In this document: in pieces, positions 1 through 60,794 of the stretch
Position numbering within the stretch: position 1 is the first letter of the stretch
How the letters are laid out: every line of letters begins with the position of its first letter
Source: Vicinamibacterales bacterium
GTDB taxonomy: Bacteria > Acidobacteriota > Vicinamibacteria > Vicinamibacterales > UBA2999
Reading direction: 5' to 3'
Assembly: GCA_050742335.1 (NCBI GenBank)
Contig: JBOGIR010000130.1
Coordinates: 1 to 60,794, forward strand
DNA: 60,794 bases
Translations under genes and position numbers: made by a program
Notes under the pieces: generated by a model
What the model saw: only the letters and a program-made list of their open reading frames with translations
Databases searched by the model: none
What the model was told of the DNA's origin: nothing

Positions 1-81
1 CGTGCGGGAGGGGGCTGTTCGATTACAGGATTGTAAGTGTAACGCAGTTTTGGTGGGAGGGTGGGAGCCACAGGCGGGCAC

Positions 82-2106
<2,025 letters not shown>

Positions 2107-2124
2107 TAGAACTGCTTGAAAGAA

Positions 2125-2278
2125 CTAGCGAGGCTGCGCCTCAGACCGCCGAGCATGTGGCTCCGCCTCGCTAGGGCAGTGTCTGCTTGCCCGCACTCCG
2201 TGCGGGCGAGACGTCTTGAACGGCCGGCGAAAAACTTGACTCATTTGGTGCGGATTCTGGCCGTTCAAAGACGTCTAG
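2125..2278 (+). repeat. Family A three-hairpin repeat, copy 1
   Basis: Near-identical to 45736-45889 and similar to 47137-47280. Stems are ctagcgaggc/gcctcgctag, cccgcac-tcc-gtgcggg and gacgtcttgaacggcc/ggccgttcaaagacgtc. Confidence 0.85.
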
Positions 2279-2874
2279 GCGGCCGAGGCCCCCAGCGCTT
2301 TTGCGGCGGCGGCCAGGACTTCCGGAACGCGAAACGGCTTCCGCAAGTAGCCGGCCACCCCGAGATTGACCGCTTCGATGGCACTCGTCTCGCTCGAAAA
2401 GCCTGTGATGATGATGACGGGCAGCTCGGCCCGGATCCGCTTGACCTGGCGGATGAGGGTCAGTCCGTCCATCCCTGGCATCCGCAGATCGGCAATCAGC
2501 AGGTCGTACTCCGACGCGCGCAGCCGGCTGAGCGCGGTTGCAGCGTCGGCCGCGGTGTCGACGTCGTATTCGGCCAGCGCGAGCGTCTTGGCGAGCAGGT
2601 CGCGGATGCTGGCCTCGTCATCGACCACGAGGACGCGCGCACGACCGTGGCGCACGGGTGTCGCGGTCGGCGGCGCGCCACCGGACTGCGCCCGTTGGCT
2701 GTCGAGCCACGCGTCGATGTCGCGTTTGCGGAACCGCCACTGCCGCCCCACGCGAACAGCGGGTATCTTTCCTGCCTTGATGAGGCGGTAGACGGTCCGG
2801 AGGTTCACCTGGAGGTAGGCGAGCACCTCTTCAGTCGTGAGAAACACCTCGTCAGTAGGCAAGTTGAGCGCCAA
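2275..2874 (-). CDS. Response regulator with an N-terminal excisionase/MerR-type HTH and a C-terminal receiver domain
   Basis: 199-aa ORF. The N-terminus LTTEEVLAYLQVNLRTVYRLIKAGKIPAVRVGRQWRFRKRDIDAWL is an excisionase-family HTH. The C-terminus has the receiver motifs VLVVDDE...DLLIADLRMPGMDG...GYLRKPF. Confidence 0.8.
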   Translation of the reverse strand: MALNLPTDEVFLTTEEVLAYLQVNLRTVYRLIKAGKIPAVRVGRQWRFRKRDIDAWLDSQRAQSGGAPPTATPVRHGRARVLVVDDEASIRDLLAKTLALAEYDVDTAADAATALSRLRASEYDLLIADLRMPGMDGLTLIRQVKRIRAELPVIIITGFSSETSAIEAVNLGVAGYLRKPFRVPEVLAAAAKALGASAA

Positions 2875-3018
2875 GTGGGTTGGGGGGTCATTTTACCGCC
2901 TTTCGCCTTAGATCCGGTCCCACGATCTCGCATCCGAGCCCGTGAATCGTATGATCGAGGGAAAGCCGCGGGGCCGCGGCGACCGTCTTATGAAACAGCC
3001 GGCCCGGATGTGCTCTTG

Positions 3019-3618
3019 ATGACGTGGACCGACGAGGATCTGGTTGCTCGCTCGATGGGGGGCGACCTGGATAGCTTCAATCAGCTCGTCCTCAGATGGG
3101 AGCGGCCGATCTACGCCCTTGCGTATCGGGTCATCGGTCGCGAGGAGGATGCGCGCGACGTCTGCCAGGAAACCTTCCTTCGAGCGTTCCGGGCCCTGCC
3201 GGGATTCAGGGGACAGGCGAAGTTTTCGTCCTGGCTCTATCGGATTGCGCTGAACCTGTGCCGCGACTGGATTCGCCGCCGGCGCCGATCGCCGCTCGTC
3301 GAGATGCCCGAAGGGATCGACCCGATGGAGCTGGCGACCGAGCACGGACCTGCCGAATCGGTGGAGGAACTGGTTGCGCGGAAGGAGCTCAGCGAGGCGG
3401 TGGCTGACGCGATGGCGATGCTGCCGGAGGAGCAGCGGACCGCGATCATCCTCAAGGAGTACCACGGCATGACGTTCCAGGAGATTGCGGATCTGCAGGG
3501 GTGCCCGCTCAGCACGGTGAAGACGCGGCTGTACCAGGGTCTCACTGTGCTGAGACGGAATCTCGAGAAGAGCGGACGAATGGCGCCGCAGATGGTGAAG
3601 CGGGTGAAACGCGCATGA
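3019..3618 (+). CDS. ECF-type RNA polymerase sigma-70 factor
   Basis: ATG at 3019 inside the longer ORF 2116..3618, whose upstream part reads through repeat A1. Region 2 is FNQLVLRWERPIYALAYRVIGREEDARDVCQETFLRAF. Region 4 is LPEEQRTAIILKEYHGMTFQEIADLQGCPLSTVKTRLYQGL. Confidence 0.9.
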   Translation: MTWTDEDLVARSMGGDLDSFNQLVLRWERPIYALAYRVIGREEDARDVCQETFLRAFRALPGFRGQAKFSSWLYRIALNLCRDWIRRRRRSPLVEMPEGIDPMELATEHGPAESVEELVARKELSEAVADAMAMLPEEQRTAIILKEYHGMTFQEIADLQGCPLSTVKTRLYQGLTVLRRNLEKSGRMAPQMVKRVKRA

Positions 3619-4373
3619 GCGAGACATTTCAGTGCGGAGACAACGCGGCCCTGACCGGCTATCTGTACCACGAGTGTGACGCGTCCGAGCGGACGGTCAT
3701 TGCCGCACACGTCACGGTGTGTGCGGCCTGTGCGGCGGAACTGGCCGCGCTCGAATCCACGCGCGTGCAGCTTGCCGCGTGGATACCCCCCGAGGCGGAG
3801 CTCGGGTTCATCATGCGCCCGCGCCCGGCAGCCAAGCCCGCGGACCCGCGGCTGGAGTCCGGCAAGCGCGCTGTGCGCTGGTTCGCGCAGCCGCTCCCCG
3901 CGTGGGCGCAACTGGCCGCAGCGGCCGTCATTTTCGCCGCGGGGCTGTCGCTGGGGATCGCGCGCGGCGCCGTTCCCGCTGCAGCGCCGGTGGAGGCGAC
4001 GATCGCCGAGGCGCCGCAGACCCCTTCCGAAGGCGTGTCGTCCGCCGAGCTGACGGCGCTCGAGCGGCGGCTGCGCGGTGAGATCGCCACGATTCGAACG
4101 ACGGCGAGCCCCGACGCCACGACGGCGTCCCTGCCGCCCGACACGCAGTTGATGACGCGGGTACGGGCGCTCATCGAGGAGAGCGAGCAGCGGCAGCAGC
4201 AGGAGCTCGCGCTTCGCACGGCGGAAATCGTGCGCGACTTCGATTCGCAGCGACGCGTCGATCTCACGCAGATTCAGCGCAACTTCGGCCAGATTGAAGG
4301 GTTGACCGGCGCCGAAGTGCGCGAACAGCGTCAGATGCTGAATTACCTGATGCGCGTGTCGCAGCAAAGATAG
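3615..4373 (+). CDS. Anti-sigma factor (zf-HC2 type), single-pass membrane protein
   Basis: Its ATG overlaps the sigma factor's TGA (ATGA). N-terminal motif H-x3-C-x2-C (AAHVTVCAACAAEL). There is a hydrophobic segment WAQLAAAAVIFAAGLSLGIA, and the C-terminal part is helical and Gln/Arg-rich. Confidence 0.7.
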   Translation: MSETFQCGDNAALTGYLYHECDASERTVIAAHVTVCAACAAELAALESTRVQLAAWIPPEAELGFIMRPRPAAKPADPRLESGKRAVRWFAQPLPAWAQLAAAAVIFAAGLSLGIARGAVPAAAPVEATIAEAPQTPSEGVSSAELTALERRLRGEIATIRTTASPDATTASLPPDTQLMTRVRALIEESEQRQQQELALRTAEIVRDFDSQRRVDLTQIQRNFGQIEGLTGAEVREQRQMLNYLMRVSQQR

Positions 4374-4436
4374 TTTGGTAGTCGGTAGCTGGTAGCGAGT
4401 TGGTAGTCGCTAGCTGGTAGTTGGTAGTCAGTGGTT
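4374..4436 (+). repeat. Tandem heptamer array (ggtagNN units) carrying TAG in all three frames
   Basis: The array tttggtagtcggtagctggtagcgagttggtagtcgctagctggtagttggtagtc follows the stop at 4371. TAG triplets start at 4379, 4386, 4393, 4404, 4411, 4418 and 4425, covering frames 0, 1 and 2. Confidence 0.8.
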
Positions 4437-4452
4437 GAGAAGGAGTAGACCT

Positions 4453-5295
4453 GTGGTGCGAACGTGGATGGTCGGTCTCGCCGTCGTTGCAGGAGCCAGC
4501 GGTGTCACGTCGGCACAGACAGCGCAGGCTCCTGATACGGAGCAGATCAGAGTGCGCCAGAAGATCTTCATGATGGAGGGCGTGTTCGAGCGGGCGGTGC
4601 AGCTCGGCGTCGAGAACCTGCGCCGCAAGGTTCGCACGGTCATGCCGGACGACGCGCTGCTGCAAGGAAGCGCACCGCAGGTGCGTGGCTTCCGGCTCGA
4701 GGGCTATGGCGTGTTCTTCGACGTCGAGGTGCCGTCGCTGCGGCGCAGCCTGGCGTGGTCGCTGCGAACGATGAACGAGAGCGGCGCGGCGCTGGCGCGC
4801 GACCTGGCGGCGATGAGGGCGTTCGTGCAGGCGATTGCGGATCCGCGCGCGCGTGCCGACTTCGACCGGATCCTGCAGCGCGTTCAGCGGCAGATGGGGC
4901 CGGCAGCCGCGGTGTCGGAACGGGCGGCTGCACAGGGCGGACCGACCGTGGCCGCGCAATCAGTGGGGATTCCGACCGCGCCTCCAGCCCTGGAGCCGTC
5001 TCCGGCTCCGCAGCTCGATGCATCCCTGATGGATCCCAGCGAGACGTACACCGAGGAAGTCAAGGCGGCCCTGATTGACGCGATGATCGAGAACAGCGGT
5101 GCGCTCGTGATTGACGCCGGCGAGTGGCTGACCGTCGCCGCACGGGACAATGCCCGGGGCGATCCGTTCATGCCGGGTGGTCAGGACGCGATGACGCTCG
5201 TCCTTCGCATCAAGGGAAGCGACCTGAACGCGTTTCGTGCCGGCCACGTCACGCTCGAACAGGTGAGGGGCCGCGTGCAGGTTGGCGAGTTCTAG
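4453..5295 (+). CDS. Hypothetical secreted protein, third gene of the ECF module
   Basis: ORF 4435..5295. A GTG at 4453 lies 7 nt after AGGAG (4441-4445). The N-terminus VVRTWMVGLAVVAGASGVTSAQTAQA looks like a signal peptide. I recognised no family. Confidence 0.5.
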   Translation: MVRTWMVGLAVVAGASGVTSAQTAQAPDTEQIRVRQKIFMMEGVFERAVQLGVENLRRKVRTVMPDDALLQGSAPQVRGFRLEGYGVFFDVEVPSLRRSLAWSLRTMNESGAALARDLAAMRAFVQAIADPRARADFDRILQRVQRQMGPAAAVSERAAAQGGPTVAAQSVGIPTAPPALEPSPAPQLDASLMDPSETYTEEVKAALIDAMIENSGALVIDAGEWLTVAARDNARGDPFMPGGQDAMTLVLRIKGSDLNAFRAGHVTLEQVRGRVQVGEF

Positions 5296-5336
5296 CGGGG
5301 CACGGCAAGCCGCGCCCCGCCAGCTCACTTGCGCGC

Positions 5337-5369
5337 CCCGAAACTTGACGCATCGCGTCAGGTTTCGGG
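5337..5369. terminator. 15-bp stem hairpin (REP-like or terminator-like, no U tract)
   Basis: cccgaaacttgacgc-atc-gcgtcaggtttcggg, with one G.T pair. A second GC hairpin gcgggg...ccccgc lies at 5295-5320, directly after the stop at 5293. Confidence 0.35.
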
Positions 5370-5421
5370 CGTTCAAGGGTTCTAGCCGGTACCGGAACCT
5401 TCACGCGGCGCCCGGTGTCTG

Positions 5422-5919
5422 ATGAGTACAATTTCGTGTATGGCACGACGGCTGGCTCTGGTGTTCCTCCCTGCGCTCCTCCTGACAGCCTGCGAGTCGC
5501 GTGAGGTCGAGAAGGACCTCCAAATCGTCAACGTGCATACCGGTTGGTACGACGCGGGTATCCTGGAAGGTGGACAGAACAAGCTCGTCCCGAGCATCTC
5601 GCTCGAGGTCCAGAATGTCTCCGATCGCGAGATCGCGAGTGTGCAGATGCAGGCGGTGTTCCGGCGGGCCGGCGAGGAGCAGGCGTGGGGCACCCACTTC
5701 GTGCGGGCCATCGACACGAGCGGTCTTGCCGTCGGTGCGACCACGATGCCCATCGTGCTCCGGTCGGGCCTGGGCTACACCGGTAGCCAGCCGCGCCTCC
5801 AGATGCTGCAGAACCGCGAGTTCGTCGATGCGAGGGTCACGATTCTCGGCAAGCACGGCTCCCGCACCTGGGTGAGGATGGGGGAGTACCAGATCGATCG
5901 CCAACTCCTCACGGAGTAA
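5422..5919 (+). CDS. Hypothetical lipoprotein
   Basis: 165-aa ORF with the lipobox LLLTAC after a hydrophobic N-terminus. An alternative ATG lies at 5440 (MARRLALVFLPALLLTAC). Confidence 0.55.
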   Translation: MSTISCMARRLALVFLPALLLTACESREVEKDLQIVNVHTGWYDAGILEGGQNKLVPSISLEVQNVSDREIASVQMQAVFRRAGEEQAWGTHFVRAIDTSGLAVGATTMPIVLRSGLGYTGSQPRLQMLQNREFVDARVTILGKHGSRTWVRMGEYQIDRQLLTE

Positions 5920-5940
5920 TTCCCGCCGATACGCGACGCT

Positions 5941-6009
5941 CAACTCCCAAAACGTGCCGTGCCGTCCGTGATTTTGGGAGTTGGAATTTGGTAGTTGGGA
6001 GTTGATAAT
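5941..6009 (+). repeat. 12-bp hairpin followed by a heptamer array (tggNNNt units)
   Basis: The hairpin is caactcccaaaa...ttttgggagttg (5941-5983). It is followed by tgggagt tggaatt tggtagt tgggagt tgataat (5975-6009). Confidence 0.6.
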
Positions 6010-6015
6010 CCCCGG

Positions 6016-7395
6016 GTGACAACGACCACCCAGGCCTCTGCTTCCCTCGAACGCCGTCTCGGTCCGCTCGATGCCGCGGCGCTCATTGTCTCGAACGTCA
6101 TTGGCGGCGGCATCCTGTTTTCCCCGCCGCAGATCGCCGCGTCTGTGCCAAGCGCCGTCATGTTCCTCTCGACGTGGGTCGCGGGAGGGTTGCTCGCCTT
6201 TGCGGGGGCGATGGCCTACGCCGAACTGGCGGCGCTGCGACCGCGCGCAGGCGGCGAGTACGTCTATCTCCGCGCCGCGTTCGGTCCACTCGCCGCGTTC
6301 CTGACAGGGTGGACGTCGTTTGTCGCGGGGTTTTCTGGCGCGATTGCCACCAGCGCCGCGGTACTCGCGTTCTATCTCGGGCGTTTCATCCCCGCCGCCG
6401 GCGACAGTACGCCGTTTCTCTCCGTGCCTCTCGTGCCCGGATGGGTTGTCTTCAATTTCTCACCGCAGAACATCGTCGCGATCGCGGCGATATTCGGGAT
6501 GGCGTGGATTCACCTGCGAGGCGTGGGTCCTGGAAGGGTGGTCAGCGATGTGCTCGCCGTCCTGAAGGTTGCGGCGTTCGTCCTGTTCATCGCCGTCGGG
6601 TTCGCCTTCGGGCAGGGCGAGGTGACGAACCTGACGCAGACCGCGCCGGTGGTACCGACGAGTTGGCTGCTGGCGCTGATTCCGGTGATGTTCACCTATT
6701 CCGGATGGAATGCGGCGTCGTACGTGGCCGAAGAGGTCCGCGACCCCGGCCGCAACGTGCCGCTCGCCCTGGCGCTCGGCACGGGTGCGGTCGTCGTCAT
6801 CTATCTCTTGATGAATGCGCTGTACCTCTACGTGCTGCCGACAGCCGAACTGGCGCAGGTCAACGGATCGGTGTTGGACGTGATTGCCGACCGGCTGCTC
6901 GGTGGTGCCGCGGGCGACACCATGGGGGTCGTTTCCATCGTCAGCCTGCTCGCGAGCATCAGCGCGATGACGTTTGCGGGCCCACGCGTGTACTTCGCGA
7001 TGGCCCGCGATGGCCTGTTCTTCCGGCGCGCCGCCAGCGTGCACCCGCGATATCGAACACCTGCGGTCGCGATCATTGCGCAGGCGCTGTGGAGTTCACT
7101 GCTCGTGCTGACGGCGCAGGCGCAGGCGCTCCTCACGTACACCGGCTTTGCCATCATCCTGTTCTCGGGAGTCGCGGTGGTGGCCCTTTTCGTCTTGCGT
7201 GCCAAGCAGCCCGATGCCGAGCGCCCGTTCCGGGCGTGGGGTTATCCCGTCGCGCCCGGTATCTACGCGATTGCGAGCGCCCTGATCCTGGTGAACGGTC
7301 TGTACACGGCGCCCGGTCCCACCGGTGCCGGAGCGCTGATCATCCTGGCGGGGATTCCGATCTACCTGACATTCAAGGGGCGGAGCAGTCGGTGA
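6016..7395 (+). CDS. APC-superfamily amino acid permease
   Basis: Polytopic membrane ORF (5995..7395). The motif LDAAALIVSNVIGGGILFSPPQIA is typical of APC transporters. I place the start at GTG 6016 because the upstream TTG at 5995 lies inside the heptamer array. Confidence 0.8.
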   Translation: MTTTTQASASLERRLGPLDAAALIVSNVIGGGILFSPPQIAASVPSAVMFLSTWVAGGLLAFAGAMAYAELAALRPRAGGEYVYLRAAFGPLAAFLTGWTSFVAGFSGAIATSAAVLAFYLGRFIPAAGDSTPFLSVPLVPGWVVFNFSPQNIVAIAAIFGMAWIHLRGVGPGRVVSDVLAVLKVAAFVLFIAVGFAFGQGEVTNLTQTAPVVPTSWLLALIPVMFTYSGWNAASYVAEEVRDPGRNVPLALALGTGAVVVIYLLMNALYLYVLPTAELAQVNGSVLDVIADRLLGGAAGDTMGVVSIVSLLASISAMTFAGPRVYFAMARDGLFFRRAASVHPRYRTPAVAIIAQALWSSLLVLTAQAQALLTYTGFAIILFSGVAVVALFVLRAKQPDAERPFRAWGYPVAPGIYAIASALILVNGLYTAPGPTGAGALIILAGIPIYLTFKGRSSR

Positions 7396-7402
7396 CTGGT
7401 AG

Positions 7403-7455
7403 CCGGAGGCCTTCCGCCTTCGCTGAAGCTTCGGCGGACATAGTCAGGCCTCCGG
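7403..7455. repeat. Nested hairpin element between convergent genes
   Basis: The outer stem is ccggaggcc...ggcctccgg. It encloses an inner hairpin tccgcc-ttcgctgaagcttc-ggcgga. The same outer stem with only a tcag loop occurs inside nrdJ at 36585-36606. Confidence 0.7.
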
Positions 7456-7459
7456 TCGA

Positions 7460-8533
7460 TCAGGGCAATCGCTGCAGATCGCCGCGGTATCTGATCGTCT
7501 GTCCCGGATTGATCCGCACGTCGAAACTGAGCGTCTCGTAACCGGGCGCGGTGAGCTCAATTCGGTATGCGCCCGACTCGAGCTTGAGCGCCTGGAACGC
7601 GCCGTCGTAATCGTCGACGACACCCGCATAGTACCCATCGACGTACACCTGGGCGTCCCGTGGCGATACGTCCAGCCGCAGCTCACCGATATCGAACGTG
7701 CTGAACGGACGCCGAGAGAAGCCGTCGTAGTAGCCGTACGTCGTATATCCGGGATACCCGTATGTCGTATATCCCGGAGACCAGCGATACGGGTTGTAGT
7801 AGAAGTAGCCAAGCCCGAACGCGCCGTAGCCGTACGGGTAGTAACGGCGCGGATAGTAGTAGTTGTAGTTGTAGACGTTGGGCGACCGGACGATCCTGCG
7901 ACCGCGGTCCGGCACGTTGACCGTACGTCCGCGGTTCGTGGTGATCCGGCCATCCGGAGGGGCTGCTCGCGACGGCGGTGCGGATCGGGGCATGGCGGTG
8001 CCGGTTCGCGGGTTGTCGCCCTGCGGCCGGCTGCCGCGAGGAACTGCGCGACGCTCGGGCTGGGGCGCGGGCTGCTCCTGTGCGCTTGCTTCTGGAGGAG
8101 CGACGCCCAGGGGACGTGCGAACGACGGCATCAGGACCGCGGGTTGCTCGAACGGCCTCGCCGCCCGTGGGACGGCTTCGCCGGTTCGCGGGTTGTCGCC
8201 CTGGGGCCGGCTGCCGCGGGGAACTGCGCGACGCTCGGGCTGGGGCGCGGGCTGCTCCTGTGCGCTTGCTTCTCGAGGAGCGACGCCCAGGGGACGTGCG
8301 AACGACGGCATCAGGACCGCGGGTTGCTCGGGTGGTCTTGCCACCCGTGAGACCGCTGTGCCGGTTCGCGGATTGTCGCCCTGAGACCGGCTGCCGCGGA
8401 GAACCGCACGATGCGCCGGTTCGGGCGCGGACGCCCCGGACTGCGGGACAGCGCCCGGCGGTTCGGCTTCCTGCGAGTGGGCGACCGGCGGCACGGCGAG
8501 CAGGACAGCGAGGATCACATAAACAAGGAGCAT
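7460..8533 (-). CDS. Secreted PEGA-domain protein with 60-aa tandem repeats and a Tyr/Gly-rich segment
   Basis: Signal peptide [20 protein letters not shown]. The C-terminus ...[22 protein letters not shown]...[24 protein letters not shown] is PEGA-like. The central segment is [29 protein letters not shown]. Confidence 0.7.
8001..8410. repeat. 180-bp tandem repeat (about 2.3 copies) inside the PEGA protein gene
   Basis: ccggttcgcgg recurs at 8001, 8181 and 8361. The encoded units [60 protein letters not shown] are nearly identical. Confidence 0.85.
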
Positions 8534-8703
8534 GTCGTCTCCTTTGGACAGCCTACCTCAACTGCAGCAACAGTGCTGCCACAGCGGACTGGCAGAATTC
8601 CTCAACGAAATCGCAGAGTCATCCGAGGGCCCTCCTCCGGCGTCACGTGCCCATGTCATCGCGTCAGGTCGGTACACGGCGGGTTGAGGCATACTGGCGT
8701 CTG

Positions 8704-9240
8704 ATGCCCTTCGCCCCGCACGCCACGACCATTCTTGCCGTGAGGCAGGGGGATCACACCTGCCTCGCCGGCGACGGCCAGGTCACGCTGGGCGCCACGG
8801 TCGTCAAGCACGGCGCACGGAAGGTTCGCCGACTGTACAACAACTCGATTCTCGCGGGTTTCGCAGGGTCGGCGGCCGACTCGTTTGCCCTCTTCTCACG
8901 GTTCGAGTCGAAGCTGGAGCAGTATCGCGGCAACGTCGAGCGGGCCGCCGTAGAGCTCGCGCGCGATTGGCGGACCGATCGGCTGCTGCGCCGCCTCGAG
9001 GCAATGATGATCGTGGCCGATCGGTCATCGATGTTTCTGCTGTCTGGCACCGGCGACCTCATCGAACCCGACGACGGGATCGTCGCGGTCGGGTCGGGTG
9101 GTCCGTTTGCCATGGCGGCCGCGAGGGCGCTGAGCCGCCACAGTCAGCTGACCGCCCGTCAGATTGCCGAAGAAGCCATGACGATTGCCGCGGGGATCTG
9201 CATCTACACCAATACGAACCTGACGATCGAAGAACTGTAA
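8704..9240 (+). CDS. hslV: ATP-dependent protease subunit HslV
   Basis: ATG at 8704 within ORF 7978..9240. The sequence [37 protein letters not shown]...[14 protein letters not shown] is the Ntn-hydrolase HslV pattern. It sits immediately upstream of hslU. Confidence 0.9.
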
Positions 9241-10629
<1,389 letters not shown>

Positions 10630-10653
10630 CAGTTGGTGGCACACGTCCCGGCC

Positions 10654-10770
10654 GGGCCACAGAGGCACACCCCTCGACAAGGCTCGCCCCTCGGCACGTG
10701 CTCGGGGCGTTCCGAGCAGTCGTCGAGGGACGGGGCGTCCTGAGCGAAAGTCGAAGCACAGAGGCACAGG
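10654..10770 (+). repeat. Family C repeat, copy 1, with cacagaggcaca at both ends
   Basis: It shares cccctcgacaa(g/t)gctcgcccctcgg...ctcgggg...cgtcgagggacgggg(c/t)gtcctgagcga(a/t)agtcgaag with 40861-41015. Confidence 0.75.
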
Positions 10771-10864
10771 AGGAGGGGTCGCAATTTCCCGCGAATCCTG
10801 TAGAATGCCGTCTACTCCCAAATGACGATATCAGACAATTTTGTCTGCTGATTATTGAGTTACT

Positions 10865-10880
10865 ACAAAGACGTCTTTGT
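10865..10880. promoter_or_regulatory. Perfect 16-bp palindrome acaaagacgtctttgt upstream of the sigma-54 activator gene
   Basis: It is self-complementary over all 16 nt. It lies in an AT-richer stretch 46 nt before the ATG at 10926. The core aagacgtctt matches the base of hairpin 3 of the family A repeats. Confidence 0.4.
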
Positions 10881-10925
10881 GGTGCGAGACGGCGATCCCT
10901 TGATCCTCTTGAAGTGTGGAAGCGT

Positions 10926-12524
10926 ATGTCTGCCTTGAGGCTTGCCGCCGACGCGAGCACCGCCGCGCGCGACGCGCGCCGCCTGTCCACCCTGCTGGAA
11001 GTGAGCCAGGCCTTGTCCGGCACCCTCAATCTGAAGGCGTCGATGCAGCGGGTGCTCGCCATCCTGGCGCGCCATCACGGGGTGGTTCGCGGCATGCTCA
11101 CGCTGCTGCAGGAGGGCGAGCTGCACGTGGAGGCGGCCGAGGGGTTCGACGACCGCGCGCGGTCCGTCCGCTACCGCGTCGGCGAAGGCATTACCGGCAA
11201 GGTCGTCGAGAGCGGCAAACCGATCGTGGTGCCGCGAGTGAGCCGTGAACCGGCGCTCCTGAACCGCGCCGCCCGCCGGGGCGACGCCGCCCGACAGGAG
11301 CTCAGCTTCATCTGCGTCCCGGTCGTGCAGAACCGCGTATCGATCGGCGCCCTGGCGGTTGATCTGCGCTTCAAGCCCGAGCGCGACTTCGACAGCAACC
11401 TCCAGTTTCTCGGCATCGTCAGCTCGATGATCGCCCAGGCGCTCAACGTTCAGCGGCTCGTGGAAGAAGAGCGCCGGCGGCTGCTCGACGAGAACACCCA
11501 CCTGCGGCAGGAGCTGCGCGAGCGCTACGACTTCTCCAACATCATCGGGACCAGCGGACCCACGCGGCAGATGTACGAGCAGGTGGCGCAGGTCGCCAAG
11601 ACGAACACGACCGTGCTGATTCGCGGCGAGTCGGGCACCGGCAAGGAGCTCATCGCGCACGCCATCCACTACAACTCGCTGCGCGCGAAGAAGCCGTTCG
11701 TGAAGGTCAGCTGCGCGGCGCTGCCCGACACACTGATCGAGTCGGAGCTCTTCGGCTACGAGAAGGGCGCGTTCACCGGCGCCGCCGGGCGCAAGAAGGG
11801 GCGCTTCGAGATGGCCGAAAGCGGCACCCTCTTTCTCGACGAGATCGGCGACATCAACCTCAGCACGCAGGTCAAGCTGCTGCGCGTCCTGCAGGAACGC
11901 GAGTTCGAGCGGCTCGGGGGCACCGACACCGTGCGCGTCAACGTCCGGTTGATTGCGGCCACGAACAAGGACATGGAGAACGCTCTCACCGAAGGGAAGT
12001 TCCGCGAGGATCTCTACTACCGCCTGAACGTGTTCACGATCTTCGTGCCGTCGCTGCGCGAACGGAAGGCCGACATGCTGCTGCTGGCCGACCATTTCCT
12101 CGAGAAGTTCTCGCGCGAACACAGCAAGGTGATCAAGCGCATCTCGACGCCGGCGATCGACATGCTCATGGCGTATCACTGGCCGGGCAACGTGCGGGAG
12201 CTGGAGAACGTGATGGAGCGGGCGATTCTCGTCTGCGACGGCGCCGTCATCCACGGCCATCACCTGCCGCCGTCGCTGCAGACCGCCGACGCCTCGGGCA
12301 CCGTGACGCGCGTCTCGCTCAAGGATGCGGTGGCGGGCTACGAGCGGGACCTCATCCAGGACGCGCTCAAAACGACGCGCGGCAACCGCGCCAAGGCAGC
12401 GCGCTTGCTGGACACGACCGAACGCATCCTCAATTACAAGGTGCGCGGGTACGGCATCGATCCGCGGCGCTTCAAGTCGCCCGAGTTCGGCAAGCGGGTC
12501 GCGATACCATCTGACGAGTCATGA
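10926..12524 (+). CDS. Sigma-54-dependent transcriptional activator with an N-terminal GAF domain (NifA/FhlA-like architecture)
   Basis: ATG at 10926 within ORF 10698..12524. AAA+ motifs [17 protein letters not shown] ([10 protein letters not shown]), LFLDEIGD and [17 protein letters not shown]. The C-terminal Fis-type HTH is [22 protein letters not shown]. Confidence 0.85.
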
Positions 12525-13843
12525 GGATCGGTGTCGTCGCAGCCTGCGTGCTCGTGTTCGCGGCGGGCATCGGCGGCGCGGCCTGTGGAAAGAGGGGGGC
12601 GCCGATCGCCCCGAACGTGCGAATCCCGGCGGCCATCGACACGATGGCCGCCTCACGGCTCGGCAGCGACGTCTACATCACCCTCACGGTACCTGCCACC
12701 AACATCGACGAGTCGATCCCCATCGATATCCAGCGCATCGACGTGTACGGCTACACGGGACGCGCCACGCCGACGGCAGCGCGCTTTGCGGGCCTCGGCG
12801 CGGTTGTGGCGAGCATTCCGGTGGTTGCGCCACGACGGATCGGTGAGGGGGCGGAGTCGCCGCCGCCCGCCCCCGATCCGTCGGCCGGCGCCCTGCCTGG
12901 CACCTCGGTGACCATCGTCGACACGCTCACGGCCGACGAGTTCGTTCAAGGCCAGGTGTACACGGATCCGCGCCGCCCCGAGCCGATCGCGGTGCCGGCG
13001 GCGGGTGCGCAGACGCCTCCGATCCTCCGGCGCTTCTATCTCGCCATTCCATTCAGTCTTCGCGGTCGTCCGGGCCCGCCGGGCACGCTGGTGGATCTGG
13101 TGCTGACCGCACTTCCCGATCCGCCGTCCAACGTCCGCGCGGGCTATGATACCTCCGCGATCTCGCTGACCTGGGAGCCCTCAGGAGGACTGCTCGGCTT
13201 CCTGCTCGATCGCGCGCTGCCGCTGGAACTGGCGCCATTTGTGGCGTCGACTCAGGGTCCCGTGGTTGCCGGTGCACAACCGGCGGCGGACGCCGGCATA
13301 CCGCCGGGACCGACGACCTACAACGTCTACAAGGAGCTGGCGCCAGATCCATTCGAACTCCCGCCTGCCGGCAGTGTGCCAGCCTGGACCGCGACCTCAC
13401 CGCTACGGATCAATACAACCACGCTTGCGGCGACGTCCACCACAGACCAACCCGTGCCTGGCCGCCAGCACTGCTACAGCGTGCGTGCGCAGCGCGGCAC
13501 GATCGTGAGCGAGCCCTCGCCCAGGACGTGCATCGTCCCGATCGACATCTTTCCGCCGGCCGTGCCAACCGGCCTCGCCGCCGTGCCGTCGGAAGGCGGC
13601 ATCAGCCTGATCTGGGAGCCGAACGGCGAACTGGATCTCGGCGGCTATCTGGTCTTGCGCCGGGAGGCGGGCGATGCCACACTGCGTCAGCTCACGCCCA
13701 CGCCCGTTGCCGACGCGCGCTACCGTGACACCGACGTGCAGCCGGGAACGCGCTACATGTATTCGGTTGTGGCCGTCGACGCGCAGGTGCCGCTCCCCAA
13801 CGTCAGCGCGGAGTCAGAGCGGGTCGAGGAATCGGCACGATAG
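12521..13843 (+). CDS. Hypothetical lipoprotein with an FN3-like C-terminal domain
   Basis: Its ATG overlaps the activator's TGA (ATGA). Lipobox AAGIGGAAC. The C-terminus [34 protein letters not shown]...[20 protein letters not shown] follows a fibronectin type III pattern. Confidence 0.55.
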
Positions 13844-13862
13844 CGTTGGCGAGTCGGTAGCT

Positions 13863-14003
13863 GGACCGCTATACGGTCCCGAACGCGAATTTTGTACTGG
13901 TTGTGGACCGTATAGCGGTCCTAGGCGCGCGGAGCGCGCCAAGCCAACGCTGTCAACCAGTCGCGGGCTCGGGATATCAAGGGCAGAGCCCGTGACTGGT
14001 TGG
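13863..14003 (+). repeat. Family D three-hairpin repeat, copy 1
   Basis: ggaccgctatacggtcc...ggaccgtatagcggtcc; ggcgcgc-gga-gcgcgcc; caaccagtcgcgggctc-gggatatcaaggg-cagagcccgtgactggttgg. It matches 43291-43446. Confidence 0.85.
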
Positions 14004-14022
14004 TGGTTGCCAGGAGTCGGTC

Positions 14023-14676
14023 ATGAAACTGTTCGTCGATACGGGAAACCTGAAGGAAGTCGAGACGCTCGCGCAGCTCGGCATTCTCGACGGGGTCACA
14101 ACCAACCCGTCGCTGCTGGCGAAGGAAGCGGGCGACTACCGGCAGATACTCCGGCAGATGTGCCAGACAGTGAAGGGTCCCGTCAGCGCCGAGGTTGTGG
14201 CCATCGACACCGCCGGGATGCTGCGGGAAGGGCGCGACCTCGCGTCGATCGACGAACACATCGTCATCAAGGTGCCGTTCACCAAGGACGGAGTACGAGC
14301 GTGCAAGACGCTCGCGTCGGAAGGCCGTCGTGTCAACGTCACGCTCATCTTTTCGGCCGCGCAGGCCTGGCTGGCGGCCAAGGTGGGCGCGGCCTACGTG
14401 AGCCCGTTCGTGGGACGTCTCGACGACATCGGTGCGACCGGGATGGCGCTGGTTCAAGAGATCGTCGACATCTTCGACCACTCCGACCGGTCGACGCAGG
14501 TGCTCGTGGCCAGCGTTCGCCATCCGATCCACATCATCGAGGCGGCACGAATGGGCGCCGACGTCGCGACGGCGCCGGCCGCCGTCATCGAGCAGTGCTT
14601 CAGGCACCCGCTCACCGACATCGGCCTCGAACGGTTCCTGAAGGATTGGGAGAAGGCGCAGGCGGCCCGGGTATGA
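14023..14676 (+). CDS. tal: Transaldolase / fructose-6-phosphate aldolase (short type 3B)
   Basis: 217 aa. MKLFVDTGNLKEVETLAQLGILDGVTTNPSLLAKE...IKVPFTKDGVRACKTL...NVTLIFS...YVSPFVGRLDD. The SD caggag lies at 14011. Confidence 0.9.
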   Translation: MKLFVDTGNLKEVETLAQLGILDGVTTNPSLLAKEAGDYRQILRQMCQTVKGPVSAEVVAIDTAGMLREGRDLASIDEHIVIKVPFTKDGVRACKTLASEGRRVNVTLIFSAAQAWLAAKVGAAYVSPFVGRLDDIGATGMALVQEIVDIFDHSDRSTQVLVASVRHPIHIIEAARMGADVATAPAAVIEQCFRHPLTDIGLERFLKDWEKAQAARV

Positions 14677-14681
14677 CCTGC

Positions 14682-14800
14682 ATTGACGAATTGACGAATT
14701 GACGCATTTACGGATTGACGGATTTTCGAAGGTACGAAAGGTACGAATTCAAATGCCTGGTAAATTCGTCAATTCGTAAATCCGTCCCTTCGTAAATTCC
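14682..14800. repeat. Long imperfect palindrome built from tandem octamers (attgacga units)
   Basis: The left arm is attgacga attgacga attgacgc atttacgg attgacgg. The right arm is aaattcgtcaattcgtaaatccgtc, the inverse of the same units. It fills the tal-to-carboxyltransferase gap up to the ATG at 14801. Confidence 0.75.
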
Positions 14801-16339
14801 ATGGACAGAGACGTTCTCCAGGATCTCGAGCGGCGCGCCGGGCTGGGCGGCGGCGAGGAGCGCCTGCGTCGTCAGCGAGAGGCCGGCAAGCTCACGGCGC
14901 GCGAGCGGATCGACCTGCTGTTCGACCCGGGCACGTTCGAAGAGATCGACAAGTTCGTCATCCACCGCTGTCGCGATTTCGGCATGGCCGATCAGGTCGT
15001 GCCCGGCGACGGTGTCGTGTGCGGGCACGGCCGCGTCAACGGCCGCCTCACCTACGGCTTTGCACAGGACTTCACCGTGTTTGGCGGTTCACTGTCGGAG
15101 ACCAACGCCGCCAAGATCGTGAAGATCATGGATCTGGCGATGAAGATGGGGGCGCCGGTCGTCGGACTGAACGATTCGGGCGGTGCGCGCATCCAGGAAG
15201 GCGTGCTCTCGCTCGGCGGGTATGCCGACATCTTCCTCCGCAACACGCTCGCGTCCGGAGTGGTGCCGCAGATTTCCGCCATCATGGGACCGTGCGCGGG
15301 TGGCGCCGTCTACTCGCCTGCGATCACCGACTTCACGATCATGGTGAAGCACACGAGCTACATGTTCGTCACCGGCCCCGAGGTCATCCGCACGGTCACG
15401 CATGAACAGGTCACGAAAGAAGAGCTTGGCGGTGCCATGACGCACAACGAGCGGAGCGGGGTGGCGCACTTTGCGGTCGACAACGACCAGCAATGCCTGC
15501 TCCTGATCCGCGAGCTGCTGTCGTTCATGCCGAACAACAACGTGGACGATCCGCCCCGCGGCCCGTCGGCGGATCCGGCGGATCGCGAGGACCCATCGCT
15601 CGACACCATCGTGCCGGAGGCGCCGAATCAACCCTACGACATGGGAGACGTCATCCGCATGGTCGTCGACGAGGGCCATCTGCTCGAAGTCCACGAGCAC
15701 TTCGCACGGAACCTCCTGGTCGGCTTTGCACGACTGGGGGGGCGGCCCGTGGGGATCGTCGCCAACCAGCCGGCGCATCTCGCGGGCACGCTCGACATCG
15801 ATGCCTCGGTGAAGGGGGCGCGTTTCGTGCGCTTCTGCGACGCCTTCAACATTCCGCTCGTCACCTTCGAGGACGTGCCGGGGTTTCTGCCCGGCACCGT
15901 GCAGGAGTACGGCGGTATCATCCGCCACGGCGCCAAGCTGCTGTTTGCCTTTGCCGAAGCGACGGTGCCCAAACTCACGGTCATCACCCGCAAGGCCTAC
16001 GGCGGGGCCTACTGCGTCATGTCGAGCAAGCACATTCGGACCGACGTCAACTATGCTTGGCTGACCGCCGAAATCGCCGTGATGGGCGCGGAAGGGGCGG
16101 TCAACATCCTGTACAAGCGTGAGCTCGAGGCGGCCGGCGACCCGGCAGCGATGCGTGCCTCGAAGATTGCCGAGTACCGGCAGAAGTTCGCCAATCCCTA
16201 CGTCGCCGCCCAGCGCGGCTTCATCGACGAGGTCATCCTTCCGCGGCAGACCCGGGTCAAGTTGATCGCCGCGCTCGAGGCGCTCGATACCAAACGCGAT
16301 CGGAACCCGCCCAAGAAGCACGGCAATATTCCCCTCTGA
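14801..16339 (+). CDS. Acyl-CoA carboxylase carboxyltransferase subunit (propionyl/methylmalonyl-CoA type)
   Basis: 512 aa. [20 protein letters not shown]...[22 protein letters not shown]...[17 protein letters not shown]...GGAYCVM is the PccB-like pattern. Confidence 0.9.
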
Positions 16340-18168
16340 TGACGTTTTCGCGCGTGCAGGCGCTCGACCCGTTGGGGTTCGGGCTTCGTGGCGCGGTGAT
16401 CGTCTACGCGGCCGTCACGGCGATCCTGTTCCGCGAGCTGTTGCCGAACGTCGCGACGCACCTCTACTCGGACCTCGGGGATCCGCTGCTCAACGCGTCC
16501 ATTCTGGCGTGGAACGCCATGCACCCGCCGCTCGCCCGTGCATGGTGGGACTTTCCGTCCTTTGCGCCGCTCTCGGGCGTCACGGCGTTGACCGAGCACC
16601 TGCTTCTCACGTATCCGGTGGCGTCGCCTGTGATCTGGCTGACGGGCAACCCGGTGCTGGCCTACAACATCCTCTTTCTGATCGCCGTGCCACTGAATGG
16701 TGTGGCGGCCTGGGCGCTCGCCCGGGAGCTGACCGGCTCGAGCGCTGCCGCGTTGATCGCGGGACTGGCCTACGCCTTTGCCCCGTATCAGGCGGTGCAC
16801 TTGTCGCACTTGCAGCAGATGACCTCGTTCGGGATGCCGTTCGCGCTGCTGTGGCTGCACCGGTATCTCCGTACGGGCCATCGCCGGGCGCTCGTCTGGT
16901 TCGGTCTCGGGTGGCTGGTGACCGCGCTGGCGAATTCTGCGCTGCTCGTCTTTTTTCCGATCCTGGTGCTGCTCTGGAGCGTGTGGTTTGTCCGGCCGCG
17001 CGAGTGGCGCCGGTTGCTGGGCCCGGCCGTCGCCGCGACAATCGCGACGCTGCCGCTCGTCCCGCTCCTGTACGGGTACCACGTGCGCCAGGCGGCGCAT
17101 GGATTCTTCCGCGAGTACTCGGAAATCAGGAGCTTCAGCGCCGACATCGTGGGACTGCTGGGGATGTACTACCGCGCGGTGCCGTGGCGGGGCGTGCTCC
17201 CGCGCGGTGTGGACGAAGGGGTGCTGTTTCCAGGGTTCACCACCGTCGCATTGGGGGTGGTGGCGGTACTCGCCATGACCAAAGGCGCTGGCGTCGGACT
17301 GTGGCCCCGTCGCCTGATGCGCGCGTTCGTGCTGCTGACGCTCATCGTGCTGGCGCGCGTGTGGGCCGGACCCTTTGGCTGGCACATCGGTCCGTTGCCG
17401 CTTCCCGCGTTCAGCCCGTATCGACTCTTCACGTTCGCCGCGCTGATGCTCATCGCTGGTGTGCTGCTGACGAAGGCGTTTCGCCGTGCGTGGGGGCAGC
17501 GTGACGTGGTGATGTTCTACGCGGTCGCCGCGTCCATCCTGTGGCTGATCACGCTTGGTCCGGAGCCCGAATGGTCCACGCCGTGGCGCGCGCTGACGCA
17601 CGGCCCGTACGCGCTGCTCGTCAGACTGCCGGGCATGCAGAGCATCCGGGTGCCGGCGCGTGCGTGGTTCCCCGGAATTCTGTGCCTGGCGGTGCTGGCG
17701 GCATTCGGCACGGCTGTTCTTCTCCAGCGGTACGCGCGCCACGCACGCACCGTCCTGGTGGCCATTGCGGTGGCGGTCGTGGCCGAAGGATGGTTTTCCG
17801 ACCAGATCGTCGAGGCGCCGCAACTGATGCGTCGCGGTGTCATCCCGAAGGGCGCCGTCGTTCTGGATCTCCCGGCCGAGGAAGCGTTTCGCAACGCGGT
17901 TCCGCAATACCGCGCGGTCATGGGGGGATACCGCACGATCAATGGGTACAGCGGATACCTGCCGCCACATTTCACTCCGCTTCGGCGTGCCATTGCCGAC
18001 ATCGTGCCCGGGGCGTTGGACCCTTATCGCCACCACGGTGCTCTGTACGTCATCATCCGCCCCGGTCTCTCCACCGTCATCGCGCGCTGGATCGCCTCGC
18101 ACCCCGGGGCGGAACACCTGTTCGACGTGAATGACGCCAGGGTGTACCGGTTGCCGCAGGTCCCTTAA
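16339..18168 (+). CDS. Large polytopic membrane protein, possibly a GT-C-fold glycosyltransferase
   Basis: 609-aa ORF. Its ATG overlaps the upstream TGA by 1 nt. It has many hydrophobic helices in the N-terminal two thirds plus a soluble C-terminal domain. The family assignment is only a guess from topology. Confidence 0.55.
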   Translation: MTFSRVQALDPLGFGLRGAVIVYAAVTAILFRELLPNVATHLYSDLGDPLLNASILAWNAMHPPLARAWWDFPSFAPLSGVTALTEHLLLTYPVASPVIWLTGNPVLAYNILFLIAVPLNGVAAWALARELTGSSAAALIAGLAYAFAPYQAVHLSHLQQMTSFGMPFALLWLHRYLRTGHRRALVWFGLGWLVTALANSALLVFFPILVLLWSVWFVRPREWRRLLGPAVAATIATLPLVPLLYGYHVRQAAHGFFREYSEIRSFSADIVGLLGMYYRAVPWRGVLPRGVDEGVLFPGFTTVALGVVAVLAMTKGAGVGLWPRRLMRAFVLLTLIVLARVWAGPFGWHIGPLPLPAFSPYRLFTFAALMLIAGVLLTKAFRRAWGQRDVVMFYAVAASILWLITLGPEPEWSTPWRALTHGPYALLVRLPGMQSIRVPARAWFPGILCLAVLAAFGTAVLLQRYARHARTVLVAIAVAVVAEGWFSDQIVEAPQLMRRGVIPKGAVVLDLPAEEAFRNAVPQYRAVMGGYRTINGYSGYLPPHFTPLRRAIADIVPGALDPYRHHGALYVIIRPGLSTVIARWIASHPGAEHLFDVNDARVYRLPQVP

Positions 18169-18217
18169 CCAGCCAGCGTGAACGACGACGTCTCACGCCG
18201 TGTAGCCCAGCCGTAAG

Positions 18218-18226
18218 TGCTAGAAT
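18218..18226 (+). promoter_or_regulatory. Extended -10-like element TGcTAGAAT just upstream of the biotin carboxylase gene
   Basis: The sequence tgctagaat ends 9 nt before the TTG start at 18236. I saw no convincing -35. Confidence 0.25.
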
Positions 18227-18235
18227 TAGCAGGTT

Positions 18236-19801
18236 TTGCGGAAAATTCTGATCGCAAATCGTGGCGAGATTGCGGTGCGCGTCATTCGTACGTGCCGCGA
18301 CATGGGGTTGGCCTCGGTCGCCGTCTATTCGGAGTGCGATCGAGCCTCGCGTCACGTGCGAATGGCCGACGAGGCGTGCGCCATCGGGCCGAGCGCACCG
18401 CGCGAAAGCTACCTGCGGATCGATCGTCTGATCGACGCTGCCTTGGCGAGCGGCGCCGACGCCGTCCATCCCGGCTACGGATTTCTCGCCGAGAATGCGG
18501 CATTTGCGGCTGCCTGCCGCGACGCGGGGTTGACCTTCATCGGACCGGCGCCGGAGGCGATCGCGCTGATGGGCAGCAAGACGGCCGCGCGGCGGGCCGC
18601 GATGGGCGCGGGTGTGCCGGTCGTGCCCGGTACGGATGAACCATTCGGCGCAGACGAACCCGAATCCGCCATGGCGACGGTGGCCGAACGCATCGGCTAC
18701 CCGTTGCTCGTCAAGGCGGTTGCGGGCGGCGGCGGGAAAGGCATGCGGCTCGTCAACGCGCCTGGGGAGCTGTCGAGCGCCCTTCGCGCGGCACGGTCCG
18801 AGGCGCAGACGGCGTTTGGCGACCCGGCGATCTATCTCGAGCGACGCCTGGCACGGCCGCGGCACATCGAGGTGCAGCTGCTTGGCGATCGGCATGGGCG
18901 CGTGCTGCCGTTTGTCGAACGCGAGTGCTCGATTCAGCGCCGCCACCAGAAGGTGATTGAAGAAACGCCGTCGCCGGTTGTCTCGGCCGTCCTCCGCGGA
19001 CAGATTGCGAGCGCGGCGGCGGCGGTGGCGCGATCGGTAGGCTACACGAACGCCGGTACGATCGAATTTCTACTGGACGAGGACGGCCGCTTCTTCTTCC
19101 TCGAGATGAACACCCGCCTGCAGGTCGAGCACCCGATCACCGAGATGGTGACCGGCGTGGATCTCGTGCGATGGCAAATCCAGATCGCGCGCGGCGAACG
19201 TCTCGATATCGATCCGGCGGCGGCGCTCACCCCCGACGGGCACGCGATCGAGTGCCGCGTCTATGCCGAGGATCCGGACGCCGGCTTCATGCCGTCGCCG
19301 GGGCGCATCCGCGGACTCCGGGTGCCCGGCGGTCCATGGATTCGCGACGACAGCGGCGCGGAGTCGGGCATGGAAGTGCCGATTTTCTACGATCCGCTGA
19401 TTTCGAAGCTTTCGGTGTGGGGCGCCGATCGAGGGGAGGCGATTGCCCGAATGAAGCGCGCGTTCGCCGAGTACGAGGTCCTCGGAATCCGGACGACCGT
19501 CCCCTTTTTCCGCTGGATGCTCGACCAGCCGGCGTTTGAAGCGGCGACGTTTCACACGGGTTATCTGGACGCGCTCTTGCAGCAGCGTCAGGGCGAGCCG
19601 TTCGAGGTTGCTGGCGAGGACGATGAGCGGCTTGCCGCCGTGGCGGCGGCACTGCACGCCTTCGCGGGGCGCGAGGCTCCCGCGCCTGGGGCGAACCCGG
19701 GCGGCCTCTCTCAGCTGAACGCAGGAGGGTTCGCGCCAGTGGCATTGCCCGGCAAGGTCGGATGGAAGCGACTGGCTCGGCTCGAAAGTTTGCGCCCGTG
19801 A
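18236..19801 (+). CDS. accC: Biotin carboxylase subunit of acyl-CoA carboxylase
   Basis: 521 aa with a TTG start. RKILIANRGEIAVRVIRTCRDMG...HPGYGFLAEN...GYPLLVKAVAGGGGKGMR...EMNTRLQVEHPITE. Confidence 0.9.
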   Translation: MRKILIANRGEIAVRVIRTCRDMGLASVAVYSECDRASRHVRMADEACAIGPSAPRESYLRIDRLIDAALASGADAVHPGYGFLAENAAFAAACRDAGLTFIGPAPEAIALMGSKTAARRAAMGAGVPVVPGTDEPFGADEPESAMATVAERIGYPLLVKAVAGGGGKGMRLVNAPGELSSALRAARSEAQTAFGDPAIYLERRLARPRHIEVQLLGDRHGRVLPFVERECSIQRRHQKVIEETPSPVVSAVLRGQIASAAAAVARSVGYTNAGTIEFLLDEDGRFFFLEMNTRLQVEHPITEMVTGVDLVRWQIQIARGERLDIDPAAALTPDGHAIECRVYAEDPDAGFMPSPGRIRGLRVPGGPWIRDDSGAESGMEVPIFYDPLISKLSVWGADRGEAIARMKRAFAEYEVLGIRTTVPFFRWMLDQPAFEAATFHTGYLDALLQQRQGEPFEVAGEDDERLAAVAAALHAFAGREAPAPGANPGGLSQLNAGGFAPVALPGKVGWKRLARLESLRP

Positions 19802-20370
19802 CCTTCGAGGTCCAGACTGGAGAGCGCAGGCGGGTGGTCGACCTCACCGATGCGTATGGCAGGTGCCGGGCCGTCGTCGATGGCAGCCCGTACGCGCTGG
19901 ACGTCGCACGCGTGGGCGACATCTGGTCCTTGCTCGTGCGGCCGGGGGACGCTGGACCTCTCGACCCTCTGAAAGCGGGGGCTCGTCGCAGCTACGAGGT
20001 GACGTTCGGCGAGCCGTTCGGCGAGGAGCTCATCGTATACGTGAACGGGAAGGCCGTTGCGGTCAGGTGCACAGCGCGGCCAACCGGCATCGATCGGCGG
20101 CGTACGGCGCGGCGCCCGGGAGGTCGCGACGACCCTGCGCCGGATACGGGAGGCGGCCCGCTCACCCTGACGGCGCCGATGCCCGGCCGGATCGTCAAGG
20201 TCCTTGTGAAGGTTGGCGACGCCGTGGCGGCACGGCAAGGCGTGGTGGTGGTCGAGGCGATGAAGATGGAAAACGAGCTGCGGTCGCCCCGCGCGGGCAC
20301 GGTGAAAGAGGTGCGGGTCGCGCAGGGCGCGCTCGTCGAGGCCAAGACCGTGGTGGTTGTCATCGAGTGA
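19798..20370 (+). CDS. Biotin carboxyl carrier (biotinyl/lipoyl domain) protein
   Basis: The C-terminus LTAPMPGRIVKVLVKVGDAVAARQGVVVVEAMKMENELRSP has the biotinylation motif EAMKM. The GTG at 19798 overlaps the accC TGA. The ORF is also open from 19762. Confidence 0.8.
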   Translation: MTFEVQTGERRRVVDLTDAYGRCRAVVDGSPYALDVARVGDIWSLLVRPGDAGPLDPLKAGARRSYEVTFGEPFGEELIVYVNGKAVAVRCTARPTGIDRRRTARRPGGRDDPAPDTGGGPLTLTAPMPGRIVKVLVKVGDAVAARQGVVVVEAMKMENELRSPRAGTVKEVRVAQGALVEAKTVVVVIE

Positions 20371-23300
20371 CGTACAGCGTTCTGAATCACCCCGTTACCC
20401 AGGCCACGCGGTGTGTGACCCGCAGGGTCGTGGCGACGTGTGCCGTCATCGTCGCGGTGGCGTTCGTCACAAGTCTGTCGATCGATCTCGGTCCGTCGCT
20501 CAAGGCGCGTGCCGAGGCGGCGGCGTCGCAGTACATGGGCCGGCCGATGCACATCGGGCGCATGTCGGTGCACCTGTGGCTTGGCCGCTTCGTCATCGAG
20601 GACATCGTCATCGACGGGCTGACGCCCGAGTCGCGCCCGTTCCTCACGGCGCGACGCATCAATGTCTCGATGCCGTGGAGCACGCTCGTCAATCGCCGGG
20701 TCGTGTTCGACGCCATCGAGATGACCGACTGGCGGATGTACGTCGAAACGTTTCCGGACGGCCGTCACAACTTTCCGCGATTCACCCGCGAGAGCCGCGG
20801 CCCCAGCGCCTGGACCACCACGCTTCAGTATGTGAGGGCGCATCGCGGCGAGTTCACGTTCTTCGATCACGGTACTCCCTGGAACGTCGTGACCCGCAAT
20901 CTCGATGTGGTCGTGACGAAGCCGGCGTCGGAATACCGGGGACAGGCGCGGTTTTCGAACGGCACCGTGGTCATCCAGGACTTCGTGCCGATGCGCGCGG
21001 ACATGAGCACCACCTTCCACATCGTCGACGGCAAGGTGGTGCTGGATCGGATCGATCTGACGACCGATGGGGCGCAGTCGCAGCTGACTGGCGTGGTCGA
21101 TTTCGCGCGATGGCCCGAGCAACTGTATCGCGTCCGCTCGCATGTCGATTTCGCCAGGATGCGCGACATCTTCTTCGCCGATGACGACTTCACGGTTCGC
21201 GGTGAGGGGGAGTTCACCGGCACGTTCCACCTGTTCCGCGAAATCGTGAACGGCCGCGCTCGCACCGGTCGCGAGCTCAAAGGGATGTTCTCGAGCGCGG
21301 ACACCGGCGTCAACGCGTATCGGTTCGCCGACCTGCGCGGGTCGCTGCTGTGGGTGCCGGAGCGGTTCGAGGTCACCGACGCGGAGGCGGCGTTGTACGG
21401 CGGGTCGGCGCGGTTCGCCTACCGGATGGCGCCGCTCGGCCAGAGAGACCATCCGGCAGTTGCCAGCTTCGATGCCACGTACGAAGACATCGATCTCACG
21501 GAGTTCACCAACTTCCTCGAGCTCGATGGGATTCGGCTCGCCGGTCGCGCCACCGGCCGCAATCTGCTCGAATGGCCGCTCGGCCGCTTCTCGGATCACC
21601 GCGGCGACGGCGAGATCCGGTTCGACGCGCCGGCCGGCGTGGAGACGCTGACGCGCTTCATGACGGCGGCGCAGATCGATGAGGCCGAACGGCGCGGCCG
21701 TGAATGGGGACCGTTCGGCGCCCGGCCGCTCGGCGAGCCGGTGCCGATCGCGGGGAACCTGATTTACGCCTACGGCCCCGAGTGGGTGGACGTGGGTGTC
21801 AGTCACCTTGCCACGTCCGAGTCCTATGTCGAGTTCATGGGCCGCACCGCATATGGCGATCGCTCGCGGATCGAGTTTCACGTGACCAGTGCAGACTGGC
21901 AGCAGAGCGACCGTGTCTTTGCCGGCGTGCTCACGGCGTTCGGGTCGCGCACGGGCGTCATTTCGATCGGCGGGTACGGCACCTTCGACGGCGTGATGGT
22001 GAACAGCATCCGTCGCCCGCGCATCGAAGGCGTGTTTCGCGGCGAGCGTATGCGCGCCTTCGATGTGGTGTGGGGCTCGGCGACGGGCCGCGCCGTGATC
22101 GAGAACGCCTACGCGGACGTGACGAGCGTTGCCGTCCTCGACGGCGACTCCGCCATCCACGTAGACGGCCGCTTCTCGCTGGGCTTCCCGCGTCGTGACG
22201 GCGGCGAAGAGATCAACGCGCGCATTCGCGTCATCCGGCGGCCGGTGGCCGAACTGCGCCACGCCTTCGCGCTCGACGAGTACGACCTCGACGGGCGGCT
22301 GTCCGGGGAGTTCCACCTGTTTGGCGCGTATCGCAGGCCGTACGGGTTCGGGCAGATGGCGATCGTGGAGGGCGTTGCCTACCGCCAGCCGTTCGAGACG
22401 GCGATCTCCGCCGTGCGCCTGGAGGACAACGGCGTGCGGCTCGACTCGTTACAGATCGTCAAGACGGGTGGACGCGCCACCGGCGCGGCGTTCGTCGGGT
22501 ACAACGGCACCTATTCATTCAACTTGGATGGGCGCGGGATGCCGATCGAGAGCGTCGCGATGGCGACGTCGGCGACGGCGTCATCGTTCTCCGGACGGGT
22601 CGACTTCAGCGCCGGCGGCAGCGGCACATTCGACCGGCCGCGCTACGACGTGCGTGGCACGGTCAGCGACCTGTTCGTCGGCGACGAGGGCATCGGCCAG
22701 GTGGTCGCCGAAATCAGCGTCGCCGGCGACATGATGACGCTCAAGATCGAGGCGGCGTCGCCGCGTCTTACCGTGTCTGGCTCCGGCCGCATTGCCCTCA
22801 CGCCCGGGATGGAGGCCGATCTGTCGTTCAGTGTCGCCGACACGTCGCTCGACCCCTACGTCCGCGCCGTCAACCCCAATCTGTCGCCGTTCACGACGGC
22901 GATTGCCAGCGGCAATTTCCGCGTGGTCGGCCAGTTGTCCAACATCGATGAGCTGCTCGTGGATGCCACGGTCGATCGTCTGGACCTCAGGTTGTTCGAC
23001 TACCGGCTCCGGAACGCGGCGCCCATCCGCATCGCGCTCGACCGCCACGCGATCCGCACCGAGTCGATGCGGCTCGTCGGCGACGAAACGCAGCTCGACA
23101 TCAGCGGGGTCGTCAACCTGCACGACGAGCGCATCGCGGTGCGTGCGACCGGCGACGCCGGCCTTGGCCTGCTCCAGGGATTCGACTCGAACATCCGCAG
23201 CTCCGGGCGCGCGTCGCTCGAAGCGACGCTCGAAGGGCCGATGCGCGATCCCATCGTGACCGGCACGATGACCGTGGAGAACGGCCGCGTCCGCCACTTC

Positions 23301-24470
23301 GGGCTGCCGCACGCGCTCGAAAGCATCTCCGGCCCCGTGCGGTTCGACACGCGCAGCATCCGGCTCGATGAGGTCACCGCCCGGCTGGGAGGCGGGCTCG
23401 TCGAGTTCGGCGGCCGCATCGACATGGAAGGCTACCAGCCCACACGCATCGATGTGGCCATGAGGGGCGAGGGCATGCGGCTGCGCTTCCCCGAGGGGAT
23501 GCGGTCGCTCGTCGACGCGGACTTGAACGTGCAAGGGATGGTCGACGCGTTGGCGCTGTCCGGCACGGTAACGGTGCGGAACGCCGTGTATACGCGCGGG
23601 TTCGACGAACAGGGAGGCCTGTTCGATCTGACGGCGGCGGGCAGCGGCGGGTCGCCGGGCTCGGCGTCGCTGACGACGACGGAGCTCCCGGTGCGGTACG
23701 ACGTACGGATCGTGGTACCGTCGACGCTCGAGATCAGGAACAGCGTCGCGCGCGTCGTGGCGAATGCCGACCTGCAGCTGCGCGGCACCTACGACCGGCC
23801 GCTGCTGTTTGGACGCGCCGAGATCGACCGCGGCGAGTTCACCTTCGAGGGACGGCGGTACCAGATCACGCGCGGCACGATCGATTTCAACAACCCGACG
23901 CGCATCCAGCCGTTCTTCGACATCGAGACCGAGACGCGCGTCCGCGTGCCCGGGCAGACGTATCGCGTGGTGGCGCGCGCCGCCGGGACCTTCGACCGGT
24001 TGACGCCGACCTTCGAGGCCGACCCGCCGCTGCCGGAAGTCGAAGTGCTCAGTCTGCTCTTCGGGGACGTGGCGCCCGGACAGGACGTGGAGTTCCGCCA
24101 GTACAGCACCAACATCACGCCGCAGCAGCAGCTGCTCCGCGAGCGGGCCACGCGCGCGCTCACCGGTGCGCTGTCGTCGGAAGTGGGCCGCCTGGCGGAG
24201 CAGACCTTCGGCGTCGACACGTTCCAGTTGACGCCGTCGCTCGTCGACCCGAACACGCAGTCGTCCCGGCTCGATCCGGCCGCCCGGCTCACGATCGGCA
24301 AACGGGTCTCCGAGCGCATCTATGTGACGTATTCGCGAAGTCTCTCGTCGTCAACCCGCGATCAGATCATCCTGCTCGAGTACGATCAGACCGATCGGTT
24401 GTCCTGGATCCTCTCGCGCAACGAGGACCGGACCTACGCGCTCGACGTGCGGGTGCGACACGCCTTCTGA
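20367..24470 (+). CDS. tamB: TamB/AsmA-like translocation and assembly module protein
   Basis: Its GTG overlaps the upstream TGA. N-terminal membrane anchor VVATCAVIVAVAFVTSL, followed by about 1300 aa of repetitive beta-rich sequence. The C-terminus ...LTIGKRVSERIYVTYSRSL...ILLEYDQTDRLSWILSRNED is the DUF490 pattern. Confidence 0.8.
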   Translation: MTYSVLNHPVTQATRCVTRRVVATCAVIVAVAFVTSLSIDLGPSLKARAEAAASQYMGRPMHIGRMSVHLWLGRFVIEDIVIDGLTPESRPFLTARRINVSMPWSTLVNRRVVFDAIEMTDWRMYVETFPDGRHNFPRFTRESRGPSAWTTTLQYVRAHRGEFTFFDHGTPWNVVTRNLDVVVTKPASEYRGQARFSNGTVVIQDFVPMRADMSTTFHIVDGKVVLDRIDLTTDGAQSQLTGVVDFARWPEQLYRVRSHVDFARMRDIFFADDDFTVRGEGEFTGTFHLFREIVNGRARTGRELKGMFSSADTGVNAYRFADLRGSLLWVPERFEVTDAEAALYGGSARFAYRMAPLGQRDHPAVASFDATYEDIDLTEFTNFLELDGIRLAGRATGRNLLEWPLGRFSDHRGDGEIRFDAPAGVETLTRFMTAAQIDEAERRGREWGPFGARPLGEPVPIAGNLIYAYGPEWVDVGVSHLATSESYVEFMGRTAYGDRSRIEFHVTSADWQQSDRVFAGVLTAFGSRTGVISIGGYGTFDGVMVNSIRRPRIEGVFRGERMRAFDVVWGSATGRAVIENAYADVTSVAVLDGDSAIHVDGRFSLGFPRRDGGEEINARIRVIRRPVAELRHAFALDEYDLDGRLSGEFHLFGAYRRPYGFGQMAIVEGVAYRQPFETAISAVRLEDNGVRLDSLQIVKTGGRATGAAFVGYNGTYSFNLDGRGMPIESVAMATSATASSFSGRVDFSAGGSGTFDRPRYDVRGTVSDLFVGDEGIGQVVAEISVAGDMMTLKIEAASPRLTVSGSGRIALTPGMEADLSFSVADTSLDPYVRAVNPNLSPFTTAIASGNFRVVGQLSNIDELLVDATVDRLDLRLFDYRLRNAAPIRIALDRHAIRTESMRLVGDETQLDISGVVNLHDERIAVRATGDAGLGLLQGFDSNIRSSGRASLEATLEGPMRDPIVTGTMTVENGRVRHFGLPHALESISGPVRFDTRSIRLDEVTARLGGGLVEFGGRIDMEGYQPTRIDVAMRGEGMRLRFPEGMRSLVDADLNVQGMVDALALSGTVTVRNAVYTRGFDEQGGLFDLTAAGSGGSPGSASLTTTELPVRYDVRIVVPSTLEIRNSVARVVANADLQLRGTYDRPLLFGRAEIDRGEFTFEGRRYQITRGTIDFNNPTRIQPFFDIETETRVRVPGQTYRVVARAAGTFDRLTPTFEADPPLPEVEVLSLLFGDVAPGQDVEFRQYSTNITPQQQLLRERATRALTGALSSEVGRLAEQTFGVDTFQLTPSLVDPNTQSSRLDPAARLTIGKRVSERIYVTYSRSLSSSTRDQIILLEYDQTDRLSWILSRNEDRTYALDVRVRHAF

Positions 24471-24481
24471 CGCCCGCAGGT

Positions 24482-27394
24482 ATGCACGATGCAACCAGAG
24501 TTCTTGCCGCCCTGTGTTGCGTGCATCTTGCAGCGTGCTTCTCGAATATCACCGCTCGCGCCTCGGCGCAAAGTCCCCCGCTCATCACCGAGGTCCGCGT
24601 CGAACAGGAAAGCCGAACGGTTGACGACCGGCTGATCAGCGGGCTGATCGAAACAACGGTTGGTGAACCGCTGTCGATGCGCAAGGTGCGCGAGACGCTG
24701 ACGCATCTGACGAGCCTCAACCGTTACGAAGACATCCAGGTACTGCAGGAGCCGGCCGGCGCCGGCATCCGCCTGCGCTACGTGCTCGTCCCCCTGCATC
24801 CGGTCGATCGCATGGAGTTCCGCGGAACGCTGGGATTGCCGGAAGGCGAGGTCCGACGCGTCGTGACCGAACGTTTCGGGGCGGCGCCGTCGGCCGGGCG
24901 GGCGCAGGAGGTCGCCGACGCGCTCCAGCTCCTGTACCGCGAGCGCGGATACACGGCGGCGCGCGTGACACCGGGCATCGAGGAAACGCACGCGCCGGAT
25001 CGCGCGACGATGGCCTTCGACATTCAGTCCGGCCCTCGCGCCACGATCGGCCGGCTCGACATCGACGAAATCGACGCGGCCGATCGTCGCCTGCCGCCCG
25101 GCGACATCGAAGTCCGCGCCGGCGATCCGTACGACGGCACGGAGATCCTCGAGGCCCTGAACCGCTATGTGGCGTCGCTGCGCGGGCGCGGCTTCTACGA
25201 GGCGCGCGCCCTGCACACCGGCGTGTTCGAGACGAACGGGACGGCCACCGTGCGTGTCACCGTCGATCGGGGTCCGCTCGTCACCGTGGCGTTTGCCGGC
25301 GACCCGCTCCCGGAAGCCGACCGCGAGCGGCTCGTGCCGGTGCGTGCGGAAGGGTCGGCCGACGAAGACCTGCTCGAGGACGCCGTCCTGGCCATTGAAG
25401 ACTACCTGCGGGCGCGCGGCTACCGTGATGCCCTTACCGAGTACGCGCGGGCCGAGCGCGACGGGATGCTGATGATTACGTTCACGATCAATCGCGGGAC
25501 CCGCTTCCTCGTCGACAACGTGGCGATCACCGGGAACACCGCGGTGCCGACGGTCGAACTCCTGAAGCTCGTGCCGATCGCGACCGAGCAGCCGTTCGTG
25601 CAAACGGCCGCCGGTCGCGCCGCCACCGCGATGCGCGATCTCTACCGATCGCGTGGTTTCACGCGCGCCGCCGTGCAGGACAGCGTGATGGAGCTGTCGC
25701 GTGACGGCGAAGGGGCTGCGGACCATCGCGTGGCGCTGCGTTTCAACGTCGCCGAAGGTCCGGCGGCGCTGGTGTCGTCCGTGGCGTTCGAGGGCCATAC
25801 GGTTCTGACCGACGCACAGCTTCAGGCGCTGATGACGACCGGGCCCGGGCGGCCGTACTCGGAGATCGATGTCGTCACCGCCCGCGACCGCATCGACCTC
25901 GAGTATCGCAATCGGGGCTACGAAAGCGTCGTCGTAGAGCCCGATGTGTCGTTAGCGGAGAACGGCACCCGCGCCGACATCCGGTTTGCGATTGTCGAAG
26001 GTCCCCAGGTCATCGTCGATCACGTGATCATCGTCGGCAACGAGCGCACGAGTGTCGAGACGATCCAGCGCGAGCTGCTGCTGCGGCCGGGTGAGCCCCT
26101 CGGCTACTCGGCGCGCATCGAGAGTCAGCAGCGGCTCGCCGCGCTTGGTCTGTTCCGGCGTGTGGTGATTGAAGAGCTGCGGCACGCAGGAGAATCCAGG
26201 CGCGACGTGCTCATTCAGGTCGAAGAAGCGCCGCCGACCACCATCGGCTACGGCGGCGGCATCGAAGGAGGCACGCGGCTGCGACCCACCGGCGAAGGCG
26301 GCCAGGCCGAGGAGCGGTTCGAGCTCGCGCCACGCGGCTTCTTCGAGATCGGCCGGCGGAACCTGTGGGGCAAGAACCGCGCGGTCAACCTCTTCGGCCG
26401 CGTCAGTCTGCGTTCCCGCGATATCGTGCTGTCCGATACCGGATTGCGCCTCGCGGAGCTGGCCACGCAGAGCGGCTACGGGTTCAATGAGTATCGAATC
26501 GTCAGCACCTTCAGTGAACCGCGGATCCTCGGCAGCGGGGCCAACCTGCTGGTCATGGGCATTCTCGAGCAGGCGATTCGGTCCAGCTTCAACTTCATCC
26601 GGCGCCAGGCGCGCGGCGAGGTCGCCCTGCGGGTCACGCCGCGCTACAGCGCTGCCGCGCTCTATGCGTTCGAGCGCGCCGAGCTCTTCGATGAGCGTTT
26701 CACCGACGATGAGAAGCCGCTCATCGATCGCCTGTTTCCGCAGGTGCGCCTGTCGACCTTCTCCGGATCGCTCCTGCGCGATACGCGCACCGACATCGCC
26801 AACACAGAGGGCGGGTCGTTCATCGTCCTCACCACCGACCTCGCCGCGCGGATCATCGGGTCGGAAGTGGGGTTCATCAAGAACTACCTGCAGGCCTTCA
26901 AGTACGTTCGCCTGCCCGCGACGCGGCGGACCGTGCTCGCGCTGGGCGGCCGCCTCGGCGCCGCGCACGGGTTCCCGCGGAACGTCGACGGCGTCACGGT
27001 GCAGGACCTCCCGGCCAGCAAACGGTTCTTTGCCGGCGGCGACACCACCGTGCGCGGGTTCTCGTTGGATCGCCTTGGCACCGCGTCCACGATCAGCCCG
27101 TCCGGCTTTCCGACAGGCGGGAACGGCCTCGTCATCGTCAACGCGGAGCTGCGCGTCGGCCTGTTCGGGGCCTTCGACGGCGTCACCTTCTTCGATGCGG
27201 GCAACGTGTACGCACGCGCCCGCAACATCGACTTGACCGATCTGCGGCCTGCCGCCGGCGTGGGCGTGCACTATCGATCCGCGATCGGCCCGATCCGCGT
27301 GGAGCTCGGCTTCAATCTGGATCGACGGGAGCTGGTACCGGGAGTCCTCGAGCGACGCAGCGTGTTGCATATTTCGCTGGGGCAGGCGTTCTAG
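24482..27394 (+). CDS. bamA: Outer membrane protein assembly factor BamA (Omp85 family) with POTRA repeats
   Basis: 970 aa with a signal peptide. The POTRA-like repeats include I.EVRVEQESR.V.D.LI...VGEPLS. The C-terminal barrel ends ...GVHYRSAIGPIRVELGFNL...HISLGQAF, with a terminal aromatic residue. Confidence 0.85.
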   Translation: MHDATRVLAALCCVHLAACFSNITARASAQSPPLITEVRVEQESRTVDDRLISGLIETTVGEPLSMRKVRETLTHLTSLNRYEDIQVLQEPAGAGIRLRYVLVPLHPVDRMEFRGTLGLPEGEVRRVVTERFGAAPSAGRAQEVADALQLLYRERGYTAARVTPGIEETHAPDRATMAFDIQSGPRATIGRLDIDEIDAADRRLPPGDIEVRAGDPYDGTEILEALNRYVASLRGRGFYEARALHTGVFETNGTATVRVTVDRGPLVTVAFAGDPLPEADRERLVPVRAEGSADEDLLEDAVLAIEDYLRARGYRDALTEYARAERDGMLMITFTINRGTRFLVDNVAITGNTAVPTVELLKLVPIATEQPFVQTAAGRAATAMRDLYRSRGFTRAAVQDSVMELSRDGEGAADHRVALRFNVAEGPAALVSSVAFEGHTVLTDAQLQALMTTGPGRPYSEIDVVTARDRIDLEYRNRGYESVVVEPDVSLAENGTRADIRFAIVEGPQVIVDHVIIVGNERTSVETIQRELLLRPGEPLGYSARIESQQRLAALGLFRRVVIEELRHAGESRRDVLIQVEEAPPTTIGYGGGIEGGTRLRPTGEGGQAEERFELAPRGFFEIGRRNLWGKNRAVNLFGRVSLRSRDIVLSDTGLRLAELATQSGYGFNEYRIVSTFSEPRILGSGANLLVMGILEQAIRSSFNFIRRQARGEVALRVTPRYSAAALYAFERAELFDERFTDDEKPLIDRLFPQVRLSTFSGSLLRDTRTDIANTEGGSFIVLTTDLAARIIGSEVGFIKNYLQAFKYVRLPATRRTVLALGGRLGAAHGFPRNVDGVTVQDLPASKRFFAGGDTTVRGFSLDRLGTASTISPSGFPTGGNGLVIVNAELRVGLFGAFDGVTFFDAGNVYARARNIDLTDLRPAAGVGVHYRSAIGPIRVELGFNLDRRELVPGVLERRSVLHISLGQAF

Positions 27395-27396
27395 CG

Positions 27397-28119
27397 ATGA
27401 TGCGACGACATTCACTTCGACAGGCCACAGGGGCACAGAGGCACAGAGAACGATTAGCCAAAGAAACTCCGTGTCTCCGTGTCTCCGTGGCCTGTTTGGG
27501 CGACAGACGCTGCCCATGGCTCGTTACCGCAGTCTTGATGGTGTCGCTCTCGCCTCTGAGCGCCCAGCAACTGCTCGATCGCATCGTTGCTCGCGTCGAC
27601 GGCTCGGCCATCACGCTCACCGATGTGAAAGCTGCCGTCGCCCTGGGTATCGTCGATCTGCCTGCCGGTGCGGGCGAGGAGGCGGCGATCGAGCTGCTCA
27701 TCGAGCGGCAACTCATCCTCGCGGAGGTCGAACGGTTCGTCCCGCCCGAACCCATGCCGGCCGACGTTGCCCGGGAGGTGGCGGCGATGACCACGCGCGC
27801 CGGCGGACGTCTTGCCGCCGTGATGACGCAAACGGGACTGGATGACGCGCGGATCCGGGAAACGGCGCGCGACACCCTGCGCATCGAGGCCTACCTGAAC
27901 CAGCGCTTCGGGATCACGGCGCAGCTGACCGAAGAGGAAGTGGTGCAGTACTACCGCATTCATCCAGACGAGTTCACGCGTGACGGCCGTCTGATCCCGT
28001 TCGGCGAGGTCGAACCAGTCGCCCGTCAACGCGCGGCGGCCGAGCGCCGCGCGTCCATGATTGCGCAGTGGCTGCGCGACCTGCGGGGCAGGGCCGACAT
28101 ATCGAGCAGGCCGAAGTGA
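27397..28119 (+). CDS. SurA-N-terminal-like periplasmic chaperone without a PPIase domain
   Basis: LLDRIVARVDGSAITLTDVKAAV...LIERQLILAEVER resembles the SurA N-domain. The start is uncertain because codons 8-33 lie in repeat B1. A GTG near 27481-27487 would give a signal-peptide-like N-terminus. Confidence 0.5.
   Translation: MMRRHSLRQATGAQRHRERLAKETPCLRVSVACLGDRRCPWLVTAVLMVSLSPLSAQQLLDRIVARVDGSAITLTDVKAAVALGIVDLPAGAGEEAAIELLIERQLILAEVERFVPPEPMPADVAREVAAMTTRAGGRLAAVMTQTGLDDARIRETARDTLRIEAYLNQRFGITAQLTEEEVVQYYRIHPDEFTRDGRLIPFGEVEPVARQRAAAERRASMIAQWLRDLRGRADISSRPK
27421..27494. repeat. Family B palindrome (cacagagg / cctctgtg-type octamer arms), copy 1
   Basis: caggccacaggggcacagaggcacagag...ctccgtgtctccgtgtctccgtggcctg. 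The arms differ only by purine transitions. Confidence 0.8.
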
Positions 28120-28182
28120 CGGTTCCGCGATGTGCCCCGCATAGCAGTCTTATTCCCGGAGTTCAGTTGTGTTGCTAGTGAA

Positions 28183-28290
28183 TACGGACCACCGAGACAC
28201 CGAGACACCGAGAAACACTAATGATTCGCCTCGATGCCTCTGTGCCTCGGTGTTTCGTGATCATCAAGTGAAGTGAACTTCGGGATCAGG
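28183..28290 (+). repeat. Family B extended element, copy 2
   Basis: tacggaccaccgagacaccgagacaccgagaaacac...gcctcgatgcctctgtgcctcggtgtttcgtgatcatcaagtgaagtga. About 108 nt are alignable with 30561-30668. Confidence 0.85.
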
Positions 28291-28308
28291 CGCGCGGAGC
28301 GCGCCAAG
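28289..28308. repeat. Isolated copy of the family D middle hairpin
   Basis: ggcgcgc-gga-gcgcgcc-aag is identical to the central hairpin of D1 and D2. Confidence 0.7.
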
Positions 28309-28321
28309 AGATACTGTTCCC

Positions 28322-29059
28322 TCACGGTCCAAGCAGTGCGACGCGCAGCACCTCGAGCGCATTGAAGCCCGCGTGGCTGACCAGCGGCGCCACGCTGCTT
28401 CCTCGCCGCAAGTACAGCACTGCCCAGAACGCGCCGAGGAGCCCCGTGGTGACCACGGCGTCCCATCCCTGCACGATGTGACCGATGCCGAACGCGACGC
28501 TGAGCACGACGACCCCAACAACCGGGCCACCGAGGTGACGCGCGAACCGCTGCAGGAGAAAGGCGCGCTGCAGCTCCTCGCGCACGCCGCCGGCGAGGAT
28601 GGCGACGACGGCCAGGATCGTGGCCTGGCCCGGCGTGGCGGCAAGCTGCTCGAGCGGATTGGTCGGCACATTGTGGAGCCAGGGCGCCACCAGCCGCAAC
28701 ACGTTGAGCACGACCGCCACCATCAGGAATACGGCCGGGATGAGCAAGGCGCCGAACAGCGCTTCGCGTGTGACCGGCCGATCGCCACACCACAGTGCGG
28801 CGACGCTCTGGCCGTGCGCCCGCGTGAGCACGACCATCAGCCCGACCAGGAGGATCGTGTCGGCCACCGACAGGATCAAGACGAACGGCAACGAAAGCTG
28901 ACCGCTGGCGTCGACGGGGGCCAACCCGGCGAGTCGCAGGAGGGTGCCGAGAGCCACCTGTGTGGGCACGCTCGAACAGAGCAGGATTTCGGCGGCGGCA
29001 ACCGCGCGTGGCTGGGTTGGCGGGATTCGCGCGGGGGGGAGAATCGGCATGGATGCCAT
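28322..29059 (-). CDS. CPBP-family intramembrane glutamic endopeptidase (CAAX protease-like)
   Basis: 245-aa polytopic ORF. Motif 1 is GGVREELQRAFLLQRF (EExxxR), motif 2 is AFGIGHIVQG (FxxxH), and motif 3 is SHAGFNALE. Confidence 0.8.
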   Translation of the reverse strand: MASMPILPPARIPPTQPRAVAAAEILLCSSVPTQVALGTLLRLAGLAPVDASGQLSLPFVLILSVADTILLVGLMVVLTRAHGQSVAALWCGDRPVTREALFGALLIPAVFLMVAVVLNVLRLVAPWLHNVPTNPLEQLAATPGQATILAVVAILAGGVREELQRAFLLQRFARHLGGPVVGVVVLSVAFGIGHIVQGWDAVVTTGLLGAFWAVLYLRRGSSVAPLVSHAGFNALEVLRVALLGP

Positions 29060-29168
29060 TGGAAAGGAGAACCCGGCCAGAGCCCATGACCGGTTGAGCT
29101 AGACCGTGTAAAAATGACAGGGTAACATCAGCTTGCGTCGCGCCATCCCCCAACGCGGCTCAACAGGT

Positions 29169-30551
29169 ATGACAGGCACCACGTCCCGGGACCGCGTTCT
29201 GATAGTCGAGGATGACCCGACCACCCGCCTGGGCTTGACGGAGCTCGTCCGTACCTGGGGGTTCTCCACTGAAGGCGCAGCCGACGGCCAGGAAGCGCTC
29301 CAGCGTATCACGGCGTTTCGCCCGTCCATCATCATCAGCGACCTCGTGATGCCGCGCATGGGGGGGCTGGAACTGCTGCACTCCCTCAAGGAAGAAGGCG
29401 GCGACGTCACCATCGTCATCCTGACGGCGCAGGGCACGGTGGAGACGGCGGTCGAGGCTATCAAAGAAGGGGCCTACGACTACCTGACCAAGCCGATCGA
29501 GCCGCAGCGGCTGAAGATCCTGCTCGACAAGATCGTCGAGCGGCAGGACACCATCCGCGAGGTCAAGGTCCTCAGGCGTCAGCTGCGCGACTCCGGCAGC
29601 TTCGGGCGGATGATCGGTGCCGGTCCGCAGATGCGGAAGGTGTACCAGATCATCGAGCAGGCGGCGCCGACGGTGGCATCTGTCCTGACCTGGGGCGAGT
29701 CGGGCACCGGCAAGGAGCTCGTGGCGCAGACGATTCATCAGTTGTCGCCACGTGCGCAGGCGCCGTTTGTTCCCATCAATTGCGCCGCGATTCCCGAGAC
29801 GCTGCTCGAGAGCGAGATCTTCGGCCACGAACGGGGCGCTTTCACCGGCGCGCTGGATCGGCGGGAGGGGTGCTTCGAGCTGGCCGACCGCGGCACGTTG
29901 TTTCTCGACGAGATCGCCGAGATGACGCCGGCGACGCAGGTGAAGCTGCTGCGCGTCCTGCAGGAGCGGACGTTCAGGCGACTCGGGGGCCGTACGGAGC
30001 AGACCGTCGACGTCCGGGTGATCGCCGCCACCAACTCGAACCCGCTCGAGGCAGTGAAGAGCGGCAAGCTTCGCGAGGACCTGTACTATCGGCTGAACGT
30101 GTTCGCCATCGAGCTGCCGCCGCTGCGGCAGCGCAAAGACGACCTGCCGCTGCTGATCCAGTCGTTTCTGAGCGAGTTCAACGCGCGCAACAACAAGTCG
30201 GTGTCGGCGGTCGATCCTGTGGCCATGCGGGTCTTCGAACAGTACAACTGGCCGGGGAACGTCCGCGAGCTCCGCAACGTCATCGAGCGCGCGGTGATCC
30301 TGAGCGCAGGCCAGTTCATCGAGCCGAAACACCTGCCGCCGCTGGCCAGCGGCACAGCGGCCGCGGCGGCGTTGGCCATTTCGCTCGAACCCGGGGTGAC
30401 GGTGGAGGAAGCCGAACGGCGTCTGATCCTGCTGACGCTCGAACATACGCGCGACAACAAGACGCGCGCCGCGGAGATCCTCGGCATCAGTCTCAAGACC
30501 CTGCACAACAAGCTCAATCGGCTGAGAGGGCGGACGGCGGGGGAAGCATGA
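29169..30551 (+). CDS. NtrC-family sigma-54-dependent response regulator
   Basis: The receiver is VLIVEDDP...IIISDLVMPRMGG...DYLTKP. The AAA+ domain has [17 protein letters not shown] (ERGAFTGALD), LFLDEIAE and [17 protein letters not shown]. The Fis-type HTH is DNKTRAAEILGISLKTLHNKL. Confidence 0.9.
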   Translation: MTGTTSRDRVLIVEDDPTTRLGLTELVRTWGFSTEGAADGQEALQRITAFRPSIIISDLVMPRMGGLELLHSLKEEGGDVTIVILTAQGTVETAVEAIKEGAYDYLTKPIEPQRLKILLDKIVERQDTIREVKVLRRQLRDSGSFGRMIGAGPQMRKVYQIIEQAAPTVASVLTWGESGTGKELVAQTIHQLSPRAQAPFVPINCAAIPETLLESEIFGHERGAFTGALDRREGCFELADRGTLFLDEIAEMTPATQVKLLRVLQERTFRRLGGRTEQTVDVRVIAATNSNPLEAVKSGKLREDLYYRLNVFAIELPPLRQRKDDLPLLIQSFLSEFNARNNKSVSAVDPVAMRVFEQYNWPGNVRELRNVIERAVILSAGQFIEPKHLPPLASGTAAAAALAISLEPGVTVEEAERRLILLTLEHTRDNKTRAAEILGISLKTLHNKLNRLRGRTAGEA

Positions 30552-30560
30552 AGCATCCGT

Positions 30561-30668
30561 TACGGAACACCGAGACACCGAGACACTGAGAAACGCCAAT
30601 GATCTGGCCTCGGTGCCTCTGTGCCTCGGTGTTTCGTGATCATCAGGTGAAGTGAGTTCAGGTTCTGG
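30561..30668 (+). repeat. Family B extended element, copy 3
   Basis: A direct repeat of 28183-28290. It fills the gap between the response regulator and histidine kinase genes. Confidence 0.85.
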
Positions 30669-30681
30669 ATAGCGTTCTCCA

Positions 30682-32619
30682 ATGCGTTTGGGCATCAAAG
30701 GCAAGCAGATCGCCGGTGTGACGGCCATCGTCGGGGTGGCGATGATGACGCTGAGCGCCCTGTACGTGACGCGCGTGGCCGGGGTCGTGCTGCATGAGAG
30801 CCACGCACGCGGTCAGCTGCTGTCGAATGCCATCTTCCATCGCGCCCGCGAAGTGGTCACGGGGAGCGCCGAGCCGTACACGGCGCTGCGCGCCGACCCC
30901 GGGCTTCGCGCGATCCTCGAGTCGAGCATCTACAGCGAGAGCGCGACCGGCGCCGTGATTCTCGATACCAGCGGCACGATCATCGCCAGCAGCGACCCCA
31001 CACGCGAAGGACTGCGTCAGGCCGAGCGCCCCGACCTGGCGGCGCTTCTCGAGCAGCGGCCGTTCGACCAGCTGCGCGTGATCTATTCCGAAGACGGACA
31101 GACGCTCGAAGTACGACAGGCGATGCTGCTTGGCAACGAGGCGTTCGGGTCGATTCGCATCGGCGTCTCGACGGTGCTGATGCGGCAGGAGCTGGACGCC
31201 GCGCTGCGCCCGGCCCTGATCACCGCCGCCGTGGCGCTGGCCGTTGCGGTGTTCGTCGCGGCGCTGCTGGCGCAGTTGCTGCTCCGGCCCATTCATGTCC
31301 TGCGCAGCGGTCTGACGCGCCTTGGCAAGGGGGAGTTCGGCGTCACGCTCGATCTGCCGCAGGATGACGAATTCGGCGAGCTGGGCACGTTCTTCAATGC
31401 CGTCAGCCAGCAGCTCTCCGCCGATCGCACGCAGCTCGCGGGGCAGAAGGCGAGCCTGCAATCGGCCGTCGAGCATCTCGAAGACGCGGTGGCCTTGTTC
31501 AACCCATCGGGCGAGCTGCTCTTCAGCAATCGCGCGATGCAGCCGGCGCTTCCCGCCTCGGGGGGCACCATCCAGGATCTGTTTCCGCTGGGGCACCCGT
31601 ATCGCACGATCGTGGAGGAGACGCTCGCCTCCAGACGATCGCGCGGTCCGGTGCAGATACGGGTCGACGTGCCACGGACTCCAGATGATCAGGCACCCCC
31701 GAACAGGTCCGAACCAGGAACCGGGAACCAGGAACCAGGCGCTGACGAGTTGCTGGTCATGACCCACGCCATCGAGAGCGCGGACAGCGGACTCGTGGGC
31801 GTGCTTCTGGTGTCGCGGAATCTCGCCTATCTCTCCCGCGTCCAGTCGACCATCGCTTACTCGCGCAAGCTGGTGGCCCTCGGGAGGCTGACGGCCGGCA
31901 TCGCCCACGAGGTGAAGAACCCGCTGAACGCGATGATGATTCACCTCGAGCTGCTGCGCACCAAGATCAAGAGCGGTGTGCTGGCCAGAACGCCACAACC
32001 AGTGGTGGCGTCGGGGGTGGGCCTTGGCCTGGCTGCTGCGCAGCAACCGCCCGACCCGGCCGTCCAAAGCACCCTCCAGCACGTCGAAGTGATCGAGAGT
32101 GCGGTCCGGCGCCTCGACGAGGTCGTGCAGGGATTCCTGAAGTTCACGAGGCCCGAAGACCTGCAGTTGCAGCCGGTGAGTATTCCCGCGCTGTTCGAGG
32201 AGATTCTGCCGCTCATCGAGCCCGAGGCGAAGGCCAACCACGTGAAAATTGTCCTCGACGCGCCGGGATCGCTGCCGGACGTCAACGGCGACGCGGCAAT
32301 GCTCCGGCAGGCGTTTCTCAACCTGGCGATCAACGGCTGTCAGGCCATGCCCGGGGGCGGCACGCTTCGACTGGCAGCCTCGCCCGCGCCGCGTGACAAG
32401 GTGGAGGTCCGGGTCGAAGATACCGGCATTGGCATTTCACCAGATCGTCTCGGAAAGATCTTCAACCTCTACTACACTACAAAGGACCGCGGCACGGGGA
32501 TCGGTCTCTCGATGGTGTACCGCAGCATTCAGATGCACGACGGCGAGTTGGAGGTTCAGTCGACGCCGGGACGCGGCACGACGTTCCGCATCCTGCTGCC
32601 GAGGGCCAGGGAGGTCTAG
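30682..32619 (+). CDS. Sensor histidine kinase (TM - sensor - HAMP - PAS-like - HisKA - HATPase)
   Basis: HAMP is LLRPIHVLRSGLTRLGKGEFGV. The H-box is LGRLTAGIAHEVKNPLNAM. The N-box is LNLAINGCQAM and the G-boxes are EDTGIGI...GTGIGLSMV. It carries an in-frame heptamer insert at 31711-31738. Confidence 0.85.
   Translation: MRLGIKGKQIAGVTAIVGVAMMTLSALYVTRVAGVVLHESHARGQLLSNAIFHRAREVVTGSAEPYTALRADPGLRAILESSIYSESATGAVILDTSGTIIASSDPTREGLRQAERPDLAALLEQRPFDQLRVIYSEDGQTLEVRQAMLLGNEAFGSIRIGVSTVLMRQELDAALRPALITAAVALAVAVFVAALLAQLLLRPIHVLRSGLTRLGKGEFGVTLDLPQDDEFGELGTFFNAVSQQLSADRTQLAGQKASLQSAVEHLEDAVALFNPSGELLFSNRAMQPALPASGGTIQDLFPLGHPYRTIVEETLASRRSRGPVQIRVDVPRTPDDQAPPNRSEPGTGNQEPGADELLVMTHAIESADSGLVGVLLVSRNLAYLSRVQSTIAYSRKLVALGRLTAGIAHEVKNPLNAMMIHLELLRTKIKSGVLARTPQPVVASGVGLGLAAAQQPPDPAVQSTLQHVEVIESAVRRLDEVVQGFLKFTRPEDLQLQPVSIPALFEEILPLIEPEAKANHVKIVLDAPGSLPDVNGDAAMLRQAFLNLAINGCQAMPGGGTLRLAASPAPRDKVEVRVEDTGIGISPDRLGKIFNLYYTTKDRGTGIGLSMVYRSIQMHDGELEVQSTPGRGTTFRILLPRAREV
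31711..31738 (+). repeat. Tandem heptamers gaaccag/gaaccgg (4 units) inside the kinase gene
   Basis: gaaccaggaaccgggaaccaggaaccag encodes EPGTGNQEPG within an otherwise unalignable linker. Confidence 0.7.
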
Positions 32620-32624
32620 ACGCC

Positions 32625-33203
32625 ATGCACCAGGCACCAAGCACCGGGCCCCACGCACGAATCTTGTGCCTTGTGGCGTGTGCCTTGATTGGGGTCGCAG
32701 TGAGTTCCTGCGCGAAGGCGCGCGCCGAGAGCGTGCCCGACGGTCCTCCGCTGCAGATTCCGGCGCCGCCGGAACACGTGTTGGTACCCGTGAAGCTGCC
32801 CGTGGAAACCGCGGCGGCGCCGGAGCCCGAACTACCCCCGCCCCCGGCTGCGGCGGCTCCCGGCACACCCCCACCAGCACGTCCCGCGCCGCCGAAACCG
32901 CAACCGGCGCCGCCCGTGGCTGCGACGCCAGCGCCGCTGCCGCCCGAGCCGCGCGAGCTCACCGCGCCGTCGCCCGCGAGTGGCGCGAACGAGCGCAGCG
33001 TGCGCGATCTGCTGACGCGCGCCGCGCGCGATCTGGGTCGCGTTGATTACGCCCGGCTGAGTGCGGATGGTCGCGCGCAGTACGAACAATCGAAGCGGTT
33101 CGGCGAGCAGGCGGAGCAGGCGCTCAAGGAACGCAATCTCATCTTTGCCGCGACGCTCGCCGACAAGGCCGCGACGCTGGCCGCAGAGCTCCAGGGTAAG
33201 TAG
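32625..33203 (+). CDS. Proline-rich hypothetical lipoprotein
   Basis: 192 aa. Lipobox GVAVSSC, a long PAPPxP-type tract, and a helical C-terminal domain. It starts 5 nt after the kinase stop. Confidence 0.5.
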   Translation: MHQAPSTGPHARILCLVACALIGVAVSSCAKARAESVPDGPPLQIPAPPEHVLVPVKLPVETAAAPEPELPPPPAAAAPGTPPPARPAPPKPQPAPPVAATPAPLPPEPRELTAPSPASGANERSVRDLLTRAARDLGRVDYARLSADGRAQYEQSKRFGEQAEQALKERNLIFAATLADKAATLAAELQGK

Positions 33204-33294
33204 TTTCCACACCTCCAGCGGTTCACGGTTGAGCCGGGCCAGTGCGATCGGCTCGAAGTCCGGGTGATCTTGCCGCGCAGGCGCGTCGTGACGT

Positions 33295-33310
33295 TGGCAC
33301 ACCGCCTGCT
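33295..33310 (+). promoter_or_regulatory. Candidate sigma-54 promoter (-24 TGGCAC, -12 cTGCt)
   Basis: TGGCAC-accgc-CTGCT. The GG (33296-33297) and GC (33308-33309) are offset by exactly 12 nt, as in the consensus TGGCACG-N4-TTGCW. It lies downstream of an NtrC-type two-component system, with no ORF start within the next several hundred nt. Confidence 0.45.
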
Positions 33311-33316
33311 GTAAGT

Positions 33317-33540
33317 GGGGACAGTTCGAAAGTCCCCGCCCCGCCGCGAAAGTGACGGGGCATATCCCGCAAGACCACCCTGCCTGTGCACCTGGGGGAG
33401 ACGCCGAAAGGCGGCTCCCTCCCACCTTCGCTCCTCGCATTGTTTCGCAGTGCTCGGAGCTTCGGCGGGCAAGCCCGCTCATGGGGTGCCTTGTCCGCCG
33501 AAGCGCCGCCATCACTTTTCTTGCAGCGGCGCGAAGGCGG
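33317..33540 (+). ncRNA. Candidate structured RNA or stacked hairpin region downstream of the sigma-54 motif
   Basis: The hairpins are ggggac-agttcgaaa-gtcccc (33317-33337), ccccg..gaaa..cgggg (33339-33360), gggag.cgcc-gaaa-ggcg.ctccc (33396-33419), gcttcggcgggcaag...cttgtccgccgaagc (33459-33504) and gcgccgc...gcggcgc (33503-33532). I found no credible ORF. Confidence 0.35.
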
Positions 33541-33555
33541 ATGCGAGAATTGAGG

Positions 33556-33604
33556 AAGCTAGATATTGCGTTTGCCCTATAAGAAAGTCCCAAGATGTTG
33601 TGGT
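33556..33604 (+). promoter_or_regulatory. Two candidate NrdR boxes spaced 32 bp apart
   Basis: The boxes are aagctagaTATTGcGT (core at 33561) and tcccaagaTgTTGTGg (core at 33593). Each matches about 11 of 16 positions of the ACACWATATATWGTGT-type consensus as I recall it. They sit just upstream of the -35. Confidence 0.35.
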
Positions 33605-33610
33605 TAGCCC

Positions 33611-33639
33611 TTGACAACCCTGAGGACTGGGCTCAATAT
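33611..33639 (+). promoter_or_regulatory. Sigma-70-type promoter for nrdJ: TTGACA - 17 nt - CAATAT
   Basis: TTGACA at 33611-33616 and CAATAT at 33634-33639, with a 17-nt spacer. It lies about 150 nt upstream of the nrdJ start. Confidence 0.45.
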
Positions 33640-33793
33640 GGCCGGGCGCTCAAAACGGAAAATGGTTTGTCGGGAAGCTCCCAGCGTTCCGGCCGCCGCG
33701 CACGTTCTGCAGGATGTCTCGAGCGTAATCACAATCAAGACTTACTGAGCACCGGCCGGGGTAGGTGCATCCGTTCGGTTCGGAGGGAGAGCA

Positions 33794-36757
33794 ATGGACG
33801 AGAGAGGCCCTGCGCGCGAAGCAGCCCCATTGGGTCAGCCAGAAGCGGTGGGGACACCGGCACTGCAGGGTGATCCGTCAGTCCGCGCGCGCAAGACTGC
33901 GGAGATGAAGGCGCCTGAGGTGCAGGGCCTGGAGTTCCCCCGCTATTTCACGCTGCCGGGTATCGATCCATTCGACGAGGTGGAATGGGAGATCCGCTCG
34001 GCGGTGATTGGCAACGAGCAGGGCAAGGTCGTCTTCGAACAGCGCGACGTCGAGTTTCCGCGCTTCTGGTCGCAGCAGGCCACCAACATCGTCGTGTCGA
34101 AGTATTTCCGCGGGCAGCTGGGGACGCCCGACCGCGAACGGAGCGTCAGGCAGCTGATAGGCCGCGTGGTCGACACGATGACGCAGTGGGCGCGCCAGGA
34201 CAAGTACTTCGCGAGCGAAGAGGCCCTGCTGGCATTCTCGGCCGAGCTGCAGCACCTGCTCGTGTATCAGAAGGCGGCCTTCAACAGCCCCGTCTGGTTC
34301 AACTGCGGATTCGAGAGGGCGCCGCAGTGCTCCGCCTGCTTCATCAACTCCGTGCAGGACACGATGGAGTCGATTCTGACGCTCGCCAGAACCGAAGGGA
34401 TGCTCTTCAAGTTCGGGTCGGGCACGGGCAGCAACCTGTCGTCCATTCGCTCGTCGAGGGAACTGCTTGCCGGCGGCGGCACCGCCAGCGGCCCCGTCTC
34501 GTTTATGAAGGGGTACGACGCGTTTGCCGGCGTCATCAAGTCGGGCGGCAAGACGCGCCGCGCGGCCAAGATGGTGATCCTCAACGCCAATCATCCCGAC
34601 ATCCTCGACTTCATCAACTGCAAGGTCGAAGAAGAGAAGAAGGCGTGGGCGCTCATCGACGCCGGTTACGACGGGTCGTTCACGGGTGTCGCCTACAACT
34701 CGATCTTCTTCCAGAACTCGAACAACAGCGTCCGCGTCACAGACGACTTCATGCGCGCGGTGCTGGATGACGACGAGTGGAAGACGCACGCGGTGACCGA
34801 CGGCCGGGTGATGGACACCTACAAGGCGCGCGATCTGATGCGAATGATTGCCGAGGGAACCTGGATTTGCGGCGATCCCGGCATGCAGTTCGACACCACG
34901 GTCAACGAATGGCACACGTGTCCGGAGACCGGGCGCATCAACGCGAGCAATCCGTGCTCGGAGTACATGTTCCTGGACGATTCGGCCTGCAACCTGGCGT
35001 CGATCAACCTGATGAAATTCGTCAGAGACGACGGCGAGTTCGACGTGGGCGCGTTCAAGGCGGCCTGCCGCGTCATGATCACCGCGCAGGAGATCGTCGT
35101 GCCGAACTCGAGCTATCCCACGAAGGCGATCGAGAAGAACAGCCATGAGTTCCGGCCGCTGGGCCTCGGGTATGCGAATCTCGGCGCGCTCCTGATGTCG
35201 CGCGGCGTGCCGTACGACAGCGACGAAGGTCGTGCGTACGCAGCGGCCATCACGGCGGTGATGACCGGCGAAGCCTACGCGCAGTCGGCGCGCATCGCCC
35301 GGGATCATGGCGGGCCGTTTGTGGGCTACGAAAAGAACCGCGAAGCGTTTCTCCGCGTGATGCGCAAGCATCGCGACGCGGTGGGGGAGATCAATCTGAG
35401 GCTGGTGCCCGCCGATCTTCATGGCGCGGCCAAACAGGCGTGGGAAGAGGTGGAGGAGCTTGGCGAGGACTTCGGCTACCGCAACGCGCAGGCCACCGTG
35501 CTCGCGCCCACCGGCACCATCGGCTTCATGATGGACTGCGACACCACCGGGGTGGAGCCGGACATCGCGCTGGTCAAGTACAAGAAGCTGGTGGGCGGCG
35601 GTCTGATGAAGATCGTCAACGGCACGGTGCCGATGGCGCTGAAGCGGCTGGGCTACACCGAGCCCGAAATCGAGGCGATCGTCCACTACATCGACGAGCA
35701 CGAGACGATAGAAGGCGCGCCGTTTCTCAGGGACGAGCATCTGCCGGTCTTCGATTGCGCCTTCAAGCCGGCCAGGGGCGAACGGTCGATCCACTACATG
35801 GGTCACATCCGGATGATGGGCGCGACGCAGCCGTTCATCTCGGGCGCCATCAGCAAGACGGTCAACGTGCCGCGCGAAGCGTCCGTGGCAGAGATCGAGA
35901 AGGCGTACATCGAGTCGTGGCGGCTCGGCGCCAAGGCCATCTCCATCTACCGCGACGGCAGCAAGCGCACGCAGCCGCTCAACACGTCGAAGGCGGGCGT
36001 TGCCGACACTCGCAATGCGGGCGGTACATCTTCAGAGGTAGTGTCTGGCTTCAGCCGGACGGGGGACGTGCGCGAAGTGGTCAAGGAGGTCGTCAAGATT
36101 GTCGAGCGGCCGACGCGCCGGAAGCTGCCCGACGAACGTCCGTCCATCACGCACAAGTTCGACATCGCCGGGCACGAGGGCTACATCACGGTGGGTCTGT
36201 TCGAGGACGGCCAGCCTGGCGAGATCTTCCTGACGATGGCGAAGGAAGGGTCGACGATTTCGGGCTTTGCGGACGCGTTCGCACAGGCGATTTCCTACGC
36301 GCTGCAGTACGGCGTGCCGCTGCAGGTGCTGGTCGACAAGTTCAGCCACGCGCGCTTCGAGCCGTCGGGGATGACGAAGAACCCCGAGGTGCGCTTCGCC
36401 AAGTCGATCGTCGACTACATCTTCCGATGGATGGCGACGAAGTTCCTGTCGCCCGAAGCGCAGTTCCGCGCCGGCGTGAATATGCGCAGGGATCAGGAAT
36501 CAGGGGTTGGGGATCAGGGATCAGGGATCAGCGAACAGGGATCAGATCCGGAATCCGACGACCCTCGTTCATCGACCGGGGTAGCCGGAGGCCTCAGGGC
36601 CTCCGGGCAATCAAGACCGTCCGCAAAGCCCGCCGAATTCGCGGCCATCCAGACGCCGGAAGACGCGCCCCCCTGCTCGACGTGCGGCTCGCTGATGATC
36701 CGCAGCGGCTCGTGCTACAAGTGCGTCAACTGCGGGACGACATCAGGCTGCGCCTGA
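33794..36757 (+). CDS. nrdJ: Class II (adenosylcobalamin-dependent) ribonucleotide reductase
   Basis: 987 aa. The SD ggaggga lies before the ATG at 33794. FPRYFTLPGIDPFDEVEWE...ATNIVVSKYFRG...NSPVWFNCG...ACFI...GSGTGSNLS.IRSS.E...NPCSEYMFLDDSACNLAS. The C-terminus is a Cys4 ribbon CSTCGS...CYKCVNCG. Confidence 0.9.
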   Translation: MDERGPAREAAPLGQPEAVGTPALQGDPSVRARKTAEMKAPEVQGLEFPRYFTLPGIDPFDEVEWEIRSAVIGNEQGKVVFEQRDVEFPRFWSQQATNIVVSKYFRGQLGTPDRERSVRQLIGRVVDTMTQWARQDKYFASEEALLAFSAELQHLLVYQKAAFNSPVWFNCGFERAPQCSACFINSVQDTMESILTLARTEGMLFKFGSGTGSNLSSIRSSRELLAGGGTASGPVSFMKGYDAFAGVIKSGGKTRRAAKMVILNANHPDILDFINCKVEEEKKAWALIDAGYDGSFTGVAYNSIFFQNSNNSVRVTDDFMRAVLDDDEWKTHAVTDGRVMDTYKARDLMRMIAEGTWICGDPGMQFDTTVNEWHTCPETGRINASNPCSEYMFLDDSACNLASINLMKFVRDDGEFDVGAFKAACRVMITAQEIVVPNSSYPTKAIEKNSHEFRPLGLGYANLGALLMSRGVPYDSDEGRAYAAAITAVMTGEAYAQSARIARDHGGPFVGYEKNREAFLRVMRKHRDAVGEINLRLVPADLHGAAKQAWEEVEELGEDFGYRNAQATVLAPTGTIGFMMDCDTTGVEPDIALVKYKKLVGGGLMKIVNGTVPMALKRLGYTEPEIEAIVHYIDEHETIEGAPFLRDEHLPVFDCAFKPARGERSIHYMGHIRMMGATQPFISGAISKTVNVPREASVAEIEKAYIESWRLGAKAISIYRDGSKRTQPLNTSKAGVADTRNAGGTSSEVVSGFSRTGDVREVVKEVVKIVERPTRRKLPDERPSITHKFDIAGHEGYITVGLFEDGQPGEIFLTMAKEGSTISGFADAFAQAISYALQYGVPLQVLVDKFSHARFEPSGMTKNPEVRFAKSIVDYIFRWMATKFLSPEAQFRAGVNMRRDQESGVGDQGSGISEQGSDPESDDPRSSTGVAGGLRASGQSRPSAKPAEFAAIQTPEDAPPCSTCGSLMIRSGSCYKCVNCGTTSGCA
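36038..36060 (+). repeat. Family E hairpin copy in frame inside nrdJ
   Basis: gtagtgtctggc-ttca-gccggac encodes VVSGFSRT. The stem keeps pairing through a T.G wobble. Confidence 0.75.
36489..36548 (+). repeat. Tandem heptamers (gggatca-type) in frame inside nrdJ
   Basis: gggatcaggaatcaggggttggggatcagggatcagggatcagcgaacagggatcag encodes RDQESGVGDQGSGISEQGS. Confidence 0.75.
36585..36606. repeat. 9-bp perfect hairpin ccggaggcc-tcag-ggcctccgg in frame inside nrdJ
   Basis: It has the same stem and the same left flank (ggtagccggaggcc) as the intergenic element at 7403-7455. Confidence 0.75.
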
Positions 36758-36795
36758 GCGGTAGGCGGTAGGCGGTAGGCAGTGGGCAGTTGTAG
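36758..36795 (+). repeat. Tandem heptamers ggtaggc with TAG in three frames directly after the nrdJ stop
   Basis: gcggtaggcggtaggcggtaggcagtgggcagttgtag. TAG triplets at 36762, 36769 and 36776 fall in frames 1, 2 and 0 relative to the stop at 36755. Confidence 0.75.
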
Positions 36796-36818
36796 GCCGG
36801 GTCCTTTTTGGACCCGGC
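36796..36818 (+). terminator. Hairpin gccgggtcc-ttttt-ggacccggc downstream of nrdJ
   Basis: A 9-bp GC-rich stem with a T5 loop and no trailing U tract, so its role as an intrinsic terminator is uncertain. Confidence 0.3.
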
Positions 36819-36835
36819 GCAGTTGCGTACGTTCC

Positions 36836-36863
36836 GTACGTAGTGTCCGGCTTCAGCCGGACC
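36836..36863 (+). repeat. Family E hairpin; left 28-bp inverted terminal copy of the low-GC islet
   Basis: gtacgtagtgtccggcttcagccggacc is the exact reverse complement of 38437-38464. Confidence 0.85.
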
Positions 36864-36943
36864 GATATGGAATCCGGGTCTCTCCGACATCGTCAATAAT
36901 CGCCCTCGAAGGTTTTCGGTATGACAACCGATGATGCCGATCG

Positions 36944-37339
36944 ATGAATCTGGCTGAGAGGCTCCGTCACGACTGGAAAGGCGATCTTCGCGTCCTGCTT
37001 GCGGACGTTCGAGACAGCCTTGTCGTCTGTTCCCCCTATATCACGATGCGAGGCGTCGATTTCCTGCTCTCGCACTTACACGCGGATCAACGGTACTTGC
37101 TGGCGAAGCACGGTCCGCTACGAACGGAAGAACTGCACCCGCGCGTATCTGCCATCCACCCCGACTTGTGCGACGATTCGTTCGACCGCGTAATCAACGG
37201 CAGGCATTTTGGAAAAAAATGGAAGCACGCGGTGCAGTCCGCCCAGCTACGACTGAAGAGTCGAGTCCAGATTGCCATCATCGACGGTCGATGGACGTTG
37301 GTGTCAGGAATCACGCCTGGAACCAGGAAGCTCATCTGA
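36944..37339 (+). CDS. Hypothetical protein (orphan, islet gene 1)
   Basis: 131-aa ORF in the low-GC islet with no obvious SD. The N-terminus ...DSLVVCSPYITMRGVDFLL faintly recalls PLD-like nucleases, but no HxK(x)4D motif is present. Confidence 0.3.
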   Translation: MNLAERLRHDWKGDLRVLLADVRDSLVVCSPYITMRGVDFLLSHLHADQRYLLAKHGPLRTEELHPRVSAIHPDLCDDSFDRVINGRHFGKKWKHAVQSAQLRLKSRVQIAIIDGRWTLVSGITPGTRKLI

Positions 37340-37364
37340 ATAGGGTGCGTCACCGCTGGTCGGC

Positions 37365-37661
37365 GTGGAGGCCGTAACTCAGGAGCGAGACGCCGTGAAA
37401 CTGATGAAACGCGACCTGACATCTGGAACAATCGTGACGATGATTGACACGAACGTTTTCACCCGAGACGAGCGTGCCGCGATCTCAGACGAACTGCATG
37501 AGTTGCTCATCGAAGTCAGGGCTCGCGAAGCTGTGGCGATTACCGAGCGTGGTCTTGAAGTGCAACTTGAATATCTCCGAGCACTACGCAGCGCAGGCGA
37601 ACTCGTTGACTTCATCATGGATGCGCTTGATTCCTTCGACAAGAGGAAGGCGTGGGTCTGA
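37365..37661 (+). CDS. Hypothetical small helical protein (islet gene 2)
   Basis: 98-aa ORF. AGGAG at 37380 favours an internal GTG or ATG start near 37395-37404. The sequence is predicted mostly helical and acidic. I recognised no family. Confidence 0.35.
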   Translation: MEAVTQERDAVKLMKRDLTSGTIVTMIDTNVFTRDERAAISDELHELLIEVRAREAVAITERGLEVQLEYLRALRSAGELVDFIMDALDSFDKRKAWV

Positions 37662-37683
37662 GCCCGTCCTGAGCAGTGTCCGC

Positions 37684-37998
37684 TCAAGATTGATCCTCGT
37701 CCAGCACATGCCGCTCGTGCCACCGAAGCGTCTTCGCCTGCACGAACCCGATCTGTCGCTTCCTCGCGTCGGTGCGCAGCACCCATGCGATCTCTTCCAT
37801 CTCGTGAATGGACGGGTGCTGCCGGTTCACGTACTTCGTGCAGAACCTCACGGGAAACCGAATGCGTGACGACAGTGCGTGGCACTCGATGATTTCGTCG
37901 CGGAGTCGTGAGCCGCAGGCGACGGTGGCGTGACGACAGGTGTGACAAAGCGGCGGGTCACTGGTATGGGCGGTCCCGCCCTGAATCTTGACGTACAT
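37684..37998 (-). CDS. Hypothetical Cys/His-rich small protein (islet gene 3)
   Basis: 104-aa ORF with a good SD (aaggggagag) ending 3 nt before the ATG. Contains CHTCRH...C...C.H...C, which may bind metal. It converges on islet gene 2. Confidence 0.5.
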   Translation of the reverse strand: MYVKIQGGTAHTSDPPLCHTCRHATVACGSRLRDEIIECHALSSRIRFPVRFCTKYVNRQHPSIHEMEEIAWVLRTDARKRQIGFVQAKTLRWHERHVLDEDQS

Positions 37999-38011
37999 GG
38001 GCTCTCCCCTT

Positions 38012-38029
38012 CTAAGCGGTGCGTATCAT
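38012..38029 (-). CDS. Candidate 5-codon leader mini-ORF (MIRTA) upstream of islet gene 3
   Basis: On the minus strand, AGGAGG (38040-38035), a 5-nt spacer, then ATG ATA CGC ACC GCT TAG. The stop lies 13 nt before the ATG of the 104-aa gene. Confidence 0.3.
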   Translation of the reverse strand: MIRTA

Positions 38030-38053
38030 CGGCACCTCCTTCGATATGTCCAT

Positions 38054-38078
38054 CCGACGACGATGCCATCGTCGTCGG
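38054..38078. promoter_or_regulatory. Perfect 25-bp palindrome ccgacgacgatg-c-catcgtcgtcgg
   Basis: The 12-bp arms are exactly complementary. It lies between a TTGACG (minus strand, 38089-38084) and the mini-ORF SD. It could be an operator or an attenuator hairpin. Confidence 0.45.
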
Positions 38079-38092
38079 ACGGTCGTCAAGCT

Positions 38093-38131
38093 CCCGTGTG
38101 CGGATCCCGTGTGCAGATCCCGTGTGCAGTC
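38093..38131 (-). promoter_or_regulatory. Three tandem 13-bp direct repeats (cccgtgtgc[a/g]gat) abutting the -35-like TTGACG
   Basis: cccgtgtgcggat cccgtgtgcagat cccgtgtgcagtc. The array is head to tail and iteron- or activator-site-like. It is upstream, on the minus strand, of islet gene 3. Confidence 0.45.
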
Positions 38132-38396
38132 CGGGGCGCCGGCGTGCTGGCCAGCCCGCCGACCTGCGGAGCCCGCCGAGACGTTCACGCCTGAAATCGA
38201 GCGAAGCGATTCCTCGACGCCAGTTCGGTACGCGTGATCCGTCACGCCTCGAATCAGCGACGCTGGTGCATTCCACGATGGCAGGCGTGCGAACCGGGCT
38301 CTACTCGCGACGGAAGCGGAAGAGCACGAGCGAAGCGAGATTTCCGGCGGCGGAGCCGGGAGGCGGCTGGCCGGTATGCCTGCGCCCCGGAACGAA

Positions 38397-38425
38397 GTCC
38401 GGCTAAAAAGCCGGACACTACGTAC
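38397..38425 (-). repeat. Family E hairpin copy
   Basis: gtccggc-taaaaa-gccggac-actacgtac. Confidence 0.8.
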
Positions 38426-38436
38426 GACGCCGCCGA

Positions 38437-38464
38437 GGTCCGGCTGAAGCCGGACACTACGTAC
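38437..38464 (-). repeat. Family E hairpin; right 28-bp inverted terminal copy of the islet
   Basis: ggtccggctgaagccggacactacgtac is the reverse complement of 36836-36863. Its last base overlaps the stop codon (38464-38466) of the dehydrogenase gene. Confidence 0.85.
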
Positions 38465-39846
38465 TACCGCGTCCCCGCGCTTCCGGCGCGGATCTTCCAG
38501 ATGCGATGTCCCCCGTCGTCGGACACCAGCAGGCTTCCATCGGGCGCCCCCGCCACGCCGACGGGACGGCCCCAGCGCGAAAGCTGCTCGCCGCCGGATC
38601 CGTCGCTCACGATGAACCCGGTCAGGAAGTCTTCGATGGGACCGGGCCGGCCGTCGTTCATCGGAAAGAACACGACCTTGTAGCCCGACGCGACCGAACG
38701 GTTCCAGGAACCGTGCAGCGCGATGAATCCACCGTTGCGGTACCGCTGCGGGAACTGCGTGCCGGTGTAAAAAGCGATGCCGAGCGCCGCCGAGTGCGCT
38801 GGAACCAGCACGTCGGGCACACTGGCGCGCTGCACCAGATCCGGAAATGCGCCGACGTAGCGTGGATCGTTGTTCTGGCCGATGTAGGAATACGGCCAGC
38901 CATAGAATCCGCCGTCCTTGACTGAGGTGGCATAGTCCGGGACGAGGTCGTCACCCAGATTGTCGCGTTCGTTGACGGCCGTCCACACGATGTCGGTCCC
39001 CGGTTGCAAGGCCAGCCCTACCGGATTGCGAATCCCCGACGCGTAGACCCGATAGCCCGAGCCATCCGGATTGAACTCGAGGATGGCGGCGCGCCGGCAA
39101 TCCTCGCCCGCGTTGTTGTTCGATTGCGACCCGACGGCAAGGTACAGCTTCGTCCCCGCCCGATTGAAGACGATGTTGCGCGTCGAGTGTCCGCCGACGG
39201 GCAGGTCGAGCAGCTTCTCGGGCTCACCCTGCGCCTGCAGATCGCCGTTGGAATACTTGAAGCGTACGAGCGAACCGGTGTTCCCCACGTAGAGGTAGCC
39301 GTCGTGGAACGCCATGCCGAACGGCGCGGCCACGGTGCCCGGCCCGCGGTTGTTGAATGCCGGCGGAGGTACGCACGCCGGCGCAGACGCGCCGAGCAGA
39401 GGTCCGTTGATTGCCGGGTTGACCACGGCTGGAGCCTGCGGCTGAGGTGGAGGCGGGGCCGCGCCGCCACCACGACCGGCGGGAGGCGCGCCCTGCGCGT
39501 ATACGCTGCGCGCCTCGAACACGCCGTCGTTGTTCGCGTCGCGGAGCACCGTGATGCTGTTGGTAGCGGGGGAGCTGACGAACAGGTCGCCGTTGGGCGC
39601 GTACACCATCATCCGCGGCGCCTGGAGTTCCGCATACACGCTCACGCTGAACCCGGCCGGCACCCCGGGCATGAGGTCGGCCGGCTTGTCGACAATGGCG
39701 CCGCGATTCGGCCTGGGCGGCGTGATGGCCGAGAGCCGGCCCGCCTGCGGCTGGGGCACGGTGGAGTTCCGCTGGGCGGCGAGTACGCCGGAGAGACACA
39801 GAACGCCGAGACCAAAGATGGCACTCACTCGATAAGCAGCTTTCAT
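38464..39846 (-). CDS. PQQ-dependent sugar (glucose/sorbosone) dehydrogenase-like beta-propeller, secreted
   Basis: The ATG at 39846 is preceded by AGGAG at 7 nt. Signal peptide MKAAYRVSAIFGLGVLCLSGVLAA. Family motifs are GGFYGWPYSYIG, RNPVGLALQPGT and LLVSDDGGHRIWKI. Confidence 0.8.
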   Translation of the reverse strand: MKAAYRVSAIFGLGVLCLSGVLAAQRNSTVPQPQAGRLSAITPPRPNRGAIVDKPADLMPGVPAGFSVSVYAELQAPRMMVYAPNGDLFVSSPATNSITVLRDANNDGVFEARSVYAQGAPPAGRGGGAAPPPPQPQAPAVVNPAINGPLLGASAPACVPPPAFNNRGPGTVAAPFGMAFHDGYLYVGNTGSLVRFKYSNGDLQAQGEPEKLLDLPVGGHSTRNIVFNRAGTKLYLAVGSQSNNNAGEDCRRAAILEFNPDGSGYRVYASGIRNPVGLALQPGTDIVWTAVNERDNLGDDLVPDYATSVKDGGFYGWPYSYIGQNNDPRYVGAFPDLVQRASVPDVLVPAHSAALGIAFYTGTQFPQRYRNGGFIALHGSWNRSVASGYKVVFFPMNDGRPGPIEDFLTGFIVSDGSGGEQLSRWGRPVGVAGAPDGSLLVSDDGGHRIWKIRAGSAGTR

Positions 39847-39925
39847 TCGCTCACTCCTGTTCCTGACCATGATATCCTCCGCGACGTGCTTTCATCCCCC
39901 AGGACATTTTGAAGAGGAGCCTGTT

Positions 39926-40828
39926 ATGGAGCCGACGAACACGCCTGTCCCACGAGAGGCGATTGACGCGTACAACTTGTTCATCCACGGTCACATCGAC
40001 CGTCGTTCGTTCATGGATCGTGTGAAAAAGGTCGCTGTTTCCAGCGCAGCGGCGGCGGCCATCGTCGACCAGCTGATGCCGAATTATGCTTTGGCGCAGC
40101 AGGTATCGCCAACCGATTCGCGCATCAAGGGGGAGTACGCCACGGTACCGTCGCCGCAGGGCAACGGCAACATCCGGGGCTACTTCGTGCGCCCGGCCAA
40201 CGCCGGCACGAATCGGCTGCCCGCCATCCTCGTCGTTCACGAGAACCGCGGCCTCAACCCGCACATCGAGGACGTCGCGCGCCGTCTCGCGCTCGAGAAC
40301 TTCATGGCATTTGCGCCGGATGGTCTCACCTCCGTCGGCGGGTATCCGGGCGACGACGAGAAGGGTGGCGCGATGTTCGGGAAGGTCGATCGCGCGAAGA
40401 TGGCCGAGGATCTCTACGCAGCCGCGGTCTGGGTGAAGAATCGTCCGGACAGCACGGGGCGCCTGGGCGTGACCGGCTTCTGCTTCGGCGGAGGGATCTC
40501 CAACTCCCTGGCGGTGCGGATGGGGACCGACCTGCACGCCGCGGTGCCGTTCTACGGCGGCGCGCCGCCGGCGGCGGACGTCGCGAAGATCAAGGCGGCC
40601 GTGCTGGTGCACCACGGCGGCGAGGACAAGCGTCTCGTCGATGCGTGGCCAGAGTACCAAGCGGCCATGAAGGCGGCCGGGGTCAGGCACGAGGGGTACA
40701 TCTATCCGGGCGCGGTGCACGGATTCAACAACGACGCCACGCCGCAGCGCTACAACAAGGCCGCGGCCGATCAGGCCTGGCAGCGAACGGTTGCGTGGTT
40801 CAATCGGTACGTGCGCGCGACCAGCTAG
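39926..40828 (+). CDS. Dienelactone hydrolase family protein
   Basis: SD gaggag lies before the ATG at 39926. ILVVHENRGLNPHIEDVARRLA...GVTGFCFGG (nucleophile elbow)...LVHHGGED...YPGAVHGF. Confidence 0.85.
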   Translation: MEPTNTPVPREAIDAYNLFIHGHIDRRSFMDRVKKVAVSSAAAAAIVDQLMPNYALAQQVSPTDSRIKGEYATVPSPQGNGNIRGYFVRPANAGTNRLPAILVVHENRGLNPHIEDVARRLALENFMAFAPDGLTSVGGYPGDDEKGGAMFGKVDRAKMAEDLYAAAVWVKNRPDSTGRLGVTGFCFGGGISNSLAVRMGTDLHAAVPFYGGAPPAADVAKIKAAVLVHHGGEDKRLVDAWPEYQAAMKAAGVRHEGYIYPGAVHGFNNDATPQRYNKAAADQAWQRTVAWFNRYVRATS

Positions 40829-40857
40829 TGCTAGCTGGTAGTCGGTAGTTGGTAGCA
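40826..40857 (+). repeat. TAG-bearing heptamer array directly after the hydrolase stop
   Basis: tagtgctagctggtagtcggtagttggtagcag. TAG triplets at 40826, 40832, 40839, 40846 and 40853 cover all three frames. Confidence 0.75.
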
Positions 40858-40860
40858 GCG

Positions 40861-41015
40861 GGCCACGGAGTCACGCCCCTCGACAATGCTCGCCCCTCGG
40901 CCTTGCTCGGGGTGTCCCGAGCATTCGTCGAGGGACGGGGTGTCCTGAGCGATAGTCGAAGGACGGGGACGCGGAGGTGAACAATAATCCTCTGTGTCTC
41001 CGCGTCCCTGTGGCC
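40861..41015 (+). repeat. Family C core flanked by inverted family-B-type ends, copy 2
   Basis: The left end is ggccacggagtcacg and the right end is ctctgtgtctccgcgtccctgtggcc. The core matches 10654-10770. Confidence 0.75.
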
Positions 41016-41034
41016 TGTTGCTTTCGAAATGTGG

Positions 41035-41757
41035 TCACGCGGGCAGCGGCACCGCCGGCAGGCCAGGTGTCGCGAAGATCATTTCGGTGATCGCCTTGAT
41101 GCTCCGGTTGCCGTAGCGGAACGGCACGATGAGCCGGAGCGGCGCGCCGTGCCGCGCCGGAATCGGCTCGTTGTTCATCAGCCACACCAGCATCACCTGC
41201 GGATGCCGGAGCGTCGTCAGCGGCTCGTCCACGTAATGACGGTCGGACGCGATGAGCCGACAGTAATGCGCGCCGGGCACCAGGCCCAGCACTTCGGCAA
41301 AGTCGCTGAATCGCACACCGGTCCATGTCACGATGCCGCGGGGATTCGGCGCGCCACATTGCATCAGGTAGGTGCGCGAGACGCGCGGCAGCTTCTCCAG
41401 ATCTTCGAAACGCAGCGTCCCGGCCAGCTTGCCCAGCCCGCGCGTGTCGATCTTGATGGCCATCTTCCGGTAATCGAACTCGATTGCGGGCGCCTGCCGG
41501 TTTGGCGTGCGCCACATCAACGGGTCGGTGATCGGGCCGGCCGCGCTTTCCGGGTGCTCCGGCGCGGACCCATCCGCATTGAGCGGCAGTGGCGCCGGAA
41601 AACCCGGCCGCAGCGGCCGTTCGACGAGCCGATCGGGCCACGGCTCTTGCGCTTGCGCCGCCTGTGCCCGCAGCGCCTCCGGCGTCAGCGCACCCGACAG
41701 CCCCGCCAGCGTGGCTCCCGAAATGCTGCAAATCGCGTCGCGTCGTGAGATTGCCAC
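41035..41757 (-). CDS. Molybdopterin-dependent oxidoreductase (sulfite oxidase / MsrP-like catalytic domain) with a Tat signal
   Basis: The N-terminus is MAISRRDAICSISGATLAGLSG, with a twin-arginine motif. The C-terminus HGAPLRLIVPFRYGNRSIKAITEMIF is typical of the family. Confidence 0.7.
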   Translation of the reverse strand: MAISRRDAICSISGATLAGLSGALTPEALRAQAAQAQEPWPDRLVERPLRPGFPAPLPLNADGSAPEHPESAAGPITDPLMWRTPNRQAPAIEFDYRKMAIKIDTRGLGKLAGTLRFEDLEKLPRVSRTYLMQCGAPNPRGIVTWTGVRFSDFAEVLGLVPGAHYCRLIASDRHYVDEPLTTLRHPQVMLVWLMNNEPIPARHGAPLRLIVPFRYGNRSIKAITEMIFATPGLPAVPLPA

Positions 41758-41870
41758 GTTCGTCCCTCCTGACGCTGGATGGTAACGCTATCCGGTGGTT
41801 GACACCAGCCTCGAGAGATCCCCCTTTATCTTCTCCGGCCGTGGTTCCGTAACTCGCGCATAATCTCCGG

Positions 41871-43271
41871 ATGCGGACCCTCTTGTTCCCGTGCGTCGTG
41901 GCGCTGCTAGGGATCGCGGCATCCGCGGGCGCCCTTCGCGCTCAGAATGCGCAGGCTACGGAGCGCGCGCGGGCGCACGACATCTTCCGCGAGCTGATCG
42001 AGATCCCGACGACGGCCGCCGATAACGCGACGCCGAAAGCGGCACAGGCCATGGCTGACCGGCTGATTGCCGCCGGCTTTCCGCGCGGGGACGTTCACGT
42101 CCTCGGACCGAATCCCCGTGTCGGCAATCTGGTGGCTCGTCTCCGCGGCGCCGATACGCGCTCGCGCCCCATGCTCCTCATGGCGCACATCGACGTCGTC
42201 CCGGCGCTCCGCCAGGACTGGTCGTTGGATCCGTGGCAGTTGATCGAGCGCGACGGCTGGTTCTACGGCCGTGGCACGACCGACAACAAGGCGGGCGCCG
42301 CCATGCTGGTGGCGAACTTCGTTCGCCTCAGACGTGAAGGGTGGCAGCCACGCCGAGACGTAATTATTGCTCTCACCGGCGACGAGGAGACGACGCAGGA
42401 GAGCATTCAATGGCTGCTGAAGGCGCACCGGCAGCTCGTGGACGCCGAGTTCGCGCTGAACACCGACTCGGGCGGGATCATTGTGCGGAATGGCCGGCCG
42501 TTGCTGTTCACCGTGCAGGCCGGTGAGAAGGTGTACGCCGACTACCAGCTCGAGGTAACCGACGTCGGCGGGCACAGCTCGCTCGCACGGCCCGAGAACC
42601 CGATCTACACGCTGGCGGCGGCGCTCCAGCGGATTGCGAGCCAGCAATTCCCGCTGAACGTCACCGAAGTGGCTCGTCTGTTTTTCGAGCGCTCGGCGCG
42701 GGTTGAAAGCGGGCAGCTCGCTGCCGATATGCGGGCGGTGGCCGTGATGCCGCCCGACCCGGCGGCCGCCGCACGCCTCTCCAAATCACCCTTTTACAAC
42801 GCCCGTCTCCGCACGACGTGCGTCGCCACGCGGGTGGAAGCAGGCCACGCGAACAACGCGCTGCCGCAGACAGCGCGCGCCGTGGTCAACTGCCGAATCC
42901 TTCCAGGCGAGCCGACTGAACCGGTTGAAGCGACGCTGCGGCGCCTCGCCGGTGACAAAGTGAAACTGACAGTGCTCTATGCGCCGACGACGAGCCCTCC
43001 CTCGCCTCTCCAACCGGGCACGGTTGCCCGCTTCGAGCGCCTCGCATCTGCGCAGTGGCCGGGCGTGCCCGTCGCGCCAGTCATGGAGGCAGGCGCGACC
43101 GACGGCCTGTTCACGCGCCTGGCGGGCATTCCCACGTACGCCCCCTCCGCGCTGCCTGAAGACCCCGACGACGTGCGCGCGCACGGCAGGGACGAGCGAC
43201 TTGGCGTCGAGGCGTTCTACCAGGCCACCGAGTTCTGGTACCGCATGGTGAAGGCGTTCGGAGAGGAATAA
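41871..43271 (+). CDS. M20/M25/M40 family metallopeptidase, secreted
   Basis: Signal peptide. MLLMAHIDVVP...WFYGRGTTDNKAGAAMLV...IIALTGDEETT...GHSS. Confidence 0.85.
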   Translation: MRTLLFPCVVALLGIAASAGALRAQNAQATERARAHDIFRELIEIPTTAADNATPKAAQAMADRLIAAGFPRGDVHVLGPNPRVGNLVARLRGADTRSRPMLLMAHIDVVPALRQDWSLDPWQLIERDGWFYGRGTTDNKAGAAMLVANFVRLRREGWQPRRDVIIALTGDEETTQESIQWLLKAHRQLVDAEFALNTDSGGIIVRNGRPLLFTVQAGEKVYADYQLEVTDVGGHSSLARPENPIYTLAAALQRIASQQFPLNVTEVARLFFERSARVESGQLAADMRAVAVMPPDPAAAARLSKSPFYNARLRTTCVATRVEAGHANNALPQTARAVVNCRILPGEPTEPVEATLRRLAGDKVKLTVLYAPTTSPPSPLQPGTVARFERLASAQWPGVPVAPVMEAGATDGLFTRLAGIPTYAPSALPEDPDDVRAHGRDERLGVEAFYQATEFWYRMVKAFGEE

Positions 43272-43290
43272 CGCGTTCTCGCGCCTCTTT

Positions 43291-43446
43291 GGACCGCTAT
43301 ACGGCTCCTTACGAGAATTCTGTACCCGTTGCCTACCCTTGAGGGGGCGCCGTATAGCGGTCAATGCGCGCGGAGCGCGCCAAGAGACGCTGCCAACCAG
43401 TCACGGGCTCTGCGGGATATCAAGGGCAGAGTCCGTGACTGGTTGG
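43291..43446 (+). repeat. Family D three-hairpin repeat, copy 2
   Basis: ggaccgctatacgg...ccgtatagcggtc; gcgcgc-gga-gcgcgc; caaccagtcacgggctctg-cgggatatcaaggg-cagagtccgtgactggttgg. Confidence 0.85.
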
Positions 43447-43462
43447 ATGCTACGCTGAGTCA

Positions 43463-45172
43463 ATGCCTCCAACCGAAGACCTGACCGACACCAGGGAACA
43501 GGCGCTCACCCACCGGCTGCGCGATGTGATGGAGCTGCTCGAGTCGATTGCCGCCGACCGCACGGTGCTCGAGAACGTGCCCGAGCGCGAACGCAAGCGG
43601 TTCCTCCAGGCCGTTGCGTCGGTCTACCATCCGGACCGCGTCGAGCGCCGGCGTATGGCGAAGATCGTGGCCCGCCAGCGGAAAGCGGCGCGCGTGCAAC
43701 GCGACCAAGTGACGCGCGCGGCGACAGGAATCCAGACGCTGCGGCGGAAGCCGGCGTTTCACACTCCGAACGTGTTTGCACCCGAAGAGTTCAACCCCGA
43801 AGACACTCACGCCGAGCACCCTGAGGGAGCCACGCGCGAGCTGCAGCACTGTTACATCTGCAAGCGGAAATACTCGCTCGTCCATCACTTCTACGATCAG
43901 CTCTGTCCGGCGTGTGCGGCATTCAACTTCGGGAAGCGCGCGGAGGTCGCGGACCTGCGTGGACGCGTCGCACTGCTGACCGGCGGTCGCGTCAAGATTG
44001 GGTATCAGGCCGGACTCAAGCTGCTCCGTTGCGGGGCGCGTCTGATTGTGACAACGAGGTTTCCAAGGGACGCGGCGGCGCGATACGCCCAGGAGCCGGA
44101 TTTCGCCGAGTGGGGAGACCGGCTGGAGATCTTCGGTCTCGACCTGCGGCACACGCCAAGCGTCGAGGCGTTCTGCCGCGAGCTCCTCGCCACGCACGAC
44201 CGCCTCGATTTCATCGTGAACAACGCGTGTCAGACGGTTCGAAGGCCACCGGATTTCTACGCGCATATGATGGAGGGAGAAACAACGGCGCTCGCCGACA
44301 TGCCGGCGCACGTACGCAGGCTCGTGGGGTCGTACGAGGGACTGCGCGAGTATCACATGTTGCCGGAAAGTCCGGCTTCCGCCTACGCCAAAGTCGGGTC
44401 GCCCCGCGACCCGACAAACCAGCGCTGGCTGGACGGTCCGCTTCGGCGGACCGTCCCGGCGGACAAGAAAGCCGGACACTACGGCGCTGACGGTCCGGCT
44501 AAAGCCGGACACTACGTACATGAGGAGATCGCGGTGCTGGCAGCGGTCGGGCAGCACGCTCCGGGACTGACGCGCGCGGCGGAACTGTCGCAGCTCCGGC
44601 TGCTGCCGGAGGAACTGGCCGCGCAGACAGATCTGTTTCCGGAGGGGCAGCTCGATCGGGACCTGCAGCAGATCGATCTGCGCGGCCGCAACTCCTGGCG
44701 GCTGCTGCTGGCCGACGTGTCGTCAGTCGAGCTGCTGGAGGTGCATCTCGTCAACGCCGTTGCGCCGTTCGTCCTCAGCGCGCGCCTGAAGCCGCTCATG
44801 CTGCGCAGGCCGGAGCGCAACAAGCACATTGTCAACGTCTCGGCCATGGAAGGGCAGTTCTACCGGAAGTTCAAGACGACGAGGCATCCGCATACGAACA
44901 TGGCGAAGGCGGCGCTCAACATGATGACGCGCACGTCAGCCACCGACTACCACAACGACGGGATTCACATGAACAGCGTGGACACCGGCTGGATCACCGA
45001 CGAGGATCCCATGGAGATTTCAGCGCGCAAGCTCGCGGAGCAGCGATTTCATCCACCGCTCGACGCCATCGACGGCGCCGCGCGCATCCTCGACCCGATC
45101 GTCCACGGGTTCAACACCGGCACACATGTGTGGGGGCAGTTCCTGAAGGATTATCAGCCGACGGATTGGTGA
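43463..45172 (+). CDS. SDR-family oxidoreductase with a long N-terminal extension containing a CxxC...CxxC pair
   Basis: [29 protein letters not shown] (Rossmann-like)...FIVNNACQT...NVSAMEG...YRK...[12 protein letters not shown]. The N-terminal part has [23 protein letters not shown] repeat-derived insert lies at 44468-44519. Confidence 0.7.
44468..44519 (-). repeat. One and a half family E copies in frame inside the SDR gene
   Basis: aaagccggacactacgg...ggtccggc-taaa-gccggacactacgtac encodes [18 protein letters not shown]. Confidence 0.75.
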
Positions 45173-45199
45173 GGGTCGGACCTGAAGTGCGGTTGGCGA

Positions 45200-45227
45200 G
45201 GTCCGGCTAAAGCCGGACACTACGTAC
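45200..45227 (-). repeat. Family E hairpin copy
   Basis: ggtccggc-taaa-gccggacactacgtac, 28 nt after the SDR stop. Confidence 0.8.
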
Positions 45228-45247
45228 GCAAAGGTGCCGTACAATTT

Positions 45248-45295
45248 CGTCTCCGTGTCTCCGTGTCTCCGTGGCCCGTATTTCGGTGGCCCGTG
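45248..45295 (+). repeat. Family B half element (ctccgtgt units, gtggccc units)
   Basis: cgtctccgtgtctccgtgtctccgtggcccgtatttcggtggcccgtg. Confidence 0.65.
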
Positions 45296-45298
45296 TCG

Positions 45299-45691
45299 AT
45301 GCAGATTATCTGGCGCCTGTTGATCAACGCGGCCGCGTTGTGGGCGGCCACCCGGATCGTGTCCGGCATGTCCTTTGACGGCGAGTGGCAGACGCTGTTC
45401 ATCGTCGCGCTCGTCTTCGGGGTGCTGAACGTCTCCGTGCGTCCTCTGCTGTGGGTCATGACGCTGCCGCTGCTCATCGTGACCCTCGGCCTGTTCACCT
45501 TCGTGCTGAACGCTCTGATGCTCTGGCTCACGAGCGTCATCTCGGACTGGCTGGGACTCGGCTTCCACGTCGGGGGTTTCAGCGCCGCGTTTCTCGGTGC
45601 CCTCGTCGTCAGCATCGTCAGCTTCATGCTGTCGCTGTTCGTCACCTCGAATACGCGCCGCCAGCACCGCGTGGAGGACTGGAGGTCGTGA
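45299..45691 (+). CDS. Small four-helix membrane protein of the phage-holin-4/DUF360 type
   Basis: The ATG at 45299 follows the repeat. LINAAALWAATRIVSGMSFDG...VFGVLNVSVRPLLWVMTLPLLIVTLGLFTFVLNALMLWLTS is the family pattern. Confidence 0.6.
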   Translation: MQIIWRLLINAAALWAATRIVSGMSFDGEWQTLFIVALVFGVLNVSVRPLLWVMTLPLLIVTLGLFTFVLNALMLWLTSVISDWLGLGFHVGGFSAAFLGALVVSIVSFMLSLFVTSNTRRQHRVEDWRS

Positions 45692-45735
45692 TTCAACCAC
45701 CGGTGTCGATGTGTACAACCTGCTCGAGGCGAATC

Positions 45736-45889
45736 CTAGCGAGGCTGCGCCTCAGACCACCGAGCATGTGGCTCCGCCTCGCTAGGGCAGTGTCTGCTTG
45801 CCCGCACTCCGTGCGGGCGAGACGTCTTGAAGGGCCGGCGAAAAAACTTGACTCATTTGGCGTAGACTCTAGCCCTTCAAGACGTCTAG
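45736..45889 (+). repeat. Family A three-hairpin repeat, copy 2
   Basis: Nearly identical to 2125-2278, except that the hairpin 3 stem reads cttgaagggcc / agcccttcaag. Confidence 0.85.
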
Positions 45890-45903
45890 AGCTGACCCGC
45901 CGA

Positions 45904-47046
45904 ATGAGGCGTTCGACATTCTGGACTGTGAGTGCGGCGATCATGTGGCTGCTTGGCGCTATGACCTCGCGCGTGTCAGCTCGCCAGGCTGCGCCCGAAC
46001 AGGCTCCATTGGTAACGGAAAACCTGTTCAAGAACATCCAGGTTCTGAAGGGGATTCCCATCGACACGTTTTTCGACGTCATGGGGATGTTCGCCGCCTC
46101 GATGGGCGAGGACTGCACGTACTGTCATTCCAAGGAAGCCGTGTTCAGGCACGAGGCGTTTGCCGACCCGACTCCGAAAATTCAACGTGCGCGCCAGATG
46201 ATCGTCATGATGCAGACGATCAACAAGAACTTCTTCGGGGGCACGCCGCGTGTGACCTGCTTCACGTGCCATCGGGGCGCAAACAGTCCGGTTGCCGCGC
46301 CGCGACTCTCCCTGCAGTACGGTCCGCCAGACGACGATCCGAACGTGATCGATTTTCCCGCCGATACCGCCTCCGCCGATCAGATTCTCGATCGGTACCT
46401 TCAGACGCTGGGCGGGACCTCGTTGTTGGCCAAGGTATCGAGCTTCACAGCCAAGGGCACGTACTCGGGGTTCGACACAGGGTTCAAGGAGGTCCCGGTC
46501 GAGATCGTGGCCAGGGCTCCAAGTCAGCGGAGCTGGACGGTCCACATGGCCGATGGCGACAGTCACAGGGTCTTCGACGGTCGTAATGGCTGGTGGGCCG
46601 GCCCGGACAGCCCGGCGCCCATCGAGACACTCACGAGCGGGAATCTGGACCGATACAGGCTAGAGGCGCTCGTGGCGTTTCCAGCCGGGATCAAGCAGGC
46701 GTTCAGCCAATGGAAGGTCGGCCGCACGGCCATCGACGATCGCGCCGTTCGCATCGTGCAGGGTACGAACCCTGGCTCCGGCCTGCTTCCGGTCAACTTC
46801 TACTTCGACAACATGTCGGGACTGCTCATTCGCTGGGTGCGATGGAACGCCACGCCCCTCGGTCCGGTGCCAACGCAGATTGACTACGATGATTATCGCG
46901 ATGTCGCCGGCGTGAAGATGCCCTTCACCTGGACGGTCAGCCAGACGTACATGCAGATGACGATCAAGCTGAGCGCGATTCAGCCCAACGTTCCAGTCGA
47001 TGCGGCGGCATTCGCAAGACCGGCGGCGGCGACGGCCAGGCCGTAG
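45904..47046 (+). CDS. Secreted dihaem c-type cytochrome (reaction-centre cytochrome-subunit-like N-domain) fused to a beta-rich C-terminal domain
   Basis: The ATG at 45904 follows repeat A2. It has a signal peptide and two CxxCH motifs (CTYCH, CFTCH). FKNIQVLKGIPIDTFFDVMGMFAASMG resembles PRC-cytochrome-like proteins. Confidence 0.65.
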   Translation: MRRSTFWTVSAAIMWLLGAMTSRVSARQAAPEQAPLVTENLFKNIQVLKGIPIDTFFDVMGMFAASMGEDCTYCHSKEAVFRHEAFADPTPKIQRARQMIVMMQTINKNFFGGTPRVTCFTCHRGANSPVAAPRLSLQYGPPDDDPNVIDFPADTASADQILDRYLQTLGGTSLLAKVSSFTAKGTYSGFDTGFKEVPVEIVARAPSQRSWTVHMADGDSHRVFDGRNGWWAGPDSPAPIETLTSGNLDRYRLEALVAFPAGIKQAFSQWKVGRTAIDDRAVRIVQGTNPGSGLLPVNFYFDNMSGLLIRWVRWNATPLGPVPTQIDYDDYRDVAGVKMPFTWTVSQTYMQMTIKLSAIQPNVPVDAAAFARPAAATARP

Positions 47047-47136
47047 GGGCTCTTGTGTCTCTTCGGTGGCGTTCGATCGGGGCGAGACGTAACTGCTGGT
47101 AGCCCACGAGTTCGTGGAGTACATTTGCAGCGGAAA

Positions 47137-47280
47137 CTAGCGAGGCTCCGCCTCAGACCGTCCAGGCTCCGCCTCGCTAGTGGCAGTATCTTCTTGCCCC
47201 GCTCCGCGGGGCGAGACGTCTTGAAAGGCCAGTCGAACACATGACTCATGTGTCACGAGTTTGGCCTTTCAAGACGTCGA
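47137..47280 (+). repeat. Family A three-hairpin repeat, copy 3 (diverged)
   Basis: ctagcgaggc...gcctcgctag; ccccgc-tcc-gcgggg; gacgtcttgaaaggcc...ggcctttcaagacgtc. Confidence 0.8.
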
Positions 47281-47335
47281 GATTCGGATCGCCGGCGGCT
47301 ACACCAGGTAGGCAACGACAGATACAGGAGGCACT

Positions 47336-47731
47336 ATGAGCACGAGGCTCGCGGCCGCGACGGTTTCCTTGGGATTACTACTGGCGGGAACCGCACCGGT
47401 GCAGGCGCATCACTCCTTTTCGGCGACCTATGACGGGAACAAGCCAATCACGTTGAGAGGGATTGTCAGCAAGCTGGGGTGGTCGAATCCACACGCGCAC
47501 ATATATATAGATGTCAAGGCTCCGGACGGAAAGATCGTGACCTGGGAAATCGAGAGCGCAGGCGCGAGCAACCTGCTCCGGGCAGGCATACGGAAAGAAG
47601 ACTTCATCGGCACCGAAGTCATCGTCAAAGGGTTTCTGGCCAAGGACGGGACCCCCGCCGCCAATGCCAGCAGTTTCACCCTGGTCGAGACGAAGAAGGA
47701 ATATGTGAGCGAGGAGAAAACGACTCCGTAG
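47336..47731 (+). CDS. Small secreted protein, DUF6152-like
   Basis: SD caggagg. The signal peptide ends VQA-HHSFSATYD. WSNPHAHIYIDV...VTWEIES. The family name is recalled from memory only. Confidence 0.5.
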   Translation: MSTRLAAATVSLGLLLAGTAPVQAHHSFSATYDGNKPITLRGIVSKLGWSNPHAHIYIDVKAPDGKIVTWEIESAGASNLLRAGIRKEDFIGTEVIVKGFLAKDGTPAANASSFTLVETKKEYVSEEKTTP

Positions 47732-47761
47732 CGGCGTCTGCCACGCACACCGGAGCGAACC

Positions 47762-48247
47762 ATGAAGCGAGTCGTGATCGTACTGGGCCTCGCCCTCATG
47801 CTGGGTATCCCCCCTGAGGCGCTCGCGCAGGCCGTGCCTGACTTCTCCGGGATGTGGAGGTTCAATCAGGGGAAGAGCAGTCGGGGAATCGCCGGCAACA
47901 CCCCGAACATTCCCTTTCCGAGCCAACTCGTGGTCAAGCAGTCGCCGACCGAGCTCTACGTGGCCAGCACCAGTATCCGCCAGGCCCCCCTGACGGCAAC
48001 CTACAAGCTCGACGGCAGCAAGGTCACCGTCGACGCGCCCAGTGGAATCTCGGAAACTGGCGAGGCACGGTTCGCCGGGGCGACTGTCGTGATTACCACC
48101 CGCCGCTCGTTCTCCTCGCCGGCCGGAGAGACCGTGGTTGATTTCAAGGAAACCTGGAGCATCAGCGGAAGCGTCCTGATGATCGAGAAGACACGGATTC
48201 AAGACGGAGAGTCCACGACCGAGAGGGCCGTGTACGACAAGACGTAG
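47762..48247 (+). CDS. Small secreted hypothetical protein (lipocalin-like beta protein)
   Basis: 161 aa with a signal peptide. The motif FSGMWRFNQGKS is common in uncharacterised secreted proteins. Confidence 0.5.
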   Translation: MKRVVIVLGLALMLGIPPEALAQAVPDFSGMWRFNQGKSSRGIAGNTPNIPFPSQLVVKQSPTELYVASTSIRQAPLTATYKLDGSKVTVDAPSGISETGEARFAGATVVITTRRSFSSPAGETVVDFKETWSISGSVLMIEKTRIQDGESTTERAVYDKT

Positions 48248-48257
48248 GGCTCTGTAC

Positions 48258-49106
48258 ATGCCACATCGTTTCGCGACGTTGTCGATCGTCCTGGTTGTCG
48301 TTTCGGGTCTCACGCATTCGCAGTCGTCGTTGGAGGCCCAGGCCCCGGCTGCTGCTCGAGCGTACGCGCCGCCGAGGACCGTCGATGGCCATCCGGATTT
48401 GCAGGGCGTTTGGCGGGTGTGGAACCTCGCGAAATACGACCTCGAAGACCACGGGGCCAAACCGGGTGTCCCCGCAGGGAAAGGTTTTGTGATCGACCCG
48501 CCGGACGGCAGGATTCCGTATCAGACGTCGGCGCTGGAGCGGCGGCGGAAGAACTACGAAGGTACCAATACATTCGACCCTGCGAAGCACACCGACCCGC
48601 TCGCCAAGTGTTATCTGCCCGGCATTCCGCGACTGACCTACCTGGGATGGCCGTTTCAGATCATTCAGACGCCGCAGTACGTGCTGTTCAACTACGAGTG
48701 GAGTCATAAGAAGCGCTACGTTCCGATCAACAGCAAGACGCCGCTGCCGAATCCGGACGATGAGAGCAACTGGAACGGAATGGCGCGCGGTCGCTTCGAA
48801 GGCAATTCGCTGGTTGTCGACGTGACGAATTTCAATCCCTACACCTGGTTCGACATGGCAGGGAACTTCCACAGCGAGGCCCTCAAGGTGCTCGAGCGGT
48901 ACTCGCCGCTCGACGCGGATACTCTCCAGTACGACGTCCGGATTGAAGATCCCAAGGTCTTCACCAGGCCGTGGGCCATCCGCATGTTGATCCAGCGTCA
49001 GAAGGACATCGGCATCCTCGATTACGAGTGCACCGCGATGCTCGACGAACAGGGAATTCATCACACCTGGCCCAGGGACTTCGATGTGGTGGAAATCAAC
49101 AAGTAG
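48258..49106 (+). CDS. Secreted hypothetical protein, paralogue 1
   Basis: 282 aa with a signal peptide. It shares PDL.G.W, IDPPDGRIPYQ, G.FEGN.LVV.VTNFN and DPKVFTRPW with the next gene. Confidence 0.6.
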   Translation: MPHRFATLSIVLVVVSGLTHSQSSLEAQAPAAARAYAPPRTVDGHPDLQGVWRVWNLAKYDLEDHGAKPGVPAGKGFVIDPPDGRIPYQTSALERRRKNYEGTNTFDPAKHTDPLAKCYLPGIPRLTYLGWPFQIIQTPQYVLFNYEWSHKKRYVPINSKTPLPNPDDESNWNGMARGRFEGNSLVVDVTNFNPYTWFDMAGNFHSEALKVLERYSPLDADTLQYDVRIEDPKVFTRPWAIRMLIQRQKDIGILDYECTAMLDEQGIHHTWPRDFDVVEINK

Positions 49107-49121
49107 AAGGAACAGAGCCTC

Positions 49122-50027
49122 ATGAGCGCCCTCCCATCGTTCTTGTTGTTGATCCCGGCAGTCCTGGTTATGGTCGTCGTGACGTCCGTGCCCACCGCTG
49201 GCCAGGGCGGTCGCGGCGGTGGGGCTGCCGCCGTTCAGGAAGGTCGCGGCGGCCGTGGGGGCGGAGCGCCGGCGCCAGCGCGACCTGTTCCGCGCAGAGC
49301 CGACAGCAAACCGGATTTGACTGGGCGATGGGACGGATCGGGAGGCGCGCTCACGAACACGGTGATCCTCGAGGATCATCCTGGAGGCTTTGGGATTACC
49401 GGAGGGAAGTCGCTGATCATCGACCCGCCAGACGGCATCATCCCGTACCAGCCGTGGGCGCTGGCCGAGCGCGACCGGCGCCGAGACGACGCCAATGGGT
49501 ACGAAGATCCCGTCGGCCACTGCGAGTTCTACGACATCGGGCGCATCCACAGCTTCGCGCACGACATCATGCATGCGGGTGACACGGTCGTCATCAATGC
49601 CAACCAGCACATCACGCGAGTGATCGATACGAAGCGGCGTGCGCACCTTCCCGCGGGCATTCGTCTCTGGCAGGGAGATCCCATCGGCCGCTGGGAGGGC
49701 GACACGCTGGTGGTCGAGAGTACCAACTTCAACGGCAAGAGCCGCATGGCCATCGGCGGCGATTTCTACAGCGCCGATGCGCGCGTCGTCGAGCGCTTCG
49801 CCATGCTCGACTCGAACACCCTCAGATGGACGATGACAATTGACGATCCGAAGGTGTTCACGCGGCCGTGGACGATGACATCCGCAGCGCCCATGAGGCG
49901 CGTGCCCGCGCTGGGTGCTGCGGCCTTCGATTCGGAAGACACCTGCCACGAGGGGAACGTCGATCTCGTGCACTTGAAGAACGTCTACGACCAGGCCCGC
50001 AAGACGACGGGTTCGCAGCCCAAGTAG
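49122..50027 (+). CDS. Secreted hypothetical protein, paralogue 2, with an N-terminal Gly/Arg-rich tract
   Basis: 301 aa. IDPPDGIIPYQ, GRWEGDTLVVESTNFN and DDPKVFTRPWTM. The tract GQGGRGGGAAAVQEGRGGRGGG follows the signal peptide. Confidence 0.6.
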   Translation: MSALPSFLLLIPAVLVMVVVTSVPTAGQGGRGGGAAAVQEGRGGRGGGAPAPARPVPRRADSKPDLTGRWDGSGGALTNTVILEDHPGGFGITGGKSLIIDPPDGIIPYQPWALAERDRRRDDANGYEDPVGHCEFYDIGRIHSFAHDIMHAGDTVVINANQHITRVIDTKRRAHLPAGIRLWQGDPIGRWEGDTLVVESTNFNGKSRMAIGGDFYSADARVVERFAMLDSNTLRWTMTIDDPKVFTRPWTMTSAAPMRRVPALGAAAFDSEDTCHEGNVDLVHLKNVYDQARKTTGSQPK

Positions 50028-50110
50028 CGTCCAAGAGCGAGCAGCAGTCCAGCACGACCAGAGCCGGCAAGAGAATCGGCAGCACCGGCGTAATTACAGT
50101 AGACACGACA

Positions 50111-51130
50111 ATGGAACCGCTGAAGGCCCTACAGCTCTCTTGGATGTTCCTGCTGCTGGTGACGCTCGGCACGGCGGCCGACGTATTCGCGCAGGACGCC
50201 GCCAAGGGCGCGGCCCTCATGACGGCCGCACGGCAGGCAATAGGAGGCGAGAGCCGGCTGAAGGACATCAAGACGCTTCAGGTCGCGGGCACGTTTCGGA
50301 GAGTGATCGACACCAACGACACAGAAGGCGACTTCGAGGTGTTCCTCGAGTTGCCGGACAAGTACCTCCGCAGCGAAAAGACGGGCACTCCTGGCCAGCC
50401 ATCGACGGAGACCATCGAAGCGCTTGTCGGGAGTGAAGTGCGGGACGTGGTGCGGGGTGGAGGGGGCGGCCGCGGTGGTCGCGGTGGGGGCGGGGGAGGC
50501 GACAATGTCGGAGGGGGCGGGGACAACTTCGGTGGTGGAGGTGGTGACGCCCCGGCTGCCGCCGATAGTGGCGACAATGCGGGCGGCGATCGCGATGACA
50601 GAGGCGAGCCCGGCGACGCGAATGCTGCGGGAGCCGGTCGGGGCCGCGGCGGTCCTGCTGCCGCTCCCGAGATGCAGCGGCGGACGCGTCAGGCCGACGT
50701 CGCTCGTCTCCTGGCGATGTGGCTCGCGTCGACCACCGTCCCGGTGAGCTGGATTGGGGTTGCCGAATCGCCCGACGGCAAGGCGGATGTGCTCGAAGCC
50801 AGATTCGCGGACGGCCAGCCCACTCGTCTTTTCTTCGACATCATGTCGCACATGCCGCTGATGCTGCAGTGGCAGGGCGCGCCGCCGCGCGCCGGCGGCC
50901 GCCGCGGTGGCGGCGGGCAGCGGGGACGAGGTCAAGGTGACGGCTCCGGCGCGGCCGAGACGTCCAAGCCGGTCACCTTCACCATGACGTTCTCCGATCA
51001 CCGCGCGGTCAACGGCATCAGATTGCCGCACGTCATCACCAAGGGGATCGACGGACAGACCACCGAGCGATGGACCATCCGGAATTATCGAGTCAATCCG
51101 TCCTTCAGCGTGGACACCTTCACACGATGA
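50111..51130 (+). CDS. Secreted hypothetical protein with two Gly/Arg-rich inserts
   Basis: ATG at 50111 within ORF 49868..51130. It has a signal peptide. The inserts are GGGGGRGGRGGGGGGDNVGGGGDNFGGGGGD and AGGRRGGGGQRGRGQGDGSG. The flanking sequence is beta-rich; a LolA-like fold is only a guess. Confidence 0.5.
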   Translation: MEPLKALQLSWMFLLLVTLGTAADVFAQDAAKGAALMTAARQAIGGESRLKDIKTLQVAGTFRRVIDTNDTEGDFEVFLELPDKYLRSEKTGTPGQPSTETIEALVGSEVRDVVRGGGGGRGGRGGGGGGDNVGGGGDNFGGGGGDAPAAADSGDNAGGDRDDRGEPGDANAAGAGRGRGGPAAAPEMQRRTRQADVARLLAMWLASTTVPVSWIGVAESPDGKADVLEARFADGQPTRLFFDIMSHMPLMLQWQGAPPRAGGRRGGGGQRGRGQGDGSGAAETSKPVTFTMTFSDHRAVNGIRLPHVITKGIDGQTTERWTIRNYRVNPSFSVDTFTR

Positions 51131-53811
51131 AACGCGCACTTCTGACGGTCGCGACGCTCCTGCTCGCAACCCCTCCGCTGTTCGCGCAGGCGCCCGCGCA
51201 ACAGTCGCAGCTCAGGCTCACGGTGATCGACCAGACCATGGCGAGCGTGCCCGGCGCCGCCGTGCGGGTGACGCGACCCGACGGCACTGACACGACGGTG
51301 ACGACCAACGATCGTGGCCAGGCCACGGTGCAGGATCTGCCGGCCGGCACGATTCGTCTGCGTGTGGAGTTCTCGGGCTTCGAGCCATTCGATGTGCCGC
51401 TCACGTTACGGCGCGGCGCCAATGACGCTACCGTGACGCTGGTCATCCAGGGCTTCAAGGAGGAAGTGGACGTCGTGGACTCCACGGCCACCGACGATCG
51501 GAGTGGCAACTCCCTGACGACGACGCTCGAGGAGAAGGAGATTGCGGAGCTGCCGGACGATCCGCAGGAGCTGCAGCAGGTGCTCGAACAGATGACGGGC
51601 GGCGCCGGCGCCGTCTTCCAGGTGGACGGCTTCCGCGGCGGCACGCTGCCGCCCCGGGACGAGATCCGGCAGATCCGCTTCCGCGTGAACTCGTTCTCCG
51701 CCGACAACCACGATGCCGGGCGAGTGCAGGTCCAGATCATCACGCGACCGAATGTGAGGCAGTGGAGCGGGAACGCGAACTTCGGTCTGCGCAGCGACGT
51801 GCTGAACGCGCGCAACGCCTTCGCGCGCGAGCAGACGCCGGAGCTGTTCCGTCGCTTTTCCGCCGGCATGCGCGGGCCGATCGTGAGCGGCCGCACGTCA
51901 CTGCGGTTCTATGTGGACGGCAACCAGTCGTTCGACTCGGGCACGATCGTGGCCCAGTTGGAGGATCGGTCGACAATGGCCACGGTGTTCCGCCGCCCGG
52001 TGGAGGCGACCAACGTCACGGTCGGCATCGAGCACGCGCTCACCGACGACCAGACGCTTCGCATCGAGTACCGGCGCGAGCAGGACGCACGCCGGAACCA
52101 GGGCGTCGGCGATTTCAGCCTCCTGGAACGGGCCTTCACCCGCTCCACCACCGAACAACGCGTGCGGATGTCGGTCCAGAGTCTGTTTGCAAACCGGATC
52201 CTCAGCCAGTCGCGCATCGAGGTAAACGTCGACGACAGCGAGTCGCAGTCGCTCTCGAACGCCCCGACGATCAGAGTGATCGACGCGTTCGCTCGCGGGG
52301 GTGCGGGCGTGGCCAGTCAGAACAGGACGAAGACGGTCCAGTTCGCCAACGACACGGATTTCACCCGCGGCCGACACGTGATGCGCACGGGCGTTCTGTT
52401 CGACGTGGCGAACTTCCGCGAGTTCGACGCTCGCAATGCGGCCGGCACGTTCACCTTCAGCAGCATCGACAGTTTCATCGCCGGCCGGCCTGACACCTTC
52501 ACCCAGCGTCTGGGAACGGCCGACACGTCGTTCGCGTACTATCAGCTCGGCCTCTACTTCCAGGACGACATCCGGCTCAACCGGACGCTGTCGATCAGCC
52601 TCGGCGCCCGCCAGGAGATGCAGTCGTACATCGACGACCGGCTCAACGTGATGCCGCGCCTCGGCTTCACCTGGAATCCCGGCGGGTCGCGCACCGCGAT
52701 CCGCGGCGGCTACGGCGTCTTCTACGACTGGTACGACGCCAGCCTCCACGATCAGACCATTCGAGTGAACGGCGAGCTGCAGCGCGACCTCCTGATTCTC
52801 GACCCGGGCTATCCGGATCCTGCGGGAGGCCTGGCGGCCGAAGTGCTGCCGGGTGGCCGGGTGCAGGCCGATCCGAATCTTCGAATGCCCACCTTGCACC
52901 AGGCGTCGATCGGCGTGGACCGGCCGATCGGGCCGTTCCTCACGCTGCAGGCGTCGTATCAGTGGCAGCGGGGGCACAACCAATTGCGCTCGCGCAACGT
53001 CAACGCGCCCGACGAGTTCGGCGTCCGGCAGGAGCCGCACGTCGGCACGGTCACACAGATCGAGTCAACGGGCCGGATGAAGGCCGATCGGCTGACGTTC
53101 AATGCCAGCTACCGGGTGCCTCAGCGCAATATCTTCTTCAACCTCGGCTACACGCTGTCGGAGGTGAAGAACCACGCGAGCAACGCGACGTCGCTCCCGG
53201 CCAACAGCCTTGCCCCGGACGCCGATTGGGGACCCTCCTCGCAGGACGTCCGGCATCGTCTCTTTTCGACGGTGAACTACACGTTCCCGCTCGGCATCCG
53301 GGTCAATCTCATGAACCAGTACGCGTCGGCGCCACCGTACACGATCACGAGCGGACGCGACGACAACCGGGACGGCGTGAGCAACGACCGGCCGGTTGGT
53401 GTGGGACGCAACACCGCGCGCGGCTCCCCGCGGCTGGAAACCAATCTCCGTGTCACGCGTGTGTTCGGATTCGGCGGGCCGCGCGGCGGGGACGGGGGCC
53501 CGCGTGTCGAGGGTCCACCTGGCGGCGGACCTCCCCCGGGCGGGTTCGGCGGGGGCGGTGGCCGCGGCGGCGGGCCGCCCGGAGGAGGCGGCCCTGGCGG
53601 GGGTGGCGGCGGTCCTGGCGGGGGCGGGTTCGGCGGCGGCAACAATAACAGTCAGCGCTTCAGCGTGGAGTTCTACACGCAGGCGTCCAACCTGTTCAAC
53701 CGCGTGAACTACGGCATTTTCAGTGGCAATCTCCGGTCGCCGTTCTTCGGGCTTCCCACGTCGGCCGGCCCGGCGCGGCGCGTCGAGGTGGGCATCAATT
53801 TCCGCTTCTAA
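51127..53811 (+). CDS. TonB-dependent-receptor-like outer membrane barrel with an N-terminal carboxypeptidase-regulatory-like domain
   Basis: Its ATG overlaps the upstream TGA. The signal peptide is followed by LRLTVIDQTMASVPGAAVRVTRPDGTDTTVTTNDRGQATVQDLPAGTIRLRVEFSGF. The protein ends ...RRVEVGINFRF, with a terminal aromatic residue. A Gly/Pro-rich insert lies near the C-terminus. Confidence 0.8.
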   Translation: MKRALLTVATLLLATPPLFAQAPAQQSQLRLTVIDQTMASVPGAAVRVTRPDGTDTTVTTNDRGQATVQDLPAGTIRLRVEFSGFEPFDVPLTLRRGANDATVTLVIQGFKEEVDVVDSTATDDRSGNSLTTTLEEKEIAELPDDPQELQQVLEQMTGGAGAVFQVDGFRGGTLPPRDEIRQIRFRVNSFSADNHDAGRVQVQIITRPNVRQWSGNANFGLRSDVLNARNAFAREQTPELFRRFSAGMRGPIVSGRTSLRFYVDGNQSFDSGTIVAQLEDRSTMATVFRRPVEATNVTVGIEHALTDDQTLRIEYRREQDARRNQGVGDFSLLERAFTRSTTEQRVRMSVQSLFANRILSQSRIEVNVDDSESQSLSNAPTIRVIDAFARGGAGVASQNRTKTVQFANDTDFTRGRHVMRTGVLFDVANFREFDARNAAGTFTFSSIDSFIAGRPDTFTQRLGTADTSFAYYQLGLYFQDDIRLNRTLSISLGARQEMQSYIDDRLNVMPRLGFTWNPGGSRTAIRGGYGVFYDWYDASLHDQTIRVNGELQRDLLILDPGYPDPAGGLAAEVLPGGRVQADPNLRMPTLHQASIGVDRPIGPFLTLQASYQWQRGHNQLRSRNVNAPDEFGVRQEPHVGTVTQIESTGRMKADRLTFNASYRVPQRNIFFNLGYTLSEVKNHASNATSLPANSLAPDADWGPSSQDVRHRLFSTVNYTFPLGIRVNLMNQYASAPPYTITSGRDDNRDGVSNDRPVGVGRNTARGSPRLETNLRVTRVFGFGGPRGGDGGPRVEGPPGGGPPPGGFGGGGGRGGGPPGGGGPGGGGGGPGGGGFGGGNNNSQRFSVEFYTQASNLFNRVNYGIFSGNLRSPFFGLPTSAGPARRVEVGINFRF

Positions 53812-53816
53812 AGTTG

Positions 53817-53844
53817 GTACGTAGTGTCCGCCTTCAGGCGGACC
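53817..53844 (+). repeat. Family E hairpin copy with a compensatory stem change
   Basis: gtacgtagtgtccgCc-ttca-gGcggacc versus gtacgtagtgtccgGc-ttca-gCcggacc at 36836. A G-C pair is flipped to C-G. Confidence 0.8.
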
Positions 53845-53937
53845 TGCGCGTGTGGCCCGGACCTTGGGTTTGCGAGGCGAGCCCGAAGCGGGCGCCCAGG
53901 ATTCCTGGTCCGTGAACATCGCTGGTAAGACCTTCGG

Positions 53938-54663
53938 GTGAAAATCTCCCTCATCGTTCCAGCCTTCAACGAGGAACGCGGCCTCGCGGCCTCGCTCAGG
54001 AGCATTCGCCACGCGATCACGGCGCTGGACGAGCTCGGCTGGTCGTCGGAGCTGATCGTCTGCGATAACAACTCCACGGATCGAACCGCCGCCATTGCCA
54101 GGGAAGAAGGCGCCGCCGTCGTGTTCGAGCCGGTCAACCAGATCTCGCGCGCGCGCAATACCGGCGCGTCGCACGCCACGGGCGACTGGCTGGTCTTCGT
54201 CGACGCCGATTCGCACCCGAGTGGGGAGCTGTTCGCCGACATGGCGCGCGCCATTCAGGAAGGCCGGTGCGTGGGCGGCGGCAGCACGGTGCGCCTCGAT
54301 ATGTCCGAATTGGTGCCGACACTCGCGGTCAAAGGTTGGAATGCACTCAGCCGTCTCACGGGATGGGCGGCCGGGTCGTTCATCTTCTGCAAGGCGTCCG
54401 TGTTTCGGGAGCTGGGAGGGTTCAGTCTCGAGTTGTACGCTGCCGAGGAGATCGACCTCTCCAGGCGGCTCAAGCGGTTCGCACGCCGATCTGGGCGGAC
54501 GATCGTGATCCTGCACCGCCACCCGATCGTGACGAGCGGCCGCAAGGCGCGCCTCTACACTCCGCGCGAGGGCCTCACGTTCGCCATCCGGACCATCGTG
54601 CAGCGCGGCCGCACGCTCCGGAGCGCGCGCGAATGTTACCAGTGGTACGACGGCCGGCGGTGA
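53938..54663 (+). CDS. Family 2 glycosyltransferase
   Basis: GTG start. ISLIVPAFNEE...LIVCDNNSTDRTA...ARNTGA..A.GDWLVFVDADS. Confidence 0.85.
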   Translation: MKISLIVPAFNEERGLAASLRSIRHAITALDELGWSSELIVCDNNSTDRTAAIAREEGAAVVFEPVNQISRARNTGASHATGDWLVFVDADSHPSGELFADMARAIQEGRCVGGGSTVRLDMSELVPTLAVKGWNALSRLTGWAAGSFIFCKASVFRELGGFSLELYAAEEIDLSRRLKRFARRSGRTIVILHRHPIVTSGRKARLYTPREGLTFAIRTIVQRGRTLRSARECYQWYDGRR

Positions 54664-54666
54664 TCG

Positions 54667-55251
54667 TCAGGCGTGCTCCACCCGCACCCGCTTCTCGATG
54701 CGCCGGTCCGGTACCAACCAGATGAGGGCGACCGTCACGTAAAGCGCATCGGAGATCCACTGATTGACGAAGGCAAGCGGGATGGCGGCCGCGTAGATCG
54801 CGATCGAGATCCTGCCTTTCACGTCGCGGCCGACCGCGGCGCGCAGCTTCGAATGGGGTCCCTCGTGAGCGATGATCGCGTTCACCAGAATCCAGTACGC
54901 AACCGCGGCTAGCAGGAGCACCACCCCGTACACGGCCGTCGGGAGCGGTGCGAAATGATGCTCTCCCATCCACCCCGTGACGAACGGCACGAGCGAGAGC
55001 CAGAACAACAGGTGCATGTTCGCCCAGAGCACGCCGCCGCCGACGTGCGCCGTGACGTGCATCAGATGGTGGTGGTTGTTCCAGTAGATCGCGAGATACA
55101 CGAAGCTGAGCACGTAGGTCAGCAGCGCCGGCATCAGCGCGCTCAATCCATGCCAGTCGGCGGTCTCCGGCGCCTGGAACTCCAGCACCATGATGGTGAT
55201 GATGATCGCGATGACACCATCGCTGAAGGCTTCGAGTCTGGTTGTTGGCAC
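54667..55251 (-). CDS. TMEM175-family (DUF1211) potassium channel
   Basis: The N-terminus TTRLEAFSDGVIAIIITIMVLE is the signature first helix. The protein has six hydrophobic segments. Confidence 0.8.
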   Translation of the reverse strand: MPTTRLEAFSDGVIAIIITIMVLEFQAPETADWHGLSALMPALLTYVLSFVYLAIYWNNHHHLMHVTAHVGGGVLWANMHLLFWLSLVPFVTGWMGEHHFAPLPTAVYGVVLLLAAVAYWILVNAIIAHEGPHSKLRAAVGRDVKGRISIAIYAAAIPLAFVNQWISDALYVTVALIWLVPDRRIEKRVRVEHA

Positions 55252-55304
55252 GCCGCTCCTTCGTTCGCCGCATTGTAGGGCGAATCGGACAGAATAGGGC
55301 CGTC

Positions 55305-55955
55305 ATGTTCGTCGGTCATCTGGCCGTGGCGCTCGGCGCCAAGCGTGCGTCCCCGCGCACGCCGCTTGCGGCACTGGTCGCGGCTGCGTTCGGGCTCGAC
55401 CTGATCTGGCCGATCCTGCTGTTCGTGGGACTCGAACGCGTGCGGATCGATCCGGGCAACAGCGCCTTCACCCCACTGGCCTTCGATCAGTACCCCTGGA
55501 GCCACAGCCTCAGCATGGCGATCGTGTGGGGCGTCGCGGCCGGACGCCTGTCCGTGGTGGTGCTCAAGCGCGCGGCCGCCGGGTTGGTGATCGGCTTGGC
55601 GGTCGTCAGCCACTGGGCGCTCGACTACGTCACGCACGTGCCGGACCTGCCGTTGTGGCCGGGCGGTCCTGAAGTGGGTCTCGGGTTGTGGAATTCGATT
55701 CCGGGGACGCTGATGGTGGAGGGCACGGTGTTCGCCGCCGCGATAGCCCTCTACCTGCGCGGTACGCGCCCGCGCGGGGCAACAGGCAAGTGGTCGCTCT
55801 GGTCGCTCATCGCCCTCACGACCGTCATCTGGATCAGCGGCCCCTGGTCGCCGCCGCCGCCAGGCGAACGCGCCGTTGCCTGGGTCGCTCTGGCGCTGTG
55901 GCTGTTTCCGCCCTGGGGCACCTGGATCGAGCGGACGCGTCAATCGATCTACTGA
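55305..55955 (+). CDS. Membrane protein, possibly a YdjM/DUF457-type metal-dependent hydrolase
   Basis: ATG at 55305 within ORF 55242..55955. MFVGHLAVALGA...WSHSL...SHWALDYVTH. The histidine pattern fits only loosely. Confidence 0.4.
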   Translation: MFVGHLAVALGAKRASPRTPLAALVAAAFGLDLIWPILLFVGLERVRIDPGNSAFTPLAFDQYPWSHSLSMAIVWGVAAGRLSVVVLKRAAAGLVIGLAVVSHWALDYVTHVPDLPLWPGGPEVGLGLWNSIPGTLMVEGTVFAAAIALYLRGTRPRGATGKWSLWSLIALTTVIWISGPWSPPPPGERAVAWVALALWLFPPWGTWIERTRQSIY

Positions 55956-56125
55956 CTATTGCAGATTGCAGATCGATCGATTGGAGATTGCTGTCGATTG
56001 GACGAATGTCGATCGACGAATTGATTGTGAGATTGGACGGTACCTCAGGAATCGTCAATCCATTCGACCAATCCTCAATCAGCAATCGTCAACACTCTTC
56101 AATCCTCCAATCTTCAATCTGCAAT
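55956..56125. repeat. About 170-bp imperfect palindrome built from attgNNN heptamer units between convergent genes
   Basis: The left arm is attgcagattgcagatcgatcgattggagattg... The right arm is ...caatcctccaatcttcaatctgcaat. The centre is near ggtacc at 56039. Confidence 0.75.
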
Positions 56126-56962
56126 TACCGAGGCAGCCGCTCCCCTGGAATGCCGAGCGCCGCGGCGATCTGCCGCAGCTTGTCCTGAATCACGCGCACA
56201 TTACGCGGCCCCATGCGCGCCAACTGCTTCTGCGCCGGCGTCAGTCGCTCGAGGCGCGGGTCTGCGAACCCGTACGACACCGCGCCCATCGGGACGAGAC
56301 GAATGTCGCCATCGACGGCAGGCGTCCGAAGCAGCGCCACGATGGCCGTCTCGAGCGCGACGTCGAAGGACCGTCCGCGGCCGAGCTCCGCGTACGCGTC
56401 TTCAATCCGCGGCTTCAGGGTGGCGTAAAGACGCGCGACGCCGTCGGCGTCCAGCGAATCGACGGCCGCGGCCAGCGGCGTGTACCGCGCGTAGGTTCGC
56501 GAGTCGATCAGCACGCCATCCTCGCGGTCGATGACCCGAAATCGGTCGGTTGGTCGAACCATACGCAACCGCGGAGCGGGGGTTGCGCCGTCGGCGATGT
56601 TGTCCACCGCCACCGTGAAGCTGCGCAGGAGGCCGCCAGTTGCAAGCCATGCGGCAATCACAGGGTGAGACGAGAGCCCGCGCACGAGCTGCCTGACCAG
56701 AGGGTCGGTCTCCGCGAGCGGAGGAAGCTCGATCGCGTCGACCTGCCCGCCGAGTGGACGCTCTACCGGAACGGGCGTCGCTGCTTCGGATTGCGCCTGC
56801 GGGGCCGGCTGTGCCTGGCGCCCGCTGAAATAGAACCACGCGGCGCCACCAACAGCGGCGATCACAACGGCCGCGATGATCCAACGTATCGGTGAGCGCG
56901 TCTCCTCGGGAAGTGGCGGCTCATCTGTCTGCAGTTCGTAGTCCGAGGCATCATCCAACATG
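56125..56962 (-). CDS. DUF3014-like single-pass membrane protein
   Basis: I prefer the ATG at 56962, with GGAGG 5 nt upstream, over the GTG at 57009. It has a TM helix IIAAVVIAAVGGAAWFYF. The C-terminal pattern FADPRLERLTPAQKQLARMGPRNVRVIQ is recalled as DUF3014. Confidence 0.6.
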
Positions 56963-57082
56963 CGGACCTCCGTGAATGGCTGACGTGAGACTGCAGGGGG
57001 AGATGCCACGCGTGCGACGGCACAAGAGCCAGTCTAACGTGGAGCCGAGTGCGCGGAGCAAGCACAGCTGTGGAATCTGCAC

Positions 57083-60000
57083 TTACCCGCTCCGGCCCAT
57101 ATACCCGCTGAAGACGGGCACGCGTCGGCCGGCGGCGGCTGCTGCAGCCTGGGCGGCCACGTCGGGCTCGACATCGGCGAGCCGTTTCAGCAGGTCCCCT
57201 TCCATCGCGGCAATCGGCACGCCATTGCGATAGACGATGCGGTTGCCCTGTGTGGCGCGGATGCGGTCGCCAGGGGTGATGATGCCGGTGAAATTCAGTG
57301 GATCTGCCGCGCTGATCGTGATCAGGCGGTGGTCGTCGCCCGAACGGCGCATCTCACGCAGCCGCTCGACGGCGTCCGGCAGCGCGAACTGCTCGCCCGC
57401 CATGCCCGAGACAAAGCGACCGCCGCGGATCTCGCCGCGCGCCTCGAGCCTCCGATAGATGGACACCAGTTCGCGCCACGGTACGCCGGCAGCCTCACGT
57501 GACACCACGCGCCGGAAGACGACGCCGTAGCGCTGGAGCAGCGTCCAGGCCAGTGTGTCCACCGCCACGTCGCGCGGCACTTCGCCCGACTCCCGCAACG
57601 CGAACCAGCGACCATCGGGGCCGGCGCGGTGCGCGCCGGTCGTCCACGGCGTGGCACCGATGACTCTCCGCAGTCCGGCGGCTCCATCGGAGCTGATGCA
57701 GCCAGCCGCGACCAGCTCGGCAAGCGCCGCATGAAGGTCGATTGCCCCGATCCCACAGGCGGAAGCGAGATCGTGCGCGAAGGAGGCGCCGTGCGAGCGG
57801 AGGCGATCGAGGACAGGATGTTCGACAGCGTCGAGGGCTGCCGGCCTCAGGGTGAGCCACGCCTCGGCATGTTCGCGGAGAAACAACGCAATCGGCGTGG
57901 CGCCCACCACCTGCGTCGGGCCGGTGGACAGGCGCGCCCAGCACACCTCCCCGGTCAGACACAGCATGTCGAGCAGCGCCGGCTCGTACCGGTCGAGCCG
58001 TGCCGGCAGCACGTCGCGTTCCCAGGCACGCGCGGGCACCTCGACGCCGTCGAGTTGCGCCATGATCGCCCGCAACCCATCGGGCCCGGCAAGCGTGGTC
58101 GAGGGGTCGACGTGCTGCCAGGCCAACAGGAACCGCATGAAGTCCGCCGGCGTCACCGGCGCAATCTCGGCGCGCAGGCGGTTCAGTGTGTAGCGATGCA
58201 TGCGGGCCAGCAGCGCGCGGTCGCACCATTCGACGGTGGCGGCACCCGGGGTAAAGACGCCACGCAGCACCACGCCGTCCGATTCGAGCGCGAGCAGCGT
58301 CGCGTCCGCATCGGCTGGCGACACGCCGAGCAGTTCGGCCAGCGTCGCTGCGGTGACCGGCCCGGCCACCGCCACGCGTCCCCGGAGGAGCGACACCAGC
58401 GCGTCATCCCTCGTCCAGACGCGCGCCGCTCGCGACTCGGGCGCCACGATTGGCGGATCCATCGTCCCGGTTGGATGCACTGTCAGCATCTCGGGGAGAC
58501 GTTCCGCAGCAACCCAGAGGGGCCGGTGCGCACCAACGGCGATTCGCGTGGCTCGGCCGCGCTCCACCAGCTCGCGGGCCATCGTCGCGTCCGCTTCGTG
58601 CTCGAGCAGAACCCCGGTCGTCACAAGGGCGTCGTGCAGCTCTTCGACGTCGCGGGGATCCGGCCGCACCTCGTCCACGACGCGGGCGATGGCGCCAGCG
58701 TCGAGCGATCCTACGTCTCCGGCCTCCAGACTGACGGGTCGCCGCGACTGCACCGCGCGCGTCCGCCGCTCTTCCAGCGGCGCATCGTCCACGAACGAGT
58801 ACGGCTTGGCGTTCAGCACTTCGTCCGCGAAGGCTGACGGCTCAGGGGTGTCGCGCGAGACCAGTTGCAGCTCGCCCGCATGAATGGCCGTCAGCACTCT
58901 TGCGAGGCCGTCGATGTCCATCGCGTCTTCCAGACAATCGCGCAGTGTCTGGCTCACCAGCGGGTGATCGGGAATCTCGCGGTCGCCGGGAATGTTGTCG
59001 AGACAGGCGGCCGCATCGGGAAACGCGGCGGCGAGCAGGTCGTCGGCCTGCATGCGCTGCAACTGGGGCGGCACCTTGGATCCACCCCGGCTGCGGGGGA
59101 CGGCGAGCGACACCGTGGCGTTCCAGCGCCAGCGGGTCGCAAAGAGCGGCGCGTCGAGCACCGCCTGGATCAGCGTGTCGCGCAGCGTGGCCGGGTGCAG
59201 ATATCGGAAGACGTCGGCCAGCGGGAACGAATGCTGCGGGCCGAGCGACAGCAGCAGCGCGTCTTCGGTGGCCACCGACTGCAGCTCGAAATTGAACTGA
59301 CGGCAGAAGCGCTTCCGCAGCGCGAACGCCCATGCCTTGTTGATCCGGCTGCCGAACGGCGCGTGCAGGACGAGCTGCATGCCACCCGACTCGTCGAAGA
59401 ACCGTTCCAGCACGAGCGTCTGCTGCGTCGGAATAACGCCAAGAGCCGAACGGCCGGCGGCCAGATATTCGAATAGCTGCCGGGCTGCGCCGTTCGAGAC
59501 TCCGATCTCAGAGACCATCCACTCCGTGACGGAGTCGGCCCACGCATGCTCTGCGGCGCGAGCTGTTGATTCGTCTCCGTGTCTCCGCCTGTCCGCCGTA
59601 GCCTCGGCGAAGGCGGATGTCTCTGTGGCCTGTGATCGCGACGTCTCCGTGGCCCGTGATGGCGTTTCCGTCGTGGCCTGTGACTGCCCCTCCCTGGTGG
59701 CCCGTGATTGCCTCTCCGTGGCCTGCGATCGCGCCGCCAGGCGCTCTTCGACGTCCGCGCGCAGGTCGCTGACGGCGCGAGACAGCTCGTCGCTGCGCGC
59801 CGGCGCCTCACCCAGCCAGAAGGGAATCGTCGGGGGCGCGCCGTGCGCGTCAACCACGCGCACTGTACCGGCGGTCACGCGCGTGATCTGCCACGAGGCG
59901 TTCCCGAGCTGAAAGATGTCGCCCGCCAGGCTCTCGATGGCGAAGTCTTCGTTGAGCGTGCCGATGAAGGTTTCGTCAGGCTCGACCACGACGCGGTAAT

Positions 60001-60794
60001 CCGCGACTTCCGGGATGGCGCCGCCGGATGTGAGCGCCAGCAGGCGCGACCCACGTCGCGGGTGCAGCACCCGATGCACCTCGTCACGGTGCACGAGGGC
60101 CGCCCGGCGCCCACGGCGCGTGGCAAAGCCGTCTGCAAGCATCGTCACCACGGAATCGAACGCACGTCGTTCAAGTGCCCGGTATGGCCACGCCCGGCGA
60201 ACGATGGTGAACAGATCGTCCTCGGTACACGCGCGGCAGGCGACCTCTGCTGTGATCTGTTGCGCGAGCACGTCGAGCGGCGCGTCTTGCACGGCGATGG
60301 CGTCGAGTTCCCCGCGCCGGACGGATCGAAGCAGGGCGGCGCACTCGACGAGGTCGTCGCGCGACACGGGCAGCAGACGCCCCTTGGGCGTGCCCGAAAT
60401 CGTGTGGCCCGACCGGCCGACGCGCTGCAGCAGCGTGGCGATCCGATTCGGTGATCCGATCTGGCAGACCAGATCGACGTGCCCGATGTCGATGCCGAGC
60501 TCCAGCGACGCCGTGGCAACCACGACTGCGATCTCGCCACGCTTGAGACGCTCCTCCGCGCTCAGGCGCGTGGCTCGTGACAAGCTGCCGTGGTGCGTGG
60601 CCACGCGGTCGGTACCAAGCCGCTCGCTCAGCTCGTGCGCGACGCGCTCCGCCTGACGGCGGGTGCTCACGAAGACGAGCGTGGCACGATGCGCCTGCAC
60701 CTGTGCGACGACCCGGTCGTAGATCTCGGCCCACAGCTCGTGCGTTGCGAGGGGGCCAAGCTCTTGGTCGGGCACGTCAATCGTGAGCTGAAGT
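57083..60794 (-). CDS. lhr: Lhr-like large ATP-dependent DEAH-box helicase, N-terminally truncated by the window edge
   Basis: The frame stays open to 60794. The RecA2 region has TLVFVSTRRQAERVA...HHGSLS...VATASLELGIDIG...QIGSP..IATLLQRVGRSGH, followed by a long Lhr-type C-terminal extension. A repeat insert lies at 59571-59733. Confidence 0.85.
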   Translation of the reverse strand, partial: LQLTIDVPDQELGPLATHELWAEIYDRVVAQVQAHRATLVFVSTRRQAERVAHELSERLGTDRVATHHGSLSRATRLSAEERLKRGEIAVVVATASLELGIDIGHVDLVCQIGSPNRIATLLQRVGRSGHTISGTPKGRLLPVSRDDLVECAALLRSVRRGELDAIAVQDAPLDVLAQQITAEVACRACTEDDLFTIVRRAWPYRALERRAFDSVVTMLADGFATRRGRRAALVHRDEVHRVLHPRRGSRLLALTSGGAIPEVADYRVVVEPDETFIGTLNEDFAIESLAGDIFQLGNASWQITRVTAGTVRVVDAHGAPPTIPFWLGEAPARSDELSRAVSDLRADVEERLAARSQATERQSRATREGQSQATTETPSRATETSRSQATETSAFAEATADRRRHGDESTARAAEHAWADSVTEWMVSEIGVSNGAARQLFEYLAAGRSALGVIPTQQTLVLERFFDESGGMQLVLHAPFGSRINKAWAFALRKRFCRQFNFELQSVATEDALLLSLGPQHSFPLADVFRYLHPATLRDTLIQAVLDAPLFATRWRWNATVSLAVPRSRGGSKVPPQLQRMQADDLLAAAFPDAAACLDNIPGDREIPDHPLVSQTLRDCLEDAMDIDGLARVLTAIHAGELQLVSRDTPEPSAFADEVLNAKPYSFVDDAPLEERRTRAVQSRRPVSLEAGDVGSLDAGAIARVVDEVRPDPRDVEELHDALVTTGVLLEHEADATMARELVERGRATRIAVGAHRPLWVAAERLPEMLTVHPTGTMDPPIVAPESRAARVWTRDDALVSLLRGRVAVAGPVTAATLAELLGVSPADADATLLALESDGVVLRGVFTPGAATVEWCDRALLARMHRYTLNRLRAEIAPVTPADFMRFLLAWQHVDPSTTLAGPDGLRAIMAQLDGVEVPARAWERDVLPARLDRYEPALLDMLCLTGEVCWARLSTGPTQVVGATPIALFLREHAEAWLTLRPAALDAVEHPVLDRLRSHGASFAHDLASACGIGAIDLHAALAELVAAGCISSDGAAGLRRVIGATPWTTGAHRAGPDGRWFALRESGEVPRDVAVDTLAWTLLQRYGVVFRRVVSREAAGVPWRELVSIYRRLEARGEIRGGRFVSGMAGEQFALPDAVERLREMRRSGDDHRLITISAADPLNFTGIITPGDRIRATQGNRIVYRNGVPIAAMEGDLLKRLADVEPDVAAQAAAAAAGRRVPVFSGYMGRSG
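59571..59733. repeat. Composite repeat insert in frame inside lhr: B-type units, a tccgcc/ggcgga hairpin, and five tandem units of 24 or 21 nt
   Basis: tcgtctccgtgtctccg; tccgcc-gtagcctcggcgaa-ggcgga; gtggcc recurs at 59625, 59649, 59673, 59697 and 59718. It encodes SQATERQ/SRATREGQ/SQATTETP/SRATETSR/SQATETS and FAEATAD. Confidence 0.8.

What the first reader, a model, noticed from the sequence alone, without database searches (positions are those of the whole stretch)
45736..45889. About 150-nt three-hairpin element (family A) in three copies with compensatory base-pair changes
Copies lie at 2125-2278, 45736-45889 and 47137-47280, all in the same orientation. At one position of the hairpin 3 stem the three copies read gaaCggcc/ggccGttc, gaaGggcc/agccCttc and gaaAggcc/ggccTttc. 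That is C-G, G-C and A-T at the same stem position. Hairpin 2 changes from cccgcac-tcc-gtgcggg to ccccgc-tcc-gcgggg while keeping the tcc loop. The loop of hairpin 3 keeps a tgactca core. Covariation of this kind indicates selection on the fold, at the RNA or single-stranded DNA level, rather than simple sequence drift. Two copies sit immediately 5' of secreted-protein genes (the cytochrome at 45904 and the DUF6152-like gene at 47336). This could be an undescribed structured RNA or MITE/REPIN-like family.
Basis: seen in the sequence. Interest (0 to 1): 0.7.

Follow-up and report, generated by a model that had tools for sequence, protein, structure and literature searches.

The report
Three-hairpin mobile repeat of Vicinamibacterales
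A non-coding stretch of about 150 bases that folds into three hairpins is scattered in many copies through the genomes of a common group of soil bacteria, and it behaves like a small jumping repeat that lands on CTAG sites (often a gene's stop codon), not like a dedicated regulatory RNA.

Summary
Three copies (2125-2278, 45736-45889, 47137-47281, all on the + strand) share a three-hairpin fold. In 57 copies from the window and Vicinamibacterales/Acidobacteriota assemblies (the 50 genome-scan loci alone come from 20 MAGs), 96.5% of stem cells pair and 17 of 37 pairs show double-sided changes. No Rfam family, plasmid or phage matches.

It is not a cis-regulatory RNA. Its orientation to neighbouring genes is random and it sits in all four kinds of intergenic region. 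The closest orthologous loci lack copies 2 and 3. Another relative has an independent insertion, in the opposite orientation, on the stop codon of the same cytochrome gene.

Most copies are bounded by CTAG, a tetranucleotide about 8-fold depleted in the window. In about a third of copies this CTAG overlaps a neighbour's TAG stop codon. The ends are not inverted repeats. The target context is one-sided (A at -4).

Sister families, two of them in the window, keep the architecture, the linker and hairpin 2's short pyrimidine loop (TCC or TTC), with different outer stems.

Best reading: a new family of non-autonomous structured mobile repeats (REPIN/BIME/MITE-like). I infer, without proof, that a trans-acting single-strand (HUH/RAYT-like) enzyme moves it. 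No transposase was found. Modest interest.

The parts
45736..45889 (+). Family A copy 2, the finding itself. It lies between a holin-like gene (45263-45691) and the cytochrome gene (45904-47046).
   Evidence: Model R1 scores it 164.9 bits. The orthologous site in L051/L052 is empty and reads ATC-CTCG-AGC.
45736..45785 (+). Hairpin 1 of copy 2. The outer stem is CTAGCGAGGC/GCCTCGCTAG and the inner stem is GCC/GGC. The first CTAG is part of the stem.
   Evidence: Folds. Ten outer pairs are 97.7% paired in 57 copies, and four of them change on both sides in family C.
45786..45799 (+). Linker GGCAGTGTCTGCTT. It is unpaired, and is conserved between families A and B as GGCAGTATCT..CTTG.
   Evidence: Alignments.
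45800..45818 (+). Hairpin 2, GCCCGCAC-TCC-GTGCGGGC. A G+C-rich stem with a conserved TCC loop.
   Evidence: Five of its 8 pairs show changes on both sides.
45820..45887 (+). Hairpin 3. The stem is AGACGTCTTGAAGGGCC.../...AGCCCTTCAAGACGTCT. The loop of about 30 nt holds the conserved AACTTGACTCATTyG. The hairpin is followed by the terminal AG (45888-45889).
   Evidence: Pair 155/219 reads GC 24, CG 18, AU 12.
2125..2278 (+). Family A copy 1. It is antisense to both neighbours. Its 3' CTAG (2275-2278) overlaps the TAG stop of the response regulator gene 2275-2874(-). It lies upstream of the ABC-F gene 82-2106(-).
   Evidence: 162.2 bits. Gene identities from Pfam.
47137..47281 (+). Family A copy 3, of a different subfamily. 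It is 96% identical to L012:5058-5201. It lies between the cytochrome gene and the DUF6152 gene (47336-47731).
   Evidence: 148.6 bits. Absent from the orthologous loci L051 and L052. Nearest-neighbour identity.
13861..14003 (-). Sister family B copy. It has the same three-hairpin layout, linker and TCC loop, but different hairpin 1 (CAACCAGTCACGGGCTC...) and hairpin 3 (GACCGCTATACGG...) stems.
   Evidence: 49.1 bits with the family A model. Sequence, alignment.
43289..43446 (-). Sister family B copy.
   Evidence: 32.9 bits. Sequence, alignment.
5292..5385 (+). Short hairpin element of about 94 nt, bounded by CTAG and possibly related. Its first CTAG overlaps the stop codon of the ORF ending at 5295.
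   Evidence: 20 bits. Sequence. ORF end.

Best explanation
Family A is a non-autonomous, non-coding mobile repeat of Vicinamibacterales (Acidobacteriota), 145-180 nt long.

Shown:
- It occurs in many diverged copies per genome.
- It sits almost always between genes, in either orientation.
- It is present or absent at orthologous sites.
- Most copies are bounded by CTAG: 84% of 5' ends, and 54% of 3' ends in the one set that is unbiased there.
- In about a third of copies this CTAG overlaps the TAG stop codon of a neighbouring gene.
- Its three hairpins are kept by compensatory changes, both within the family and across sister families that share only the layout, the linker and hairpin 2's short pyrimidine loop (TCC or TTC).

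Inferred: the hairpins are the recognition features for a trans-acting enzyme that moves the element as single-stranded DNA. The enzyme would cut at the C^T of CTAG at both ends and join into a C^T target. That produces CTAG at both junctions without a true duplication and restores CTAG on excision. It is the chemistry described for HUH tyrosine enzymes of the RAYT/IS200 type.

On this reading the stems co-vary because only copies that still fold are copied. Effects on neighbouring genes (supplying a stop codon, placing a strong hairpin in a 5' or 3' untranslated region) would be by-products.
For: Copy number and spread:
- An exact two-anchor pattern hit 50 loci in 20 MAG assemblies, with up to 15 in one assembly.
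- Copies within one genome are only 86-92% identical.

Mobility:
- L051 and L052, whose cytochrome is 92% identical, lack copies 2 and 3.
- The copy 2 site reads ATC-CTCG-AGC there, against ATC-CTAG[element]CTAG-AGC in the window.
- L053 (85% orthologue) has a separate copy in the opposite orientation. It sits exactly on the cytochrome stop codon (L053:3655-3808(-), 141 bits).
- A family B copy splits a DNA_alkylation gene.
- Head-to-tail and tail-to-tail copies share one CTAG-type junction.

No link to transcription:
- Of 93 copies with both neighbours called, 33 are co-oriented tandem, 20 anti-oriented tandem, 23 divergent and 17 convergent.
- No promoter or terminator was found in the 45600-47400 stretch that holds copies 2 and 3.
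- There is no excess of G.U wobbles.

Structure: 96.5% paired, and 17 of 37 pairs change on both sides.

Ends and target:
- The 5' end is CTAG in 42 of 50 and 51 of 64 copies.
- The 3' end is CTAG in 27 of 50 copies. In the alignment of 47 full copies its C is invariant and its T is in 43 of 47, while the following AG varies.
- CTAG occurs 25 times in the window against 192 expected.
- The flank has A at -4 in 68 of 114 copies, with no mirror signal downstream.
- The element's own 3' end reads ACGT|CTAG, so it too has A at -4.

Precedent:
- E. coli RAYT cuts at CT, guided by the AG of the GTAG at the hairpin foot (PMC3479197).
- GTAG REP termini often supply TAG stops (PMC3733652).
- Six classical GTAG REPs lie in this window.
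Against: - No transposase of any kind was found next to a copy, or between two element ends, in about 0.9 Mb of fetched DNA.
- Two HUH-motif regex screens of the DNA held at each point found nothing: on the window plus 56 loci, on the window plus 136 loci. The single candidate hit proved to be an alpha/beta hydrolase.
- All 80 loci fetched with a hairpin 3 anchor hold the element. All but a few degenerate copies that are not cut by a contig end carry the full three-hairpin unit, and none has a gene in place of hairpins 1 and 2.
- Hairpins 1 and 3 are unrelated in sequence, unlike the near-identical end hairpins of IS200/IS605 and the two arms of a REPIN.
- Copies a few kb apart lie in both orientations. 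There is therefore no sign of the replication-strand bias typical of IS608-type elements.
- A simple 4-bp CTAG (or TA) target duplication followed by decay explains the termini about as well.
- Compensatory changes in DNA palindromes can also arise by hairpin-templated mutation, without selection.
- Gene calls for the context statistics come from my own crude GC3-based caller.
Confidence: 0.8

Rival explanations
1. It is a structured non-coding or cis-regulatory RNA: a leader, an sRNA, or an RNA stability or processing element. On this view the fold is selected at the RNA level, and the multiple copies are independent functional genes.
For: - The fold is strong and the covariation is significant.
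- The hairpin 3 loop motif AACTTGACTCATTyG and the hairpin 2 loop (TCC in most copies) are conserved across subfamilies.
- The layout is kept across sister families whose stems are entirely different.
- Copies 2 and 3 lie in the 5' regions of genes and must be transcribed if those genes are co-transcribed with their upstream neighbours.
- No Rfam family matches, so it would be new.
Against: - Orientation to flanking genes is random, and a quarter of copies lie between divergent genes.
- Neighbouring genes have no common function.
- The closest orthologous loci lack the element.
- No promoter or terminator was found in the 45600-47400 stretch that holds copies 2 and 3.
- G.U wobbles (12) are not favoured over A.C mismatches (25).
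- One whole genome lineage carries an uncompensated T.C mismatch in hairpin 3.
- Truncated and fused forms persist.
- Both strands fold equally well.
- Individual copies may still have been co-opted.
Confidence: 0.08
2. It is a classical MITE, a deletion derivative of an insertion sequence. A DDE transposase of the IS630/Tc1 or IS5 type would move it. These are families I recall as favouring CTAG or TA targets and duplicating TA or CTAG.
For: - CTAG is found at both ends of most copies, and a single CTAG-like tetranucleotide at the empty site.
- The size, non-coding nature, copy number and insertion polymorphism all fit.
- The CTAG preference of IS630 and IS5 is from my own knowledge. It was not tested here.
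Against: - There are no terminal inverted repeats. The first 30 nt and the reverse complement of the last 30 nt agree at 10 of 30 positions, 4 of which are the CTAG itself.
- Families B and C also have unlike ends.
- The target context is one-sided (A at -4 upstream, nothing mirrored downstream). A symmetric DDE synaptic complex on a palindromic target would not be expected to give this.
- Family B shows no CTAG at its ends.
- No DDE gene with these ends was seen.
Confidence: 0.1
3. The stem covariation is not selected at all. It would reflect a few founder subfamilies copied many times, plus hairpin-templated correction of quasi-palindromes. The fold would then have no role in either mobility or RNA function.
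For: - Most double changes separate subfamilies rather than single copies. The shuffle control therefore overstates independence.
- Template-switch repair of quasi-palindromes is an established mutational route. This is from my own knowledge.
Against: - At least ten separate pair positions changed on both sides in hairpins 1, 2 and 3, among subfamilies and family C.
- Families A and B kept the same three-hairpin layout while replacing both outer stems completely. That is hard to obtain without some constraint on folding.
- Pairing is 96.5%, although copies differ by 8-30% overall.
Confidence: 0.05

Closest known systems
REP / REPIN elements and their RAYT (HUH tyrosine) enzymes
   Same: - Extragenic palindromic repeats in many copies.
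- A conserved tetranucleotide ending in TAG at the foot of a G+C-rich hairpin. The 5' half of hairpin 1, CTAG-CGAGGC-TCC-GCCTCG, looks like a REP with CTAG in place of GTAG.
- Termini that supply TAG stop codons to neighbouring genes.
- Long-lived, diverged copies.
- Singletons, dimers and clusters.
- Junctions at CT dinucleotides, as in RAYT cleavage (PMC3733652, PMC3479197).
   Different: - The unit is about 150 nt with three different hairpins, not a 20-40 nt palindrome or two inverted copies of one.
- The tag is CTAG, not GTAG.
- No RAYT gene flanked by these repeats was found.
- A quarter of copies lie between divergent genes, which REPs tend to avoid.
Mosaic structured repeats with no known transposase: BIME (E. 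coli), RIME (rhizobia), BOX (S. pneumoniae), CGTC-tagged REPs
   Same: - Modular build from several stem-loops.
- Modules can occur alone or in other combinations. Forms seen here include hairpin 1 only, no hairpin 1, no hairpin 3, and clusters that mix families A, B and C.
- Intergenic location.
- No coding capacity.
- No identified mobilising enzyme.
   Different: No sequence relationship. The fixed order hairpin 1 - linker - hairpin 2 - hairpin 3 is far more regular than in BIMEs. The host phylum is different.
Bacterial MITEs (Correia/NEMIS, RUP, ERIC, Nezha)
   Same: Size (100-300 bp), copy number, insertion polymorphism, strong secondary structure, insertion close to genes, and a short specific target containing TA.
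   Different: MITEs are defined by terminal inverted repeats matching a parent insertion sequence. This element has none, and no parent was found.
IS200/IS605-derived miniature elements (PATEs) and single-strand HUH transposition
   Same: Asymmetric ends, hairpins near the ends, a one-sided target preference next to the left end, and a right end that resembles the target (A-n-n-n-CTAG on both).
   Different: In IS200/IS605 the left and right hairpins are near-identical and set back from the ends. Here they differ and reach the ends. No orientation bias was seen at kb scale. No TnpA or TnpB was found nearby.

Membership tests
Any Rfam RNA family | A match to a curated covariance model at its gathering score | tested here: not met
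   There are no matches in the whole window at gathering thresholds. An E-value scan of copy 2 gives only sub-threshold miRNA-type hairpin hits, 13-21 bits against cut-offs of 54-97.
Cis-regulatory RNA (leader or riboswitch type) | Fixed orientation upstream of, and co-transcribed with, a consistent class of genes | tested here: not met
   Of 93 copies, 33 are co-oriented tandem, 20 anti-oriented tandem, 23 divergent and 17 convergent. Neighbouring genes are unrelated. The element is absent at orthologous loci.
MITE | Terminal inverted repeats of about 15-30 bp | tested here: not met
   The two ends agree at 10 of 30 positions in register, 4 of them in the CTAG. Families B and C also have unlike ends.
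MITE | Target-site duplication flanking the element | tested here: inconclusive
   CTAG is at both ends of most copies, and one CTAG-like tetranucleotide at the empty site. This fits a 4-bp or 2-bp duplication equally well as insertion at C^T without duplication.
MITE | A parent insertion sequence with the same ends in the same or related genomes | tested here: not met
   None was seen in 136 fetched loci. All but a few degenerate hairpin 3-anchored hits that are not cut by a contig end are the full small element, and none has a gene in place of hairpins 1 and 2. Whole genomes could not be searched, so absence is not proven.
Mobile non-autonomous repeat (general) | Multiple dispersed copies, with presence or absence at orthologous sites | tested here: met
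   50 genome loci and more than 120 metagenome stretches. Empty sites in L051 and L052, and an independent insertion in L053.
REP / REPIN-RAYT | A short imperfect palindrome with a conserved 5' GTAG tag | tested here: inconclusive
   The 5' half of hairpin 1 is CTAG + CGAGGC-TCC-GCCTCG. Solo copies of this part exist (L037:165, L030:5218, L010:6845). The tag is CTAG, not GTAG. True GTAG REPs are a separate family in the same window.
REP / REPIN-RAYT | A REPIN is two copies of the same REP in inverted orientation | tested here: not met
   Hairpins 1 and 3 are each long inverted repeats but are unrelated to one another. The unit also has a third hairpin and a conserved linker.
REP / REPIN-RAYT | A single-copy RAYT gene flanked by the repeats | not testable with these tools
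   Only about 8-kb loci around matches could be read. Two motif screens found no HUH/Y1 gene in the DNA held at each point, about 0.9 Mb at the second screen. Complete genomes need to be scanned.
IS200/IS605-derived PATE | Similar subterminal hairpins at both ends, and insertion 3' of a fixed 4-5 nt target | tested here: not met
   The hairpins differ and reach the ends. A one-sided target signal does exist: A at -4, then CTAG.
Intrinsic terminator | A G+C-rich hairpin followed by a run of U | tested here: not met
   No terminator-like site was found in 45600-47400 on either strand. Hairpin 2 is preceded, not followed, by a T-rich stretch.
Small protein gene | A reading frame conserved among copies | tested here: not met
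   The reverse-strand ORF that starts at ATGAGTCAAG and ends at the terminal TAG in copy 1 is broken or shifted in most copies.

The most novel reading that the evidence does not exclude
The three-hairpin unit may be more than a passive repeat. It could be the substrate, or the guide or scaffold, of a mobilisation system not yet described in Acidobacteriota.

In such a system a conserved core (the linker GGCAGTATCT..CTTG plus hairpin 2's short pyrimidine loop, TCC or TTC) would be read by one protein family. The interchangeable outer hairpins 1 and 3 would set family specificity and the cut site at C^TAG.

A related possibility is that the host has recruited the units for a function, for example marking or protecting gene ends at TAG stop codons.

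My evidence excludes neither. The core is shared by families whose outer stems have been entirely replaced. No known transposase type fits all the features.
Probability: 0.12. Interest if true: 0.7.

Novelty: new member of a known kind. Interest (0 to 1): 0.35.

Why it matters
Vicinamibacterales are among the most abundant soil bacteria, and almost all of their genomes are metagenome assemblies.

- **Practical value.** A widespread repeat of about 150 nt that sits at gene ends is worth knowing for assembly, binning and gene calling. It supplies or overlaps stop codons, and it creates long antisense ORFs such as 2116-3618 in this window.
- **Strain typing.** It gives a marker through insertion polymorphisms.
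- **Biological value.** It adds a phylum, and an unusual three-module, CTAG-tagged architecture, to the REP/BIME/MITE world.
- **A testable question.** Sister families share a conserved core but swap their outer stems. This makes it possible to ask which enzyme reads these hairpins and whether it cuts at C^T, as RAYTs do.
- **Limit.** It does not open a new kind of biology unless the enzyme turns out to be new.

Tried and rejected
- **Small protein.** The reverse strand of copy 1 holds a 39-codon ORF from the conserved ATGAGTCAAG to the terminal TAG. The frame is not kept in other copies.
- **Promoter or terminator inside the element.** None was found. By eye, the TTGACT in the hairpin 3 loop has no -10 partner at 16-18 nt.
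- **Pseudoknot between the hairpin 3 loop and the linker.** I considered this by eye only. The candidate pairing CAAGGA/UCUUG does not co-vary between subfamilies.
- **IHF site in the hairpin 3 loop.** By eye, only a partial match to WATCAANNNNTTR. Not pursued.
- **Terminal inverted repeats.** Absent.
- **Element-associated protein.** I clustered all predicted proteins in 50 loci. The recurrent clusters are histidine kinases, ABC ATPases and a secreted family with no Pfam hit (WEGDTLVV motif). There is no transposase.
- **HUH/Y1 motif screens.** Two regex screens, one of the window plus 56 loci and one of the window plus 136 loci, gave nothing. One false hit proved to be an alpha/beta hydrolase.
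- **Autonomous parent.** I used the one metagenome scan with a hairpin 3-only anchor, to catch a larger element that uses hairpin 3 as its end. The 80 loci fetched all hold the small element.
- **Homology of the window to the 50 genome loci outside the element.** None was found. Empty sites had to be reached through the cytochrome orthologues instead.
- **Plasmid and phage collections.** No match.
- **Literature.** I found no description of such repeats in Vicinamibacterales or Acidobacteria.

Full report
**Observation**

Each copy has four parts. Coordinates are for copy 2.
- Hairpin 1, 45736-45785: CTAGCGAGGC...GCCTCGCTAG, with an inner GCC/GGC stem.
- An unpaired linker, 45786-45799: GGCAGTGTCTGCTT.
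- Hairpin 2, 45800-45818: a G+C-rich stem with a TCC loop.
- Hairpin 3, 45820-45887: stem AGACGTCTTGAAnGGCC... with a loop of about 30 nt that holds AACTTGACTCATTyG. The bases AG follow it.

The folds are much more stable than shuffled sequence. As RNA the z-scores are -4.6, -5.9 and -9.0. As DNA, both strands of copy 2 fold well, with z -7.9 and -6.6.

**How widespread it is**

An exact two-anchor pattern, covering the 3' arm of hairpin 1 and the 5' arm of hairpin 3, found 50 loci in the species-representative genome collection. They come from 20 assemblies. All are Vicinamibacterales or Acidobacteriota MAGs, or MAGs whose labels look wrong. One assembly has up to 15 copies.

No Rfam family matches, at gathering scores or at permissive E-values. 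No plasmid or phage record matches. I found no description in the paper library.

**Structure and covariation**

I aligned 47 full copies and wrote down a 37-pair structure by hand. On that alignment 96% of cells pair.

I built a covariance model (R1) and used it to align 57 copies. The results:
- 96.5% of cells are paired.
- 17 of 37 pairs change on both sides.
- 0 of 500 shuffles reach the observed values, and slid-partner controls pair at 33-44%.
- One hairpin 3 pair reads GC 24, CG 18, AU 12.
- Three hairpin 2 pairs swap G-C, C-G and A-U.

Much of this variation separates subfamilies rather than single copies, so the counts overstate independent events. There are still at least ten separate compensated positions.

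A relative I call family C (L043:2254-2418) has four compensated changes in the outer stem of hairpin 1. It also has a wholly different upper stem in hairpin 3.

One whole genome lineage (CAZDLW01) carries an uncompensated T.C mismatch in hairpin 3.

**Sister families**

The model also picked up two weaker window hits, 13861-14003(-) at 49 bits and 43289-43446(-) at 33 bits. These are a second family, B. It has the same order of parts and the same linker (GGCAGTATCTCTTG), and hairpin 2 again has a TCC loop. Its hairpin 1 and hairpin 3 stems are unrelated to those of family A.

A subfamily A2 has different features:
- different inner pairs in hairpin 1;
- a GAAA-type loop on hairpin 2;
- CTAG on both sides of hairpin 3.

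Partial and rearranged forms also occur:
- copies without hairpin 1;
- copies without hairpin 3;
- the 5' arm of hairpin 1 fused to hairpin 3;
- a 100-nt insert between hairpins 1 and 2;
- solo 5' fragments.

Different families cluster within a few kb (L012, L043).

**It is not a cis-regulatory RNA**

I used a simple GC3-based gene caller of my own. It is crude, but adequate for telling strands apart. The 93 copies with both neighbours called divide as follows.

| Position of the copy | Copies |
|---|---|
| Tandem genes, co-oriented with them | 33 |
| Tandem genes, anti-oriented | 20 |
| Between divergent genes | 23 |
| Between convergent genes | 17 |

This is close to the random expectation for intergenic regions.

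- Neighbouring genes are unrelated in function.
- Copy 1 in the window is antisense to both its neighbours.
- The 45600-47400 stretch, which holds copies 2 and 3, has no sigma-70-type promoter and no intrinsic terminator.
- A short reverse-strand ORF is not conserved.
- G.T wobbles (12) are no commoner than A.C mismatches (25, or 15 without one apex pair). Nothing therefore points to one transcribed strand.

**It is mobile**

I searched for orthologues of the cytochrome gene that lies between copies 2 and 3 and fetched their contigs.

The closest loci, L051 and L052, encode a 92% identical protein with the same gene order. They lack both copies. At the copy 2 site they read ...GATC-CTCG-AGCGG. 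The window reads ...AATC-CTAG[element]CTAG-AGCTG.

L053 (85% orthologue) has no element at either window site. It does have a separate family A copy in the opposite orientation, placed exactly on the cytochrome stop codon: CCC-TAG|ACGTCTTGAA... (L053:3655-3808(-), 141 bits).

A family B copy in L012 splits a DNA alkylation repair gene between ...EYAAGD and FLGIKVP....

Two family A copies in L033 sit head to tail and share one CTGG junction. In L043 a family C copy and a family A copy sit tail to tail and share one CTAG.

Within a genome, copies are 86-92% identical. The spread is therefore old, not recent.

**Ends and target**

The 5' end is CTAG in 42 of 50 copies in the genome set. It is CTAG in 51 of 64 distinct copies in the metagenome set, which is unbiased at that end.

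The 3' end is CTAG in 27 of 50 copies in the set that is unbiased there. In the 47-copy alignment its C is invariant and its T is present in 43 of 47, while the following AG varies.

In 28 copies the 5' CTAG overlaps the TAG stop of a co-oriented upstream gene. In 18 copies the 3' CTAG overlaps the stop of a convergent gene. Together that is about a third of roughly 123 copies.

The L053 case shows that the insertion used the native stop position. The cytochrome ends at the same residue in the window, in L052 and in L053.

CTAG is about 8-fold depleted in the window: 25 seen against 192 expected. Nine of the 25 lie inside the three family A copies.

The two ends are not inverted repeats. They agree at 10 of 30 positions, 4 of them in the CTAG itself.

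The upstream flank has A at -4 in 68 of 114 copies, with no mirror-image signal downstream. The element's own 3' end reads ACGT|CTAG, so the target resembles the right end.

**Mechanism: what is shown and what is inferred**

Shown: this is a dispersed, non-coding, structurally constrained repeat. It inserts between genes, and occasionally within them, at CTAG-type sites in either orientation.

Inferred: the element has unlike hairpin ends, no inverted repeats and a one-sided target signal, and its junctions fall on CT. These features fit single-strand cutting and joining by an HUH tyrosine enzyme better than a DDE transposase.

For the E. coli REP-associated enzyme, cleavage is between the C and T of a CT dinucleotide. 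The AG of the GTAG tag at the hairpin foot pairs with that CT (PMC3479197). CTAG contains both the CT and the AG.

Cutting at C^TAG at both ends and joining into a C^T target would give CTAG at both junctions without duplication. It would also restore CTAG on excision.

GTAG REP termini are known to supply TAG stop codons (PMC3733652). Six classical GTAG REPs lie in this window, so the host probably has or had a RAYT.

**Evidence against the inferred mechanism**
- No HUH gene or any transposase was found in about 0.9 Mb of fetched DNA.
- No larger element uses hairpin 3 as an end.
- Hairpins 1 and 3 are unlike each other.
- Nearby copies lie in both orientations.
- A plain 4-bp or 2-bp target duplication followed by decay fits the termini about equally well.

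I put the mobile-repeat verdict at about 0.8 to 0.9. I put the HUH-type mechanism at about one in three.

**Comparison with known families**

The element works like REP/REPIN, BIME, RIME, BOX and MITE elements. It fails the defining tests for several families:
- a MITE, because it has no inverted ends and no parent insertion sequence was seen;
- a REPIN, because it is not two copies of one REP, and its tag is CTAG;
- an IS200/IS605 miniature, because its end hairpins differ.

It is best filed as a new family, or small superfamily (A, A2, C, B), of structured interspersed repeats in an under-studied phylum.

**Verdict**

The finding is real and undescribed, and it is useful for annotation. It is of modest general interest unless the enzyme that reads these hairpins proves to be new.

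Noticed in passing
window 36038-36060(+), 36840-36862(+), 38438-38460(-), 44493-44515(-), 45201-45223(-), 53821-53843(+): There are six copies of a classical GTAG-tagged REP, GTAG-TGTCCGGC-TTyA-GCCGGAC, where none is expected by chance. This family is separate from the three-hairpin elements. It suggests the host has or had a RAYT. Exact copies also occur in L040 and L052.
   Followed up: partly
whole window: CTAG is about 8-fold under-represented: 25 occurrences against 192 expected from base composition. Roughly half of the occurrences lie inside the hairpin elements.
   Followed up: partly
window 5292-5385 (+): A hairpin-rich element of about 94 nt, bounded by GTTCTAG on both sides. Its first CTAG overlaps the stop codon of the ORF ending at 5295. 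It matches the family A model weakly (20 bits) and has a loop, AAACTTGACGCAT, that resembles the hairpin 3 loop.
   Followed up: partly
L012:5406-5550 (-): A family B copy interrupts a DNA alkylation repair gene (PF08713). The N-terminal part ends ...EYAAGD, and the rest resumes FLGIKVP after the 150-nt insert. L012 holds five three-hairpin elements within 4.3 kb.
   Followed up: yes
window 27419-27487, 28183-28250, 30561-30603, 45246-45279, 59570-59719: Runs of an octamer-type tandem repeat (GTGTCTCC / CGGAGACA and variants) recur in intergenic stretches.
   Followed up: no
window 7972-8430: A 180-nt unit is repeated about 2.5 times in tandem, at 83-93% identity.
   Followed up: no
window 10699-10759 and 40904-40964: A 61-nt repeat at 90% identity (TGCTCGGGG.GT.CCGAGCA...) occurs at two distant sites. 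It may be another small repeat family.
   Followed up: no
L001, L006, L010 and others (CAZDLW01); L004, L007 and others (CAWARO01): MAGs labelled 'uncultured Bifidobacteriaceae' and 'uncultured Acidimicrobiia' carry 15 and 7 copies of this element. Apart from one other Acidimicrobiia-labelled MAG, the element was found only in Vicinamibacterales or Acidobacteriota. The taxonomic labels look wrong.
   Followed up: no
window 48258-50027; L009:1771-3518, L039:4571-5557, L043:4709-5704 and others: A paralogous family of secreted proteins with a WEGDTLVV motif and no Pfam match recurs in these genomes. Its nearness to elements appears coincidental.
   Followed up: partly
window 2116-3618 (+): A 500-codon ORF starts just upstream of copy 1 and runs through it. 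It is an antisense shadow of two minus-strand genes. The element's ATG-containing hairpin 1 loop could mislead gene callers.
   Followed up: partly
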